Shown here one piece after another: positions 1 through 64,000 of a stretch of 64,000 nucleotides of DNA. The DNA comes from Schmidtea polychroa. Lineage: Eukaryota. The notes under the pieces were generated by a model. The model worked only from the letters and a program-made list of their open reading frames with translations. It did not search any database and had not been told where the DNA came from. Numbering within the stretch: the first letter of the stretch is position 1; the number at the start of each line of letters is the position of its first letter. The position numbers were made by a program, and so were the translations under genes. The stretch spans positions 27,592,001 to 27,656,000 of the forward strand of contig CM097885.1 of the NCBI GenBank assembly GCA_044892525.1, in the 5' to 3' direction.

Positions 1-447
1 ATATGTTGCGTTAAGAATATCTCTAACCCAGTCAGTGACTACCGCTTCTTGTGAGAGGAATTTTAGTAAACTGAAGTTAATTAAAAATTACTTACGATCG
101 ACCCTCTCACAAGAGCGTTTATCTAATCTGTCAATTATATCTATGACATGACATAGTGCAGCAAATAGATTGTAATGATTTAATTGATGAATTTGCGAAA
201 AGAAGCAAGAAAAATATAATTTAAATAAATTTATGTTTTAATCTATTGTTTTTCATAAATATAAAATGAAATTAAAATTACGGACAGAAACAATTGAAAG
301 AATGATTATTTGGCATTTATTTATTGAAATTGTTACCAAACTTTTTTAAAAAATGAAAGAACAAGAGCATCAGAACTATCAGAGCTATAAAGGGGACCAA
401 ATTGAAAATTTTGCCCAGAGCCCACAACAAGATATTTACGGCTCCGG
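1..447 (+). mobile_element. 3' end of a degenerate hAT DNA transposon (dimerisation-domain remnant and probable right terminus)
   Basis: Translation from base 3 gives YVALRISLTQSVTTASCERNFSKLKLIKNYLRSTLSQERLSNLSIIS, the hAT C-terminal dimerisation motif, followed by stops. A GC-rich terminus-like end (TTTACGGCTCCGG) lies at about 435-447. Confidence 0.85.
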
Positions 448-1079
448 TTATACATGTGTATAGATTTTATTTTTTAGCCACTAATTTTAATTTTTGCACC
501 ACATTATATTGAAATTATGTTTTAAGAATACAGTAAAGAAGTTTTCAGTATTCAATTTTGTTTTCCTTAAATCATAAATAATTTATGATAATAATAATAA
601 TTTTCACTTTATTTACTGAATACAAGCATTTCAGGTAAAAATGTGTTGGGTTACATTACCATTTTGAAGATAAATAAACGAATAACAATAATAAAACCGG
701 GATAGTAACAGCATTTTAAGAGGGAAAAAATACTATAAAAACAAATGACTTTCTCAAATACAATTTTTTTCCAAGTAAACCTCAAAATTGTAAATATTTA
801 CCACTGCTTGCTAATGTGTGCCATTTTTATGGAAATGTAAAATACATAGTAGAAATAATCTGTTTTAACAAGAAAATTATATTCCGATTTAAAATAATAA
901 ATACCCGCAAATCAATTTAATGTTAATTATATTTTATTATAAATTTCGATCTTTTATCTATATTAAATATTTTTATCAGAAAATCAATTCCAAAATCATT
1001 ATTACATCTAAATAGATAATTTTCTATGTACCAATGTATGACTGTAATGCTATTTAATTATTTTTTAGTTATTGTTGTT

Positions 1080-3200
1080 TTTATAAAAAGTTTCTACGTG
1101 TTTTATATAAATATTTTGAATATAAAAATACCATTTTAGAATAGAATTACCCGTTTTGATTTATATACTGCTGGGACATAAAACTAACCAATTATATGAA
1201 GTCGAAATATAAACATGAAAAAACGGTCATTATATATCTAGTTAAATCTTTAAATTACTAATAAGGAAGGGAAATGTTGCAAATTGAGGAGGAAATGACA
1301 ACAAAAATGGAAAGTAGAAAGGATAAATAAAGAAGTGTCGATTGGTCGTTGGAGTAAATAATCAAATCAAAGCTATTACAATATTCCTAAATTTAATTTA
1401 TGACTTTGAACTTTTTGAACACGCAAATCTCCAGAGGACTAAATAACACATAACCAGTCACCCGATCGTGTTGAAATTTGACAAATAGACTCATTTTCAG
1501 TGGCTGTGTATTTTATTAAGTTTTGGTGTCACATATACATATACACATAGAAGTTGTGTATCTCAAACTTGAATCTTTAACGACATATTGAATTTTTAAA
1601 TTAAGATTATACAAATTTAAAGATGATTTCAAACAATTTGACAAATAAAGGATTTATACCAAGAAAAACAAAGAAAAATGGAAGTAAAAAGAATAAATAC
1701 AGGAACATCAGTATCGATTGGCATTTGAAATAAATAAGGAGGATGTGGAAAAGTATTATAACTTTCTTAAATTTATTTTATAGGTTTTCTAAATAATATT
1801 ATACGAACTTCTTTCGATTTTCACCTCTGATTTCTTTTCAGTTAGGATTATATTTATAAAAAAATCGACTATGAATTAGTAAAGATATCGATATCTTGAA
1901 TTAAATATAATAAATACAATTTTTAAATAATGTTGACATTTTTTAACTTTATTTGAAAATTATATTTACACTTCCTTTAAAATTGAAAATATTACACTTT
2001 TATAGATTGGATTATCTTTTAAGTTTCCATTCAATCTCGAGCATATCCTAAATCAACTCTGGCATTATTCTATATAAAAGTTTCTCTGTGTTTATAGAAA
2101 TATTTTGAATACAAAAATAGCTTTTAAGAATATAATTAATCGTTTTGATTCGTATACTGCTGAGACATAAAAATAACCAATTAACTATAGCGGAAATTTA
2201 ATCATGAAAAAAACCGTCATTATATAGCTGGTCAAATCCTTAAATTACTAATTCAGAAAGATGGAAAATGTTGCAAATTGAAAGGGAAATGAAAACAAAG
2301 AAAAATGAAAGTAGAAAGAATAAATCAGTATTGATTGGTTGTTGGAGAAAATAAGGAGGATATGGGAAAGTATTAAACATTTAAGAACTTGTTTAGATTT
2401 TCACCTCTGATTTCTTTCCAATTGACATTGTATTTATAAAAAGCTTGACTATGGATCAGTAAATTATCGATTTTTTTATATCTTTACTGATTTATAGTCA
2501 ATTTTTTTTATAAATATAATTTTGACAATTTTGAACTTTATTTGAAAATTATATTTACACTTCCTTTAAAATTGAAAATATTACACTTTTATAGATTGGA
2601 TTATCTTTTAAGTTTCCATTCAATCTCGAGCATATCCTAAATCAACTCTGTCATTATTCTATATAAAAGTTTCACCGTGTTTATAGAAATATTTTGAATA
2701 CAAAAATAGCTTTTAATAATATAATTATCCGTTTTGATTCATACACTGCTGGGACATGAAAATAACCAATTAACTAAAGCTGAAATTTATTATATAGCTG
2801 GTCAAATCCTTAAATTACTAATTCAGAAAGATGGAAAATGTTGCAAATTGTAATGGAAATGAAAACAAAGAAAAATGAAAGTAGAAAGAATAAATAAAGG
2901 AACATCAGTATCGATTGGTTGTTGGAGTAAATAAGGAGGATATGGAAAAGTATTACAAGTATAAGAACTTCTTTCGATTTTCACCTGATTTCTTTCCAAT
3001 TGAGATTGTATTTATAAAAGGTTTGACTATGAATCAGTAAATTATCGATTTTTTTTATATATTTACTAATTTATAGTCAATTTTTTTATAAATATAATTT
3101 TGACATTTTACCTTTATTTGAAAATTATATTTACACTTCCTTTAAAATTGAAAATATTACACATATAAAGCATTTATAGATTCCATTCAATCTCGAGCAT
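1080..3200. repeat. Tandem repeat of about 580-590 bp (two close copies plus a diverged, interrupted copy) inside the GANAB intron
   Basis: TTATTTGAAAATTATATTTACACTTCCTTTAAAATTGAAAATATTACAC recurs at about 1948, 2537 and 3113. Diverged matches occur at 1080-1390 and 1660-1940. Confidence 0.85.
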
Positions 3201-3950
3201 ATCATTAAAGAATATACATTCATAATTATCAGCATGATTAGATATAGAATAGTATCGGTAGAACAAATATTACTCTACTAATAGTAAACTATTGATCGGA
3301 AAGTTTGTTAAAATCAGAACCTAATGAGTTTGTATTACAAAAAATGAAACAATATCGATTTAATTTGAAAAGAAATAAAGATAGAGAAAAGGATGCTACG
3401 GAAATAAAAGAAAATTTTGAGACGTTTAAAGGAAGTTTCGGTTTGAGGTTTTAAATGAGTAGCTCAACAGATGAATATTAACCAACTCCGATATTTATTA
3501 AGCTTGGATTTTCACGGATATAGTAAAAGATTCGAAAAGTGTCAATATATAATGAAACTAAAATCGACCAATGGGAATCGTTTTACAGGGATTCTGAAAT
3601 TTTATTATTGGTTTTCGACTACTTTTTTCATCAACATTTACAAACTTTATATTTATAGAAAGGTTATCGTCTCTTTTGGTTTATTTATATCATCGGGTTC
3701 TTTGGGGAGGGAGTTGAGAGGGGGGGGTGGTTAAGGACCCAATAAAGCAATCCTTTAGTTTCCTGTAATCAGTAAGGAAATAACAAAGCGTAATTTGTTC
3801 CCTTTCAATATTAATATTGATTATCTATTAAATTATTGATTTTCCCCTGTTATTTTATGGATTATCTAATTTCCAATAGAATTTACATATATTAATCGAA
3901 ATTTATGGCAATTAATGGTTAGAAATAATTAACTAAATAGATTTATTTAC

Positions 3951-5607
3951 CTTTTCCATTGTGATTTCGGGGCCACTGAATACCGACGGTTCCCCCATAT
4001 CGTTCCAGGAAAACGTGTTATTAGCTCGACTGGCTTCATAGGTCAGGAAATGCTTCGAGTACCATTCTCGTACCCGTGGCTCGATGAAATCTGGCCACAC
4101 ACTCGAGCCAGGCCAGCACCAGCCTTCATAGACTGTACTGCCATCGGATTTCTTGATGTATGCGTCAACACTCAGTCCATCCTCGTACAATGACCATCCG
4201 CTGACCCTTTTCACGTGTGGATCGATTACTGTCACCAGCTTTCTGGCTTTGACATCGAGATTGTCGACCATTTCGTTTGGATTTGGGAATCGGATTTTAT
4301 CCCAGGTGAAATACTTCTTATCCTCGGTATGCTCGATATCGAGCCAAATAACATCATAGGGCAAATCGTTCTCATCCATTTGCCGATCGACAGATTCTAC
4401 ATCCTTCTGGTCATTGTAATTCCATCGGCATTGGTGATAGCCCAATGAGAATAGTGGCGGTAACGGAGTCGTTCCTGTCAACTGGCCGTAATATTTGAAC
4501 ACTTCCGATGGCGTCTCCCCCATCATGAGGAATAAATCGATAACTCCGGTTTCTGACATCCAATGCGTATCAACTTTGGCTTTGATTTCTGTCCGCTTTA
4601 CGAAATTGAGAATTTTATTGAATGTATTCAGACTTTCCAAGCTCGAATGGACATCGATCCAAGTTTCAGTAGGATTGTTCCAGAATATTCCCACAGTTTC
4701 ATTTTCATTATGACCCCACATCAATGGCACTGATCCGTACAATGCCATTGGATTGTTAATCTCATATTCAAATACGTCGAGATTGTACAATCGGTAAGGA
4801 TCAGTTCCTTCAGTATTTCGTAGGGCAAATTTATCGGCATGTTCTGGAATTCCATACACATATTGAAATCCAGGTAAACTAATATCCAATCCGACTGATG
4901 TCAAACCAAACGGACGACTGTCTGTGTGAGATTTGAACTGTTCACTCGATGAATGTTCTTCTGGTTCAACGTGCTCGGTTTTTGGTTCTTCTCTATTTTC
5001 ATCTGTATTATTAGGTGCATTTTCTTCTGTCGATTCTGGTTTGGGTGATTTCACTTTCGTTGTTTCAAATTTAAATAAATTTCTTGAATTAACACTAATT
5101 AGAGGAACATCCTTTAAATACATGTCCAATTTAAATGGATTCATATACAATATGGCTTTCTCGTCGTCATTTCCTTTTATTAAAATCATGTTATTTTCTG
5201 TGTCTTTGCTAATTATAAATGCATCTTCAATCGGCTCAGAAACTAAAACATCACCAATAGATGGTTCGAATCTTTTTCTAATGGGAAATTTTTCTGAAAT
5301 TTTTAATCTAAATAGATGTCCTTTCAACTTGTATAAATCCATAAAATAATGAGTATTTTCATTTTTACAATAAATTTCACTAATTAGTTTGGTTGGTTGT
5401 ACAATAATGGTATCCGGATTAACTACACAATTACCATCAATAGGTTGATATTCTCTTTGCCTTTTACAAAAACTAAACAACATTTATAACGAAATTATAC
5501 TATAAATATAATAACCTGCTCTGACTGCACGTTTTGAAATTGGATCTATCAACTGCCAAAGAAAAGGTTGTAATATAAATTAAAATAAAAGTGAAATTCC
5601 AAAGCAT
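3951..5607 (-). CDS. GANAB: Neutral alpha-glucosidase AB / glucosidase II alpha subunit (GH31), exons 1-2; remaining exons are presumed to lie left of the window
   Basis: Exon 1 5607-5516 encodes signal peptide plus AVDRSNFKTCSQSS. A 43-nt GT-AG intron spans 5515-5473. Exon 2 5472-3951 contains FCKRQR, YGIPEHA, DPYRLYNLDVFEY, GYHQCRWNY, DVIWLDIEH and the catalytic WNDMGEPSVF, then a GTAAAT donor at 3950. I found no C-terminal exon in 1-3950. Confidence 0.95.
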
Positions 5608-5989
5608 TGTTTAACAATAATTTTTAATTAAAAATTAAATGATGCGCTTACACCTAATACAAAATAAGTAAGTCTACTAATTTAAAAAATGATTACGTAT
5701 TAACAATGACAGATAAATATTTCTTTATTTTAATAATTATAATTAACATTATTATTTAAATAAAAAATGATGTTAATTACAATAATTTTTTCTATTTTCT
5801 TTTTCAATTTACCGAAAAAATTAAATTATTTCAAATTATTTAAATTTTTTTGAAATAATTTTGATAGATCATTGTATCATACATAACTATTATTCTTCAT
5901 TTTTAGAATTTATTAAAAAATCTAATATGACATATTAGATATAATAAGTTTGTTTAATTATTTCAACTTAAAGTAAATTTAAATTCCAA
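5608..5989. promoter_or_regulatory. Putative bidirectional promoter region between GANAB and RBM8A
   Basis: The two start codons (5607 minus, 5990 plus) diverge 382 bp apart. Confidence 0.6.
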
Positions 5990-6690
5990 ATGGCTGATGC
6001 TGAAAAAGAAGAAACTGTTATGGACATTGATGGGGACGGTATATTTTTACAATTTTTATAAGCTTTTGAGTAAAATATTTTTAGAAAAAATAATTGAGTT
6101 AAAAGAAAATGTTAAAAGTAGAAAAGGAAGAGGGTTTGAAAGCGGTAATATATATTTAATATTTTTGATTATTTTAATTTATCGATAGAACAGCGACATG
6201 ATCGTAATACTAAATTCGAGGCACTAAGTGATAATGATGATGTTACTGGACCTGGTCCCCAGAGATGTATGAATTATTAGAAATTTCAAATATAATTAAA
6301 TTTTTAGCTGTTGAGGGATGGATTATTTTTATTCGTAATATTCATGAAGAAGCAACTGAGGAAGATGTTAGAGATAAATTTTCAGAGTTTGGAGAAATCA
6401 AAAATTTACATATGAATTTTGATAGGCGAACTGGTTACATAAAGGTAAATAAATAAAAATAATTTTGATAAATTAATATAAAATAGGGATATGTTTTAAT
6501 TGAATATGAAACATTTGCTGAGGCTCAGAATGCTTTAAAAACAATGAATGGAGCTGAAATGTATGGCGAAAAGGTTAATGTTGATTGGGCATTTGTTAAA
6601 GGGCCAAATATGAAATCTATTTCTAAGAAAAAGAAAAGTACTAATAAAACTCGCAGTAGAAGTAGATCTGCTGAACATAAAAGGCATTAA
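5990..6690 (+). CDS. RBM8A: RNA-binding protein 8A (Y14/tsunagi), exon junction complex core; 5 exons
   Basis: Exons 5990-6038, 6085-6144, 6189-6266, 6308-6444 and 6487-6690, with 41-46 nt GT-AG introns, splice in frame to [72 protein letters not shown]. Confidence 0.97.
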
Positions 6691-7632
6691 TTTAAATATA
6701 ATATTGTTTACTATTTTGTTTTCTCTTTGGTTGAACTTTTTTAAAGATGTTTCCATTTGATGCAATTGAAGTGATTAGTGTGACTAAATTGTACGATAAT
6801 CTAAGGGAAATTGGTTATTCTCTGTTATATAAGTTTGTAATGCAGTAAGGAATTAAGTGAATCAATTTTGCACAAGGATTGTGAAGACTAATTTAAATAC
6901 CCAACAATAAATATGTTAAAGACATTCATTGTCAGAAGTGTTTTCCACTTGGGAGCGGTGCAGTTGATTAAAGGAACAATGGAGTACATTATTCAGAGTT
7001 CTATCTCATACTGTTGATTTATCCATAGAAACGGGTTATATTTGTGTTTAGATGACCACTTGTCGATGAAACTTGAGTTTTCTTTCGTTGGATATGGCAC
7101 TCATGTTACCTTTCCAGCATATGACTTTTTTGGGTTCAATTGAATATACATCGAAACTTGACTATTCATTTTCTACACCAAATACAAATAAAGTTATTGA
7201 CTAGTGATGAATATCACTTCATTGATTCGAGTCTTGACAGTTTTCTGTGGGACGTAGAATTTTGTCCGACCTTAAATCGAATAAATTTTAATTAAAAAAT
7301 ATTCAACTAAAGTCCTAGGATTACCCATTTTCCATTTGATATTTTCAATCTTACAAGAATTTAAATAAAGTTTTCTATTAGGATAACCTAACTTTTCTTT
7401 AATTGTACCCTTCAAATACAGAAACATTGACGGTGAGAAATTATTTAAAGATCCACATTGATCAAATCTTCACCCGCATGAATTATAGTTTAATGATAAA
7501 GTGCTGACAAATGTTGCAAGTAATACGGTAATGTAAGGAAAAGGAAAGTGCGCGTGATAACCAACCAGAATTTGTTGATAATTAGTTGCGCTGTGATGTT
7601 ACGATGAAATTTCTTAAGAATTCACTTTTAGA

Positions 7633-8435
7633 ATGTGTGAGCCAAATCTGCCGCCGAAGAGTTTTCAACCATGTTTTTCTTGTGCAGATAAAAACGCAGA
7701 TATCAAGAAACTCCGAGAATACAACGGGGCACTTAAAAAACAAATCGAATATTATGAGTGTACGTGGTTCTCCCCACCACAAATGAAAGAAGAGAGGACA
7801 AAAATACAGCGGCTGGAGCACTGTTGAGACAGCCTCCCAGAAGAAAGCCGATTTCAACGTTTGATAATCAAAGCCCAGTCTGAGGCTCTACATAAAGTGT
7901 ATTCAGAGGCGGAAATTCAGCGAAGAGTTCGGGAATACCCTATAAAAAATGGGACCAACGTATTTCCCGTTCATCATCAGGAAGGAGAGTCTCAAGTGAT
8001 AAAGTTCAGTTGTAGCGGACATGGAAGTCAGTTTCCACCTCTCGTAGACACAATTCTATCCGGGTCGTCCAAGACAAAAAGTACATCTCTGACACCTACA
8101 GGAACCGTCAATACATCGATATCTACTTTCAATGCTGATCATTCTATCTCATCTATCAAGAAGCGAAAGCGCCCCTCGCGGGCTGAGAAAAATCAAAAGC
8201 TCTGGAGGCATCCCTGTTCGCCGCTCAATCTTCCAAGGAACGAGTTTTAACGGTTAAAGTAGCAATTCCGACCGACGATTTCCGAATAATTTCTACAGAA
8301 ATATCTGACATTCGAAGAGATGCCCGGCTACAGGTAGACATCGACGCCCTGTTAGCCGATGCTAACGAAATATATAGTGAAAAAGATGTACGAATGGCGA
8401 TTTTTATTAATAAAGTCTTTATCGTGTTTATTTAA
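7633..8435 (+). pseudogene. Disrupted copy of an unidentified coiled-coil/basic protein family (paralogue of 12170 ORF)
   Basis: Collinear with the 12170 ORF (PCFSCADKNADI, TWFSPPQMKEER, IKAQSEALHKVY, KRKRP..EKNQK). It has an in-frame TGA at 7825-7827 and a frameshift near 8200. Confidence 0.75.
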
Positions 8436-11400
8436 GTATAAAATATAAAAATTGATAAATTTAAGGTACTTGCTTCAATCATAAAAATCAATACCTAAAT
8501 GTTATATTCATTTAAAATTAATCAAGAAAAATAATCTAATAAAATTAGTCAATGAGAGAGAACGAATTAGTTTTAGAAACAAAATTTTTATTGATATAAC
8601 GCTATAATACAAATGATACAAAATCAAAATCGATCATAAAAATACACAATTAATATTGCACTTACGAGTAGTACGATTTGATCCTGTTCATATAAATCCA
8701 AAGAAATAATAATGTTAACTCCGAAGCTTTTCTTAAAAGTTTGGAAGTGGTGTTAGAAGATTTAGCAATAAGTTCATTTAACCCTTATCTTGCCACAAAA
8801 TTTTACACCTTCATCTGGCCAACTAACTACATTTTGTAGTTCCCTGTAATTTAGGATTTAACTAACATTTTATTCTTAAAATTTCTCATCTCTGCCCAGT
8901 GGTGGTTATTTCCCCTCTCCCGTCCCAATAATCGTGATGCAAGTTTCCCCTTATTTTAAAATTTTTATTTCGACTCATATATTTTTCTAAACTTCCTTAT
9001 TTATCTCTCCCCTTATTTTTTCAATAGCTTAAGTAGCGCCGTTGCCCTCCCCTAGTAAGACGCTTCTGTCGCTATCTAAAATGTTCTAAAAAGTTCTAAA
9101 TGTCATTTTATTAAAGGTAGAAGCGAGGATGGAATTTATTAAATGTACAGCTTTTGATATTGTTGGGCTAAAATTTGAAGTGGAGAAAACTGGATCAAAT
9201 AGGGAAGCGAACCTCGAAAAATAAACGAAATATGATAAAAAATAAATTTCCGCCAAATCTCAGTATTAAATAGAGAGAAAACAATAAAATACCAATAAAA
9301 GAAATAGGAATAAGTAACCAAAATAAATAAAACCCAATAAACCCCCTAAGATTTGGAAATAAAACAAAAGGGAAATGATTTAAGGCACACAGCGGATAAA
9401 GTAGAAATAGTATAAGCAAAAAAGTGAGAAAAATAAACGAGAAATTAAAGAAATAAATAAAAAATAAAACCATCTTTAAGTCTAATTAAAACAAAAAAAT
9501 ATATTACAATAAAATAGCAATAAGTCCGCAGAAAAAATAGGAGAAAAAATAAGAAAAATAAGAAAATAAATAAAATAATAATAAGAAATAAGTTAAGTCA
9601 TTAAAATCTAATATATTATAATAAAAAACATAAAAATAATAATAAATAACAAAATCACAAACAAGTCATGTCCTGATTGGACGAAAAATAATATATAAGG
9701 AACGGAAAATATCTGTAGAGTACCACTTTTCAAAAATACTCTACAGGTAAAATTTTATTTATTATTGACAACTTTTCAAAAATACTCTACAGACTTTACA
9801 GATTTCGGAACCTTTAACTACAGCGGACTAGTTCAGAGATTTCAAAACTAAATCTAGAAAGGAATACTTAGTGACTAGCGACAAATTCATTCAGGACAAA
9901 TTCTAAATTCAATCAATTTAATCCAGCTTTCGAAACTTGAGGTATGTTGAGTTGTTTATGGTTATTAGTTTAATTTAGTAAATCTTTGTAAAAATAATAA
10001 AAACTAATTTCATGCAATAAATTTATTTAAACAAAAACAGCCTTTCTTCATGGTGCCGGCGACTCTACCATCTGGGAGCTTCAAGTATGATGTGGACGAG
10101 CAAGAGGTATGCCACGGGTGAGAGCACGGCCGCGAGGAGTTTTCATAATATGCATCCAGAAAATGTTGAAAAGGAATTAGATTCTTAGAGAATGCGATAA
10201 TGGTCGATGAGATGTTCATCAATGTTGTGATCAAACGTGCGATTGTATGGAAAAGAGACATCATACTTGGAGCCCAAATGATATGGTCACCGGGTAAATT
10301 TGATTTATTCATTTGCTCATTATTATTGTTTTATCATTATAAATTGTGCACAAATTAGCGATTTATTAAATGCGAATGCGTTGATTGGTCCCTCATGACG
10401 GTGCAAGAACGGCGGCAGAAATGAATGCCTTCTTGGGTGTGTCATGAGGGGTGAAGAGATTCAGTAGGTTGAAATCCAGTTGAGAAGTGAAATTTCCTTC
10501 ACCAAGCGCGATCGTTCATAGAGTACCATCGTTTCATGCAGTCACATCGAGATTTCCAATAGTTGTGAAGTTGATTTAAATTCCAAAAAAGGGGACATTT
10601 CAGATTGAGATCGGAAATTCTTTATCATCGAAAGACTTCTTTCCGTTGAGCACCGGCAGTTATCTGAGTTGAGACGGGTAGTAATATACCAGAGTTTTCA
10701 GAAATAGTTTGAATTAAGAAGCATCATCACAGCGTCGTCGGTAGAAGATTTAGAATTGAGATCGATTTCTTCTTATACATCTTAAACGAATCGTCGGACA
10801 TCAGTTTATTTAGGTCGTTTCTTTCGCAAAATTAACGAGATTTCATGTTAGTCTTCACAAATTAATTTCTGAGGATGCGCACTGCCAGGGCATTGGCGAG
10901 TAGATCCATTAGTTGCCTTTACTCAGCTCTAGTTTGACGTGATTATCAGATAGTGCTTAGCCTGACATCGATAACGGCTCGCCCTAAAATAGGAAAGTAA
11001 ACATTTTCCGATAATGAGACGAATTACTTGTCATGAGCCCGAGAGAAACTGTCAACAGCGATAGGAAAAATCATCAGCTTGTTCTGTAGGCAGATAAATT
11101 TTCGACATAGTAGATCGGCCATAATAATCTGATAAGGACTCCAGTACATTGAGCGTGGGAGGTAGTCGTCGAGTAGCTGAGTGGACTGTCTCTATCAGAA
11201 TGTCAACACAATGGAGAAAAATCTGAAATTAAAAATTAATTTTATCGATTAGGATCGCGAACAACTTACGCCATAGGAGTTAAGAGTCTTCTAGAATATT
11301 ACGCCAATTTCAGACGTGTCTGAAAGATCTGCCCGAGATGTTATGTGAGCAAATTATCGAGCACCACGACAGGCATGTGTCGCACCGACTCGAATTTTAT

Positions 11401-12169
11401 AGAGAAAATTAACATCGCGATTACATAATCACGTCAAGGGAAATCTCGAGGTTGTGTGTACAAGTGAATAGACTGCGTCATCGGAAAATAGCTGGACTAC
11501 TAAAAGTATAAAAAGCACAGCGTATCGTTTTATAGTACAAGCATGCATCGCAATGCTTTAGGCCATATTCATCGTTCAAGCAGATGACAATATTTATTCA
11601 CAACCGCGTACTGTTCAGCGTCGTCATGACAATCTTACGGCGAAAAATTTAAATTAAAAATTATAATTTACGCTAGAAGTTTAAATAAATGTATTCTGAT
11701 TTCCTTTTAAATCCGATCGGCCTTAGCATAACGTAAAGAGGCCTCTGCAATGCGGAATTTTTTCTTTCATAATATTACGCATGCCTAATTTCATAGAACT
11801 TAGTAGCGAGGAACAAAACTATAATCATTAGATAATAAGAAATATAATAAAGATGTTAGAATTTACAGTAATCGATTGATAAAGTGTATTAGGGAAAAAT
11901 AGTCAAACCCGAAAAATAAACCGATCATTGAAGTTATGATAAATGAATTTTGTCTAGAATTCCCGTTTTCCTCTCATAAAATTGCAAGGATCGAGTGAGT
12001 TAGCTTGAATGTTTGAGATTGAATGAATGTGAGTATTGACCAACGGTACGGATTTGTAGATCCCTACCGAATAGCTTGATTGAGAAAATTATAAATCTCG
12101 TATTCGAAAATGTAAATGACACTCCAGCGAATTTTTCCAGTTTAAAATAAAAATTTCTTAAATCTTTAG

Positions 12170-12937
12170 ATGAATACACCAACCAGTTCTGGGAAAAATC
12201 TTCGTCCTTGTTTCTCCTGCGCCGATAAAAATGCGGATATCGCGCATCTCCATCTATACATCGGGGAATTGAAAAAGAGAATAGACCTCTATGAAGGGAC
12301 GTGGTTCTCCCCGCCACAAATGAAAGAAGAGCGGAGTAAAATCTTGAGATTAGAACATTGTCGCGACAGCCTCCTGGAGGAGAGCCGCTGTCAGAGACTG
12401 ACAATAAAGGCCCAGTCGGAAGCCCTCCACAAGGTGTATACGGAGGCGGAGCTGGAAAAACAAGTACGAGAGTTTCCCATTCAAGATAAAGCAAATGTTT
12501 TTCCCACTCACCATCAGTTATCCGAGTCGTCAAAGTCCAGCTGCAAGGGGCATGGCCCTCATCTGCCACCCATCCCAGCCCCAGTGCTTTCGGGTTACCA
12601 ACCAATGGCAGGTGGCTCTTCTGACCCCATCCTGGCCCCAATTCTTGTTGCGCCCGTCATAGAACCTTCAACAGGAAACGACCCGCCATCCCGAAAGAGG
12701 AAGCGACCAACCAGATCCGAAAAAAATCAAAAGCGTAGAAACGCGATGGCCGCCCTCGAAGCATCGTTGTCTGTGGCGAAATCGAGTGGCAAAGGAAATT
12801 TTCCGAGTAATCCCAGCCGAAGGGATAAAGTTCATCTCAGATCACCGGCTACCCGTCGACATCGACGAAATGATTGCCGAAGGGGAGGTATTCCCGTAAA
12901 GAACTCTTCCATCGGTCTCGGTTCCCCTGAATCATGA
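12170..12937 (+). CDS. Unidentified 255-aa ORF (CxxC, predicted coiled coil, NLS-like basic patch), probably mobile-element cargo and likely frameshifted near 12800
   Basis: Long ORF, more GC-rich than its surroundings. The protein is conserved with the 7633 copy despite many synonymous differences. The shared motif RLxVDID lies in another frame after about 12800. Confidence 0.6.
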   Translation: MNTPTSSGKNLRPCFSCADKNADIAHLHLYIGELKKRIDLYEGTWFSPPQMKEERSKILRLEHCRDSLLEESRCQRLTIKAQSEALHKVYTEAELEKQVREFPIQDKANVFPTHHQLSESSKSSCKGHGPHLPPIPAPVLSGYQPMAGGSSDPILAPILVAPVIEPSTGNDPPSRKRKRPTRSEKNQKRRNAMAALEASLSVAKSSGKGNFPSNPSRRDKVHLRSPATRRHRRNDCRRGGIPVKNSSIGLGSPES

Positions 12938-14019
12938 ACAATCTTGGAAATTTGACGATTTAGTGTGCATGATTCCTATTGTTCTGACATTATGTAAACA
13001 ATCGTGAATGTTTTTCTATGTTCTTTTAATATAATTGTTCGATTTCTTTGACTGTATTATTAGTGCGCGTGATTTCGTGATTGATTTGAATGAAAAAGTT
13101 ATCATGAAGGTACAACATGAGAGTAAAGGTCGTCCCTTTGGACCAGGGTCGGACTGAGTTATGTGTGTAGAGTTGGATAAGACCTTCTAAGGCACCATGG
13201 AACTCGAACCGAGAAGGGGTTAGGAGTAGTCCTAAGGCAAATTATTATATTTTCTAAGTAATTTCTTTTCACTATAGGCAATCAAATTGGATCAAATAAA
13301 TGTATTATTGGTGCGCTCAGAATTAATTTGAAACAATAAAGGGGCACGAAAATAAATTCAAAGAATTATTAAATTTTGAAATTGAGAGTCAATTTAATTT
13401 TCCTTACGAATGATGAACGATACAAGAAATTTGTTAGTAGTTTTGGGGTATTGCTCATTTGTAAGTTATCTTAATGGATTACTTTAGAATAAACGTGCAA
13501 CTGCGTAAATTCCTTGATGAACTATTTGACAAACAATTGTTAACTAGCTGACTATGCCCACCTCCTTTGAAAGAATACAGCTGAGAGTCCTTGGAGTTCA
13601 AGTCCCAACAACATCTGGTCGAGGTCTTCTTAGCATCATGAATGATATGACAGGTGTTTGTAGAAACCATCTTATCATCATGAATAATGTGACGTTTCCA
13701 GGTAGTGGACTTCTGGCACGAAGGCACTTAGAAAGAGTTTTGTAAACGTGTGATATTTATAGTGCTCGTGAAAATGAAGAAGATGCTGTTCCAGTTTCAC
13801 CTGAAATACAGACAGATGGTGCGGGTGATTCAGAGGCTATGATGGATTTCAATAATGATGAAGGCGATACTGAAGTATTTTTTGAAGACAGCAATGAGGA
13901 AGAAAGTGATGACGAAGAAAGTGATGACAATTATGCTTCTTCAAATGACAGTGAAGATGAACAAGAAGTATGTGACAATGTTGAGTGGTCTAAAAAAAAA
14001 TTTTCAAAAAATGTTTTAA

Positions 14020-15730
14020 GGTAAGTTTTTGAATTGAAGTAATTTTTAGGACTTGAATTTTGATTTTATATAATTATGAGATCATTATTCAAGTTCTTAA
14101 ATATTACTATTAGTCATCATTTATAATCTAATATATTAATAATTAAATTTCAGGTGTTTTTTTAGGAATTTTATGATATTTTATGCATTTATCTGGAATT
14201 ATTTCGCTAAAATGTAAGTTAGATATTTTTATATTTATAAATAAATAAAGTAATCACCAAACAAATTAATTTTTTTAAGACATTTCTTCTAAAGTTGCAT
14301 AAAAATTGGCTTCAACAAAAACCAACAAATTATTTCCCTGTTCTTCTGAAATAATTTGTTTTCTTCCACTTCTTTTTCCTTTTGTAATTTCGGCATATTT
14401 CTTATATTTGTAAATTATTGAAATAATTGAATTTTTGGGGATTCCGAGTAATATTCCAAATTCTTTATAATTGTCCCCATTCTCAAATGCATTAATAAGC
14501 CGAATTTTGTCATTTTCTGTAATTCTTTGAAAATATTAATTTGTTAAAATAATTTATTAAAATTTACGATTTGCGATTTTTTTCTGCAAATTCGAAGTTG
14601 TCGAAGGACCTTCTTCAATATTTGAAATGGCACCTTCACACAAAGAAATATCTGTTATACTGTAAAATATTTTAATATTTTATATTTAAATGAATAAATC
14701 TTACATTGTCAGATCTTCAACTTCGTAAAAACGCACTGTGTCCCGTGAAATATCTGTAAATCTAAAGAAAGTTTATATTCTAAATTATTTTATAATTAAA
14801 TCTTACGATGTATTTTCTTTTCCCCTAAAGCTCAAGGTAGAGCAGTCAGAATCTGATTCAAAAGTTTTTTTGTACATAACTTTTTAAATAATTTGAAAAT
14901 ATTGATATGTTAATTATATGTTAATCAATGTTAATTTCACAAAAAAAGCACTATTAATTTTGTATGTATTTTTCATTATGTGTGCTGTGTTTATATGCTT
15001 AATTATTTTCTCTCACTTTTTAGATTCCTATAATAAATATGTTAAATTTCGCAGCATCAAATTTCTACACACAGGTAAGTTTGTGTGTTCCTATAATATA
15101 TATTTATTGATTTTTTTTAGATTATAGATAATGTTAACTTTCGCAGTTAGGTGTATAGGTCTTTGTTCCGAAATAAATAACCGTTAACATATTGTTAAAA
15201 TATAATTATTTTTAAATTATTAAAAAACGCAAGAAAGAAAGCAAGATCTTTTGATTTACAGAAAGAAATTCGCAAATCGTAAATTTAAATAAATTATTTT
15301 CATAAATTAATATTTGCATCAGAAAATGATGAAATTCGGCTTATTAATGACTTTCAGAATGAGGACAATTCGTTCCTAATTGCATTAAAAAAATAAATGT
15401 CTTCGGTGATTATTTATTTAGTTAAAAATATATCTAACTTACATTTTATTGAAATAATTCCAAATAAAAAATCATTGAATTTCATAAAATTCCTAAAAAA
15501 CACCTGAAATTTAATTATTATCAATGTTATATTATAAATACTGACTAACAGTAATATTTTAGAACTTGAAATTAAAAAAAAAAAATTACCTGAAAACCAT
15601 TTTTAATAAATTGAATAAATGAAATTTAATAACTTCATTTTCACGTAAATGGTGACTCACCTCAACTGGTGTGCACACCAACGTTAATTATAGAGGTTAT
15701 TAAATTTCGGAATTAGGTGTAGAATGAAAC
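14020..15730. mobile_element. Two oppositely oriented relics of a Tc1/IS630-like transposon family; the left one encodes a spliced N-terminal HTH on the minus strand (about 14880-14275)
   Basis: Minus strand 14526-14278 reads RITENDKIRLINAFENGDNYKEFGILLGIPKNSIISIIYKYKKYAEITKGKRSGRKQIISEEQ..ATLEEM, a Tc1/IS630-type HTH with a GR[PK] linker. 14090-14590 is inverted relative to 15250-15570. Confidence 0.65.
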
Positions 15731-16609
15731 AACCAACCATGCTGCTCACCATAAAGACTTGCATCCGTATATTCGTTGATTTATCAGGTAAGTAGTAGCT
15801 AGCATGTATCAATTCTACTACTTGTCTATTTACTATCTGTTGTATTTCATTATTCAGAATGGAAACTGTATGCTGTATATCATAGTAGATACACAAAAAG
15901 GGTTAATAAAAATTCAAAGTGGTTCAAACAAATTTCAAGAGTAGTTATAGGAATTATGAAAAGAGGTTAAAAAATTGATAAACAAAATTTTGAAAATAAT
16001 AATAGTGGTAAATGATTTGCTGAGAAGACGCCTTACATAGTATTTTGTTGACTGATTCAACCAATCAGAATCAATCATATGTGTTTTTGATCATTTTAAT
16101 GTCTTAATTTTAATTTCATATTCCAATCAATTTGACTGGTTGTTTTTATTTCATTTTTAATTCTCTGTTTTTTATCCTAAATAACTTTTTCCTTATTTTT
16201 CTGATTGGTTGAGTGATCGCCTTTCTACATCACTCTTATCCCGCGGATAGGATGAATTTTTTGCTATTCTATGTCTTTTTTCGGCGATTTCTTTTGTGTT
16301 TTTATGCGTTTAAAATACGTTACGTGTGCAATTGCTGGCTTTTATTATTTGATTATTTTTTACTTAGTATTTAATCTTTTGTTGTGCTTAATTTTGTTTT
16401 ATTTCGTGTTGTCTTTTAGTTTTAGTGGGTTTATGCTTTTTATATGGTGTGTGACTTTGTCTCAACGGAACATTCAATTTTCGTTATTTACTTTATTATT
16501 AAATTCAACAAGAATATGAAGGAAAGCTATTTTCTGGGGTTAGGCTAACAAACACAATACGTAAATTTTACGATAGCAATTTAAATAAAAGAGTGGAACG
16601 TGTAAGATA

Positions 16610-17993
16610 AGAGTCTATACAACAAGGTACGACATTAAATATTATTGTTTAATTAACCACGTTTCTAGACACTGAATAGGGTATCTATGCTGACAGGGCA
16701 ACTTGTGCACTTCATCGGCCACCTCATAATCTGACAGACAAATGGAACCTGTATCATTAGCTTCAATGATTTTCTTGACTTGTAATTTCTCAACCACTTT
16801 GTTCAAATTTGTTGAGTTTTTGTTTGTAAGTCGGTCCTTTCTCTGACTCCTCATGTCCTTATTTTACCAAATCAATGAAAACTCAACACAGAATAACTTT
16901 ATTCGCTTTTTATCACAATTACAATTTGTCACTATTTGCACCTTTCTCTCAATTTGAATTTGGTTCGCTAAGGTATGAAACCCAAGGGGTAATTACCTTT
17001 TCTTGTATGATTTAGCTTCTTTATACTTCACAAATTTCTCTTTTGACTTGTCCTTGCTGGATTTTCTGTTTAGCTTTTTCCTTTTTCTCTTCGACCAAAT
17101 GGCGGCTTGCTCATTTCTAAGCTCTCCTTTTATACTGTGTCTAAGAGGCCAATTATCTAGCAAAATGAAATTAATTGTTTCCCCGGGCACCCTAAGTAAA
17201 TTTTGAACGGTTCGACAATTATTTTAATTTATTTACCCTGCAATTATTATTCGAATTGTTATTCCCTTATCTGGTGTCTCGGGTCTCACTGCGCATCGGG
17301 TTTTCTTCAGTGCTCGGGTCTCCCATGGGCTCGGGCTTTCCATTGGCTCGGGCTTTCCATTACAGATTAATTAATTTTAATTAATTTGTTTTTCCTTATT
17401 AACTTTTCTATGGTCACCCTATTACATTTTTATTATACTTTCTAACCTCGTCTAACAATTTGGCATTCAACCATACCCGATACCCCCGTTCGATATTGAT
17501 TTTTAATTTTTATTAAATTTTAATTAATTTTGTACTTATATTGATTTTACCAATTTTTGTTCTGCTTTCTGGTACCCTGTGAAATTTATTTTGTTTTTGC
17601 TCTAACCCCAACAAATTGATTCATAATACTCGTTACAAAATTGTCGAAACGTTGATCTGAAAATATGTAATCTGACGAATCTGATCTAAAATCCAGAGGT
17701 AGCAATCCACCAAATAAATTTGATATTAGCCGGCCAAAAACACTATTTCGGTTATCAGGATCTCTTGGAGTAATAAAAAAGGAACCATCAGTTTCGTTTG
17801 TAGTACTTCCACCAGGAATATGACGAATACTATGAAAAACATTCAAGGCATCATAGTCACATTCCATTGAGTTATCCGATTCAATTCCTTCAATAAATCC
17901 ATCATTGCACGTCACACATTTACCATCCTGAGGTATGTGAACATCCCTGTTGCTTTTATGATAATAGTAATTATCTGTATTAATCGAAGCCAT
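16610..17993 (-). pseudogene. RNF126/RNF115-like RING-H2 E3 ligase pseudogene, split by an insertion of about 0.8 kb
   Basis: 5' part: degenerate zinc ribbon YYYHKSNRDV..CVTCNDGFIE and DYIFSDQRFDNFVTSIMNQF. 3' part at about 16820-16610: GSICLSDYEVADEVHKLPCQHRYPIQCLETWL, then a stop. Several Cys/His ligands are lost. Confidence 0.75.
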
Positions 17994-18299
17994 TAAAGAA
18001 ATTTTATTTTCAAAAAATCCTTTCCAGAAAATCAATCTTTAAAACAACTCCCAAAATTTACCTTAAATCCTTTCAAATCCAAAAACTGACTCACAAATTA
18101 ACATTAGATACAACCCGACAAAAAATGACACTGATCGCGTCTGTGTGCGCATACAAACACAAACACCATCTCCGAATCCAACGTGCACACAGACGCGAAT
18201 TAACCTCATAATTCACCAATTATAATAATTCAAATTTGATAAAATTTATGAGGATGAAGGCTCTTTTTAAAATTTTACTACTATCCATACTGGTGGGTC

Positions 18300-18525
18300 A
18301 CAGGTAATCCACATTTTACATTTTTGAGTCGTTTCTTACGGAACCAAAGATACAATGATTCACTTTGTAATCCAATACTCGTTGAGCGATCAACGTTGGT
18401 AATTTGTCGAATGGGTGAATACTCGAAAAAAGTGAGCGTACTCCTGTAAACTATAGTTGCTGAGCATTCGAGATGGTTCGCGGACTGGCGATAGAGATCA
18501 TATGCCCGGCTTACGTCCACGGATG
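18300..18525 (-). repeat. Copy of an unclassified dispersed repeat of about 250 bp (opposite orientation to the other three copies)
   Basis: The reverse complement matches 27410-27625, 38280-38460 and 62850-63085 (core ACCAACGTTGATCxCTCAACG and GCTCACTTTTT). Confidence 0.7.
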
Positions 18526-20837
18526 AACTTAATTCCCTTTTTCTTTATACCCCATCGACATTAAATAATAACGATTAAATAAATAACGATTTATGACCAA
18601 AAGCAAAATGTTTTATTTAATTAATACACAAATGAATTTTTCAATCCACCTAGCCACTATCTGTCACACCTAAAGTGTCTAGGCCGTAATTGGATTGTCC
18701 GTGGATTCGGATTTCATTAGGTAGGCGTCGCCTAGTGAGTTCGAGCTTTCCTGGTTTATTGAATTTTTTGCTTGGTCGGTAACAAGGACTGTGGTTGTTG
18801 AAACAGCCTGAGGCTCGGCCATCCGTGGTTGGAAACGTGAATTGTTCAGTATTTGGTCGGCTAGATATCGGTCGATGAGATCTTGGTTATCTTAAGCTCC
18901 AAGTTGCCTGGCTTGAATCTTCATAGTCTCCATTCAGTTCTGCGTTGTTTAAGATTGCAGCGTTTTGATTTGCTGTAGGCGTTTCTTCATAGCCTCGGAG
19001 TTAAACCATGTCATTTCCATCTGTCGGATCACTTCCTTGATTGTTTCAATCCCGGAAAGGAATATCTCCACAGATCAAAGTGCGGCATCCTAACCTGCCT
19101 GTATATTTTTGGCCAGGCGCACAACTGAATGTATAACTAATAATTGGTGGTAATTTATATTTTTGTTCTAATTAGCGTCACTTTAAACATCCATTTCCAG
19201 CAGCCACTCTGTATCCACACAGTTTCCCTTTGTTATTCGTAACCTACTCATACACGATCAGTTATCAAGCAACACGAACTAATATAATAAAAAAATGAAT
19301 TTTAAAATAACACTCACCAATAACAACTACGACAGCAAACAAAAATTAGAACATAACATTTAAAATATTTATTTATACAGTAGTATTGAGGTCTGTAAAT
19401 TAAAATGAAATTTAGGTTAATAAATGAAGAGAAAAGACAAATAAAAGCGGGATCATGCACAGAATTGATAGTAAAGGAAAATGTGATGGAAGCAGTATTA
19501 GAAAATGCCAAAAGCAATTACAAAAGGCAAGAATCCGGAAATCCGAGAAAAATCAATAAATTGTAAAATCATCGAAATCGAATTGGAAAAACGGGACAGG
19601 TATAGATTAGCTAATGGTCAACAAGATGATGGTTAGGGATTTATCAGAAAATGGTTAGGAAGGGTCGAAAAGCATTCAAATGTGTAAAACAGAAAAAGTT
19701 AATTAATTAATTAATTGGCTAATAGAAAACCCGACCTAATGGGAAACCCGAGCCAATGAAGAACCCGAGATATGAAGGAAACCCGAGCTGGGTAAACAAA
19801 AAGAAAAGTAAATAGAAGGAAGATTTGAGCCCATTAGCTTGACACAATGATTAATTGGAAAAGAGCAAGGAGAAGATAGTGCGTGTAGAAAAGCCGGAAG
19901 GACCATTAATTATCTTGGTTCGTTGGACCATTATGGGTGACAGCCGAAGCAGATACGTGGAAGCAAAAGAAAACCTCACGAATAAATACATATCGAGTGC
20001 AAGGCGACCATAGAACTTACTTATGGCTTATTGTAATTATAGACTAAAATTTGGTTTAGTACCATTTTAAATTTCTGCAAATTAATTAAAAGATGAGTTA
20101 AACATTAAGACCGTCAATTAACCTCTAATGGTGGTCCGCGAACTTGAAATATAGAAATAAATTATAAATATAAATATAAATAGTACTTATATTTTAATAT
20201 TACTAATTTAATAATTTAGTAATTGAATAGTACTTTATTTAGAAGAAAAATATAAATAGTATTTAAAGTAATTATATATGTATATATAGTAATTATATAA
20301 TTACTATTTTTGAAAACACATATTAATTATTAATATAAATTAGTTGGAATTCGGTATGTGAAACAGAACAAATTTTAGAATTAAATTAGAGGAACCGATT
20401 TCCAGATCAATAAAATTTGAATTGATCTATTTGTGGACTAGAGAAAATTAACACATTTTGCTTAATAACCGATTGGCGGTTCAAGATAGAAGAAATTTGA
20501 TCGAATCAATACTCTAATTGGAAATTTACAAAATCTGAGAAATTCATTTTAAATTCTGTATTTCAATTTTACTGAAATTTGTGATAACTAAACTAATTTA
20601 TTGTGCTTTAAAAAAATACAAAATTGTATTAGAAAAAAAAATTCTGAATATTAAATTTATTTTATTTTAAATATAGGTCAACTAAATTTACCTAACTTGA
20701 CCTTGAAATAAAGGCTCTGGCCTCCTGAATTTAATATTACTGTATGGCCAAATTTAGCTATCTATATACCTATGTAATAATTTTAAATCAAATTACATTT
20801 TAAATTTCTATAAAATTTTGTAATATAAAGTAATGTA

Positions 20838-23800
20838 ATGAATCTAAATAATAAAGGTATCTTATATATTGTTTTTATATATTTACATATTCAAATTATA
20901 AACATTTCAAGTAATTTTGTTAGCCAATTTAAAAGTCTGCAGATTGTCTTCTAAAACCAATACGTGTTTTTACAAGGTTCTGGGATTAGAACAGAATTGC
21001 AGCCAAGAAGACATTAAAACTGCTTTTTTTTCAAAATCATTGCTGTATCATCCAGATAGAAATCGTCATGCCGATAAAAATGAAATTCAGACTAATTTAT
21101 ATAAATTTCAAGATATTGCAGCAGCTTATAACATTTTAGGTAATCCAGAAAAGAGAAATCATTACGATATTACTATTGGTAAAGGCACAGTTAACAAAAC
21201 CATTCCACGAACTGATTCAGAAAGCATTTATCGAAAGTAAAATGATTATTTTTTACTGGAAATTCAAAATTTTATAATTAATTATAACTTAAATTAAACT
21301 ATATAAAATTAAATTATAATTAAATTAAAGATTTTTAGCTTGTCACAACTTAATTAAAGGAATGTAAATTTATTTTAATAACAGTATTCAGATGAATAAA
21401 AGTATTATTTAGTATTTCTGGGTAAGTAAATATCAAACGGGTGAGTTTGCTACTTTTAATAAATTTTGCACAATAATATAGACTCAAGTGTGACGGCATC
21501 TCACATTTTAAATAATTATTTAATTTAATTAGATTATTTAATAATATTAAATTAATATACTTTATAATTTTTGATGACTTAATGATTTAACGATTTATTG
21601 TAAATTTATAATTTTATATTCCCGTAAAGTATTTGGAATATAATATTTAATGCTAAAGAAAGAAGTAATTCGATGACTGACAATTCAGACATTTAGAGTT
21701 TACAAGTCAACGATTGACGAAATTATTTCATCGGCCTATGTGAAGAATGGTAAACCAATTATCAATTCTAAGTACAATGAGGTAATAAAAGAAGATGAAC
21801 ATGACTGTAATTAAAACAGAATTGAAAAGTGAAGAAAGAAATTGAGAGAAACGAAAACAAGACAGAAATCGTAAGGAAAGGAAGAAAATAAAATTAAAGC
21901 GAAACTTAATGTGAATTACAAAGTTACATTAGAAGCGAGTTATTGAATAAATTCGTATCAAAACAAAAAGCCACTTGGTCATATCCACCGATTATTGAAA
22001 CCAGAAATAGTACCCAAGCTGTTGTGAATTCCAAGTTTTGTTCAGATAATTCTTTGTCTCGCTGTAAATTGGTAATCAATTGTGTTAATAAATTATTGTC
22101 TGGACCTCGTGATTGTTATTAAAGAAGGCAGGCTTTGGAATCAAATCAATAATTGATAATATTTAATTTAATCGGCAACTCCAACAAATATATTTACATT
22201 TAAATTGTTAGTATATATTTTCAATATATTAATTATAAAACATTAAATTCTAAATCAATTAATATACAATATTTAAATTAGTTAATTAATTAAGCTAAAT
22301 TGTATGCATTATTTAACTTAATCCTTTCGCATTTATTGGAGTGAGTTTGGTAATGCAAGAAAATCCATGAATCTGGTGATAATCAATTTCTTGTGACCAA
22401 CTGTAGTAGTATTTCAAAACAAATTTAAATCTTTTATGAATATAAGTACAGTTACAATATCATATCAATAAGATAATATTTGCTCCAAAGACTGGTTCTT
22501 CTCAGTATCTTCACTGTAAGGTTCCTGGTAAAAAGACTCTTATTGGAAGTAATTTCAGCTCCCATATTTCTGATGAAGTGATTAAAAAGTGCAACGAAAT
22601 GAATATATCTTTTCTGTGACTCCCACCTAATACGATACATTTATGTCAACCACTGGATGTAAGTTTATTTGAAACTATGAAGAAATACTGGCGACAGACA
22701 CTCACAAAATGGAAAATACATGAATGACGATGCTTGTCAGTGATTTCTAAAGAAACATTCTACACACTGCCGTCACTCTTGCTCGACGATCCTGACACAC
22801 TCAGTGCCATGTCAGTCATTTTTGACTGACAGTGCTTTGCAGTGACAGCAAAGAAAGAGAAAATACGGAAATATTTTAGTCTACTGTGATCTTCGTAATA
22901 GGTAAGTTCATTTGCATAAGGTCGATTTGTCTGATAATAACATGTTAAAGAAGGCCTGTTCTTTCTGTGGCCCTGAGTGTTAAACTATTGTTCCAAAAGA
23001 ATGTTATCAATGAGTGAACATTAAACAATCAAGCTGTCTTCATCTGTTTTCGAAATGCTGAATGGTATGTAATTTGCAAAAAGCCCTCACAAAATTACAC
23101 GCAACAATCAAAATTTTCATCATATAGATTGTAAAAATCGATGATAGTTGTGTTTATAAGAATTCTTTCTGAGTAAGTAATGAACACTTGTGCTAACTGA
23201 GTTTTAGCTTTAATGCAAGCATTTGAACGTATTGTCGACATTTGCATTTCAGTATTCGCATAAGTCGATTATACTTTCATTTAATGTTAGAATGAAAGGC
23301 TCTTCAGATCTTTTATTTAAATATTCAAACTAGATTTTCATTATTGAAATCAGTCAATCGCCTAAGTACAACTATTATTTTTAATTAAAGTGCTTTTTAA
23401 TAGTAATTTCAATAAAGTAATTTTGTTATTGTTGGCTGCAATAAAATTGTCAGTTTCAGGTTTATTTAAAAAATCAAAAATCACATTTTTTAAAAGTCTA
23501 TTTAATCCAAAAATTTCTGTCTAAGCAATTCTATATAAAATTTAAACAAATATTTTCGTTCTTAAAATAAATCGATATTTACAAATTATTCTATAATTTC
23601 AATGAATATTTAAAATTCGAAAATATGGATTTTACCTTGAGATCTTGTCAATCTTTAATAGATCTTTAGTATGATAAATAAAATTATGTTATCAGCATTA
23701 AACATTATTTTATACAAGAATATTGACTTGAAAAATTGATTGTCAGCACTCTGATCTAAACCAGATTTTATATAATATTTCTCTTGTAGCTATGATTCTT

Positions 23801-24185
23801 GACTTGACTTGAGTTGTTTTTGAAGAATTTCCATCTACACTAATTTCTAACAAGCTCTATTTTGAAAATTTCAAAAATTATTTGTAGGAACAGACATGAT
23901 CCTCGATATCGTAGAACACCGGCTTCAGCAGATCCAAATGCATTTAGGATTTATGAGCGCTTCAATCGAATGGATCGAATTGTTTTAAAAAAAGATGAGA
24001 ACGTTTTAAGTAAACAGACTATCTTTATCCCAAAATATACGGAATACGATTTGAAATATAATACTAAATATTCTCCAGACTTTGCTGAACGTTCAAATTA
24101 TGCTAAGAAATATAAATATTTTTATATTGTTTTAGTAACAATTGTGCCTGGAAGTCTTTTTATCCTATTTTCGGTGACTAAATAG
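20838..24185 (+). CDS. DnaJ-domain protein with C-terminal transmembrane segment (DNAJC30/DNAJC4-like, probably mitochondrial); 3 exons
   Basis: Probable exon 1 is 20838-20856. Exon 2 runs from 20912 or 20924 to 21236 and holds the J-domain FYKVLGL..DIKTAF..YHPDRN..AYNILGNPEKRNHYD. A 2.65-kb intron (21237-23887) splices in frame to exon 3, 23888-24185, ending in hydrophobic YFYIVLVTIVPGSLFILF. Confidence 0.85.
22500..22730 (+). mobile_element. pogo/Tigger (DDE_1) transposase fragment in the DnaJ intron
   Basis: Reads PGKKTLIGSNFSSHISDEVIKKCNEMNISFL*LPPNTIHLCQPLDVSLFETMKKYWRQTLTKWK, containing the LPPNxTHxxQPLD motif. Confidence 0.85.
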
Positions 24186-25114
24186 ACAAAATTGTGTGAT
24201 TATAAATCTTGAAGTTTAATTAATGTTTAATGCTTGCCAAAATTTTTAATTAATTTTTGAATATGTGCTTTTTGACTGCTAGCAGTGTGCTATATAGAGT
24301 GTATATATTGAGCGTTGTATAATTGTTATGGATTGCATAAACTCTATCTTTGATGTAGTTTCGTGGCCTAAAGTCCAATATCGTGAGGTCTAGAGATCTT
24401 GGTGGCTATTAATTTGGTCCTATGGAAAATGTTGATCAAACCATTGTCGTGCTGGAATACTGAGATGAGCCGGATAGGTCTACATTTCTAAGTTTCTCAA
24501 TTTACTCCAACTCATGACATTTTTTGTAGCTCCTGTATCGAACAAGTATTTCATCTTCTGGTCTTGTATTCTAATAGTTACACTTGATCGGCCTTGCATT
24601 TTATCATAACTAATAATTCATCTTATGTGAGTATTTGTATTTTTTTTCTCTTTCTCTGCAAAATCCTTTTTTATGAATCTGTTTATTTTCCTTATCACAT
24701 TATTATCCTCTTTCGTTACCTTTACACTTTTCACATCTTTCTCTATAATACATGATATTATACTTTTATTATAATTAATAATTTGGGAGTCAGCATCGAT
24801 GTTTAATACACTGCCCGACTATCGGGGCGTTGATTTCTGGGTATTATCTTCTATTCTTTCAACAATTGGTTCGTATATACATACTACGTATCTCTTGTCT
24901 GCCTGTCTTGTCTCCGTTTTTGTTCCTTGATAACCATTCCTCCATGATTATTCTTAGTTATTTTATAATTAAATCTAACGATGTTTTTTCGTCTTTTCTA
25001 TGTAGGTCAAGGTAGAGGTGTCCGATTCTGAATCAAAAGTCTTCCTCCACAATTTTTTAATAATTTGAAAATAATAATATAAAAATAATTATAAAAAAAA
25101 AAATAATAATATTG

Positions 25115-25171
<57 letters not shown>

Positions 25172-26405
25172 TCTTTACCAATTATAATAATATATCATTA
25201 GAGAGATCTTACACTAGAGTTTAAGATGAGCTATCGATGGGAACACTAACTATTTTACTAATATTTTTTTATACATTGTGTAATAATATGTTAAAGTTTT
25301 AGAAGTACCTTTGCGAGCAGTACATTAGTAACATTTACCTTTGTGAGCAGTACCCATAGGGGAACAGATAATGCAAAGTATATGCAATAATTTTATTTTG
25401 TCAACTTAACCGTCAAAATAAGTTCTTAAAATATATTTAAATTTTAAAATACCGCAACGTAATATATTTAAAAGGTATGATGAGTCATGTGTCTTTGTTC
25501 AAATGTCTTTGTTTAAATTTTTTCATTTGTTATGCAATGTCTTTGTTACGTAATATTAAAAAATTAAAATTTTTTTTTAAGAATTAAAAAAAACCACCCC
25601 CTCCCCGGTGGTAGGGGTATGACGTAATCTCCTTTATAACATCATCGATTACGTAATAGTTCTTTGTTCCCGGGTCCATACATTACCCTACTAAAGTAAT
25701 ACATCTATACTCAAATTGATTCACTGATTGCTCAAAAAATTCAAAAAATTCAGTATAAATTCATTTAAAATTATCAATGTCATCAATCTACACTTAAAAT
25801 AATTATCATTAAATTCCAAAAGAGAATGATAACTATTGATAACATATAATAAACCAGTAAATTCTTTTAAATGACAATAATTGGTATTTCCAAGCGAATT
25901 CTCTAATAAAATCATCTAAAAAGCATCAAATTTCCCTGAAAGATCTCTGTCTTTAATGATTAATATTTTATCGATAAATACCCTTAAAATGTTATATATT
26001 TCACTCAGACTAATAAGATTCCTTAAATCCCTTTAAATGACTATATTTCTACCCTTAATTCCTATTATCACAAATATTTCACTAAAATCTAAAATTAATT
26101 TGGTCATTATGTCTAAATAATTTATAAAATCTATTGATAAAACCAGTTATAATTAAATTTTTATTCTAAATGTAAATCACTGTACTTGAATTTTAAAATA
26201 AATATCACTGTACAACTCCCACTGTACAAGGTCCCATTGAAAAATTAAATTTATCCATTCAATAAAATATACTTCTTCAAATGGTTATATTTTACCGATA
26301 TTCAACCGATTTAATTACTAATTTAAATTACCCAATAAATTTCTTCCAATAAAGATCAATTTTCTTTAGTGGTTTTTGATGTTTAAGTATAACTATATTT
26401 GCAAA

Positions 26406-27378
26406 ATGATTTGTGGTAAATTCGAATTATGTATATTTGATCAAACATCACCCAAAGCGGTAAATGAATTTGGGGCATTTGAGGAAGTTTTTCATATGAA
26501 TTCAATTATCGATAGTAGAAATGATATCGAGTTTTATATTAATGGTTCGCAAACTGAATATTTAGATTTGAACGATACTTTATTGACTGTTCAGATCAAG
26601 TTTGTAGATAAAGATAGAAAAGTTTTGGATGTCAATGCAGATGTATTACCAAACAATTTCCTGTTTCATATTCTTTTTAAAGATGCAGTGTTGGGATTTA
26701 ATAATATCAAGATTGAGGGTGGAAATAATGCATTCATTCACAAAGCTTTAATAGAAACTATTTTAAATTACAATTCTGATACTAAAAATACATGTCTTAC
26801 TCCTATGGGTTATGTGGCAAAAGATGATGAAAGAAAAAAATTTGTTAAAGGCTCAAAGCTTTTCACCATGTGCTCATCATTACAACTCGATTTTGTGGAT
26901 CAACCAAAATATTTACTAGCAGGAGTTAATGTACACATTAGAGATTCTACATTATCTCTTACTAGTACAGGTGCACCAATATGTCAATTAGTTGATGCAA
27001 AATTATTAGTGAGAAGATTTCGAGTGGACCCATCAGTATTAGCTGGGCATCAATTAGTTTTAATTCAAAACATGCAATTTAGATATTAGAAACAAAGGAA
27101 ATTGTACAATTTGCTATTGCTAAAGGTGCTTTATCATTCTACAAAGAACAAATATTTGGTGTTAGAAGAATGCCAAATTTTATTCTGATAACATTTCAAA
27201 GTGAAACACAATATAATGGATCATATACTGCTTTCAGCTGAATTTTCAAAAACTTTGGTGTTACATCATTGACTTTGTCAAAAAGTACTGATTATAGAGA
27301 AACATATACTCAGGATTTCGACATTAATAATTACTGTGATACATATATGCAGAGTATTGTTAGAAACTATGATAAATA
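26406..27378 (+). pseudogene. Maverick/Polinton major capsid protein (double jelly-roll, F54H12.2-like family), frameshifted and truncated
   Basis: Contains ELCIFDQ, IEFYINGSQTEYLDLNDTLLTVQIK, NFLFHILFKD, KALIETILNY..TK, DFVDQPKYLLAGVNVHI and AKLLVRRFRVDPSVLAGH. After a frameshift it continues as GALSFYKEQIFG..MPNFILITF..YNGSY. All match the motif series I recognise for this family. Confidence 0.88.
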
Positions 27379-27409
27379 ACTGTAATTCGGCAAAACAATC
27401 TGGAAGCGA

Positions 27410-27625
27410 TGGGACCAGGAAAAATCGGACATAGGCCTTCTATCAGCATTCCGTGAACTCAAGTGAGTACTGGACAATTATAGTATTGCCGGTACTCAAA
27501 CCCTTGGTACAGTACCAACGTTGATCACTCAACGGGTATCAAGCGGTCGACCTGTAATTGTATTCTGGGTTACACTGGAAACAACACGACAGGGTAGAAT
27601 GTTTGATTACCTGTAACACACCAGT
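27410..27625 (+). repeat. Copy of the unclassified dispersed repeat of about 250 bp, at the break point of the capsid pseudogene
   Basis: Core nearly identical to 38280-38460. Confidence 0.8.
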
Positions 27626-28932
27626 GTGACCTTCGAACTCACCATCAAAAGTCCTTTTGAATGATATATAACTTGTAAGGTTTGAAAAACATTTAAGCTT
27701 GAACACCCTTTGAAGGTTATTGACCCACCATAAACTTTTGAGATTATGACCATCATACTTAGGTCCCAAATACCTGTGAAATGATGTATATATTATAAGG
27801 TTTGAAAAATTCGAAGGTTTTTTACCATTTGAAGGTTAAGGACACACCATACACCTTCGAAGGTATGACTATCATACCTACCTCCCAAGTACCTTAGAAT
27901 TATAAATATATTATAAGGTTTGTAAACATTTGAAGGTTATTGATGCACCATACACCTTCGACGAGATGACAATTTAATAGATCTCTTCAAGACCTTTCGA
28001 ATGATACCCTTGGTTGAAGGTCTGACCTTATTTGTCCTTTGGAAATTCAAATATAAAAATATGATGAGTGATGCCGATGAGTCATCATAGGATGAGTCAT
28101 ACAGATGAGTTATATAAAATATTTAAAAAAAATAAAAAATAGAATATATATAGGGGGTGATGAGTCATATGTCTTTGTTCCGTAAAGTGATGAGTGATGA
28201 GTCTTTGTTCCTGGCTCCTCATCCTACCATACTATTGCCAGATAACACACAAACTCACACGGATTGCCCGATAACACACAACCTTCTACTTCATGTCAAC
28301 CAAAAGTCGAGTAAAAAGTTCCAGTGGGCGTACAGCACAGTTTTATAAATTCATTATATTTGATAATATATCGTTAAATAAATCATCAATTCTGCTAAAT
28401 TATTTTCCTGAATAAATAAATATTCAAAAGATTAATTAAACATAAAAAAATTAATTTTTTTACAGGTATTAAATATGTATAATAACTATTTTAAAAAATG
28501 TTAATTGCAACAAGAAATTTACAAAACAATTTTAATGACCTGACCCTGAATCAAAAGCACAGTGAAACTATTACATGTTTACTCTGCGAGAGTTTGAAAA
28601 GGTAAAGTTTAGTACCCGACACGACAACGCCTGACAAGGGTTTCACGTATGCACTGTACGTAATTCGCGAGGTAAAATATTTTTGTATCACCCCCTTTAC
28701 ATAACTGTATTTTCAAGAAAATTACAATAACCTCATAAATTCAAATTAAATAAATAATATTAATGTAAATGATCAAATGTACTACATATTGTTTTAAAAT
28801 GAATGCATTTGTTTAGAATAAACATTATAATATGATTATTATGAAAATTAGAGTAGCTTAATGAATATTTCAATTACGTGGCTAATAATCTAAGCATGTC
28901 CATGCGATACCGTATTGGATAATAAATTTTTA

Positions 28933-29041
<109 letters not shown>

Positions 29042-30229
29042 TAATATTCTGCAACAAAAACCCTATGAATAAAATGTTAGACGAGATTAAGAATGACATT
29101 ATTTATAACAAGACATTTGAGCTGTGAGTAAAGGTCGTGTTTATTCGTTAGATATAGTGAGCAGGAAAAAAATTTTATTATGTTTAAATGCATCCAAATA
29201 AATATGCACGGATCGCACAAAATTGAATTAAAATTAATGATAAGACATCGAGTAAAACTAAGAAATTAAGACTCAATTCGATAAATAATAAAATAAATAA
29301 TAAACATGGCCATGCGATCCGGTATTTGACACCATTTACATGAGCCGTTTATTTTGGAAATGAAATTTTTATCATTCTAATGTTGGGCTAGAACCGAGAA
29401 TCGAGAGCTTGTTTTAATGAATCAAAAATACATAACATAAAAATCGATTAAAACACCAATCAATACAAATTAAAGTACATAACACATTGATGATAAATAA
29501 GAGCCGGGTGATAAAATAAAGGAACGAAAATAAAGGTCGCAATCACTAACACAATTAGGAGAAACATCACATTCGGAATAGCTAACAACTAAGAAATAAA
29601 ATAATAATAAATAAAATAATGGGTAATAAATTTATTAATAATATGAAAAATTTCTAAATAAATAAATTTAAAATTTAAAATAAATTATCTAGTAAACTGG
29701 TAAAATAATAAAAAGTAGAATAAAAGTAGTAAAATTAGATAAACCATAAAATTTATAAAACTAAATTGTTTAATGAAAACTAAAAATAAAACCAACAAAA
29801 TTATTTAAATTATAAAACTTATAAAACCAAATTGTTTAAATTAATGAAACTTAAGTAAAATTAACTGAACTTATTTAAATTATAAAACTTGTAAAACTAA
29901 ATTAAAATTAGCAAAAACTATTTAAATTATAGAATTTATAAAAATAAATCTTAAAAGTTAATAAAAATTAAAATTTTGATTAATTAAATTAATTAAATTA
30001 AAAAATAAATAATTGCACACATTCATGCATGCATGCAAAAATTAATCAGAATTGCCTCGCATTCTAATTGGATATAACAGCAGAGAATGCGGAGGCGTAT
30101 AATTCAATCAGTACACCAAACACCACTGAGATGCATTTCCTATAATATAACAAAAAATTCAATAATCTTACATTATAGAAACATACATACTTACTTTGAT
30201 TTCACGTTGATGTTCTCATTTATAGCTCA

Positions 30230-31060
30230 ATGAGATAGATCTTATATTATAGAAATCTGAAAAGTGGAAGGAAAATTAAAAAATGCACACAAGCACAACA
30301 CATAATAAAAAACACATACAAACTTTTGATTCGTAAAATTGTAACGATGAGATACGTTTCTATAATAATTCTATTTTAGACAATTTTTAGAAAAAATAGA
30401 TCGTTGAAAATTTTTTAAATTATATTTTTAATGAAAATATCAAGAGCAGATGAATTTGGTTCAAAATCTTTTCAATCCAGATTTGATTTCCTTAAAGAAT
30501 CCCCTCATATTGAGCTCAGAAAAAAAATTACAAAAATTAAAAAAATTATTTTAATCAGCGATTTTTCCCGAAATGTTTTAAAAAAATACACATTTTTGGT
30601 GATTTATTTATTTATTAATTAATTATAATTAAAAATATATCGGACTCACGTTTTTTCGAAATAATTCCAAGATAAATATAATATAATTCCTTAAAAAAAC
30701 CCTGAAAATTAATTAAAATTAATTTATAATTATATTGTTGATTAAAAGTAATATTTAAGATCTTGAATAATGATCTCATATCTCATATGGATCAGAATTC
30801 AAGTCTTAAAATTTACTTTAAATAAAAAAAATTACTTGAAAGCCATTTGTAAAATGGCTAAAATAAATTTCCAAATAAATTTCAATTTCATGATAAATGA
30901 ATAAATGTGATGATGAATAAATCGGTGAGTGAATCGGTGAGAGAAATTGTTCTACACGCCAACCACCACTATAGAGAACGTATCTCAGTGGTGTTTGGTG
31001 TATAAATACTGGGTGAAATTTCATTTAAAAAACTCTCACGCTCAACTGGTTACACAACAA
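30230..31060. mobile_element. Further diverged relic of the Tc1/IS630-like family seen at 14-15.7 kb
   Basis: 30640-30850 matches 15420-15600 and, inverted, 14020-14220. It ends in CTCAACTGGTTACACAACAA, similar to CTCAACTGGTGTGCACACCAA at 15661. Confidence 0.6.
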
Positions 31061-32167
31061 TTCATTTACTGGCAATGAACATATGCTCTCAATTTTCGAT
31101 TCCATGCCATCGCGGTGAGGTAAATTTGATTTTTGTTTTGTGTAATGTAATTTTGTTAGGTCTAATGTTATTTTAAATTGAAGTTAATTTTCGTTAATGT
31201 TATTTAGTTAATTTATTTTGTTATTTAGATAATGTTTTTTTTAAATTGAAGTTAATTTTCGTTAATGTTATTTAGTTAATTTATTTTGTTATTTAGATAA
31301 TGTTATTTTAAATTGAAGTTAATTGTTAATATTGGTATGGTATTATTCATTTTGTTGTTGTTAAATCTAATGTTATACAATTTTAGGAATTAATAAAATT
31401 TTTAACGGAATTTGTTTTTAATTACTTCTTATGTTTGGCGATATTATTGTGTCCTTTTTGAATAATATTATAATTTAGGTTGTGTTTTTCTTGATATTTA
31501 GGTGTCGATGGTCTGGGCTGGGGAAAGGTTTGTGGACGGGCAGCACTACTTTATATTTTCGCCAGTTGAGTCCATCGGGGTAGGGAATATAGATAGGGAT
31601 ATGAACGGTTAGAGGGGGAAAAATCAATTTGCGATAGTTTAGGGCCCTATTTAGAGTTAGAAAGTATAGGACTTTTATTTTCATAGATATTTCTGAGTTA
31701 GGAGAAATATTAGAATAGTTATGAACTGTTGTCGGTAGAGGAAGTAGGTTTAGGCAATTTTATAGAAACCACGCATAGTTAAGATATTCGATAGTTCAGG
31801 ATTAGAAATACAGGCAGATCCCTGCTCAAATTTTCATGAGAAGTGTGGAAACATGTTTATTAACTGGTGAATAAGGGCCAATCCCTGCTCAAATTTTTTG
31901 AAGGACAATTTGGATATTATAGGAAGTATATAACAATAATTATTAGATGGACAATAAGGGCGGATCCCTGCGCAAAAATTTTACAAGGGAATAGTTGGAA
32001 ATACCCTTAATTGAGGACCACAAATGATCTAAAAACAGCATACATAATGAATAATGACGTAAGACCTTCTATCGGCAGTCTAGAACCCGAAAAGAAAATA
32101 CAATGGGGATTAGTTTTAGTAATAGAGCTCACCTGCTCATTGTTTTTTCGCCTTTGTGTACAGTACC

Positions 32168-32305
32168 AACATGGTCGTCACCATGGGTACACAAATGGTT
32201 TAAATTGCAATAGTCATGGAGGTGCTTAGGAAAGAGTCGAGTGAATATATAAATTACCCCTGTCGTATTTAAAATATAAAACGACACACCCCTAAGTAAC
32301 CAACA
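32168..32305. repeat. Dispersed repeat shared (inverted) with 63865-64000; possible LTR end and primer-binding site
   Basis: CATGGTCGTC[AG]CCATGGGTACACAAATGGTTTAAATTGCAATAGTC..GGAGGTGCTTAGGAAAGAG is present at both places. Confidence 0.7.
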
Positions 32306-32523
32306 CTAATAACCAGGCCCGGCTCTAGCGGTGCTAGCGCCCCGATGCAACTTTCTTTTAAGCGCTTTTTATAGGAAATTATGTCAGAAATAAAACTCAA
32401 ATTTCACAGTAAAGTATTATAATTTTATTATTAAAAGATTTACTGTATAATTAAACATTAATTCATAAAAAAAATTAATAGAAATCTTATATATATATAA
32501 ATTAGAAAACCACAATTTTTCAT

Positions 32524-35500
32524 TTAAAATTTTATTTTTCTTGCTTTTATGGAAGCAAATTTATCCAATACATCATTTATTTTGATTTTGTCACAGATAT
32601 CGCTTTCAATAGCAATCAAAGACAGGCCAACTAGTCTTTCTTGAGAATTGGTTGAGCGTAAATAATTCTTAATTAGTTTAAGTCTGGAAAATGATTTTTC
32701 GCCAGCTGCTACTGAGACTGGTAGTGTTAATAATATTCTCAAAGATACAACTATATTTGGAAATATATCAAATAAATCATTTGAATAAATATACTGCAAT
32801 ATATCTAATGGATCAAAACTATTAAGTTAAGTTATGGTGTCTTTAAATATACACAGTTCGTTACATAATTCTGAAGAACTTATATCTATATCTTCACCAT
32901 CAGTTAACACATTATGTAAATCTGTACATTTATTTCTTAGTATCTCATTATCCAAATTATAAATTTCATTAAAATTTATGAGAAATTAAAACTTTTCGGC
33001 ATCAAATCTTTCGACTATTGGGTTAATTGCACTGTCAACAATTGGAAGAAAAAATGAAATTTTATAGTTTTTTTTTCCGGGTCTGTCGGTCTTTCATCTC
33101 GACATTCGTAGTTAAACATACGTTTTTACGCCTACGTAATGGATTTTCTTTAAATTGAGGAGCTATGTCAATATCATGTGCCAAAATTGTAGCTTTTTTA
33201 ACCTTCAAATGGTATTCATTTGTACCAACGCTAACCGCGTTAAGGACAAAAATATCTACCATATATTTTTGTATCAAAATGTAATTAAAAAAAATTTTTT
33301 TTAAGTTCATTAGTTTTTTATTTACATTCAAATATATAAAACAAAAATAAAAATTCAAAAAACTATTCAAAATTTTAACCAAAATAATATAAAATGGACT
33401 TAACATAATAAATTTCTTTAATTTTTCAATTATTATGACAAGCAGGACAAATATATTTTACATGGTTTTTGCATACATAATTTTTACATTTATTACATTT
33501 TATTGTGGTTTTTTCCGTTCTGATAGGACAAGTAGAACACATGCCTCTTTTCGAAGCTTTAGGCCAAAAAACAACGAATGGCCATCTTCTAGATTTTCTT
33601 TTTGTAGAATAACAGGATACCATTTTATCTAAAGTATCCACTCCGCCTTTTGTGGCATTATAATATTTGATAATTTCAGGTTTACGTTGAGGTTCATTAG
33701 TTATAACTTCATCAGACAAATGTAGAGTACTTTGCATCACTACGCATCGATATTTTTTAGGTACATAAGATACTAGTGTTGTATCTTTTGTAAAAACAAA
33801 TTTTGATGTATATTGTGGCAAAGATCTTGTATTCAAAATTTCTGGTGGGATTGTTGGTTTATTTTTTCTTAGTGTACCCACCATTGTTATAGATTTTTCC
33901 AGGAGTTTTGGCCAAGCTGATATGATGTGAAAAAATTGTCGAGTGTTATGTTGTGACCTTTGAGACCCTTCACTAAATCTAGTACAATTCTCATACCTTG
34001 ATTTGTTCCGGGAGCAGCATCCGGTTGTTTTCCTAAATATGGCTGTATTTTCCAAGCGTAGTAAGACTTGCTGCAAGCTGCAATCCAAAATTTAATCCCA
34101 TATTTCGCAGGTTTACTTTTCATATATTGGCGAAAAGGACATCGACCATGAAAACCAAGTAGTTCTTCATCAACTGTCACATTCTCTGATGGATTATAAA
34201 ACATGGGTAACCTTTCACTCCATGCATTCCACAATTCTCGGATTGGCGCAAATTTGTCATTCATACGTCTTTCTGACCGGGTTTCTTTTTTATCAAATCT
34301 AAGAATTTTTGAAATATTTTCAAATCTTTTCAATGGCATGGTTGCACGTAACAAAGGTCTACCCGTAGTTTCATGCCATAAGCTTTCAGTTGCTTCATTT
34401 TTTGACTTATAAACACCCGCTAAAATCAAGCATCCAAAATTGGAATAAAGTTCAGTTGCATCCAAATCCTTCCAACTATCTCCAAAAACGGTGTTTCCTT
34501 CACTGTTTGAGTTTTTCAAAATCATATTTTCAATAGCTTTCGGAAAAAATATCATGAATGCACTGTTTATATCAGTGATATGTCAAATCAAAAATCATAT
34601 GTTTGTTGTAAACAGGTAAAAACAAATCATGTTTGAACAGGAATTTCATTATAGACATTTTTGTCCACATTACAGTCAACGTGCATTTTTTTATACCTAG
34701 AAATCTGTATGACACCATAAAATAAATTAAGCGGCAAATTATTAATTTAAAAAAAAGAAGAATTTACATTGAAAAATCTTTCAAACTTAAGTTTGTATTC
34801 AGGCGTTATTTACATTTAAAAAATAATTTTGACAAAAATGTCAACAATACCATATAAAGGTTAAGTATATTTTTAAAATTTTCATCTAAACGAAATTCTT
34901 TAAAAAAAGTTATTAAATTATTTAAACTATTTGTTGATTCATTTAGGTTGGTACTTAAAGATTGAAACATCTTGCTCACAACATTAATCCTTCTTAAAAT
35001 GTCCTACCAAATTATCAGCGAACAAACAAATTCGTAGTCAAGCTGCAGTGCCAAAGATTTAGCTTCAGATTTTGTGTTGTTGTCATTTCTGTCATTATCA
35101 TGGATGGCAAGTAAAGCGTCTAAATAATCACCAATATTGTTTTTTATTGGGCTAAGAGCATCAATTCTTGATTCCCATCGTGTATCCGATAAAGGTTTAG
35201 GCGTCATTTTGCTATATTGTTTAAAACATCCCACCAATTTGTGGAAGCACTAAAAAAATTATAAAGTTCTTGTATAATGCCAAAAAAAATTATAGTTTCT
35301 GTATTACCTTTAGCAGCATCACATACTATTAGATTCAATGTGTGAGCTGCGCATGGTACAAAAAATGCTCGAGGGTTCTTATCCAAAATGCGTTTTTGAA
35401 CACCGCTGTGTTTACCACGCATGTTAGAGCCATTATCATAGCCCTGTCCACGTAAGTTTTTTAAATTTATATTTAAATCTTCTAACTTAGCAACTATGCT

Positions 35501-36722
35501 TTTAAACAAACCTTCGCCAGTAGAATCAGCTATTTCTACGAAACACAAAAAATGTTCTTCTACAGTAATTTGATTGCTTTCGTTTTTATGGACTAATCTG
35601 AGAATAATATTCATTTGTTCAGTGTGACTGATATCACGAGTGTATTTAATATTATGGAAAAATATTTAGCATTTATCACCATCTCGACAATAGCGTCGAC
35701 TATTTTCTTTGAAATTAAGGATATTATTTCGTTTTGAATATTTTTTCCTAAATAATGCACTGTGTCCTTTTGAGTATTATGAATTTTTGCGAGATTGTTT
35801 TCCATAACCATATCAAATTTAGAGAATAGTTCAACTAATTTTAAGAAATTACCATTGTTATTTTGGAAAATAATATCTGACGAGCCTTGAAGAGCTAAAT
35901 TTTGTTTAGCGAGATATTTTATTATTTCAACAATTCGTTCTAACACATCGCGCCAATGTCGTTTTTCTCTTTCATATACATTTTCAAGTTCAGTATCTAT
36001 TGTGCTAAACTTTTCTAATCGTTTTTTTACATCAACCCACTTTATAAATGATGTTAAATGGGATTTAGTTACTTCATGACTACTCAGAGTTTTGATAAAT
36101 TTTGCCAATTTGAGTAACCATCTGTGGTCAAAGAATTTGTTCCGCCTGCAAATAATTTGCAACATGCACAAAAAACACAATTTATAGAACATGAATATAT
36201 AAGCCATGTTCGTGAAACAGTATCTTTATTTGCTATCTTACGATAGTAATAGTTATTACTCAAACTACGACCACAATCGTCTCGACTATATAATTTTTAT
36301 TCTATCGGTATCATCGAACCTTGCTAAATAATAATTTTCCGAAGTTTGTCATTTATAACTTTGGGCCAAGTAGCTGGATCATTTGATTTAAATGAAATCA
36401 ATACTTCATTTTGCCTCACTGTTTCACTTACTGTTCCTGAAGTTGTTTGGGGTGATAAATGTAAATTAGATTCACATTCTGTGGTCGACGTGGTAGCGAT
36501 ATTGTTATGTCCTTCGTGTTCATGTGGTAAAGTTAAGGAAGGTGAATCAATAACCATTTTGGACTGTGAATGAATGTAATTCTTTCGGTTCATTACTGTT
36601 TGCAGAAATTTCATCCGTTTTTTGAAAGAATTTGTTTATTTGACCTGTTACCTTCTTTTGTTCCGCATCCCGTATCGCTTTTCTTTTGCGGCACTCTGCT
36701 CCAGATAATTTTTTTCTCCATT
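32524..36722 (-). pseudogene. hAT transposase, multiple frameshifts and a piggyBac insertion
   Basis: Fragments in order: SNDPATWP, LAKQNLALQG..NNGNFLKLVEL..YLGKNIQNEII, RGQGYDNGSNMRG..PCAAHTLNL, LSDTRWESRIDAL, LTLPVSVAAGEKSFSRLKLIKNYLRST. Confidence 0.95.
33202..34860 (-). mobile_element. Internally deleted piggyBac element (PGBD4-like transposase pseudogene, 34555-33426) nested in the hAT transposase
   Basis: TTAA at 33198-33201 and 34861-34864, with imperfect TIRs CCTT.A.ATGGTATT. Motifs TVDEELLGFHGRCPFRQYMKSKPAKYGIK, DNFFTS, YNATKGGVDTLD and a C-terminal Cys-rich domain are present. Removing it restores the hAT frame ENFKNILKKATILA. Confidence 0.95.
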
Positions 36723-37879
36723 TTTTAGTTATACTGAAAAGAATTTAAAATTAAATATAAAAGTGGTGGTGAGGGTAAGGCCATGTGCTATGATGAAAGT
36801 AAAAAGTAGTACTATTAGTGATACTTACTTTCACCATTCCTCAATTAATATTTAAGATACTTTATTAAAAAAATAATAAACTCTAAGTAAAAATAAAAAA
36901 ATCACTATAATATACATTCACAAAAATTTTGTTATTCAAAAAATTACACTTTTTAAACTTTTTTATTAAATATTTCAAACAACAAGTTTATATATTTTTA
37001 ATTCACGAAAATTGGTCTTCAATAAAAATTGAAAATGTTAACAAAGTCTTATATTAACAATAATATTTTAAAAAAATATTTAAATTTGAAAAAAAAATTT
37101 TCATTTAAATTTTGGATTTTAGCACCCTTTGTTCGTGTAGCGCACCGATGCTTTGCATCTTCTGCTTCATCGGTAAAGCCGGCCCTGCTAATAACAAACA
37201 AATTTTCGTTTAAGAAATTTTTAGTGACCTTAATGACCTTAAATGTATTATTATTAATTTACTTCATAATGAGAAGGTAACGTAAAATGTAATTATTTAA
37301 ATACCTAGCTTGATTATTTTGATAAATAAACATAAGCTCATTTGTCATTGAATCAGGTTTAATTGTCGATGTTGAGAGCTCTAGAGTAGAGCCTTAACTC
37401 TGTCCTATCGCGTTCCAACATGGATTCCATTAAATATTTTGGAGTTGAATATAAACTTAATTTCGTGAGGATATTCTAACATTGTATTTTTAAGATTTCA
37501 ATGCAAATACTTTGGGAAACATGAAGTTAGTTATAGGATTTCACAAATGAATTATTGAGAAATTAAATTATTGTTCTCATCTCTTTCCTCCCCATTATAT
37601 TCGTAAGTTGAAAATGAAACGATTGGCATGTAAATATCCCAAAATTCATCGAAATAATTCAAAACTGATTCGAAAATTTCCATAAAAAAGCTGGTCATTG
37701 TATTTTTTGAACAATAATGATGACAAGATGGTTTGCATTTATATAAATGTTCAATGATGTAATAATTACGCCATTACACCTATGATGATATATTATTTCC
37801 TTATTAAATATAAATAATGCCTAACAATTTCAAATAATTCTGTAAAGCTTAATGCAAATAGGAGCAACCTATATAGAGG

Positions 37880-38280
37880 TAACCAAAGAAATAATATGAA
37901 AACTCATGGACTCAAGTAAAGTAATTGTCCATCGTTACATAGCGATTTTTCCCAAACTATGGGCACAAAGATTTTCAACGACTTCTCTTCCAAGTCCAAC
38001 TGCTCTGGTGTTGCCAACTGTACCTGTATATGAAATTCCGACGAGTGGGAAGGCTGTTTTAGAATCGCATATCCAACAAATTTTTATTCATTATTGTCAG
38101 GATTTGATGACATGTATTGAATAAAATAACATCGACTACGACAGAGCATAAGCTGTTCATCTACAACAATATTTTCTCGAGGCATATAATATTTTCCAAA
38201 ATTATGGTTTACCATTTCAAAAATAGATCTGATTGGTACCAACTTATCAGTTTTCCGTCTGTTGCTTCTAGTATCCTTAC
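37880..38280 (-). mobile_element. Fragment of a second, more degenerate piggyBac transposase
   Basis: Reads RRKTDKLVPIRSIFEMVNHNFGKYYMPRENIVVDEQLMLCRSRCYFIQYMSSNP. Confidence 0.85.
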
Positions 38281-38460
38281 TGGACAATTATGGTATGACG
38301 AGCATGCTCACTTTTTGCCGGTACTCAAACCCTTGGTACAGTATCAATGTTGATCACTCAACGGGTATCAAGCGGTCGACATGTAATTGTATTCTGGGTT
38401 ACGCTGGAAACATCACGACAGGGTAGAATATTTGATTCATCAAAACGTATATTTGACTTG
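38280..38460 (+). repeat. Copy of the unclassified dispersed repeat, truncating the piggyBac fragment
   Basis: Matches 27470-27610 and 62910-63070. Confidence 0.8.
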
Positions 38461-40285
38461 CAAATGCGCAGATTGACTGCTCAGCCTTCGATTATTCAAA
38501 CGATGTGTGTGCAATTTTCTCTATATAGTGATTCACACTGTCAATATGCAGAGCTCCATAAGCACTGTTGTGCGTTTGTGCGATTTTGTTATGAAATTTA
38601 ATTATATTATATTACCGAGCTAAATCTTTTGGTTTTCTTTGATTTTTTATACTTAAATATTGAAAATAGACGAATATAAGAAATTTTAGAAAAATTTAAT
38701 AAATATCAATAAAGTTATCAGTAATTGGAATTCAAATAGAGACTCACAGGCTCTGTTGTGTTTTAGGGTTAATAAAGTGTTTGATATAAAATAATTGGTA
38801 AACAAAATCTCCAAGTTTTTCAGATGAGGTGGCAGCAGTAGGGGTACACAGATCCCGACAAACCACGGGCCAACCCCCTACCCCTGCTAAGGATTTTTGC
38901 TTTTTCCTAAAAAACAGGATTTTTATGTAGGTCAATCCAAATTTATGATTTTTAAAGATTTTTTATAAAAAATTATGTAGAACAATACCAATTTATTTAA
39001 TTTTTCAAATCGACTTTTAAATCATATTTTATATAGTTTAATTAATATTTAGGTCTCACACACACTATATAGTTTTAGGGTAGAAAAAATGGTCTGTATG
39101 AAATGGGCAATAAATAATGGATATCTCATTAACGTTTAACCTCGCTAAAAACAAACGGGGATAGAGGCCTATATTGGCTTGCTAATATGAAGCTGAACCA
39201 ATGTGTAGAATACAGTATATTAAGGCCTATTTTAGTTCTCAGACTTTTTGGATATGTTGGGTATTGTCGGTGAAATTAGAAATGAATAACTATCAATCTG
39301 ATTCCAAGCGTGTCTTAAAATATCAACAAGAACGACAACTTATCTATATTACCAATATTTATTGTTTATCACAATCACAATCGATTTGACATCAGTAGAG
39401 AGAAGTGTGCTCCATGACTCATCGTTTTTTGTCATTTTTTTGCACTACCCCCCCCGATGACTCAGCGCAAAACAAAGACATATGACTCATCGATGACTCA
39501 TCCATAGCAACAGCGGTAACTGGGTCAAGGTTATATGACTCATCCATAGCAACCGTGGTAACCACGGTAACTAGGTCAAGGTCATTCTATTTTTAGTAAC
39601 TAGGTCAAGGTCATTCTATTTTTAGTAACAATGTCACGTGACGTCATCGATGACTCATCAAGGTCGTCCTATTTTTAGTAACAAGGTCACATGACGTCAT
39701 CGATGACTCACCAAGGTCATTCTATTTTTAGTAACTAGGTCAAGGTCATTCTATTTTTAGTAACAAGGTCATATGACTCATAATTTTTGAAACAAAGCCA
39801 ACTGACTCATTGTTAAAGTACATATGACTCATCATTTTTTTAAACAAAGACATATTTAATATTTAAACAAAGACATTAAAACAAATATTTAAATAAATAC
39901 ATTTAAACAAAAATTTAAATAAATACATTTAAACAAATTTTGAAATAAATACATTTAAACAAAAATTTAAATAAATACATTTAAACAAATATTTAAATAA
40001 ATACATTTAAACAAATATTTAAACAAAGACATTTAATCAAATATTTAAACAATGACATGTAAACAAATATTTAAATAAATACATTTAAACAAATATTTAA
40101 ACAAAGACATTTAATCAAATATTTAAACAATGACATGTAAACAAATATTTAAATAAATACATTTAAACAAAGACATATAGACAAAGACTCATCGATGACT
40201 CATCGAGGTCAGTGTCGTGTTTTAAGGTCAAGGTCATATTTAAATTTCCAAAGGTCAAATAAGGCCAAACCTTCACACAAGGGTA

Positions 40286-40871
40286 TCATTCGAAAGGTAT
40301 TTGAGAGGTAAATATGATGGTCAAACCCTCGAAGGTGAATGGTGGGTCCTTGGCCTTCAAAGGGTACAAAACCTTCGAATTTTTTCAAACTATAATATAT
40401 TTATCAAACAAAAGGTAATACAAAGGTAAATATGATGGTCATACCCTCGAAGGTGAATGGTGGGTCCTCGATCTTCAAAGGGTAAAAAACCTACGAATTT
40501 TTTCAAACTTTATAATATATATATATCATTCGAAAGGTATTTGAGAGGTAAATATGATGGTCATACCCTCGAAGGTGAATGGTGGGTCCTTGGCCTTCAA
40601 AGGGTACAAAACCTTCGAATTTTTTCAAACTATAATATATTTATCAAACAAAAGGTAATACAAAGGTAAATATGATGGTCATACCCTCGAAGGTGAATGG
40701 TGGGTCCTCGATCTTCAAAGGGTAAAAAACCTACGAATTTTTTCAAACTTTATAATATATATATATCAGTCGAAAGGTATTTGAGAGGTCTATCTAATGG
40801 TCATATCCTCGAAGGTGTATGGTTGGTCAATAACCTTTAAAGGGTTAAAAACCTTCGAATTTTTTCAAACT

Positions 40872-40907
<36 letters not shown>

Positions 40908-41128
40908 TCGAAAGGTATTTGAGAGGTAAGTATGATGGTCATACCCTCGAAGGTGTATGGTTGGTCAATAACCTTCAAAGGGTCAAAAACCTTCGAATTT
41001 TTTCAAACTTTATAATATATATATCAGTCGAAAGGTATTTGAGAGGTCTATCTAATGGCTATACCCTCGAAGGTATATGGTGGGTCAATAACTTCAAAGG
41101 GTGTCCAAAATTAAATATTTTTCAAATC

Positions 41129-41177
<49 letters not shown>

Positions 41178-42240
41178 TTCAAAAGGACTTTTGATGGTGA
41201 GTTCAAAGGTCCAAGGGTCGAAGGGTCCAAGGTTCAAAAATTTTAAAACCTTATAATATACATATCAAACAAAAGGTATTTGAGATGTAAGTATCATGGT
41301 CATACTTTCAAAGGTTTATGAATGGTCCTGAACCTTCAAACCTTCAAAGGGTCCAAAACCTTTAAAAATTATACATATAGATATATACATGTCAAATAAA
41401 AGGTAATACAAAGGTGAGTATGATGGTCATACCCTCAAAGGTCATACCACCGAAAGGGTCCAAGGTTCAAAAATTTTAAAACCTTATAATATACATCAAA
41501 CAAAGGTATTTGAGATGTAAGTATCATGGTCATACTTTCAAAGGTTTATGAATGGTCCTGAACCTTCAAACCTTCAAAGGGTCCAAAACCTTTAAAAATT
41601 ATACATATAGATATATACATGTCAAATAAAAGGTAATACAAAGGTGAGTATGATGGTCATACCCTCAAAGGTCATACCACCGAAAGGGTCCAAGGTTCAA
41701 AAGTTTTAAAACCTTATAATATACATATCAAACAAAAGGTATTTGAGATGTAAGTATCATGGTCATACTTTCAAAGGTTTATGAATGGTCCTGAACCTTC
41801 AAACCTTCAAAGGGTCCAAAACCTTTAAAAATTATACATATAGATATATACATGACAAATAAAAGGTAATACAAAGGTGAGTATGATGGTCATACCCTCA
41901 AAGGTCATACCACCGAAAGGGTCCAAGGTTCAAAATTTTTAAAACCTTATAATATACATCAAACAAAAGGTATTTGAGATGTAAGTATCATGGTCATACT
42001 TTCAAAGGTTTATGAATGGTCCTGAACCTTCAAACCTTCAAAGGGTCCAAAACCTTTAAAAATTATACATATAGATATATACATGTCAAATAAAAGGTAA
42101 TACAAAGGTGAGTATGATGGTCATACCCTCAAAGGTCATACCACCGAAAGGGTCCAAGGTTCAAAAGTTTTAAAACCTTATAATATACATATCAAACAAA
42201 AGGTATTTGAGATGTAAGTATCATGGTCCAAGTTTGAAGG
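40286..42240 (+). repeat. Satellite arrays in the left TIR: about 120-bp units (partly as 240-bp dimers), then about 232-bp units
   Basis: AAAGGTA motifs at about 40292, 40411, 40532, 40651, 40772, 40910 and 41029. CCAAGGTTCAAAA at about 41227, 41460, 41690, 41923 and 42154. Confidence 0.95.
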
Positions 42241-42898
42241 TCAAAGAGTCTAAGGATCCAAGGTTTAAATTTTTCAAACCTTGTAATATACATATCAAAC
42301 AAACGGCAATACAAAAGTACTCATCGATGACTCATTTATTTTTTGAACAAAGACAATGACGCGCCCATGGGATTTATTATTTATTACTATCATTAGTATT
42401 ATTATTATTTATTATTATTAATTTCAATATTATTTATTATTATCAATAGTATTATTATTATTTTCGAAGATATTATCAAAATTTATTATTAATATTATTA
42501 TTATCATCAAGTTTTAATTATCAAGGTAATTTAAACAAAGACTCAGCCGCTGAGTCACCAAGGTCGTTCTATTTTTAGTAACAAAGACATCTATTTTTGT
42601 TCCGGCGGTTTATTTTTGTTTTAATAATCGATTACGTAATAATTTAATTTTGTTTAAATCGTTGATTATATTATTTTTTTTGTCGTTCTATTTTTTGTCG
42701 TTCTATTTTTAGTAACAAAGACATCTATCAAACAAACGGCAATACAAAAGTACTCATCAATGACTCATTTATTTTTTGAACAAAGACAATGACGCGCCCA
42801 TGGGATTTATTATTATTAATATCAAAATTATTATTATTATCAATATTATTTATTATTATCAATAGTATTATTATTATTTTTATTATTATTAATATTAA

Positions 42899-42977
<79 letters not shown>

Positions 42978-43214
42978 ATTATATTCATGTCTTTGTTAAT
43001 CATGCACGTTTATTGCAAAGTCTTTGTTAATTATGCAAGTGTATTGCAAATTTATTAGTCATACCTTGATATTAATTTTACACACATACTCAATCCATTA
43101 TTATTATTGCAAGTATTAGAGAAAAACCTAAAATATTTCCACAGACACAAGTCTATTCGAAAGTATACATGCTAGGATTACACACCTTAAGGGTAGAAAA
43201 ATATTTCTGAGTGA

Positions 43215-44350
43215 TTGTGTGTGCAATAGCCAAAAATAATAAATTTTATCAAATACATGTAAATTTTTTTAAAAAATCTATGTGTGTGTTATTGGTAGAG
43301 TGTGAGTGTGTAAAATATGAAATTTTATTAAATACATGTATAAATTTAGGTAAATTTTAAGAAAAATCTATGTTTTTTTGTGTTTGTGTGTTACGGGTAT
43401 AGTATGTGTGTGCGTAAATATGAAATTTTATCAAATACATGTAAATTTAGTTAAATTTTATGAAAAATCTATGTTTATTGTCTGTGTGTGTTATGGGTAG
43501 AGTATGTGTGTGTGTAAAAATTTTATCAAATACATGTAAATTTCTTTAAAAAATCTATATGTGTGTTTGTCCTATGGGGTAGAGAATTTATGAAAAATCT
43601 ATATATGTGTGTGTTATGGGGTAGAGTATGTATGTGTAAAAAACTTTTATCAAATACATGTAGATTTCTTTAAAAAATCTATGTGTGTGTGCTATGGGGT
43701 AGAGTATGTGTGTGTGTAAAACTTTTATCAAATACATGTAAATTTCTTTCAAAAATCTATGTTTTCTGTGTGTGCTATGGTTAGAGAATTATTATGGGTG
43801 TATGTGTGTAAAAATATTAAATTTTATCAAATACATGTAAATTTCTTTCAAAAATCTATGTTTTCTGTGTGTGCTATGGTTAGAGAATTATTATGGGTGT
43901 ATGTGTGTACAAATAATAAATGTTATAAAAATCATGTAAATTTCTTTAAAAATCTATGTTTTCTGTGTGTGTGTGTGGTATGGGTAATTATTATGGGTGT
44001 GTAAAAAACTTTTATCAAATACATGTAAATTTCTTTAAAAAATCTATGTGTGTGCTATGGTTAGAGAATTATTATATGTGTATTTGTGTACAAATAATAA
44101 ATTTTATAAAAATCATGTAAATTTCTGTAAAAAATCTATGTTTTCTGTGTGTGTGTGCTATGGGGTAGAGTATGTGTGTGTAAAAAACTTTTATCAAATA
44201 CATGTAAATTTCTTTCAAAAATCTATGTTTTCTGTGTGTGTATGTGTGTGTGCTATGGGGTAGAGAATTATTGTGTGTGTATGTGTGTAAAAATATGAAA
44301 TTTTATCCAATTTCTTTAAAATTTATGAAAAATCTATGTTTTTGTGTGAA
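43215..44350 (+). repeat. Minisatellite of about 70-85 bp inside element A
   Basis: TTTTATCAAATACATGTAAATTTCTTTAAAAAATCTATG-(TG)n-CTATGGGGTAGAG is repeated more than ten times. Confidence 0.92.
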
Positions 44351-44494
44351 TTATACATGTATTGCACATGCTTATTTTAACACGGGTATATATGCTTAAT
44401 ATGTGATTATACTCTGAGTTTATCCGACAAGATATTTTGTCCCCCTATGGGTAATGTTCACACTCAACATGTTGCAAGTGTACTGCTCACAAGG

Positions 44495-44548
<54 letters not shown>

Positions 44549-44834
44549 TCAGAGTTTATCCGACAAGATATTTAGTCCCCGGATGGATAATGCTCATATA
44601 CAACATGTCTCAAAGGGCATATTATTAAATTCTGACTAATCAATGAAGGGGTAGAACAAAAATATATTACTTTTGTGGTATGTTAAAATCTTATTTTCAA
44701 AACATATTTTGACGCCATTTTCATTAGATGCAAGAACATTTTCATAATTATTTTCATAATTTTTGCATCGATTTCATGATTTTCAACATTTTCATCATTT
44801 GCATGAATATATTATTTTCAAAGTTATTTTCAAT

Positions 44835-44914
<80 letters not shown>

Positions 44915-45010
44915 TCGATGGGTTTTATATAGGGTATCCGAATGTTGTAATAAGCAATATTTTTATTGTTTTTCATGATTATTTTCTTCAAAATTCTTAT
45001 TTTATAAAGT

Positions 45011-45100
45011 ATGACTCATTCAAGGTCATATGACTCATCAAGGTCACGTGACTCATCGATTACATTTTGAAAATTCTAATTTGATTGGTTATATCTATTG
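45011..45100 (+). promoter_or_regulatory. Putative promoter of the RING cargo gene: three TGACTCA (AP-1 type) sites alternating with two TCAAGGTCA sites, then an inverted CCAAT box
   Basis: ATGACTCATTCAAGGTCATATGACTCATCAAGGTCACGTGACTCATCG at 45011-45058, ATTGG at about 45084, ATG at 45139. Confidence 0.6.
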
Positions 45101-45138
45101 TGATAAATGTAAAAACAAAAGTAATTTAGTTATTACTG

Positions 45139-45777
45139 ATGATTTCTACAAGTAAAACTGTTGAATATGATTGTGTAAATCACAAAATGTATTTGGTAAC
45201 TTTATTATTTTATCAATTTTTTTGTGATTTATAGCAAGGAACTCGAAATAATGAAAGATTAAGTCTATCCTATTCTGAAGATAATCGCTCATTGAAATTT
45301 TTTAACATAGTTGAAGATTTTATAAATAATCATGATGCTTACACTGATAAGAAAATCATAAATGTTTTAAAAATTTTCAAACATTCCTCTATTGAATATT
45401 TGATTGATTTATTTAATTATGATAAATGTATTTTGAAGTTTAGTTATTTAATGTATTTTGAAAAAACAGTGGTAAACAACGATACACTAAATGAATACTT
45501 TTGGAGTTGCATGTATTTAAGATTGAAACCGGGATATAGTAGATTGATTTATGAATGGATGGCGAAAGTCGATTTGATTGAAAATAAACTAACGGAAAAA
45601 CTGAACGATGTTAAGAAAATGTATTTAACTTGTTCAATCTGTAAAGAAAATCAAGTTTCGGTTTTGTTTTTACCGTGTGGTCATGTAATTGTTTGTTCTA
45701 AGTGTCACGAGAAGAATGTTCGCAATTGTCAAGCCTGTTCAACTTTGATTAATGAATATCATACTATATATATATAA
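45139..45777 (+). CDS. Spliced 199-aa protein with C-terminal IAP/MDM2-type RING finger (putative E3 ligase), cargo of element A
   Basis: Exon 1 45139-45195, a 39-nt GT-AG intron 45196-45234 ending in an in-frame TAG, and exon 2 45235-45777, open throughout. It ends CSICKENQVSVLFLPCGHVIVCSKCHEKNVRNCQACSTLINEYHTIYI. No BIR motif is visible. Confidence 0.85.
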
Positions 45778-46822
45778 TTTCTCAATACAAATTTCTAGTG
45801 TCTTTTTTTGAATCATGCACATTTATTGCTATTTTGTATATTTTTTAGTTAATTTATAAATATTATCTGACATTTTGATGTGTCAATGCAAATATATATA
45901 CAACAAATTAATCAATAAAGATTGTAAGTTCTTTTATATACTCAGAGTTTATCCGACAAGATATTTTGTCCCCCTATGGGTATTTGTCGTAAAGTTACTG
46001 GTCGCTAGGGTAATTAAGGCACATGTATATATATAAATTCTTAGGTAATTTAGTGAGAAATATTTGGGTAATATTTGAAATGTAACTTTATTCTTATTTC
46101 GAACGATTAATTTATTGATTAACTTTGTCATTTAAAAGGTAATTTAGTAAAATATTTTCATAGGTAATTTATTCATCTAATGTTCATTACAATAGTTAAC
46201 TTCGTGAGAAATACATGGTCATTAATAACAACATTGATTTTTTGGAGTAAAAATCTTTGTTCGAGTCATAATAGAAATATGATCATCTGGTTAACCAATT
46301 AAGGTGTTTATTAGTTAGAATTCTAATTTATTATCATTGTAATATATCTTTGTGAGAATAAGTTAAGATTTTTGAGCAACATTTACCAAAACATGAATAT
46401 TTTGTGCGAAGAATATTGGTTAAATATGTCATTTAAAATAATATTTTCAGACAATAATTAATAAATTCATTGGTTAATTTATATCTTTGTGAGAAATACA
46501 TGATCATTTATTGACAATTCATTAATAAATTTGGTATAAATTCTTTATCATTTGGAGTAATTTTTGTCAAATTTCTATTTTTTATTATTATAGAAACATG
46601 ATCGTTTGGTTAATTTACATGGAGTAATATGATGAATTTCAAGTGAAATAAAGTTTTCAGTTAATTAATATATCAAATTAATTTAAAATTGAGGATACAC
46701 TGATGAAAATTCTAAACAAATATTTGCATCCACACATATATTTGAACATCACATAATAAAAACTCATTAATTTAAAATATTGCAACGTAAAATACTGCGT
46801 AATAAATGATACTGAATCGCTC

Positions 46823-46892
<70 letters not shown>

Positions 46893-47286
46893 TGAAAAAT
46901 AATAATATGACATTGATATTAATAATAATATTAAATTAATACTTTGAAAATAAAATAAGAATTTTGAAGAAAATAATCATGAAAATATTGAAAATCGTAA
47001 AAATATCTTTTGGAAATAATATTAATAATAATAATACTTTGAAAATAATAATACTATGGACTTGTATTTGAAAATAATATACATTTAGCGACCAATACCC
47101 ATAGAGGGACAAAATATCTTGTCGGATAAACTCAGACTATATGTATAGCACTAGCAATAATAATAATGGATTGAGTATGTGTGTAAAATTAATATCAAGG
47201 TATGACTAATAAATTTGCAATACACTTGCATAATTAACAAAGACTTTGCAATAAACGTGCATGATTAACAAAGACATGAATATAAT

Positions 47287-47343
<57 letters not shown>

Positions 47344-47599
47344 TATAATAATAATAATAATATTAATAATAATAATATTAATAATAATAATAATAATAAT
47401 ATTAATAATAATAAAAATAATAATAATACTATTGATAATAATAAATAATATTGATAATAATAATAATTTTGATATTAATAATAATAAATCCCATGGGCGC
47501 GTCATTCTGAAAACAGATGTCTTTGTTTTAAAAAGTGATGAGTCATTGTCTTTGTTATAAAAAGTCAGCGATGACTACCTTTGTAGTACCTTTTGTTTG

Positions 47600-49075
47600 A
47601 TATGTATATTATAAGGTTTGAAAAATTTGACCCTTGGACCATCATACTCATCTTTGTATTACCTTTTGTTTGATATGTATATTATAAGGTTTTAAAACTT
47701 TTGAACCTTGGACCCTTTCGGTGGTATGACCTTTGAGGGTATGACCATCATACTCACCTTTGTATTACCTTTTATTTGACATGTATATATCTATATGTAT
47801 AATTTTTAAAGGTTTTGGACCCTTTGAAGGTTTGAAGGTTCAGGACCATTCATAAACCTTTGAAAGTATGACCATGATACTTACATCTCAAATACCTTTG
47901 TTTGATGTATATTATAAGGTTTTAAAATTTTTGAACCTTGGACCCTTTCGGTGGTATGACCTTTGAGGGTATGACCATCATACTCACCTTTGTATTACCT
48001 TTTATTTGACATGTATATATCTATATGTATAATTTTTAAAGGTTTTGGACCCTTTGAAGGTTTGAAGGTTCAGGACCATTCATAAACCTTTGAAAGTATG
48101 ACCATGATACTTACATCTCAAATACCTTTTGTTTGATATGTATATTATAAGGTTTTAAAATTTTTGAACCTTGGACCCTTCGACCCTTGGACCTTTGAAC
48201 TCACCATCAAAAGTCCTTTTGAATGATATATATATATATTATATGATTTGAAAAATATTTAATTTTGGACACCCTTTGAAGTTATTGACCCACCATATAC
48301 CTTCGAGGGTATAGCCATTAGATAGACCTCTCAAATACCTTTCGACTGATATATATATTATAAAGTTTGAAAAAATTCGAAGGTTTTTGACCCTTTGAAG
48401 GTTATTGACCAACCATACACCTTCGAGGGTATGACCATCATACTTACCTCTCAAATACCTTTCGACTGATATATATATATATATTATAAAGTTTGAAAAA
48501 ATTCGAAGGTTTTTAACCCTTTAAAGGTTATTGACCAACCATACACCTTCGAGGATATGACCATTAGATAGACCTCTCAAATACCTTTCGACTGATATAT
48601 ATATATTATAAAGTTTGAAAAAATTCGTAGGTTTTTTACCCTTTGAAGATCGAGGACCCACCATTCACCTTCGAGGGTATGACCATCATATTTACCTTTG
48701 TATTACCTTTTGTTTGATAAATATATTATATTTTGAAAAAATTCGAAGGTTTTGTACCCTTTGAAGGCCAAGGACCCACCATTCACCTTCGAGGGTTTGA
48801 CCATCATATTTACCTCTCAAATACCTTTCGAATGATATATATATATTATAAAGTTTGAAAAAATTCGTAGGTTTTTTACCCTTTGAAGATCGAGGACCCA
48901 CCATTCACCTTCGAGGGTATGACCATCATATTTACCTTTGTATTACCTTTTGTTTGATAAATATATTATAGTTTGAAAAAATTCGAAGGTTTTGTACCCT
49001 TTGAAGGCCAAGGACCCACCATTCACCTTCGAGGGTATGACCATCATATTTACCTCTCAAATACCTTTCGAATGA
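47600..49075 (-). repeat. Satellite arrays in the right TIR (mirror of 40286-42240 with fewer 232-bp units)
   Basis: TTTTGAACCTTGG at about 47700, 47930 and 48161; 120-bp units at 48240-49075. Confidence 0.95.
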
Positions 49076-52000
49076 TACCCTTGTGTGAAGGTTTGGCCTT
49101 ATTTGACCTTTGGAAATTTAAATATGACCTTGACCTTAAAACACGACACTGACCTCGATGAGTCATCGATGAGTCTTTGTCTATATGTCTTTGTTTAAAT
49201 GTATTTATTTAAATATTTGTTTACATTTCATTGTTTAAATATTTGATTAAATGTCTTTGTTTAAATATTTGTTTAAATGTATTTATTTAAATATTTGTTT
49301 ACATGTCATTGTTTAAATATTTGATTAAATGTCTTTGTTTAAATATTTGTTTAAATGTATTTATTTAAATATTTGTTTAAATGTATTTATTTAAATTTTT
49401 GTTTAAATGTATTTATTTAAAAATTTGTTTAAATGTATTTATTTAAATTTTTGTTTAAATGTATTTATTTAAATATTTGTTTAAATGTATTTATTTAAAT
49501 ATTAAATATGTCTTTGTTTAAAAAATGATGAGTCATACATACTTTAATAATGAGTCAGTTGGCTTTGTTCCAAAAATGATGAGTCATATGACCTTGTTAC
49601 TAAAAATAGAATGACCTTGACCTAGTTACTAAAAATAGAATGACCTTGATGAGTCATCGATGACGTCACGTGACATTGTTACTAAAAATAGAATGACCTT
49701 GACCTAGTTACTAAAAATAGAATGACCTTGACCTAGTTACCGTGGTTACCACGGTTGCTATGGATGAGTCATATAACCTTGACCCAGTTACCGCTGTTGC
49801 TATGGATGAGTCATCGATGAGTCATATGTCTTTGTTTTGCGCTGAGTCATCGGGGGGGGGTAGTGCAAAAAAATGACAAAAAACGATGAGTCATGGAGCA
49901 CACTTCTCTCTACTGACATCTGCTAATACAATTCCACGAAGGATTCACCACTCAAGACTCTAAACTCTGAACTTATTAAAACTGACAGTGGGTAATAGTC
50001 CAATCAATAACTGCCAAACTACATGTTTAATCGAACTCTCTTGATATATTTATACCACTCAACAGGTTCCTTTAACTTTTCTTTGCTTTCGGTTTCCGTA
50101 ACATTGTTTCGCCAAATGTCTGCTTATTTTTTCGTAGAGTTTCTTCACTCTATTTTTTTTCATCTTACAACTTCTGTTTTCGTTTTTTATTATCGCCTTT
50201 TTCAGTTTTGCATGGCTCATAAGTAGATGGTAGTGTGCCCGCAAGACCACATACCCCCCCCCCCCCCCGGCCGGAAATTTTTTTTTAAATAAAAGGTCAA
50301 GGTCATTTTATTTTCAAGGTCATATTTTAAAATTTAAATTTACAGAGTTCCCGCCAACGGGATTTAGTGAATATTCAAGTGAATTACTATAATTTTTGTG
50401 AATTTCATGTTAATTGAAAGAATATTTAAAAATTTAAGGTTTTATTGTTAATTCTAAGACAAATTTAATTAATTTCTTGATAATTTGCTATATTTTATTG
50501 ACTTGTTTTTTAAATAAAAATTATTTTTTATGATAGTTAGGTTAATAATTAGAGTTTTTACAATAATCAAGTGATAGGATAAATTATTTAATTTTTATGA
50601 TGACTTTGTAATGATAATTTGATTAAATAATTTTTTCATATATTTTCTAAGAATATTTCCATTTACGCATTGATGAACTTTTAAATATTGAAAATCTAAA
50701 GTTGAAACCAGCTAATTTATCATGAATTTTATTTGAAATCTACTTGAAAATTATTGTAAAATATACTGAAATTTGTGATTTAGTTTGGAAGATGTATCAT
50801 GTTATAATTGCTATAATTGGCTGAATCGATGAAGAATTATGATCAAACAATGAGAAATTATCATCCCTAGTTAGATATTTGATGGTAAATGTGGTGAAAT
50901 ATTTGTAGAAAATATTGATTTTAATGAATTTGATCTTTTAGTGGGCTCTTACTACATGAATTTATGTACTAAATTATTTCAATTGAAAAATGTTTGGTAT
51001 CTGTAACAATTAAATAAAATTCATATTTTGAAGAATTTTCTATGGATTTTAAAAGAATTGATCTATTAACGGGCTCAAGTGGGTGAAATTAAGGGATATA
51101 GCCGGTTGGATTTAGTAAGGGTTTGGTTAAGATGGGAATATATGATTTTTAAGGAATATATTCGGTCGGATGTTTAAAGGGGTAGAAATATTTGGTGAGG
51201 GATCGGTTAAGGTGGAAATGTTTTGAATATCTCTATTTAAATCGACAATTTTCTTAATGGTAAAATATCAATGTTTCAAGAGAAATAGTCAGTATTTAGC
51301 TATGAGTCAATAATAGTTCCTGTGAAATTATATCGTTTTAGGTTTATTAGGTTGTAATGAATGTAATTGCATAGTAATTTAGATTTATGTTTTACTTTAG
51401 AACCAGTTTCTATTAATTATCCACGGTTTTATTAAGTCGTTTAGGGTTAATGATCAATTAGGTGTTTATTTACTTGGTTTTGACAATGAAATATCTGAAA
51501 TCTTTAGAATTAATTGGGAATGATATCAAAGGTTATTGCTTTAAATTATTTACCTTTAATTAATATGTTATAGACGGATATTCATTGTGGGGATATCGGT
51601 GACAAAACTTGAGAAATATTGACTTAAAAGAGTTGGACATCGACAGCAAATAAAGAAAATTGAACATTATTGAAGGAAATTTATGATTTTAATTAGAAAT
51701 TAAATCGGTTGAATATCAGCTAAGGGTAAAATATGGTCATTTGAAGGAATATTGTTATCGGGTGGATAAATCTTTCAATGATATTTTGCTAAATTACCTT
51801 TTGCTAAATATTATTTTAAATGACAAAGTTAACCAATAAATTAGTCGATCGAAATAAGAATTCGGTAAAAGTTACATTTAAAATATTCCAATTATTCACG
51901 AATTTCTGATAAAGATATATATGAACATCTATTTCTCACTAAATTACCTAGGAATTTCTAACTGATATACATGTACCTTAATTTAATAATTAGTATACCC

Positions 52001-52611
52001 TTGCAACATGTTGAATGTGACCAGTACCCTTGCTAGCAATACCCTTAGGGGGACAAAATATCTTGTCGGATAAACTCGGAGTATAAGAACTTGCAATATT
52101 GATACATCAAAATACTGTTATTTAAAAAATTAACTAAAAATACTCAAAAATACTATTATCTAAGAATTCATTTACTGAATGATATCTTAAAATTTAAGAC
52201 TTAAATGATCTTGCTTTTAATATACATATGAATTGATTTCTAAAATAATCATGTTTTTCTATCAAACATGCATAAATTGAATATAAATTTGCTGAATGTG
52301 AAATAAACATGTTTCTTGCTAAAGAATTTACTAATTAATATCTCCGAATGATATTTCGCTGAAAGGTATATAAAATCTCTATGAATTTGTTAAATGTTTT
52401 CCTCAATATAAATTGTTAATTAGTTCCTAAAATAGTCACAGAATTGTCCTAAGAATATATCATCACCATTTGGTAGTTGCGCCCAATATATTTAATTACC
52501 AAGATTATTTCATATTATTCAATGTTTGAAAATTTTCTACATTATAGTACCGTCATTATGTATGGTAATAATTCATTTGACTTTGATATTGTATTGATTT
52601 ATATTGAGAAC

Positions 52612-52814
52612 TTACATGTATATAGTATGATATTCATTAATCAGTGTTGAACAGGCTTGACAATTGTGAACATTCTTCTCGTGACACTTAGAACAAACAA
52701 TTACGTGACCACACGGTAAATACAAAACCGAAACTTGATTTTCTTTACAAATTGAACAAGTTAAATACCTTTTCTTAACATCGTTCAGTTTTTCCGTTAG
52801 CTTATTTTCAATCA
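52612..52814 (-). pseudogene. 5'-truncated second copy of the RING cargo gene, in element B
   Basis: Reads IENKLTEKLNDVKKRYLTCSICKENQVSVLYLPCGHVIVCSKCHEKNVHNCQACSTLINEYHTIYM*, about 10 substitutions from 45575-45777. Confidence 0.92.
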
Positions 52815-54389
52815 GTGTAAAATTTTTATGAAATAATTTTCCAAGTCAAAATTAAATACAAATTTATATTAAATTAATTTCAAAGACAGATTTCAATTAA
52901 CCACTACTAATAAAAATAATAGTAAATGAAAAGGGTAAATTTTAAAACTAACTAATAAATTTAGAAAGAGAATGAGAATTGATAGTAATAATTAAATTAA
53001 AGTAAATTATGGACATAAATTTTTAATTAAAGTAATAATTTTTAATCTATTATAAAAAAGTTTGAATGATAGTCAGGTTTTGAGAAATGAAAATTTTAAT
53101 GAAATAGTTTTTAAAGAAAATTTAGATGCAAATTTTACAAATAATAATAATGATAATAATGATAATAAAATAATATTAATAAAAATAATAATAAAAATAA
53201 TACTTTATATTGCTAAGCATTAATAATGTAATTATATTTGAATATTTTTTATTCATGTATAACAATTAATTAAAACAAATATAAATAATATTAATAGATT
53301 AAATTAATTAAAATGGAATTGAGAAATGATGCAGTATATCAAATTATTGATCCAAGGGCTGTGGGAAAACATTATTTGTTTATAAATTATTACAATCAAA
53401 TATGTTTAAGTCAAAATTTAAAAGGTCAACCAGATACTTACAATAAAATACTTACAACAATGTATTTCTAACAAGCAGCTAGATACCAAATACTTTCAAC
53501 ATGATACCACGTACTAACTAACTCTCAAACAACCAGATACATACAACTAACTACTTACAATCAACTAAATATTCTTCATTGTATTTTATGAAATGCTTTT
53601 TAAATTAATTTTTTATCTGTCTTCAAAATATGTTTAATTACAATCAGTAGAAAAACCTTTTCAAAATGTCTAAATTTAACAAAAATGATGATTTTCATCA
53701 AAAAATGAATAATTGTCAACTCATCACTACGTGGGATTGATGATAATTTAAATTAAAATGAAAGACTATAGAATTCTAATTTACAAAACATTCTTCTTTT
53801 AATTGATTACTACTGACTTATTATTGCAATGTAAAAATCGCATTCAATAAATACTTATTGTTGATCAGTTTTATTATATATACTCTGAGTTTATCCGACA
53901 GGATGTTTTGACCCCCTAAGGGTACTGGTCGTAAGGGTATTGCTAACACTCAACTCCCACCTACCCATTTACTAGATACTAGATACCAACAACCAACTAA
54001 CAACTAGATACTAAGTACTTACAACCGACAAAAACCAAGTACTAAGCATTATCAACATACAACTATATAACAACAATCAGTAAACATTGTATAGATCATG
54101 TTGTTGAAAATGTTATGAACTGTGGAGATGATGAATGTGAATGTGGTAATAAATTTTAGTGTATATTTAAAGTATAATATTTAGAATTTCTTTGTTAAAG
54201 TTTTGTCTTGAATATTTTTACCAGTAACTTTGTAAACAATACCCATGTGACTTGTCGAGTGTGAGCAGTACCCTGGTGATCAGTACCCTTGTGAGCAGTA
54301 CCCATAGGGGGACAAAATATTTTGTCGGATAGACTAGGAGTATATATATTAATACTAATAATAATGAAAATAATTATGTTGATAATATA

Positions 54390-55400
54390 TGGCTCAATCG
54401 AAAGGTCTTAGATTGGGCTTTAAAATGAGCTATCGTGGAACAGTTTTCGTTGACGGGAACTCTGTAAATTTAAATTTTAAAATATGAAAAAACGAATGAC
54501 CTTGAAAAAATAAATGACCTTGAAAAAATAAATGACCTTGAAAAAATAAATGACCTTGAAAATATAAATATATAAAAAAAAATTATTAATCGGGAAAACG
54601 TTAATAATTTTGCCAATAATAATGATAATAATAATATTTATATATCAGTAGATAGATCTTGCACTGGGCTTTAAAATGAGCTATCGATCGATGAAATAAA
54701 ACGATGAGAACGATAACGTTTGGGCAAACGAAAACCATGTGCCCGCAAGACCACTTAATAATTATATGACCTTGAAAATGATTTTTGGTAAAATGTTATT
54801 AACTTTGTTATATTATTGATGATGATGATACCTTCAATAGCTCATTCGAAAGGTCTTGGATCGGGCTTTACAATGAGCTGTCATTGAATAATTTTTGTTG
54901 GCGGGAACTCTGTAAATTAAAATATGACCTTGAAAAAACAAATGGCCTTGAAAAATAAATGACCTTGAATAAATAAATGACCTTGAAAAAAATGACCTTG
55001 AAAAAAAAATGACCTTGAAAAAATAATATTTTGAAAAAATAAATGACCTTGAAAATAGTCTCGGAAAAACGGTAATAATCTTTCCAATAATAATGATAAT
55101 AATAATATTTATATATCAGTAGATAGATCTTGCACTGGGCTTTAAAATGAGCTATCGATCGATGAAATAAAACGATGCGAACGATAACGTTTGGGCAAAC
55201 GAAAACCATGTGCCCGCAAGACCACTTAATAATTATATGACCTTGAAAATGATTTTTTGTAAAATGTTAATAACTTTGTCAATATTATTGATGATGATAC
55301 CTTCCATGGCTCATTCGAAAGGTCTTGGATTGGGCTTTAAAATGAACTATCGATGAATAATTTCCGTTAGCGGGAACTCGACCTTGAAAAAAAAATGACC
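54390..55400. repeat. Subterminal tandem repeats of about 450-470 bp in element B, with runs of ATGACCTTGAAAAA
   Basis: TCGAAAGGTCTT.GAT.GGGCTTTA at about 54398, 54847 and 55316. Internal copies of the terminal motif GTGCCCGCAAGACCAC lie at about 54739 and 55210. Confidence 0.9.
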
Positions 55401-55491
55401 TTGACCTTTTATTTAAAAAAAAATTTTCCGGCCGGGGGGGGGGTATGTTGTCTTGCGGGCACATGGTTTTGCGGGCACACTACCATCTACT

Positions 55492-55581
55492 CTCATAACC
55501 TATCACAGCTGCAACAACGCCGCCATTAATTTGATTAAGTAAAGTTGAAAGAACAAGCAATGCAATGAATATTCGTATCAT
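55492..55581 (-). pseudogene. Tandem paralogue of the small Cys-rich gene, interrupted by element B
   Basis: Reads MIRIFIALLVLSTLLNQINGGVVAAVIGYE, and continues left of element B as PCKTE (50215-50201), versus YGACQTV in the intact copy. Upstream 55582-55667 also matches 56805-56890. Confidence 0.88.
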
Positions 55582-56495
55582 AATTTGACAATGAAATAAA
55601 CGTCCAAACAAACATATTAAAAAAATCACCTTGTTTGGAATTCCAAATATAGAAATAGAACGGATATAAAATTTACAAAACTAATTTTCAAAGTCTACAA
55701 TGAAGCAAATAAAATTGGCATCATTCTATCAAAATATTTTCGGCTCTACTCAACAACATTTGCTATAATTTCGTAAAAACTCAATAAGTTGACCAACGTA
55801 TTTTACAAAAATTTTCTAAGTATTTTGAGTTGGCTTACATATTTATTTGATATGCTGTTGTTCACTGTCTCCTCATTTGTTAAGGAATAAGATTTTAATT
55901 CTATAATATGAGTTAATATTTTTGATAATATGTGAAAGTTATTATATTATGGCATTTGATGATAATGTTATTCACTGTCTCCCCACGTATTAAAGGAATA
56001 GATTATAATTCTATAATTATGGAATGACCTACATTTTAATTTAGAGACTTTGGCACTCGTTTCCAATGAAAGCATGCTTTTTTTTCCTATATACACACCA
56101 TATATTTTCGTGACCTAGATAAAATTCTGATTTGACCTAGATATTTTCTAGAGGAGAGGTTGATCCAGCAGTGATACTACATATGATATTATTGTCGATG
56201 AATTGGAAAAAATGATTTCATTCAAGCAATGATTGATAAGACCCGTCAAATCACTAGATATATACACATCATAATAATAATTATGACTATGGATATATTC
56301 TACAAGGAAATGTTACATTTTCGTAATAAGTTTTGGGAAAGCTTATTACGGATTGTAACAAAAACGAGTAAGTCAAAATATATTTATGAAAACTTATGCA
56401 AGAACAATATTATAAATCTTTTTTTTGTCAAATATGGGAATTTTTGTTTCGAGATAATAGTTCAAAATTTATAATCGTCTTTTCGAAATTATAGT

Positions 56496-56804
56496 TTAAA
56501 CAGGAGCTACAACACATGCAGTTGCACAAGCTGCCATGCAAGCTCCTTGGGCAGCTGAACAGGCTATCACTGCTGGAAGTGCTCCAGCTCCAGCAGTAAG
56601 AGCTCCTATAAAATATAAAATAGGAACATTGTATTAATAACTATTCTCACCTGCTGTCAGTCCCAATGATGCTAAACATGCGACATATCCGGCATTGCAG
56701 ACAGTTTGGCATGCCCCATAACCTAGCACAATTCCTACGAGGCCGCCATTAATTTGATTAAGTAAAGTTGTAAGAACAAGCAATACAGTGAATATTCGTA
56801 TCAT
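56496..56804 (-). CDS. Small secreted Cys/Ala/Gly-rich protein (87 aa), 2 exons
   Basis: Exon 1 56804-56651, a 45-nt GT-AG intron, and exon 2 56605-56496 give MIRIFTVLLVLTTLLNQINGGLVGIVLGYGACQTVCNAGYVACLASLGLTAGALTAGAGALPAVIACSAAQGACMAACATACVVAPV*. Confidence 0.9.
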
Positions 56805-57060
56805 AATTTGACAATGAAATAAACGCTCAAACAAACATTTAAATATTCACCTGGTTTGGAATTCCAAATATAAAAATAGAACGGATATGAATTATATTAA
56901 ACTAACAGACAAGAACAGACATACCACTGTAAATTATATCATCATTTCTAGTGAAATAAAAAAATAAAGTGATCAGTGCACTATTCCAAAATATTATTGC
57001 TATTATTTTACTGGATTTCTCTAAGTTTATAATACGCGAATTTCATTGGCTGAATTTATG

Positions 57061-57144
<84 letters not shown>

Positions 57145-58849
57145 GATTTTGGCAATGAAATTGCTTTTAGTTTTCATTATAATAATTGAAATTTTATTAA
57201 CAAATTATGAAAATGACTTTATTAATTTTTAAAAATAAAATATACAATTATTTCAAATAAATTAATATTATAAAGCCAGATAGCACAATCTCTGTGCCAA
57301 GTATTATTATTATTTATTTATTATTATATGAGGTTACAGCCAGTGCACCTTTTAACGTTTTCACCAGAAGCAAGGGCTTTTAATTACAATTATCTGAATC
57401 GTAATCCGTACCACCTTCATACGTAAACATCTACCGTCATTGCCTCTTTTGTAAAAGATGAAGTCGAAATCAAAAAACTATTTTATACTAATAATAAATA
57501 TTTAAGATAATTTCAACATTAAACTATTTTACATCATTAACATTATAAATAATTCACAATCTAATATGTCAATGTCAATCACATGCTAGAAATCTTATAT
57601 TAAATTCCTTCTTAACATTTTTGGATAGCTCTAAATTGGTTTCTTTATTCGAAAACTTGTTTCAGAAATATGTAGAGCATGTGTACAGCCTGGAATTATT
57701 ATCACTTGATTGTAATTCTCCTGAATCTTTTTTCTTGAAAATATATTTTGGAGTCTATGGTTATTTGATATTAGATATATTAATATATTTGTTTTAATAT
57801 TGAGAATAAATGTGCCATATTTAATACATATTATTTCAATTTTAGTTATTTTACTACGACAATAAATCAAAAATTAAATTTCTATGCAAAACAAATTTAT
57901 TTCTGATTTATAGAAATAATAAAAATTAATTTAATAATTTTAAAAACATTTGTATAATTTAATATTTATTTAACCGTTTGCGGACGAAATTAATTTATTA
58001 ATATATCATTTTTTAGTATAAAACCTTTTAGTATACGAATGCTTGATATTGTAGGTAAGAACGATTTCATTGTGAATTATAAGTTATTATTATTGAAACC
58101 TTGTTTTCATTATTTCTTTTTAACTATAGAAATCTAGGTTTGAGTGAGATCGTCGGTTATCATTGATTTTGAAGCGAGATCCCAGCCAACCCTGCACCTA
58201 TGCACTTTATCATCGATGAGTACACAGTTCACAATGATTGCAGGCCACTGCCTGGCACGCACTTATCAATATTATTGGTTTCATTTTGTTCGGTCATCGG
58301 AGGTCGGCCATTTCATGGTTCTACCATGGAGTTGTGTCGATAAAACCCCTCCGCTATGGCTCCATATATTTATTTATCGGTCGACAGCGATGTTTCGACT
58401 CCACACAACAGTAGGGCTTGTCGTAGCGGTCACAGTGGGGCCGTGTAAGCAAGCACTCTTCCCGACTTTCAATGCATGAATAACTTACATAGTTAAAATC
58501 TACATCCAAAATCATCACAATACAATACACTAAGGTTAATAAACGGAGTAGATCCTAGACCTAAATTCATCACAACTCCACAATTCACAATTAATGTAGA
58601 CGGTTAAATATCATCAAGAACCAACTCTACCTATACGTTTGTCGAATCTAGATTTATAAATGTCTTAAATAAATTTTCTAGTAATAGTGTAAAGTAAAGA
58701 TTTTTTAAAAATGATTGATTTAGTAGTGATAGTATTCATAAAGGTGTTCGACATGCGCATCAGCAAGACTTGGATTTTAAATTGAATAGACTCTAAACTA
58801 ACTATAAAAATTCAAATCGTAAACCCATAACAGTATAAATTATCCTCTC

Positions 58850-60400
58850 AATTTCATAAAAATGTGAATTATACTTATAGATTTAATTTCTTCAAAATAT
58901 AAATTATGATTAGTTATAAAGGTATAAATTATAAATTTAATTTCTTGAAATTATAAATTACAAATTTGTATTGACGATAAAAATTATAAATTATAACTCT
59001 AAGTTAATTATAAAAGTATAAATTATAATCTTAACTTCATAAAAATATAAATTATAAAATTATATTAGCTTTGGAAATATAAACTATAAATTGAACTTCA
59101 CCAAATATAAATTATAAACTTAAAAGTATAAATTATAAAATTATATGGGCTCTAAAATATAAACTATAAATTTAACTTCATAAAAATATAAATTATAAAA
59201 TTATATTAGCTTTAAAATATAAACTATAAATTTAACTTAACTTCATAAAATATAAATTATAAACTTAAAAGTATAAATTATAAAATTATATTAGCTTTAG
59301 AAATATAAACTATAAATTTAACTTCATAAAAATATAAATTATAAAATTATATTAGCTTTAAAATATAAACTATAAATTTAACTTAACTTCATAAAATATA
59401 AATTATAAACTTAAAAGTATAAATTATAAAATTATATTAGCTTTAGAAATATAAACTATAAATTTAACTTCATAAAAATATAAATTATAAATTTATATTA
59501 GCTGAAAGACTATAAATTATAATCTTAATTTGGTCATAAAAGTATAAAATATAAACTACGTTAGCGATAAAAATATAATCTATAATAAGTTGTAAATATT
59601 TTATAAATACCCCCCCCCCCCAAGTTACGTAATGGTCGAAACAAATGTCCAGATTCATAATCTAACTTATATACGTATATTTGAAACTTATAAAGTATAA
59701 TTTACATTTTTTAATGAGTACCGTCATCAAACTGTACATTTGTCGAGAACAATATATATAGTAATAAATTAACTTATATATCAAATTTTAAAGATATAAT
59801 TCATAGATTGTCATAAATAACCCCTCAGAGCAAATAACCATTAATTATTATCTAAATGCATTAATTTAGACTATCTTATATATATATACTTAACTTAGAT
59901 TACCTTTAAAATCATAGTTGAAAATTTGTCATCAAAGACCCCCAATAAACCATATCGTCATCAACTACTACCTAAATATACTAAATTAGCTTATCATAAT
60001 ATATATTTAACTTATATTATATTTAAAAATGTAAACTGAAAATTTTTATGAATGACCCCCCTACAAACCATATAGTCATCAACTACCACATAAATATACT
60101 AAATTAGTTTATCTTAATACATATTTAACTTATATTATATTTAAAACTATAAATTGTACATTTTCAGACCATATAGTCATTAAGGATTACCCAAAAGTAC
60201 TAATTTAATTTGTTTTCAGATATGTTCAACTTATATTACCTTTAAAAATATAACTTGTATTTTTATTTAACCGACCCCCCTCAAATCATGTAGCCATTAA
60301 CTATTACGTAGGTATGCTGAATTATATTATATTCATAGACAGTTAAATTATATTTCATTTAAAAATATAAATTCATAAATTTTCGTAAATGACCCCTCCC
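58850..60400. repeat. AT-rich minisatellite (about 60-140 bp higher-order units, 58850-59600) followed by diverged units of about 120 bp (59800-60400); probably transposon subterminal repeats
   Basis: Recurrent AAATATAAACTATAAATTTAACTTCATAAAAATATAAATTATAAAATTATATTAGCTTT, then GACCCCC..AAACCATAT.GTCATCAACTAC..AAATATACTAAATTAG units. Confidence 0.8.
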
Positions 60401-60459
60401 CCATATGTGGTAATCTTATACAAATATAAATTTATATTTATTATTATTATCGTTATTAA

Positions 60460-60601
<142 letters not shown>

Positions 60602-61399
60602 CATTATTATTAGTATTAGTATTGTTACCAGTAACATTATCACTCTCATTATTATTATTACTATTATCATTATTATTAATATTATATTATTAAAATAATT
60701 ATCTGCATTTCATGAAAATAAAAATTATAAACTAAATTATTGATTTTGGGATTCCCCTATCTCTAAATTTAGTTTCAATGGCCCTATCTTCCAATAAAAT
60801 TACGGAAAATCACTAATATCTATTTTTAGTAACACCCCCCCCCCCTGAAACGACATCAACTATTATTAATTTAAATTATATCCATATATGTATATGTGTG
60901 TGGGTGTATATGTATATGTATATATATGTGAATGTGTGTATGTATATATAGATTTAGAAAATAACAAATACCATAATCTTCCCCCTCAAGACCCCATGTG
61001 GAATAATTTCCACAACCCCTTTAAAGTAATAAAGATAGAATAATTTATAAAAATTATGGACACAATTATGTTCAAATCAAATAAAAAAAGACAAAACCCA
61101 ATGGTAAACTAAATTTATTAATTTCAATCACCAAATTTATTTACATCATTGTCTCTTTGAATCATATTCATACCAAAAAGTCCTTCGAGCTCAGTTGATG
61201 GACCATCCCGATGAAATACATTTCCTGGGGTTGGAAAATGGAAAACTTATATTAAAATATCTTTCAGAATTTCTTTTAGATTTCCACAATTAAATAATTC
61301 CAAATTATTTCTCACAAATATATTCGATCAAAAAGAATTTTAATATTTTATTTAATTACAACATCCTGAATAAAAACTCAAAAAAAAAAAAAACTCCAA

Positions 61400-62064
61400 C
61401 TACAAATCGGCTTTATTTCTTTGCTTGGCTGCTTTAGGATCATAAATGGGCATTTTTCATTTATTAATCGGATAAAATCAGTTTTTTCTGTACAACCTTT
61501 ACATTCTTCACCCCAGCTTTCTAATATTTTTTGAGATCTTTAACGCGAGCTTTGCTTAGATTGATGCCAGTGAGATCGATGGGTTTGTCTGAAAAATAGT
61601 TGAATTAATATTTAAAATCTTAACTGAACATACTATATTTTAATTCACAAATTTGTGAATCCATTGCTTTTAGTTTTCAGACTTTTTCGGCGGGCATAAC
61701 CCAACTCAAAGGCTGAGACAAATGTTTTACAATATATGTAGTAGATGTTACCAATCCTCCAATATAATAACACTAAAAATAAATTACCATTTTATATTAA
61801 TCAGTTATAATACCTTACAAGACTTTATTCTTTTCCTTTACTTGTTTTGCTCATCTCTTTGAATTTATTTTCAATATTTTCGATATTTGTACTTTCATCT
61901 CCATCTAGACTATCTTTCAGGCGTCTCACAAACTTAACACAAACTGAACAATTTTTAAATATAATAAAAATAAGTGCCAAATACCTTCGCAATTATTTTC
62001 ATTAACTGTAGCTGACATTACATAGTAAACATTGATTAGAAAAAAAAACTGATAAAATTTTCAT
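61400..62064 (-). pseudogene. MANF: MANF/ARMET (ER stress protein) unprocessed pseudogene, 4 exons
   Basis: Reconstruction: signal peptide, [103 protein letters not shown]. Three short GT-AG introns, two in-frame stops and three homopolymer frameshifts. Confidence 0.92.
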
Positions 62065-62849
62065 TGCAAAATATCACTAATTAATAATATATAATAAAAA
62101 AAAATGGTTTGTTAAAAAATAATTAGTTAAAACAAGTTTAAAATACTTCAAACTGACTTATAAGTTTTGTGTAAAATGTAAGTAACGAGTATTGTAAAAT
62201 TAATTTAATATTATTATAAATTTTGAATTAAAATTTTCTTAAAATTCTAGAAAAAATCTATTATTAATAGAAAACAAATTTTTAAAAAATAAATAAAGTT
62301 TGAGTCAATTTGAATTTTCTAGAGGGAATTGTTTTGTAACAGTTATTGATGTAGTTTGAATTTATTTAACTTGAATTAAAAATATAATATTAACAAAAAT
62401 GTATTGTGAGATTTTGATTGTTGATCTAACCATCTCTCTATAACTACCCGGGCTCAACAAAGGGGAGTGTCATTGTAGGTCAACTAGGACAATCATAGTC
62501 ACCGCGAAATACGCTTTGTCAAATAATACGCGGTCATAAACAATCATGGTTCTTGTAAAGTTATTATATTTTGTTGTTGTGGTTGGTGAAATTTCTGACC
62601 CTTATTTGTATGTTCCCCAATATATAAGTTTTTTTTTTGATTATGTTCTAATTAAATTCATTATCCTCAAAAATTTCTTAAGGTATGTTTAATAAACTAT
62701 GGCTATGTTTCACTTAATTTATATTCAAACATTTTAGATGTGGTATTGTATGAACAGGTTTTAATAGATTAATGTATGATTCCTGATGACTTATGATCGT
62801 TTGAGGATAGAAAGTTTGTATAGGCATAGTTGAGAAAGTAATTATAATA

Positions 62850-63085
62850 AGGGACCTGCGTAAATCGGACATATATCTTCTAACGATAGTCCGTGAACCA
62901 AGTAGAGTGCTCGACAATTACAGTGCAACTAGTGCGCTCACTTTTTGCGAGCACTCACCCTCTTGATACAGTACCAACGTTGATCATTCAACGGGTATCA
63001 AGCGGTAAACAATGTTGTATCTTGGGTTACGCTGGTAACAGCACTAAAGAGCAAAATATTTGATCATCAGTAACCCACCAATATA
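62850..63085 (+). repeat. Copy of the unclassified dispersed repeat of about 250 bp
   Basis: Contains GTACCAACGTTGATCATTCAACGGGTATCAAGCGGT and flanks matching 27410-27625. Confidence 0.8.
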
Positions 63086-63364
63086 AACACTAGAAATAGT
63101 TATAAGAATAATAATTCTAACAAAAATAGTAAATGAGATTATGAAAATGCCATTTATGATATTATCTAATTTAAAAGTCAAAATTTATTTTTATATTAAA
63201 ATTACAAACTATTTACAACAAAAAATGAAGGAATGAGAACGAACCGACACAAAAAAACAGTCATGAAGAAACATTTCACATTCCATCTCGATTAACTTAA
63301 TTACTAAAGTGATACTGTTCAATTGTCAATATTTATACTTGTTAGTGACATTTAAGTAAACATT

Positions 63365-63665
63365 CGTTTTCTTTTACACCTAATTCCGAAATATAAAAGT
63401 TTCTATAATACACGTTGGTGTGCACACCAGTTGAGGTGACTCGCCATTTATGAGAAAATGAAGTTTGGAACCTTATTTATTCAATTAATAATGGTTTTCC
63501 AGTAAGTTTTTTAATTTTAAGTAACTTTTAAGGCTTGAATTTTGATTTTAAATAATTATGAGATCATTATTCCAAACTCTTAAATATTACTTTTAGTGTA
63601 CATTTGTATTATAAATTATTTTAAATTAATTTTCAGGTATTTTATGGAATTTTAAAAATTTTTTT
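63365..63665. mobile_element. End fragment of the Tc1/IS630-like family
   Basis: CACGTTGGTGTGCACACCAGTTGAGGTGA at 63411 and its flanks are the reverse complement of 15480-15730. Confidence 0.7.
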
Positions 63666-63864
63666 TTAGATTATAGAAACTTTTATATTTTGGAATTAGG
63701 TGCACCATTCATTTGAAAATATAATTCTTTTAACTTGAATGTCCAAAAACTTCATTATAGATTCTAACGAATGTGCAATATAAATATGCAGCCTAACAAA
63801 ACGACTCACAGTTCCCATCACCAGATCCCTCTATGAATTTATATATATAATACCCATAATTAAT

Positions 63865-64000
63865 AATTGTTGGGTACTTAGGGGTGGTCAATTTTCCATT
63901 TAAAGTACGTTAGGGGTAATCATAATCGTTCAACTCTTTCCTAAGCACCTCCACGACTATTGCAATTTAAACCATTTGTGTACCCATGGCGACGACCATG
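63865..64000. repeat. Dispersed repeat shared with 32168-32305, running off the window end
   Basis: Reverse-complement match over about 130 bp. Confidence 0.7.

Follow-up and report, generated by a model that had tools for sequence, protein, structure and literature searches.

A probable Maverick-type satellite with palindromic relatives and a predicted IAP-type RING gene in Schmidtea polychroa

The 10,521-bp insertion at positions 39394-49914 of the window (the whole 64,000-bp stretch of Schmidtea polychroa contig CM097885.1 analysed here) is very probably one copy of a young, multi-copy, non-autonomous Maverick-type satellite. In the reading that we favour and consider likely, the satellite shares the termini of a gene-bearing helper, whose enzymes copy and insert it, and the window copy is a centre-deleted palindrome with an IAP-type RING gene predicted to act on ubiquitin. 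The features of the element are as follows.

39388..39393, no strand: left target-site duplication (TSD), GACATC
39394..43110, plus strand: left arm, 3.72 kb, beginning with AGTAGAGAGAAG
39394..40203, plus strand: terminal segment common with the family-A gene-bearing Maverick (the helper)
40284..42228, plus strand: tandem arrays with units of about 120/240 bp
43281..44280, plus strand: TG-rich tandem array with a unit of about 100 bp, belonging to both arms in palindromic relatives
44417..47132, no strand: four copies of GTCGGATAAACT or its complement, at 44417, 44553, 45946 and 47121
45010..45062, plus strand: cluster of words (three TGACTCA, two TCAAGGTCA) immediately before the RING promoter region
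45139..45195, plus strand: RING exon 1, predicted, 19 codons
45196..45234, plus strand: predicted intron, 39 nt, GT-AG, phase 0
45235..45777, plus strand: RING exon 2, open frame of 180 codons
45631..45738, plus strand: RING, Cys133-Cys168 (exon-frame numbering)
45914..45919, plus strand: sole AATAAA/ATTAAA within 420 bp past the RING stop
47148..47153, no strand: 6-bp filler at the putative deletion junction
47154..49914, minus strand: right arm, 2.76 kb, finishing with CTCTCTACT
49915..49920, no strand: right TSD, GACATC

The element, its family and its helper

The element opens with AGTAGAGAGAAG at 39394 and closes with CTCTCTACT at 49914, i.e. with AGTAG..CTACT termini, and a perfect 6-bp TSD (GACATC) flanks both ends, as a sequence-only reading of this DNA had reported. 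A random 6-bp match has a chance of about 7e-4 at the base composition found here. The terminal motif AGTAGAGAG..CTCTCTACT is of the AG..CT type with short terminal repeats, close but not identical to the (AGT)2 or (AG)3 motifs of surveyed Mavericks (PMC8097293). The two arms make up 62% of the element around a core of about 4.04 kb, in agreement with the proportions first read (more than half of 10.5 kb, core of about 4 kb). Exact arm pairing reaches 43110/47154 and ungapped extension 43114/47150. The description of the arms as nearly identical holds for the 2,750 aligned bases (98.4% identity, 44 mismatches) but not for their whole length, which includes about 1 kb of indels; moreover, the right-arm part 47400-47650 is 100% identical to other copies and only 88.6% identical, over 149 bp, to its own left arm.

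We used tblastn (E<=0.01) to compare eight ORFs from a gene-bearing relative (polymerase, integrase, ATPase, two capsid-like, PZ-like, TBP-like and one unknown) with the window. No Maverick core gene was detected inside the element, which bears out the earlier failure to find a pPolB, integrase, ATPase or capsid ORF; the only matches, at 26403-27367 and 53310-53384, both lie outside it. The terminal segment 39394-40203 is rich in the words TGACTCA, TGACGTCA and TCAAGGTCA, contains a 26-bp tandem array (39858-40171) and, from its sequence, is likely to hold the replication origin and the integrase site. The arrays at 40284-42228 resemble the terminal repeats of an E-type gene-bearing family (75-97% in blocks) and not those of the helper. 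The GTCGGATAAACT word is also present close to the ends of family-C and family-E elements and within the neighbouring element, and is absent from the helper copy examined. Since the helper alignment covers only 15% of the element, the remainder being related to families E and C, a simple internal deletion derivative of the helper is ruled out.

Copies of the element are numerous in the genome. Among 624 candidate matches to the terminal 100 bp, all 40 that were scored had at least 99% identity. The RING gene gave 76 matches at >=92% identity, distributed over 58 loci: 40 with a single match and 18 with two, inverted in 17 of the 18 and spaced by 3.7-3.95 kb in 11. Both ends and a perfect 6-bp TSD of its own, different each time, were found at 17 of the 23 family-A RING loci that were fetched; two others have both ends with unmatched flanks, and four lack one or both ends within the DNA fetched. 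Copy sizes range from 6.9 to 20.1 kb, without a tight size limit. Just 2 of the 58 RING loci lie within 20 kb of one of the 93 family-A polymerase matches (C1-C4). These sequences read as multiple independent insertions of an element devoid of its own enzymes. The view that the element is a young, multi-copy, non-autonomous Maverick has therefore been strengthened by the 58 loci and 17 distinct perfect TSDs, which are incompatible with a single-copy element.

An autonomous partner with the same termini was also found, so that the ends do not belong to another superfamily. Gene-bearing elements share the ends of the window element (first 100 bp identical, then 84-97% over about 0.7-0.8 kb), and one of family A has the TSD TACGAC. 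The helper encodes an A32-like ATPase, an integrase with rve and chromo domains, and, in one long ORF, motifs of family-B polymerases together with endonuclease VII. The C-terminus of this polymerase has 95 genome matches at >=87%, about 44 of them in frames of at least 1,280 codons. Searched in Pfam, PHROGs and PDB sequences, the polymerase and capsid ORFs of the helper matched no family of either kind; we take their names from motifs and gene order. The 91 polymerase loci returned by a PF03175 search seem to belong to another class and do not include the helper copies examined. In addition, we identified two helper-satellite chimeras, one of which (C1:230945789-230962213) consists of 8.6 kb of helper sequence (99.5%) continued by satellite sequence, the whole within a perfect TSD.

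The RING gene and its product

The word block at 45010-45062, present in family-A satellites and absent from family-C copies, is followed by an inverted CCAAT box near 45085. The predicted intron is supported by comparison across copies: its length varies from 38 to 46 nt, early exon-2 indels are multiples of 3 in 11 of 12 aligned copies, a phase-0 intron occupies the identical position in a single-copy chromosomal gene at C3:44525382 with 35% identity, and the database protein P0004 joins both exon-encoded parts in one chain. No joint spliced at this intron was found in contigs of four sequencing runs, and the X1 contigs that span it retain it; the 3' part of exon 2 is covered at 85-95% identity by contigs from two studies (runs presumed to be RNA). 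What had been called one intact spliced RING gene thus stands as an open two-exon prediction, with splicing backed by comparison and not by a spliced contig.

The exon-2 product consists of a six-helix region and a C-terminal IAP-type C3HC4 RING (PF13920 at 39.9 bits, cut-off 27), with the eight zinc ligands present and invariant in the homologs aligned. Its closest solved matches, by sequence and by fold, are the RINGs of cIAP1, cIAP2, XIAP and IDOL, on which it superposes with an rmsd of 1.0-1.8 A over about 60 residues. Like the IAP-family ligases (cIAP1/2, XIAP, BIRC7) and IDOL, it has a C-terminal C3HC4 RING, a preceding helix and a tail aromatic. This residue (Tyr179, aligned with cIAP1 Phe616) is invariant in 9 of 9 aligned homologs; according to PMC6349121, the tail aromatic is linked to dimer-dependent RING activation. 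In contrast to IAP RINGs, the window protein has Ser169 at the position of the linchpin Arg606, Gln at a conserved Pro, a tail one residue shorter and no BIR: the 180-aa frame has no Pfam BIR match, and an exon 1 of 19 codons could not accommodate one. All nine aligned homologs lack the linchpin Arg, with Ser, Gly, Ala, Ile or Gln in its place, so that the E3 label is a fold-based prediction. Homodimer prediction gave no informative model (score 0.01), and look-alikes of the protein in the Atlas had scores <0.9 and belonged to RING families only. The product is predicted to act on the host ubiquitin system.

Upstream of the RING, there is a weak hint of a UBA-like three-helix unit. The N-terminal region aligns with cIAP1 386-447 (VIA Z 4.5, rmsd 3.0, 59 residues), in a tie with unrelated helical bundles, and the UBA hhalign score was 14-15 (probability 1.5-2.4%) against a shuffled 95th percentile of 9.5-9.8 and shuffled maxima of 15.6 and 12.2. 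Searched alone by fold, this region had no significant structural match: the best PDB Z was 5.0 and no entry of the viral library passed E<=0.001, values that argue neither for nor against any one fold. A CARD reading, from HMM extension onto cIAP1, was unsupported by the fold searches.

In families C and E, two further kinds of Maverick, a RING homolog adjoins the polymerase, whereas the two helper copies examined have none. The gene is thus an accessory gene of other Maverick families and not new cargo. In the protein tree, the single-copy chromosomal gene and P0004 group with a 177-aa Maverick family (100/100); with 11 of 21 inner branches open, the tree accommodates either direction of transfer, host to element or element to host. 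A word-indexed protein search gave one close homolog only, the distant ones coming from a HMMER search of representatives. In IMG/VR, 36 loci have a match, mostly confined to the RING itself, and all were left aside; metagenomes yielded two loci, one of them a full-length relative whose contig, at 1.3 kb, shows nothing of its surroundings.

We then considered selection on this gene. Between the polymerase-less satellites A and C, dN/dS is 0.18-0.24 (NG86) or 0.27-0.35 (YN00), and 14 of 27 changes are synonymous versus 7 expected (P 0.003-0.02; five pairs with shared branches). When satellite C is set against gene-bearing copies, the synonymous share is 5 of 20 in one case and 6 of 18 in another (P 0.3-0.6); pairs within family A do not reach significance (P 0.06-0.28). 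The codon analysis kept 48 of 55 extracted frames and dropped the second partial copy of the window, the 177-aa family, the single-copy gene and one distant RING. Taken together, the sequences suggest modest purifying selection between satellite lineages, a signal that could also originate from an unsampled gene-bearing carrier.

The strongest rival, to which we give a little less than an even chance, is that the RING is a neutral passenger from a gene-bearing Maverick, now decaying, and that only the ends matter. Several copies inserted with perfect TSDs indeed have a broken RING (stop read-through, altered acceptor, or frameshift in both arms), and the neighbouring element holds only a 3' piece. 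The lack of a spliced contig, the pairs without synonymous excess, and the upstream GATAAAT of family-A copies versus TATAAAT in family-C copies also fit such a decay. Against it stand the synonymous excess between the two polymerase-less lineages, the 146 of 150 best RING matches that are open without internal stop, and the distinct variants shared in family A (8 synonymous, 11 non-synonymous), which are mostly synonymous or conservative. We consider a selected protein function of the RING in the satellite less likely than not. The proposal that the element is a vehicle for a host-modulating ubiquitin ligase is accordingly kept in part: the IAP-type fold and the modest purifying selection speak for it; the missing linchpin Arg, the absence of a spliced transcript from the run contigs and the broken copies speak against it.

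Palindromic relatives and the one-gene layout

Relatives of the element include near-whole palindromes of 13-16 kb, with the RING gene in both arms and a 371-bp spacer between them. In such relatives, inverted alignments take up 90-98% of the length and the centre measures 241-994 bp. Four loci, spread over three contigs and two haplotypes, have one and the same 371-bp spacer. The window copy lacks this centre, its junction string is unique in the genome, and the junction cuts an arm that is whole in all other copies examined. Moreover, when mapped on a palindromic relative, seven copies have internal deletions that could be resolved, and in six of these the deletion crosses the centre; many breakpoints fall in the same AAT tract. 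The one-gene layout of the window is thus reasonably likely to be a one-off centre deletion of the 13-16 kb form. A single gene with a 4-kb core, as the sequence-only reading described it, holds for this copy; it does not describe the family, whose members include palindromes with the gene in both arms. Nevertheless, given the 40 one-match loci among 58 and the shared AAT-tract breakpoints, some one-gene forms may spread alone. In a 790-bp gene region of seven two-armed copies, we counted 0.43 changes within a copy versus 5.4 between copies. Over the terminal 520 bp, the arms of several copies are unlike (<=78 differences), so arm homogenisation is not universal.

Palindromes could instead be the end of a series and not its source, through copy-back (template switch) at differing points of a one-gene unit. 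Arms that end at many places, palindromes among the gene-bearing relatives too, and a Penelope-like insertion in both arms of C2:176408734-176428813 would fit, the last requiring arm copying after the insertion. We find this rather unlikely in view of the single spacer common to four loci and two haplotypes, of the window junction itself, and of the copy C3:31480999, which has lost its left gene and kept the spacer and the right one. An RNA role is improbable: two convergent copies around a short spacer might form a hairpin or dsRNA silencing RING Mavericks or the chromosomal homolog, and Polintons are PIWI targets in a planarian (PMC8532177), but a polyadenylation signal follows the stop and the selection signal is of the coding type. 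Finally, long palindromes are hard to assemble, but it is very improbable that the arms were folded back in assembly or that the element is a foldback transposon from a different superfamily: TSDs are distinct at 17 loci, one spacer recurs at four, the arms differ in their array units and between haplotypes, and elements with integrase, ATPase and polymerase ORFs have identical termini.

Proposed mechanism, known systems and significance

In the centre-deleted satellite reading, the protein-primed polymerase and the integrase of the helper would likely copy and insert the satellite. Strand-displacement copying from the terminal origin would free single strands, whose arms may pair into a near-complete hairpin, and this pairing would copy variants from arm to arm. 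Strands of co-replicating elements could swap segments, an exchange by which family-A ends, E-type arrays and a C-type RING gene would have been joined. Deletions spanning the centre, often ending in AAT tracts, would yield one-gene copies. The product would be a BIR-less IAP-like RING, likely dimeric. With its linchpin Arg missing, it would probably have little ligase activity or assist other RING ligases, instead of acting as a strong stand-alone E3. A bolder version, which we regard as unlikely, is that a self-complementary Maverick satellite acquires other termini by recombination, and with them another helper, while selection maintains an accessory gene that the helper does not have, a BIR-less IAP-type RING tuning IAP ligases of the host or of retroelements.

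The satellites share AG..CT ends, a 6-bp TSD and terminal inverted repeats with Mavericks/Polintons and adintoviruses, and the palindromic form is in or near the Maverick/Polinton size range of 12.7-24.6 kb (PMC8097293; PMC8502044). They differ by the absence of core genes, arms of 2.8-9 kb and one intron-bearing accessory gene, whereas intact vertebrate Mavericks have TIRs of 46-1,447 bp and intronless core ORFs (PMC8097293). A study of butterfly polintons (bioRxiv 10.1101/2025.02.07.637071) describes mobile elements, some without polB, with genes doubled in TIRs of about 2 kb, a likeness to the satellites. As described there, those arms keep core genes (hexon, adenain), whereas the satellite is a whole palindrome without them, and the gene it has in duplicate is an accessory RING, which the helper copies examined do not have. 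Burro giant LTR retroelements of planarians (PMC6431247) are likewise mobile elements, in the same kind of host, with apoptosis and ubiquitin domains; they carry full IAPs with the linchpin Arg and match the window RING family over the RING only. BIR ORFs number at least 150 in the S. polychroa genome; those at the three loci examined are BIR-RING ORFs beside a TRAF-like ORF. The satellite would also be analogous to copy-back or snap-back defective genomes, which are self-complementary, have an origin at both ends and depend on a helper, as the satellite likely does. Adenovirus panhandle replication and AAV snap-back genomes follow this pattern, self-complementary and helper-dependent with the terminal origin kept. 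The satellite differs in being integrated with TSDs, heritable, a mosaic of three families and endowed with an open gene, and is known from genomic copies alone. In the literature searched (Repbase, subscription journals and supplements being outside its scope), we found neither a whole-palindrome nor a RING-bearing Maverick satellite, nor a report of a satellite-helper exchange of the type proposed here for Mavericks.

A single-stranded racket-like replication intermediate has been proposed for Mavericks from sequence (PMC4196379). Palindrome arms that share variants, and chimeras inserted as one unit, are the footprints expected of free, co-replicating linear DNA, and both provide markers testable by PCR and long reads in an animal whose Polintons are de-silenced upon PIWI loss. 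The family also documents gene flow that links three Maverick families with a chromosomal gene, and it supplies a natural example of a small IAP-type RING that has neither a BIR nor the linchpin residue. If the bolder version is true, the satellite would trade a host-manipulation function for helper replication, like plant-virus and phage satellites. If the RING is a passenger, the family would still be a large, young class of palindromic repeats relevant to genome assembly and stability.

The element and its family in the genome

The palindromic insertion at 39394-49914 is 10,521 bp long. It starts with AGTAGAGAGAAG, ends with the exact complement of AGTAGAGAGAAG and is flanked on either side by GACATC (a 6-bp flank match has a chance probability of about 7e-4). 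The AG..CT-type complementary ends and perfect 6-bp TSD proposed by the sequence-only reading are thus borne out. Inward pairing of the arms reaches 43110/47154. The left arm measures 3.72 kb and the right one 2.76 kb, both being mostly tandem arrays; together they make up 62% of the element, i.e. more than half, as had been claimed. Their near-identity holds for the 2,750 aligned bases (98.4%) and not for about 1 kb of indels. None of eight ORFs taken from a gene-bearing relative had a match inside 39394-49914, in line with the supposed lack of Maverick core ORFs. Among the open frames that reach 80 codons, the sole one other than simple repeat is 45235-45777, whose C3HC4 RING scores over the Pfam cut-off, which confirms a single RING gene.

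The words TGACTCA, TGACGTCA and TCAAGGTCA, which we take to be putative AP-1, CRE and nuclear-receptor sites, are dense at 39394-39850, 45010-45062 and 49520-49914 (2.7 per kb in the element vs. 0.15 outside). Several Maverick families have them at their termini; in satellites with the window element's termini (family A), they also stand directly upstream of the RING gene.

The host is probably a planarian; its genome is AT-rich, with 781 Mb and four very large contigs (C1-C4). The terminal 100 bp of the element gave 624 candidates, and all 40 of those scored are at least 99% identical. The postulated gene-bearing partner with the same termini, hereafter the helper, was found as Mavericks of about 16.7 kb in two terminus-bounded stretches, one with the TSD TACGAC. 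Its ORFs comprise an A32-like ATPase, an rve-chromo integrase, two ORFs called capsid-like from their place in the gene order (neither has a family match), a long polymerase-like ORF that combines an endonuclease VII domain with family-B polymerase motifs, and the following:

L001 (fetched locus) 4657-5112, minus strand: TBP-like ORF of 152 codons (Pfam PF00352), in the helper and related families

The C-terminus of the polymerase-like ORF has 95 matches of at least 87%, about 44 of them in frames 1,280 codons long or longer. The RING gene is absent from both helper copies read, and the helper aligns with 15% of the window element, exclusively in its terminal parts.

All 150 scored genome matches of the RING frame reach at least 88%; the 76 with at least 92% fall into 58 loci, two of which have a family-A polymerase match no more than 20 kb away. 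Twenty-three RING loci, window included, were picked by hand among the top matches and fetched. Both ends and a perfect 6-bp TSD were present in 17, each TSD being different, which answers the expected multi-copy status; two had both ends with unmatched flanks, and four had one or both ends missing from the DNA fetched. The 16 non-chimeric TSD-bounded copies measure 6.9-20.1 kb (median 13.4 kb). From these sequence comparisons, the window element is very probably a real, young, helper-dependent Maverick satellite.

Palindromes, deletions and proposed exchange between copies

Two RING matches were found in 18 of the 58 loci (17 inverted, 11 spaced 3.7-3.95 kb), and an identical 371-bp spacer lies at the centre of palindromes at four loci, spread over three contigs. 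With one of these palindromes as reference, internal deletions were resolved in seven copies: six cross the centre, and one removes the left gene and keeps the spacer. Several others stop at an AAT tract, so that no exact breakpoint can be assigned to them. Up to 47147 the window copy matches the palindrome; after a 6-base filler it picks up again within the right arm, at a position uncut in all other copies examined. This junction occurs once in the genome, and we find it fairly likely that the copy in the window arose from a palindrome by a private deletion. Because 40 of the 58 loci have one RING match and uniqueness was tested for the window junction alone, some of the one-gene forms may propagate independently. 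Long inverted repeats are described as unstable, less so when the spacer is long (excerpt of PMC7999016).

A further palindromic element (C4:87206000-87220500, L075-L076) carries a polymerase and a 177-codon RING in both arms, which are 99.4% identical over 5.4 kb. Several more inverted pairs occur among the genome polymerase matches.

In the 790-bp gene region of seven two-armed copies, we counted 0.43 changes within a copy vs. 5.4 between copies, and both arms carry the subfamily variants, a frameshift among them. A 20-kb satellite (C2:176408734-176428813, 241-bp centre) has a Penelope-like insertion (RT, GIY-YIG) in both arms. Against full homogenisation, the terminal arms are unlike in several copies, and part of the window element's right arm resembles other copies more closely than it does the left arm of the same element. 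In one chimera (C1:230945789-230962213, perfect TSD, two tandem RING copies), 8.6 kb of helper (99.5%) is joined to satellite DNA; a second helper-satellite chimera (C1:188015852-188036926) ends in helper DNA, with a flank match of 4/6. The window element is itself a mosaic of family-A ends, arrays related to the termini of gene-bearing family E and a RING gene that shares 85% identity with family C.

Adenovirus has a panhandle replication. The shared arm variants, the insertion in both arms, the chimeras and the mosaic structure would fit a model in which free single strands fold back on themselves and exchange segments with each other. A racket-like intermediate has been proposed for Maverick replication (in a section of PMC4196379).

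Neighbouring elements and described Mavericks

The window also contains:

3933-5483, minus strand: glycoside hydrolase 31 exon
14275-14535: Tc1-type fragment
20902-21240: DnaJ exon
about 25600-28230: remnant of a decayed Maverick, in which the major-capsid-like ORF (26403-27367) is broken
32524-36635: piggyBac-type transposase within a broken hAT element
50222-55491: second non-autonomous Maverick-type element (terminus family AGTAGATGGTAGTG, TSD CTCATA, short TIRs)

The second element, 307 bp from the first, belongs to a different terminus family, and its end has 935 candidates in the genome. Of the RING gene it carries just a 3' piece of 218 bp, on the minus strand at 52597-52814 (94%). In the remnant, the capsid-like ORF is 64-72% like the helper's, and the arrays are 67-79% like the arms of 39394-49914.

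The founding Polinton paper reportedly covers non-autonomous Polintons. The arms of 3.72 and 2.76 kb contrast with the TIRs of 46-1,447 bp of intact vertebrate Mavericks, whose core genes are intronless (part of PMC8097293). Some butterfly polintons lack polB and others have 2-kb gene-containing TIRs (10.1101/2025.02.07.637071, in part); the excerpts considered of PMC8502044 list no RING among adintovirus accessory genes. Mavericks are expanded in planarians (10.64898/2025.12.11.693146) and are PIWI targets in a planarian (extract of PMC8532177). The literature searched, with Repbase and supplements outside its scope, contained no description of a palindromic RING-bearing Maverick satellite, nor did excerpts from 10.1101/2024.01.15.575659 and PMC11131425 contain anything bearing on one.

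The RING gene and its product

Two exons are predicted for the gene, the first with 19 and the second with 180 codons, separated by a phase-0 intron of 39 nt that comparison between homologs supports. In four runs, no contig spans the predicted intron as a joint; in runs of two studies, guessed to be RNA, the contigs are limited, wholly or for the most part, to the 3' portion and come from more divergent subfamilies.

The structure model of the RING frame, which is of high confidence (pLDDT 87), has six helices, then the RING. The closest matches are the cIAP1, cIAP2, XIAP, BIRC7 and IDOL RINGs, and viral matches are confined to the RING. The protein has no BIR domain. Two methods give, in the same register, a weak hint of a UBA-like unit ahead of the RING, with cIAP1 domain boundaries that we assume. 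One paper, by its title, is said to concern cIAP1 RING-mediated IAP degradation. The tail aromatic is invariant in the nine aligned homologs, all of which lack the linchpin Arg; the use of this aromatic by IAP dimers and the role of the Arg are described in a passage of PMC6349121. In our reading, the protein would be a BIR-less IAP-like RING acting as a dimer, either a weak ligase or a partner of other RINGs.

The genome has at least 150 BIR ORFs, and BIR-RING ORFs adjoin a TRAF-like ORF at the three loci read. These IAP-like ORFs (L147-L152 and about 150 more loci; 392-393 codons, intronless, downstream of the TRAF-like ORF) lie within apparent Burro-type retroelements, the arrangement being that of planarian Burro elements (part of PMC6431247). 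They keep the linchpin Arg, whereas the satellite RING has neither this Arg nor a BIR.

When satellites of family A are compared with those of family C, dN/dS comes to 0.18-0.24 (NG86), 0.27-0.35 (YN00) or 0.33-0.40 (LWL85), and 14 of 27 changes are synonymous vs. 7 expected with the same substitution types (P 0.003-0.02; five pairs with branches in common). This excess was not seen in the other pairs compared (P 0.06-0.6), and inserted copies include a read-through stop, a changed acceptor and a frameshift. The evidence for selection is modest.

Tandem arrays of a 182-codon RING (period about 1.03 kb) lie at C1:8681424-8731010 (roughly 50 copies, adjoined by polymerase fragments), C2:188140958-188165958 (roughly 25) and C3:1769884-1774550. 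A 160-codon helical-plus-RING ORF (L020 8165-8643, C2:40110164) is near database protein P0028 and distant from the satellite RING family.

In families C and E, RING homologs lie between polymerase and terminus; those of C have 182-184 codons and about 80% identity, those of E 177 codons and 36%. Others occur in satellites whose ends are of family C, in tandem arrays with a 1-kb period and, as full-length distant homologs, in environmental assemblies. A single-copy chromosomal homolog with the same intron position and without Maverick flanks (C3:44525270-44525915, L059) is 67-77% identical to database protein P0004 and has an LTR element and a transposase upstream. The proposal that the satellite is a vehicle for a host-modulating ubiquitin ligase stands in part: a function in the satellite, although unproven, appears plausible. 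Since gene-bearing families C and E carry RING homologs, the satellite acquired its RING gene from other Maverick families, in which it was already present as an accessory gene.

Follow-up and report, generated by a model that had tools for sequence, protein, structure and literature searches.

Introduction

Polinton/Maverick elements are recognised by AG..CT-type TIR ends and 6-bp TSDs, and in vertebrate Mavericks accessory regions flank the core (PMC8097293). Precedents exist for intron-bearing Maverick cargo, for planarian retroelements with apoptosis regulators and for large DNA viruses with IAP-like RINGs. According to excerpts of 10.1101/2022.07.12.499685, the cargo genes that nematode Mavericks carry (wasp proteases along with krma kinases) are intron-bearing, TIR-adjacent and exchanged between elements, features shared by the RING gene described here, whereas the RING gene encodes an unrelated protein family and is also amplified in coreless palindromes. 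The Burro LTR retroelements of planarians are likewise mobile elements with apoptosis and ubiquitin regulators, including BIR, MATH/TRAF and BCL2-like ones (PMC6431247, in excerpt), whereas the carrier of the RING gene is a DNA element with TIRs and has no BIR. In a planarian, smedwi-2 RNAi lifts the repression of Polintons (PMC8532177). Iridoviruses, entomopoxviruses and other large DNA viruses have RING-only 'IAP-like' proteins that are also short, carry an IAP-type RING and give the top BFVD fold matches to our protein; these matches, however, are confined to the RING (a TM-score of about 0.3 over the query) and reveal no common N-terminal domain.

In cIAP1, a core around Val573 binds the E2, the linchpin is Arg606, Phe616 works in trans, and the substitutions R606A and F616H each impair the protein (PMC6349121). 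The product of our gene resembles the C-terminal region of cIAP1, cIAP2 and XIAP in the sequence and fold of its RING, in its pre-RING helix, in a 12-13-residue tail with the trans-acting aromatic and in a weak UBA-like match. It differs from them in that no BIR or CARD was detected, in the family-wide loss of the linchpin Arg and the loop-2 Pro, and in belonging to its own clade. MDMX is an inactive RING that supplies its tail in trans (PMC7190642, in excerpt) and offers a functional analogy only; unlike MDMX, the A-type RING is of the C3HC4 IAP type, has no p53-binding part and is borne by a mobile element. RING-bearing IAPs are reported as nearly absent from sampled Platyhelminthes in an excerpt of PMC13159474, the main text of which does not name planarians. 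Our literature search found no paper describing this RING family, its altered RING surface, its linkage to TRAF or a host-like paralogue; repeat databases and supplements were outside its scope, and prior annotation is possible there.

Results

A RING gene in a palindromic Polinton derivative

The window is a 64,000-nt stretch of Schmidtea polychroa DNA (contig CM097885.1, positions 27,592,001 to 27,656,000). A sequence-only reading had proposed that it contains a 199-aa frame interrupted by a 39-nt intron and ending in an IAP/MDM2-type RING. The frame was borne out (Table 1): the spliced product has 199 aa, and since the intron carries an in-frame stop, the reading frame requires its removal. 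A Pfam scan gave PF13920 (RING) at E 3.6e-10 and no other domain over the cut-off, with no BIR or CARD detected. The best PDB sequence matches of the RING were cIAP2, cIAP1 and XIAP (E 1e-15 to 1e-12), a fold search agreed, and the RING superposes on cIAP2 at 1.4 Å. These matches make the RING one of the cIAP/XIAP type. It does not fit the MDM2/MDMX family, given the C3HC4 pattern and the absence of a p53-binding domain over the cut-off; the zinc ligands of MDM-type RINGs are C2H2C4. The earlier count of changes against element B was also reproduced: 10 codons differ, six synonymously and four non-synonymously, and every Cys and His is kept, in a comparison that spans 218 nt (67 codons of the RING end) of a fragment without the N-terminal part, intron or promoter.

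Table 1 Window coordinates of the RING gene, its carrier and the neighbouring element.
Feature	Position	Strand	Remarks
Element A, non-autonomous palindromic Polinton/Maverick derivative	39394..49914		10,521 bp, AGTAG..CTACT ends, 6-bp TSD GACATC
Terminal segment rich in TGACTCA/TCAAGGTCA	39394..40056	+	~91% to full-core Polintons with the same terminus
Motif cluster, 3 TGACTCA + 2 TCAAGGTCA, subfamily A only	45011..45055	+	20-nt exact match to the element's terminal repeat
Proximal promoter-like stretch common to A and B	45080..45107	+	TTTGATTGG (CCAAT-type) and TATA-position box; putative
RING gene exon 1	45139..45195	+	19 codons, ATG at 45139
RING gene intron	45196..45234	+	GT-AG, phase 0, 39 nt
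RING gene exon 2	45235..45777	+	180 codons plus stop; stop 45775-45777
Three predicted helices, weak IAP UBA profile match	45376..45513	+	Structure prediction, profile alignment
Long predicted helix before RING, at the place of the cIAP dimerisation helix	45535..45624	+	Structure prediction, PMC6349121
C3HC4 RING, cIAP/XIAP type, 12-residue tail	45631..45774	+	Profile, fold and residue comparison
Element B, second non-autonomous Polinton derivative	50222..55491		TSD CTCATA
218-nt 3' fragment of subfamily-B RING gene	52597..52814	-	94.5% to A

Within element A, the right arm of the window copy is missing the RING region, which longer copies have in both arms; these are 17-20-kb palindromes with the gene in each arm (e.g. 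L101-L105), and other A copies have the TSD CTTATG. No Polinton core gene was matched inside positions 39394-49914, and pPolB and integrase are absent, so that element A is a non-autonomous derivative and not a full Polinton/Maverick member. Over its first 660 bp it shares ~91% identity with the termini of full-core Polintons 16.8 kb long, which we infer are the elements likely to mobilise it. The RING gene itself was found in 0 of the 10 A-type terminus regions fetched. The elements sharing A's terminus and those carrying the B and C genes gave rve and Pox_A32 matches; the PolB baits for them are ~70% identical to a PF03175-positive ORF, and a related MCP scores 0.97 to PF21738 clusters. By these matches, such elements have the pPolB, rve integrase, A32 ATPase and double-jelly-roll capsid expected of a Polinton/Maverick. 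The label 'minor capsid' is our assumption from position and size only.

Elsewhere in the window, a broken Polinton major-capsid fragment (26370-27400) is followed at 27628-28200 by repeats related to A's subterminal array. Further ORFs, at 3933-5483 (-), 33426-34582 (-), 35204-36225 (-), 7828-8250 and 12170-12937 (+), and 17586-18038 (-), are, in that order, an exon of a host glycoside hydrolase of family 31, transposases of the PF13843 and DUF4371 families in fragments, and two related ORFs plus one further with no Pfam family over the cut-off.

Three subfamilies and their carriers

The RING gene family comprises three subfamilies (A, B and C) with hundreds of copies in the AT-rich, 781-Mb host genome. 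The best 40 of 2203 subfamily A candidates scored are about 99-100% identical; subfamily B, for which the best 150 of 4597 candidates were scored, is about 92% identical to A in exon 2; and subfamily C, accounting for about 109 of 150 scored rows, is about 50% identical to P0004. Tandem RING-gene arrays occur in the genome (G000) at C3:1769908-1774550, C1:8683502-8691134 and C2:188.52-188.60 Mb, with spacings of about 1 kb for A/B-type and 4-6 kb for partial C-type arrays.

The C gene lies tail-to-tail with PolB in 18/19 loci and is found within TSD-bounded elements holding core genes (L295-297 and L298-300). The B gene follows a same-strand PolB segment in 8/60 loci, taken as two overlapping sets of 30. 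Of two B loci traced upstream, one (L368+L090) has the integrase, both capsid genes, an interrupted PolB, the RING gene and the TIR, in the order INT-mCP-MCP-PolB-RING-TIR, and the other showed PolB only. An earlier idea that A/B genes are confined to coreless elements was overturned for B by these findings. Because B and C genes are situated inside full-core Polintons, we regard the gene as a genuine accessory gene, one that is handed on to fold-back derivatives as well. For subfamily A, PolB was present within 1.5 kb of the gene in 0/30 loci, and no full-core carrier was seen among seven A elements with long flanks; the further hunt for a full-core A parent was thin, covering nine more A and B elements. 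The A/B gene was likewise found in 0/10 A-type terminus regions, 0/7 full-core B-type elements and 0/6 D-type elements, which indicates that it is dispensable for most active families.

Several apparent carriers were rejected. At C1:251.24 Mb, what had looked like a full-core Polinton whose two TIRs each hold the gene turned out to be a nested insertion, the core being bounded by ends and a TSD of its own. In the vicinity of B copies (L106-108 and L355-356) and an A copy (L363), the PolB pieces apparently belong to nested or neighbouring elements, given their terminus-like surroundings, and short 'PolB' matches directly after B genes align to letters preceding the bait start, not to PolB. Two palindromic derivatives of 14.5 and 13.6 kb (L219-L221 and L041-L042) were also observed; each has a TSD, and each of their arms contains PolB (and the C gene).

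Selection between subfamilies and decay of single copies

That the accessory gene is under purifying selection had been proposed from the sequence, with dN/dS across copies as the check. Codon models were fitted to open frames only (30/30 A, 26/30 B and 17/19 C), using the final 150 codons, a restriction that favours low omega. Omega was 0.215 for two A and two B copies (LRT p 1.5e-4), 0.35 for 27 distinct A and B sequences (p 8e-6), 0.345 for 13 C sequences and 0.08 for seven sequences across A, B, C and a host-like gene described below, with omega = 1 rejected in the last two sets as well. The proposal therefore fared well for A versus B and within C. Subfamily A alone gave an omega of 0.51 that does not differ significantly from 1 (p 0.47); its copies, 98-100% identical, are too recent for selection to be visible. 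All of 30 A loci have an open exon 2, a figure biased by the choice of loci as best DNA matches. Between A and B, 507/543 positions of exon 2 are identical, against 144/288 in the 3' flank.

Single copies show a different pattern. Among 24 full B copies chosen via upstream non-coding DNA (five partner arms and one truncated copy having been dropped from 30), 12 are intact. The changes shared between B copies (14 synonymous, 23 non-synonymous) contain a modest synonymous excess, with p 0.005 or 0.06 depending on the assumed kappa, and the singleton changes (13 synonymous, 42 non-synonymous) look neutral; the two classes compare at Fisher p 0.17. A within-B omega of 0.39, biased by choosing copies on protein score, was discarded in favour of this set. 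Synonymous-leaning shared changes together with neutral singletons fit selection in source lineages followed by neutral decay after insertion. As judged from these comparisons, the family is under purifying selection between subfamilies (omega 0.2-0.35) and single copies decay neutrally.

The upstream motif cluster is a feature of subfamily A

The gene had also been thought to be co-regulated with its element through terminal motifs. The motifs are where they had been described, with TGACTCA at 45012, 45031 and 45049 and TCAAGGTCA at 45020 and 45038 (a span of 44 bp) and ATTGG at 45084, and TGACTCA is far above its chance expectation from composition of about 0.005 per 48 bp. The 127 ATTGG sites in the window mean that ATTGG alone says little. 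For the gene as such, co-regulation was not supported. Within 500 bp upstream, 30/30 A loci contain TGACTCA, as against 0/30 B, 0/19 C and 0/1 host-like loci, so that the cluster is neither an ancestral nor a family-wide control. The upstream similarity of A and B starts just past the cluster, and TGACTCA and TCAAGGTCA are dense in the termini of several Polinton families. On this comparison, the cluster probably represents a stretch of terminal repeat whose entry into the A promoter was recent. We take the two motifs to resemble AP-1 and NR5A sites, so that the insertion could change the expression of A. Closer to the gene, 30/30 A loci and 26/30 B loci retain TTTGATTGG, and the TATA-position box reads GATAAA in the A gene of the window and TATAAA in B.

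The intron

Intron length is 39 nt in A, 44, 45, 46 or 48 nt in B, 44 nt in C and 45 nt in the host-like gene. In the 24 full B copies, the intron GT is kept in 24/24 and the AG in 23/24 while the length shifts off-triplet, and exon 1 has in-frame 6-nt deletions in 10/24. Conserved GT-AG ends combined with a length that drifts off-frame make the A/B intron look real. The phase-0 intron of the host-like gene resembles that of C (20/2000 shuffles reach the score) and shows no sequence likeness to that of A (710/2000 shuffles). No intron-skipping joint was present in contigs of four runs searched with the A gene and four with the B gene; that X1, X6 and X7 are RNA runs is a guess, and this result neither shows nor excludes expression. 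A 185-nt contig of X1 spans the B intron unspliced, and other X1 contigs cover exon 2.

A helical N-terminal domain and an altered RING surface

The N-terminal part of the protein, previously unrecognised, forms in the predicted structure (pLDDT 88, from a 20-sequence alignment) five helices that precede the long pre-RING helix and the RING. A profile of this part retrieved only RING proteins of 149-200 aa, none with a BIR (8 of 8000 scored), and no BIR was among the families listed for the 20 aligned members. Relatives found by HMMER cover most of the length at 20-41% identity. The N-terminal part is thus a family-conserved helical domain, and the concern that the gene might be a one-off fragment of a longer host gene was removed by these relatives and the profile results. 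What kind of domain it is can be suggested with less confidence. Residues 48-93 of exon 2 aligned with a set of IAP UBA segments by hhalign over 46 columns (P 7.8e-4, probability 25%) with the G[FY] loop in register, and the score exceeded those of 100/100 column and 100/100 block shuffles; the set consists of 18 IAP segments, one of them probably not a UBA, cut around the G[FY]-type motif, which favours the match. A single-profile search of 43 IAP linkers returned nothing, fold searches with the N-terminal 68-aa model returned no UBA and nothing above Z 5.5, and the full model retrieved RINGs only. We therefore treat the UBA as a lead. Complex prediction of a homodimer of residues 95-180 gave a score of 0.02 and no answer; a protein atlas search gave generic RING clusters only (best 0.84), a viral contig collection no relative, and PHROGs nothing for the A protein.

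All eight zinc ligands of the RING are kept. The clearest signal comes from its surface, compared across a family in which 22 of 23 sequences allowed scoring. The loop-2 Pro is present in 0/22 family members versus 24/34 BIR-IAPs, the linchpin Arg in 1/22 versus 30/34, and I/V/L at the loop-1 place of cIAP1 Val573 in 6/22 versus 32/34. The A gene has Gln at the loop-2 Pro place; the linchpin place holds Ser in A and B, Gly in C and Ala in the host-like gene; and the loop-1 place holds Ile in A, B and C and Arg in the host-like gene. Phe or Tyr at the place of cIAP1 Phe616 in the tail is kept in 21/22 family members (Tyr in the A gene), the BIR-IAP control count being not comparable because some control RINGs are internal.

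A host-like paralogue and relatives beyond the genome

At C3:44.525 Mb lies a single-copy, host-like member of the family; the next DNA matches are partial, at about 64-85%, and no Polinton core gene was found in eight surrounding 10-kb stretches. It is 77% identical to P0004, which by eye runs across the host-like intron junction like a spliced product. In a quick tree, the host-like gene, on a short branch, forms one clade with P0004 and C (100/100), and A/B form the sister group. The nesting of the host-like gene inside the family fits domestication as well as capture. The wider RING family forms a clade apart from the BIR-IAPs (SH-aLRT 93, quick tree), and the multi-copy BIR+RING IAP of this genome keeps the Pro and Arg and falls outside the family. 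Old, broken relatives (L243-L254) have about 66-72% DNA identity to the host-like gene, and two of six are within about 5 kb of PolB sequence; these relatives may record an extinct carrier family.

Among metagenome loci, gene content was examined for 11 of the 80 retained, most others matching the RING only. On contigs L118, L112 and L128 the homologue adjoins a full TRAF gene, and L118 also contains an A32 ATPase and an rve-chromo integrase, which places this homologue within a Polinton. Intronless relatives at 20-30% identity occur in the L118 Polinton and on other gene-dense, virus-like contigs. On L112, L113, L115 and L128 the homologue was observed with TRAF and RING-H2 genes and an RNase T-like exonuclease, with no Polinton core in view. 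No TRAF gene was found beside A, B or C copies in the planarian genome.

Discussion

Our analysis makes it very probable that the RING gene is a selected accessory gene of Polintons. For the copy in element A, a narrower account is that it is a passenger: selection acted in a parent element that has been lost or was unsampled, and the burst of A copies would spread the gene, its promoter rearranged, with no need for it. This account, which concerns A only and is compatible with a partner function of the RING, appears possible but falls clearly short of an even chance. It would agree with the youth of the A copies, with the lack of any A copy with its own core among those with long flanks or with PolB nearby, and with the window itself, where element A has no gene in one arm and element B holds a fragment only; it is opposed by the divergence of A from B through mostly synonymous change and by the open exon 2 of all 30 A loci, biased as that sample is. 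Another account takes the host gene as the functional one, captured more than once by Polintons in which selection is past or weak. The solitary copy at C3:44.525 Mb with no core gene around it, its short branch, its identity to P0004, its fully supported grouping with C, its C-like intron and the broken state of half of the B copies chosen without bias would all suit such an account. We nevertheless consider it improbable, because omega is below 1 between A and B with no host gene involved, intronless relatives reside in the L118 Polinton and on virus-like contigs, and the nested position of the host-like gene would be equally expected after domestication.

As to what the protein does, an active, stand-alone homodimeric E3 ligase whose N-terminal helices choose the substrate, and which uses an E2 other than UbcH5 or dispenses with the linchpin Arg, would explain the intact zinc ligands, the Ile at loop 1 in A, B and C and the close superposition on cIAP2; the conserved tail length and aromatic would be needed by such a homodimer too. 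A surface in use is, however, expected to be conserved, and here the linchpin Arg and the loop-2 Pro are lost, the loop-1 hydrophobic residue survives in a minority of members and the host-like gene has Arg in its place. A stand-alone ligase is in our view plausible but less likely than a partner RING. The loop-2 Pro plays a part in E2 contact, and some active RINGs use other linchpin residues; with the loop-1 Ile kept in A and B, low activity is thus not proven. The loss of activating residues alongside retention of the dimer tail aromatic would make a partner or decoy RING the likelier reading. By analogy, the protein may dimerise with a ligase of the IAP/TRAF pathway and tilt death or immune signalling to the element's advantage, a proposal to which we give nearly even chances. 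In such a mechanism, the protein would use its pre-RING helix and its tail to pair with a RING of the IAP or TRAF pathway, and the dimer would either gain that tail in trans, as MDM2 does from MDMX, or be poisoned. The UBA-like part would bind ubiquitin chains, and the net effect, in those cells in which the element replicates, would be to tune death or immune signalling. Element A is probably a fold-back derivative that full-core elements sharing its terminus copy in trans.

A broader scenario would join these parts: Polintons would spread a ligase-dead, IAP-derived UBA-RING family, often beside TRAF, that hijacks or blocks IAP/TRAF signalling by RING heterodimerisation; one copy with its intron would have been domesticated as a single-copy host gene in a phylum reported without RING-bearing IAPs; and coreless palindromic satellites would keep the gene as their sole coding cargo because it is helpful. 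Taken as a whole, this scenario is doubtful. Polinton accessory genes are mostly uncharacterised, and the partner-RING proposal is a concrete hypothesis of how an element may tune host death or immune signalling. In this family, the passage of a gene together with its intron between Polinton and host can also be traced, and IAP-type RINGs on planarian mobile elements, together with one host-like copy, bear on cell-death control in planarians.

Other ORFs of note were seen on mobile elements of this genome. A 393-aa BIR + RING IAP lies beside a TRAF-like ORF (L233:1273-2454), presumably in a Burro-type retroelement, and is a candidate partner; among BIR matches like it, the best 150 of 309 candidates scored were mostly ORFs of similar length. 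A different, 382-aa ORF with an N-terminal RING lies between capsid and PolB in one Polinton (L050:5329-6474). A Bcl-2-like ORF (PF00452, E 1.3e-7, over the cut-off) occurs beside Polinton core genes at L043:5777-6232 and L059:5008-5462, the latter copy being split over two frames, with weak matches in L272, L273 and L280. A 168-aa ORF with a hydrophobic N-terminus and coiled-coil character (L272:7476-7979 and equivalents) is located near one TIR in four terminus families. At L270:2498-2953, and at the same place in many full-core Polintons, a conserved ORF of 150-170 aa that is head-to-head with the ATPase matches the TATA-binding protein (PF00352, E 2.3e-15).

Follow-up and report, generated by a model that had tools for sequence, protein, structure and literature searches.

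A non-autonomous Maverick-derived element of Schmidtea polychroa whose ends and interior may differ in history

Introduction

Vertebrate Maverick/Polinton elements, which belong to the Polintoviricetes, measure 12.7-24.6 kb and carry terminal inverted repeats (TIRs) of 46-1447 bp, according to the accessible text of Barreat and Katzourakis (2021, PMC8097293). Mosaicism has been described in the Polisuviricotina (Barth, Ha and Aylward 2026, bioRxiv 10.64898/2026.10.13.758929), a polymerase swap in nematode Polintons (bioRxiv 10.1101/2023.08.22.554363) and a recombinant origin for EMALE02 (PMC8547959), and in maize Mutator transposons inverted ends and interiors have been reassorted (Hunter, McCarty and Koch 2023, PMC10401008), each as given in the accessible parts of these sources. 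In the literature covered by our search, non-autonomous Polintons or Mavericks led only to work on Tlr1; most subscription papers, Repbase and supplements lay outside that search and may describe such families. To our knowledge, the minimal signals of Maverick replication and integration have no experimental definition.

Here we analyse a window of 64,000 nucleotides of Schmidtea polychroa (GCA_044892525.1, CM097885.1, positions 27,592,001 to 27,656,000) that holds an element, B, together with a neighbouring element, A, and a relic, C. A previous examination of the letters alone (the sequence-only reading) had proposed that A and B carry the same cargo between different termini, as the result of module exchange between two Maverick lineages.

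Results

Limits, content and abundance of element B

Element B occupies 5270 bp (50222-55491), begins with AGTAGA, ends with TCTACT and is flanked by a perfect 6-bp duplication; its target is an exon, the two halves of which are contiguous in a paralogue (Table 1). The two TIRs, of about 100 bp, are 84% identical over 112 columns (the left one aligned with 55491-55380) and 94% identical over ungapped columns. Six-frame Pfam scans with stops read as X gave a single match above cut-off in B, a RING domain (PF13920, E 2e-8), and found no polymerase, integrase, ATPase or protease, although heavily decayed remnants of Maverick genes could escape such scans. None of 150 capsid homologues matched B, and the left interior has neither a Pfam domain nor a significant match in A or C. 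Sub-threshold Pfam rows for DUF4079 and Chromo_PTM in the right arm contain no passing stretch and were dismissed as noise; a leucine-rich-repeat appearance, noticed by eye in the left arm and at C 26235-26400, receives no support from Pfam. Rfam returned no match over 39000-56000.

Table 1. Coordinates of element B, its parts and its relatives in the window
Feature	Position	Strand	Remarks
Relic C	25098..28290	+	left end not found
Broken double jelly-roll major capsid gene of C	26406..27373	+	
Element A	39394..49914	.	10.5 kb, near-palindromic; own 6-bp duplication GACATC on both sides; arms differ from B
RING frame of A	45292..45777	+	full-length match to P0001, 87%
Left target-site duplication of B, CTCATA	50216..50221	.	
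Left TIR of B	50222..50321	+	opens with AGTAGA-N5-GTGTG, a signature also present in A and C
Left interior of B	50322..51613	.	AT-rich; deeply covered by public contigs
B segment common to relic C	51614..51780	+	C 26400-26235 inverted; non-capsid DNA upstream of the C capsid frame
Non-coding half of the A-B module	51799..52150	-	A 45830-46152; one internal-motif copy, then degenerate repeats downstream
Internal motif copy 1 of B	52010..52085	-	counterpart at A 45938
Spacer in B	52151..52596	.	about 40 bp at the matching place in A
RING 3' remnant of B	52597..52815	-	last 67 codons, stop and about 15 bp; 5' side cut
B-specific interior	52816..53870	.	AAT microsatellite; no significant match elsewhere in the window
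Two facing internal-motif copies of B	53879..54344	53879 +, 54344 -	466 bp overall; each edge adjoins TATA
Right arm of B	54346..55379	+	about 1.9 copies of a 471-bp unit with 17-18-bp TGACCTTG arrays
Right TIR of B	55380..55491	-	
Right target-site duplication of B, CTCATA	55492..55497	.	

By content, then, B has none of the marks of an autonomous Maverick/Polinton: polymerase B or integrase, capsid, ATPase or protease, and a size of 12-25 kb are all wanting. It does show those of a non-autonomous one, with a 6-bp duplication and TIRs whose end motif starts with AG, and it is linked by sequence to a capsid-bearing Maverick through the end signature, an arm unit and a 140-bp segment in common with relic C. 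Summed contig depth over B is about 870 times that of its flanks in two runs, with many variants, a rough sign of abundance rather than a copy count. We conclude that B is a real element and probably a member of a non-autonomous Maverick/Polinton-derived family that appears to be abundant.

Relative to the left arm of B, the RING bins have 0.95-1.12 times the depth and the motif bins 1.8-3.4 times, as expected from three motif copies per element. Each of the four runs gives only thin coverage of 52084-52471, and the spacer is therefore probably a minority variant. None of the contigs listed spans B in full; contigs from other studies bridge its junctions at 52789-52950 with 0 differences (X7) and at 52467-52793 with 2 (X9). 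Joints such as 52025-54312, found in contigs of one run only and with sides of 27-30 letters, could represent deletions between motif copies.

Relic C and the end types of the window

Relic C combines a B-like arm unit, the tail of the internal motif, A-like words, the segment shared with B, a broken capsid gene and A-like arrays. The capsid frame is placed at 26406 by the full-length homologue P0002; a first frame stops at 27089 and matches continue in another frame to about 27370, while none of the 150 capsid homologues extends below 26394. Against solved sequences the C capsid profile gave only a weak match (E 0.67), and the assignment was decided by a fold search, in which P0002 resembles the capsids of PBCV-1, iridovirus, Sputnik and mavirus. 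The terminus of C had been read as A-type. Its subterminal arrays are indeed A-like (75-77%), yet the true terminus, at 28290, represents a third type, and C also holds a piece of the 471-bp unit of the right arm of B (25098-25238). The three elements of the window carry three end types.

Segments shared by A, B and C

The reported inverted homology of B 52612-52814 and about 51830-52150 to A 45575-45790 and 45830-46190 was recovered: B 52597-52814 corresponds to A 45792-45575 (94.5% over 218 nt, E 1e-94) and B 51799-52103 to A 46152-45915 (66% gapped, 91% over ungapped columns, E 4e-31), with a weak extension to about 52150/45830 (score 45, against 43 for the best of 300 shuffles). These matches form one collinear piece with order and orientation kept, and at 52814 identity falls from 19/20 to 5/20. 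The piece accounts for only about 570 of the 5270 bp (11% of B), too little for A and B to be said to carry the same cargo. B 51637-51771 is homologous to C 26382-26249 inverted (76%, E 2e-22), and so the match proposed for B 51690-51780 holds as such; it is not a match to capsid sequence, ending as it does before the capsid frame. Ungapped identity is similar for every segment that any of the three elements share (81-94%), and because none is near-identical they bear no trace of a recent exchange.

Searches of viral contigs with the RING frame, the capsid frame and the motif confirmed no related locus, nor did metagenome contigs (RING piece) or prokaryote genomes contain one. A lone motif match in the metagenome contigs (L001) was discarded as a bacterial contig with 24 matching bases only.

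The RING gene remnant

Both the A frame and the B fragment score above the curated cut-off for the C3HC4 RING family. B carries the last 67 codons of the gene only, the upstream part being absent, and its RING residues are identical to positions 97-163 of P0001, a full-length third copy in the databases, and not to those of A; five of five database cluster members join the upstream part of the gene to the RING residues of B. For the upstream 100 residues of the full gene our searches identified no relative, and the Atlas returned generic RING clusters only, all below 0.9.

Between A and B the RING piece differs by six synonymous and four replacement changes (dS 0.17, dN 0.026), the upper interval bound of its synonymous divergence being 0.31. 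Six of 62 same-residue codons differ where saturation would predict 28, and the 94.5% identity owes largely to purifying selection (Fisher p 0.005). A putative decayed, inverted RING 5' part at 53100-53318 scored 62, above the best shuffle (53), and was rejected because three of the 60 control stretches of real sequence scored as high as 64.

The internal motif

An internal motif of 55-60 bp is present in four copies in A and three in B, each copy starting next to TATA. In comparisons of B with the whole window, motif matches are confined to A, B and C; the fuzzy motif search was not exhaustive, returning five copies and missing two known ones. The pair A 45938 and B 52085 is the only A-B pair with common downstream sequence (score 130, against 18-32), and since its outer and inner flanks are both shared we regard it as one inherited copy. 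In A the motif lies within the symmetry of the arms, the copies at 44545 and 47141 having common downstream sequence (score 163). The edges of the shared module fall outside the motif copies, and hence no homology-driven crossover point was found.

Ends and arms of A and B

The signature AGTAGA-N5-GTGTG opens the ends of all three elements. Between the A and B termini 13 of the first 16 bases agree, compared with 3 of 13 at positions 18-30, and the ends cannot be aligned over their full length. The claim of the sequence-only reading that the ends share only AGTAGA proved too narrow: beyond the first 16 bases and the internal motif, A and B have in common a 50-nt subterminal stretch (score 48, against 30 for the best of 200 shuffles) and the word TGACCTTG, which occurs 15 times in A, 15 times in B and once in the remaining 45 kb. 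The arms also share 20 12-mers (control maximum 8) and six 14-mers, the latter merely equal to the control maximum of 6. Given these words and the 50-nt stretch, the arms are related. When ends were simulated at 17% divergence the median score was 137, compared with 48 for the real ends, and 1 of 300 pairs scored as low as the real one; at 25-30% divergence, 11-58% did.

Discussion

With a dS of 0.17 the shared piece is young, yet the ends are unalignable, and for this reason the ends and the interior of B probably have different histories. We lean, somewhat beyond even chances, towards B being a mosaic non-autonomous Maverick, a reading that rests on pairwise ages among three elements in one window. 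The interior appears younger than the ends at the point estimate of dS, less clearly so at its upper bound. Of the reassortment first proposed, what survives is this mismatch in age between interior and ends, as judged from the codon differences and the end simulations; a swap between lineages A and B is not shown, in that the B piece is nearer a third copy, there are three end types, the segments are of similar age and the sharing does not extend to capsid sequence.

Could the same pattern arise without exchange? A single Maverick radiation, about 10-20% diverged, might have left A, B and C with different parts by deletion while their ends turned over fast, since short tandem arrays are prone, during replication, to amplification, to homogenisation and to copying from one end of the element to the other. 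The similar age of all shared segments, arms built of short-unit arrays with common words, the combination of A-like arrays with a B-like arm unit in C, and the truncated virophage elements that regained inverted ends (in the accessible part of PMC8547959) all suit such common descent. We nevertheless consider it possible but doubtful: the terminal 17-100 bp are mostly non-array and yet unalignable in all three pairs, end decay of this extent appeared in a single one of the 300 simulations at the measured divergence, and nematode Polintons kept their inverted repeats while the polymerase was swapped, as the accessible text of bioRxiv 2023.08.22.554363 has it.

The shared piece might also be a nested mobile unit inserted in both families, for example a TA-targeting miniature element with the motif as its inverted repeat, as the TATA beside the motif copies and the facing pair of copies that spans 466 bp in B would suggest. 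Against it stand the confinement of motif matches in the window to A, B or C, the position of the RING piece outside any motif-bounded unit, the single inherited copy at A 45938/B 52085 and the motif within the arm symmetry of A; nor is there a depth excess, the RING bins being no deeper than the left arm of B, so that the nested transposon against which the sequence-only reading had cautioned is very improbable. Sharing local to the window, by gene conversion across the 7 kb between the two neighbours, or else an artefact of assembly might be suspected from the 307 bp that separate A and B and from the want of a listed contig covering all of B, but this is largely refuted and hardly credible, in that the B piece is nearer database copies than A and contigs of other studies bridge the B junctions.

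If B is the mosaic that we favour, it would keep its cis signals (the 16-bp end signature, inverted ends and subterminal word arrays) and an autonomous Maverick elsewhere in the host would copy and insert it with its own polymerase and integrase. The interior would be a patchwork of remnants, in which the 570-bp piece (RING 3' end, motif and downstream repeats) may come from the same recent gene pool as the interior of A, whereas the ends would belong to a lineage that is older and diverged separately. The likely route is that Mavericks with different ends, while replicating together, recombined or switched templates, with deletion following; the donor was probably a P0001-type copy rather than A itself, the direction of recombination being our inference.

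More speculatively, and in our estimate unlikely, the ends could be exchangeable cassettes around a 16-bp core read by shared helper enzymes, with interiors drawn from a common module pool; the joins would lie at the 60-bp motif, which points inwards and would delimit the arms on their inner side, and the host would house a network of such non-autonomous satellites. On this view, families that differ in their ends would belong to a single recombining population, in which the minimal signals needed for Maverick replication and integration would be laid out naturally. Comparison of A, B and C isolates the features that their ends have in common, namely AGTAGA, five free bases, GTGTG and short repeated words, and these are candidate signals for the Maverick integrase and polymerase. 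Transposon families named by their ends, we caution, need not be lineages.

Set beside the vertebrate Mavericks in the accessible text of PMC8097293, B is alike in its 6-bp duplication, in a TIR length within their range and in a 6-bp end motif starting with AG, and unlike them in its 5.3 kb and its lack of polymerase, integrase, ATPase, protease and capsid coding; its AGTAGA is a blend of the motifs (AGT)2 and (AG)3 given there, identical to neither. The double jelly-roll capsid relic with related sequence in the same window adds to the likeness, and compared with the full RING gene the B remnant lacks the upstream 100 residues. With the Polisuviricotina mosaics, as accessible in the preprint, B has in common that parts of one element differ in history and that breakpoints may fall within genes; those cases concern replication and capsid modules of coding elements, whereas in B the contrast lies between the ends and what is left of an accessory gene, within non-autonomous families of a single host. 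In Mutator, too, recombination brings together ends and interiors from divergent clades, with matching ends restored later, but that is a cut-and-paste superfamily studied with whole-genome trees (PMC10401008, accessible text), and ours is a pairwise comparison of three elements. Recombination between related elements being already known, B adds a clear example of it but no new mechanism; the internal piece shared between elements with different ends suggests that related transposon families swap parts in the ordinary way, and does not call for a novel type of system.

Element B is a non-autonomous Maverick derivative

Pairwise comparison within the window, public contigs mapped to element B, protein databases and the literature together identify B as a Maverick derivative that is non-autonomous and whose history is probably mosaic. 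Its inverted ends of ~100 bp are 84% identical when gaps are counted and 94% when only ungapped columns are compared. B lies within a coding exon of a small cysteine-rich gene that is present in duplicate: the right flank of B is 89% identical to the paralogue near 56720-56890, and the left flank picks up at the adjoining place. B splits the exon in one gene copy; the second looks intact, with one intron. The right arm is built from a 471-bp unit, repeated ~1.9 times, that contains 17-18-bp arrays. When the whole of B was scanned against Pfam in six frames, with stops read as X, a C3HC4 RING finger (PF13920) was the sole match above cut-off, and none of 150 capsid homologues matched B.

Elements, shared segments and other features of the window
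Feature	Position	Counterpart	Identity	Remarks
Element B	50222-55491			AGTAGA at start, TCTACT at finish; CTCATA flanking both sides
Neighbouring element A	39394-49914			GACATC flanking both sides
B/A segment	52597-52814	45792-45575 (A)	94.5%	
B/A segment	51799-52103	46152-45915 (A)	66% counting gaps; 91% in ungapped columns	
B/C segment	51637-51771	26382-26249 (C)	76%	
Small cysteine-rich gene	50030-50221 + 55492-55670 and 56510-56830 (- strand)			two copies; hydrophobic leader
Leucine-rich-repeat-like stretches	50900-51780 (+), 26235-26400 (-)			short, read-through; by eye, without Pfam support
Dispersed repeat	27411-27623	near 18375-18515, 38280-38442, 62851-63080	one copy 95% over 123 bp	directly after last capsid match in C
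Glycosyl hydrolase 31 frame	3933-5483 (-)			
piggyBac-like transposase	33062-34555 (-)			broken; DDE_Tnp_1_7
hAT-like pieces	35204-36207 (-)			DUF4371, DUF659; below cut-off
AT-rich array	58886-59592			periods 61, 85, 146 bp; unrelated to A or B in searches run

Nearly the whole of B is covered, in many variants, by contigs from four runs, each of a different study. Summed contig depth in the two runs covering the flanks is ~870x that of the flanks. This value is not a copy number, and one run may come from the source sample; it serves only as a sign that B belongs to a large family. A joint skipping ~110 bp at 51147-51258, seen in all four runs, represents a common deletion variant, and coverage of 52084-52471 is thinner than in neighbouring bins by ~10x or more in every run, which probably marks this stretch as an insert or variant carried by a minority of the family. 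At 53879-54344, two copies of the internal motif (a 55-60-bp repeat) face each other in a unit 466 bp long overall. TATA adjoins each edge, giving the unit a shape like that of a miniature transposon; no significant match to its interior occurs in the rest of the window.

The ends of A and B share more than a terminal motif

The sequence-only reading held that the ends of A and B share only AGTAGA, which proved too narrow. AGTAGA, five free bases and GTGTG stand at each of the five ends that were found: both of A, both of B and one of C, a capsid-bearing relic. Between the A and B ends, 13 of the first 16 bases are the same, as are 3 of the following 13, and the two have in common a 50-nt subterminal stretch (48 against 30 for the best shuffle). 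The word TGACCTTG occurs 15 times in A, 15 times in B and once in the other 45 kb; the arms also share 20 12-mers (control maximum, 8), while shared 14-mers only tie with the control. In both elements an inward-pointing copy of the internal motif, the start of which adjoins TATA, lies where the right arm meets the interior. A as a whole, 10.5 kb long, is a near-palindrome whose arms exceed 3.5 kb, and its mirror symmetry persists, decayed, inside the motif copies at 44545 and 47141.

A young RING piece and older ends

The B/A segments agree in order and orientation and form one module comprising the RING end, a spacer, one motif copy and downstream repeats. Among the seven motif copies, those at 45938 in A and 52085 in B are the only pair across the two elements to share downstream sequence (score 130, versus 18-32). 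All three homologies reported earlier, two with A and one with C, were recovered, but "same cargo" was an overstatement, because the A/B module spans ~570 bp, or 11% of B, and the remaining interior of B has no significant match in A.

Over 66 codons, the RING pieces of A and B differ by 6 synonymous and 4 replacement changes (dS 0.17, dN 0.026; Fisher p 0.005 for selection; synonymous-fraction interval 0.06-0.31), and 6 differing codons were seen versus 28 at saturation under local codon usage (0 of 20000 draws). The high nucleotide identity is therefore partly due to selection, and the RING piece is still young. By contrast, comparing 200 bp of the B end with 400 bp of the A end gave a score of 48, whereas ends simulated at 17% divergence with indels had a median of 137, with 1 of 300 as low as 48; scores this low arose in 11% of simulations at 25% divergence and 58% at 30%. 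The ends are older than the RING piece, a mismatch that stands at the point estimate and is weaker at the upper bound.

Across 52814, identity between B and A drops from 19/20 to 5/20. P0001, a database protein of 163 residues, is matched along its whole length by the RING frame of A at 87%, and that frame stays open over the P0001 length despite the near-palindromic structure. The last 67 residues of P0001 are identical to the B fragment, while A differs at four; all five members of the P0001 cluster carry the B residues at these four positions and extend upstream of the RING. A contig of run X9 departs from B at 52814 and continues with ~570 other letters, and one of run X7 spans B's own junction without differences. 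B therefore holds part of a gene, truncated on its 5' side, from a family that has several variants; A is not the nearest source, and the RING piece is a fragment of a third gene copy.

Relic C and its capsid gene

The C frame is a member of a family of 410-440-residue proteins (1034 matches). The closest of them, P0002 (53%), has a predicted fold (pLDDT 94.5) with a double jelly-roll like the capsids of PBCV-1, iridovirus, Sputnik and mavirus. B had been said to match the capsid relic; the coding part begins at 26406 and no homologue extends below 26394, so that the match is to DNA upstream of the capsid gene, not capsid. The assignment of C's termini to the A type survives for its arrays, which are A-like, but not for its end at 28290, which is of a third type (12/16 versus A, 14/16 versus B); a B-like arm unit lies at 25098-25238. 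Segments common among A, B and C are all 81-94% identical over ungapped columns: the three draw on one pool of similar-age interiors and have three different ends. Four database gene models (P0010, P0012, P0051 and P0116) fuse capsid-family pieces to unrelated sequence and probably reflect gene-prediction errors across decayed Maverick copies in a host genome.

Origin of element B

Because B has a 6-bp duplication and lacks genes, we infer that it was mobilised by an autonomous Maverick, the enzymes of which would copy and insert it via its ends. By a modest preference, we favour a history in which the ends and interior of B were united when co-replicating elements that differed in their ends recombined or switched templates, deletion then following. 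The proposed exchange of modules between Maverick families gains from the contrast between the young RING piece and the diverged ends, and loses from A not being the nearest source and from the lack of a shared capsid.

The main rival, in which the elements share ancestry and their repeat-built arms turned over fast, is a possible but distinctly less probable account of the same ends and interior. It is unlikely that the shared segments belong to a nested miniature transposon, since every motif match in the window falls in A, B or C, the RING lies outside the motif-bounded units, and depth relative to the left arm of B is 0.95-1.12x in RING bins versus 1.8-3.4x in motif bins. Local conversion or an assembly artefact ranks last and is very improbable.

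Comparison with known systems

Searching the literature by phrase for non-autonomous Polintons or Mavericks, with Repbase, most subscription papers and supplements outside the scope, returned Tlr1 work only. Mavericks are marked by six-bp duplications, by end motifs starting with AG and by inverted ends that measure 46-1447 bp (PMC8097293); B likewise has a 6-bp duplication, ~100-bp inverted ends and an AGTAGA start. Mosaicism at the genome and sub-gene level is called common in the Maverick virus group (bioRxiv 10.64898/2026.10.13.758929), with a polymerase swap in nematode Polintons (bioRxiv 10.1101/2023.08.22.554363) and both a recombinant element and regained ends among EMALEs (PMC8547959), and ends and interiors are reassorted in maize Mutator (PMC10401008). 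General background is given in PMC6431247, PMC8532177, PMC5499653, PMC12289875 and bioRxiv 10.1101/2025.02.07.637071. To the mosaicism already known in the Maverick group, B adds a variant: a probable mosaic history in a non-autonomous derivative.
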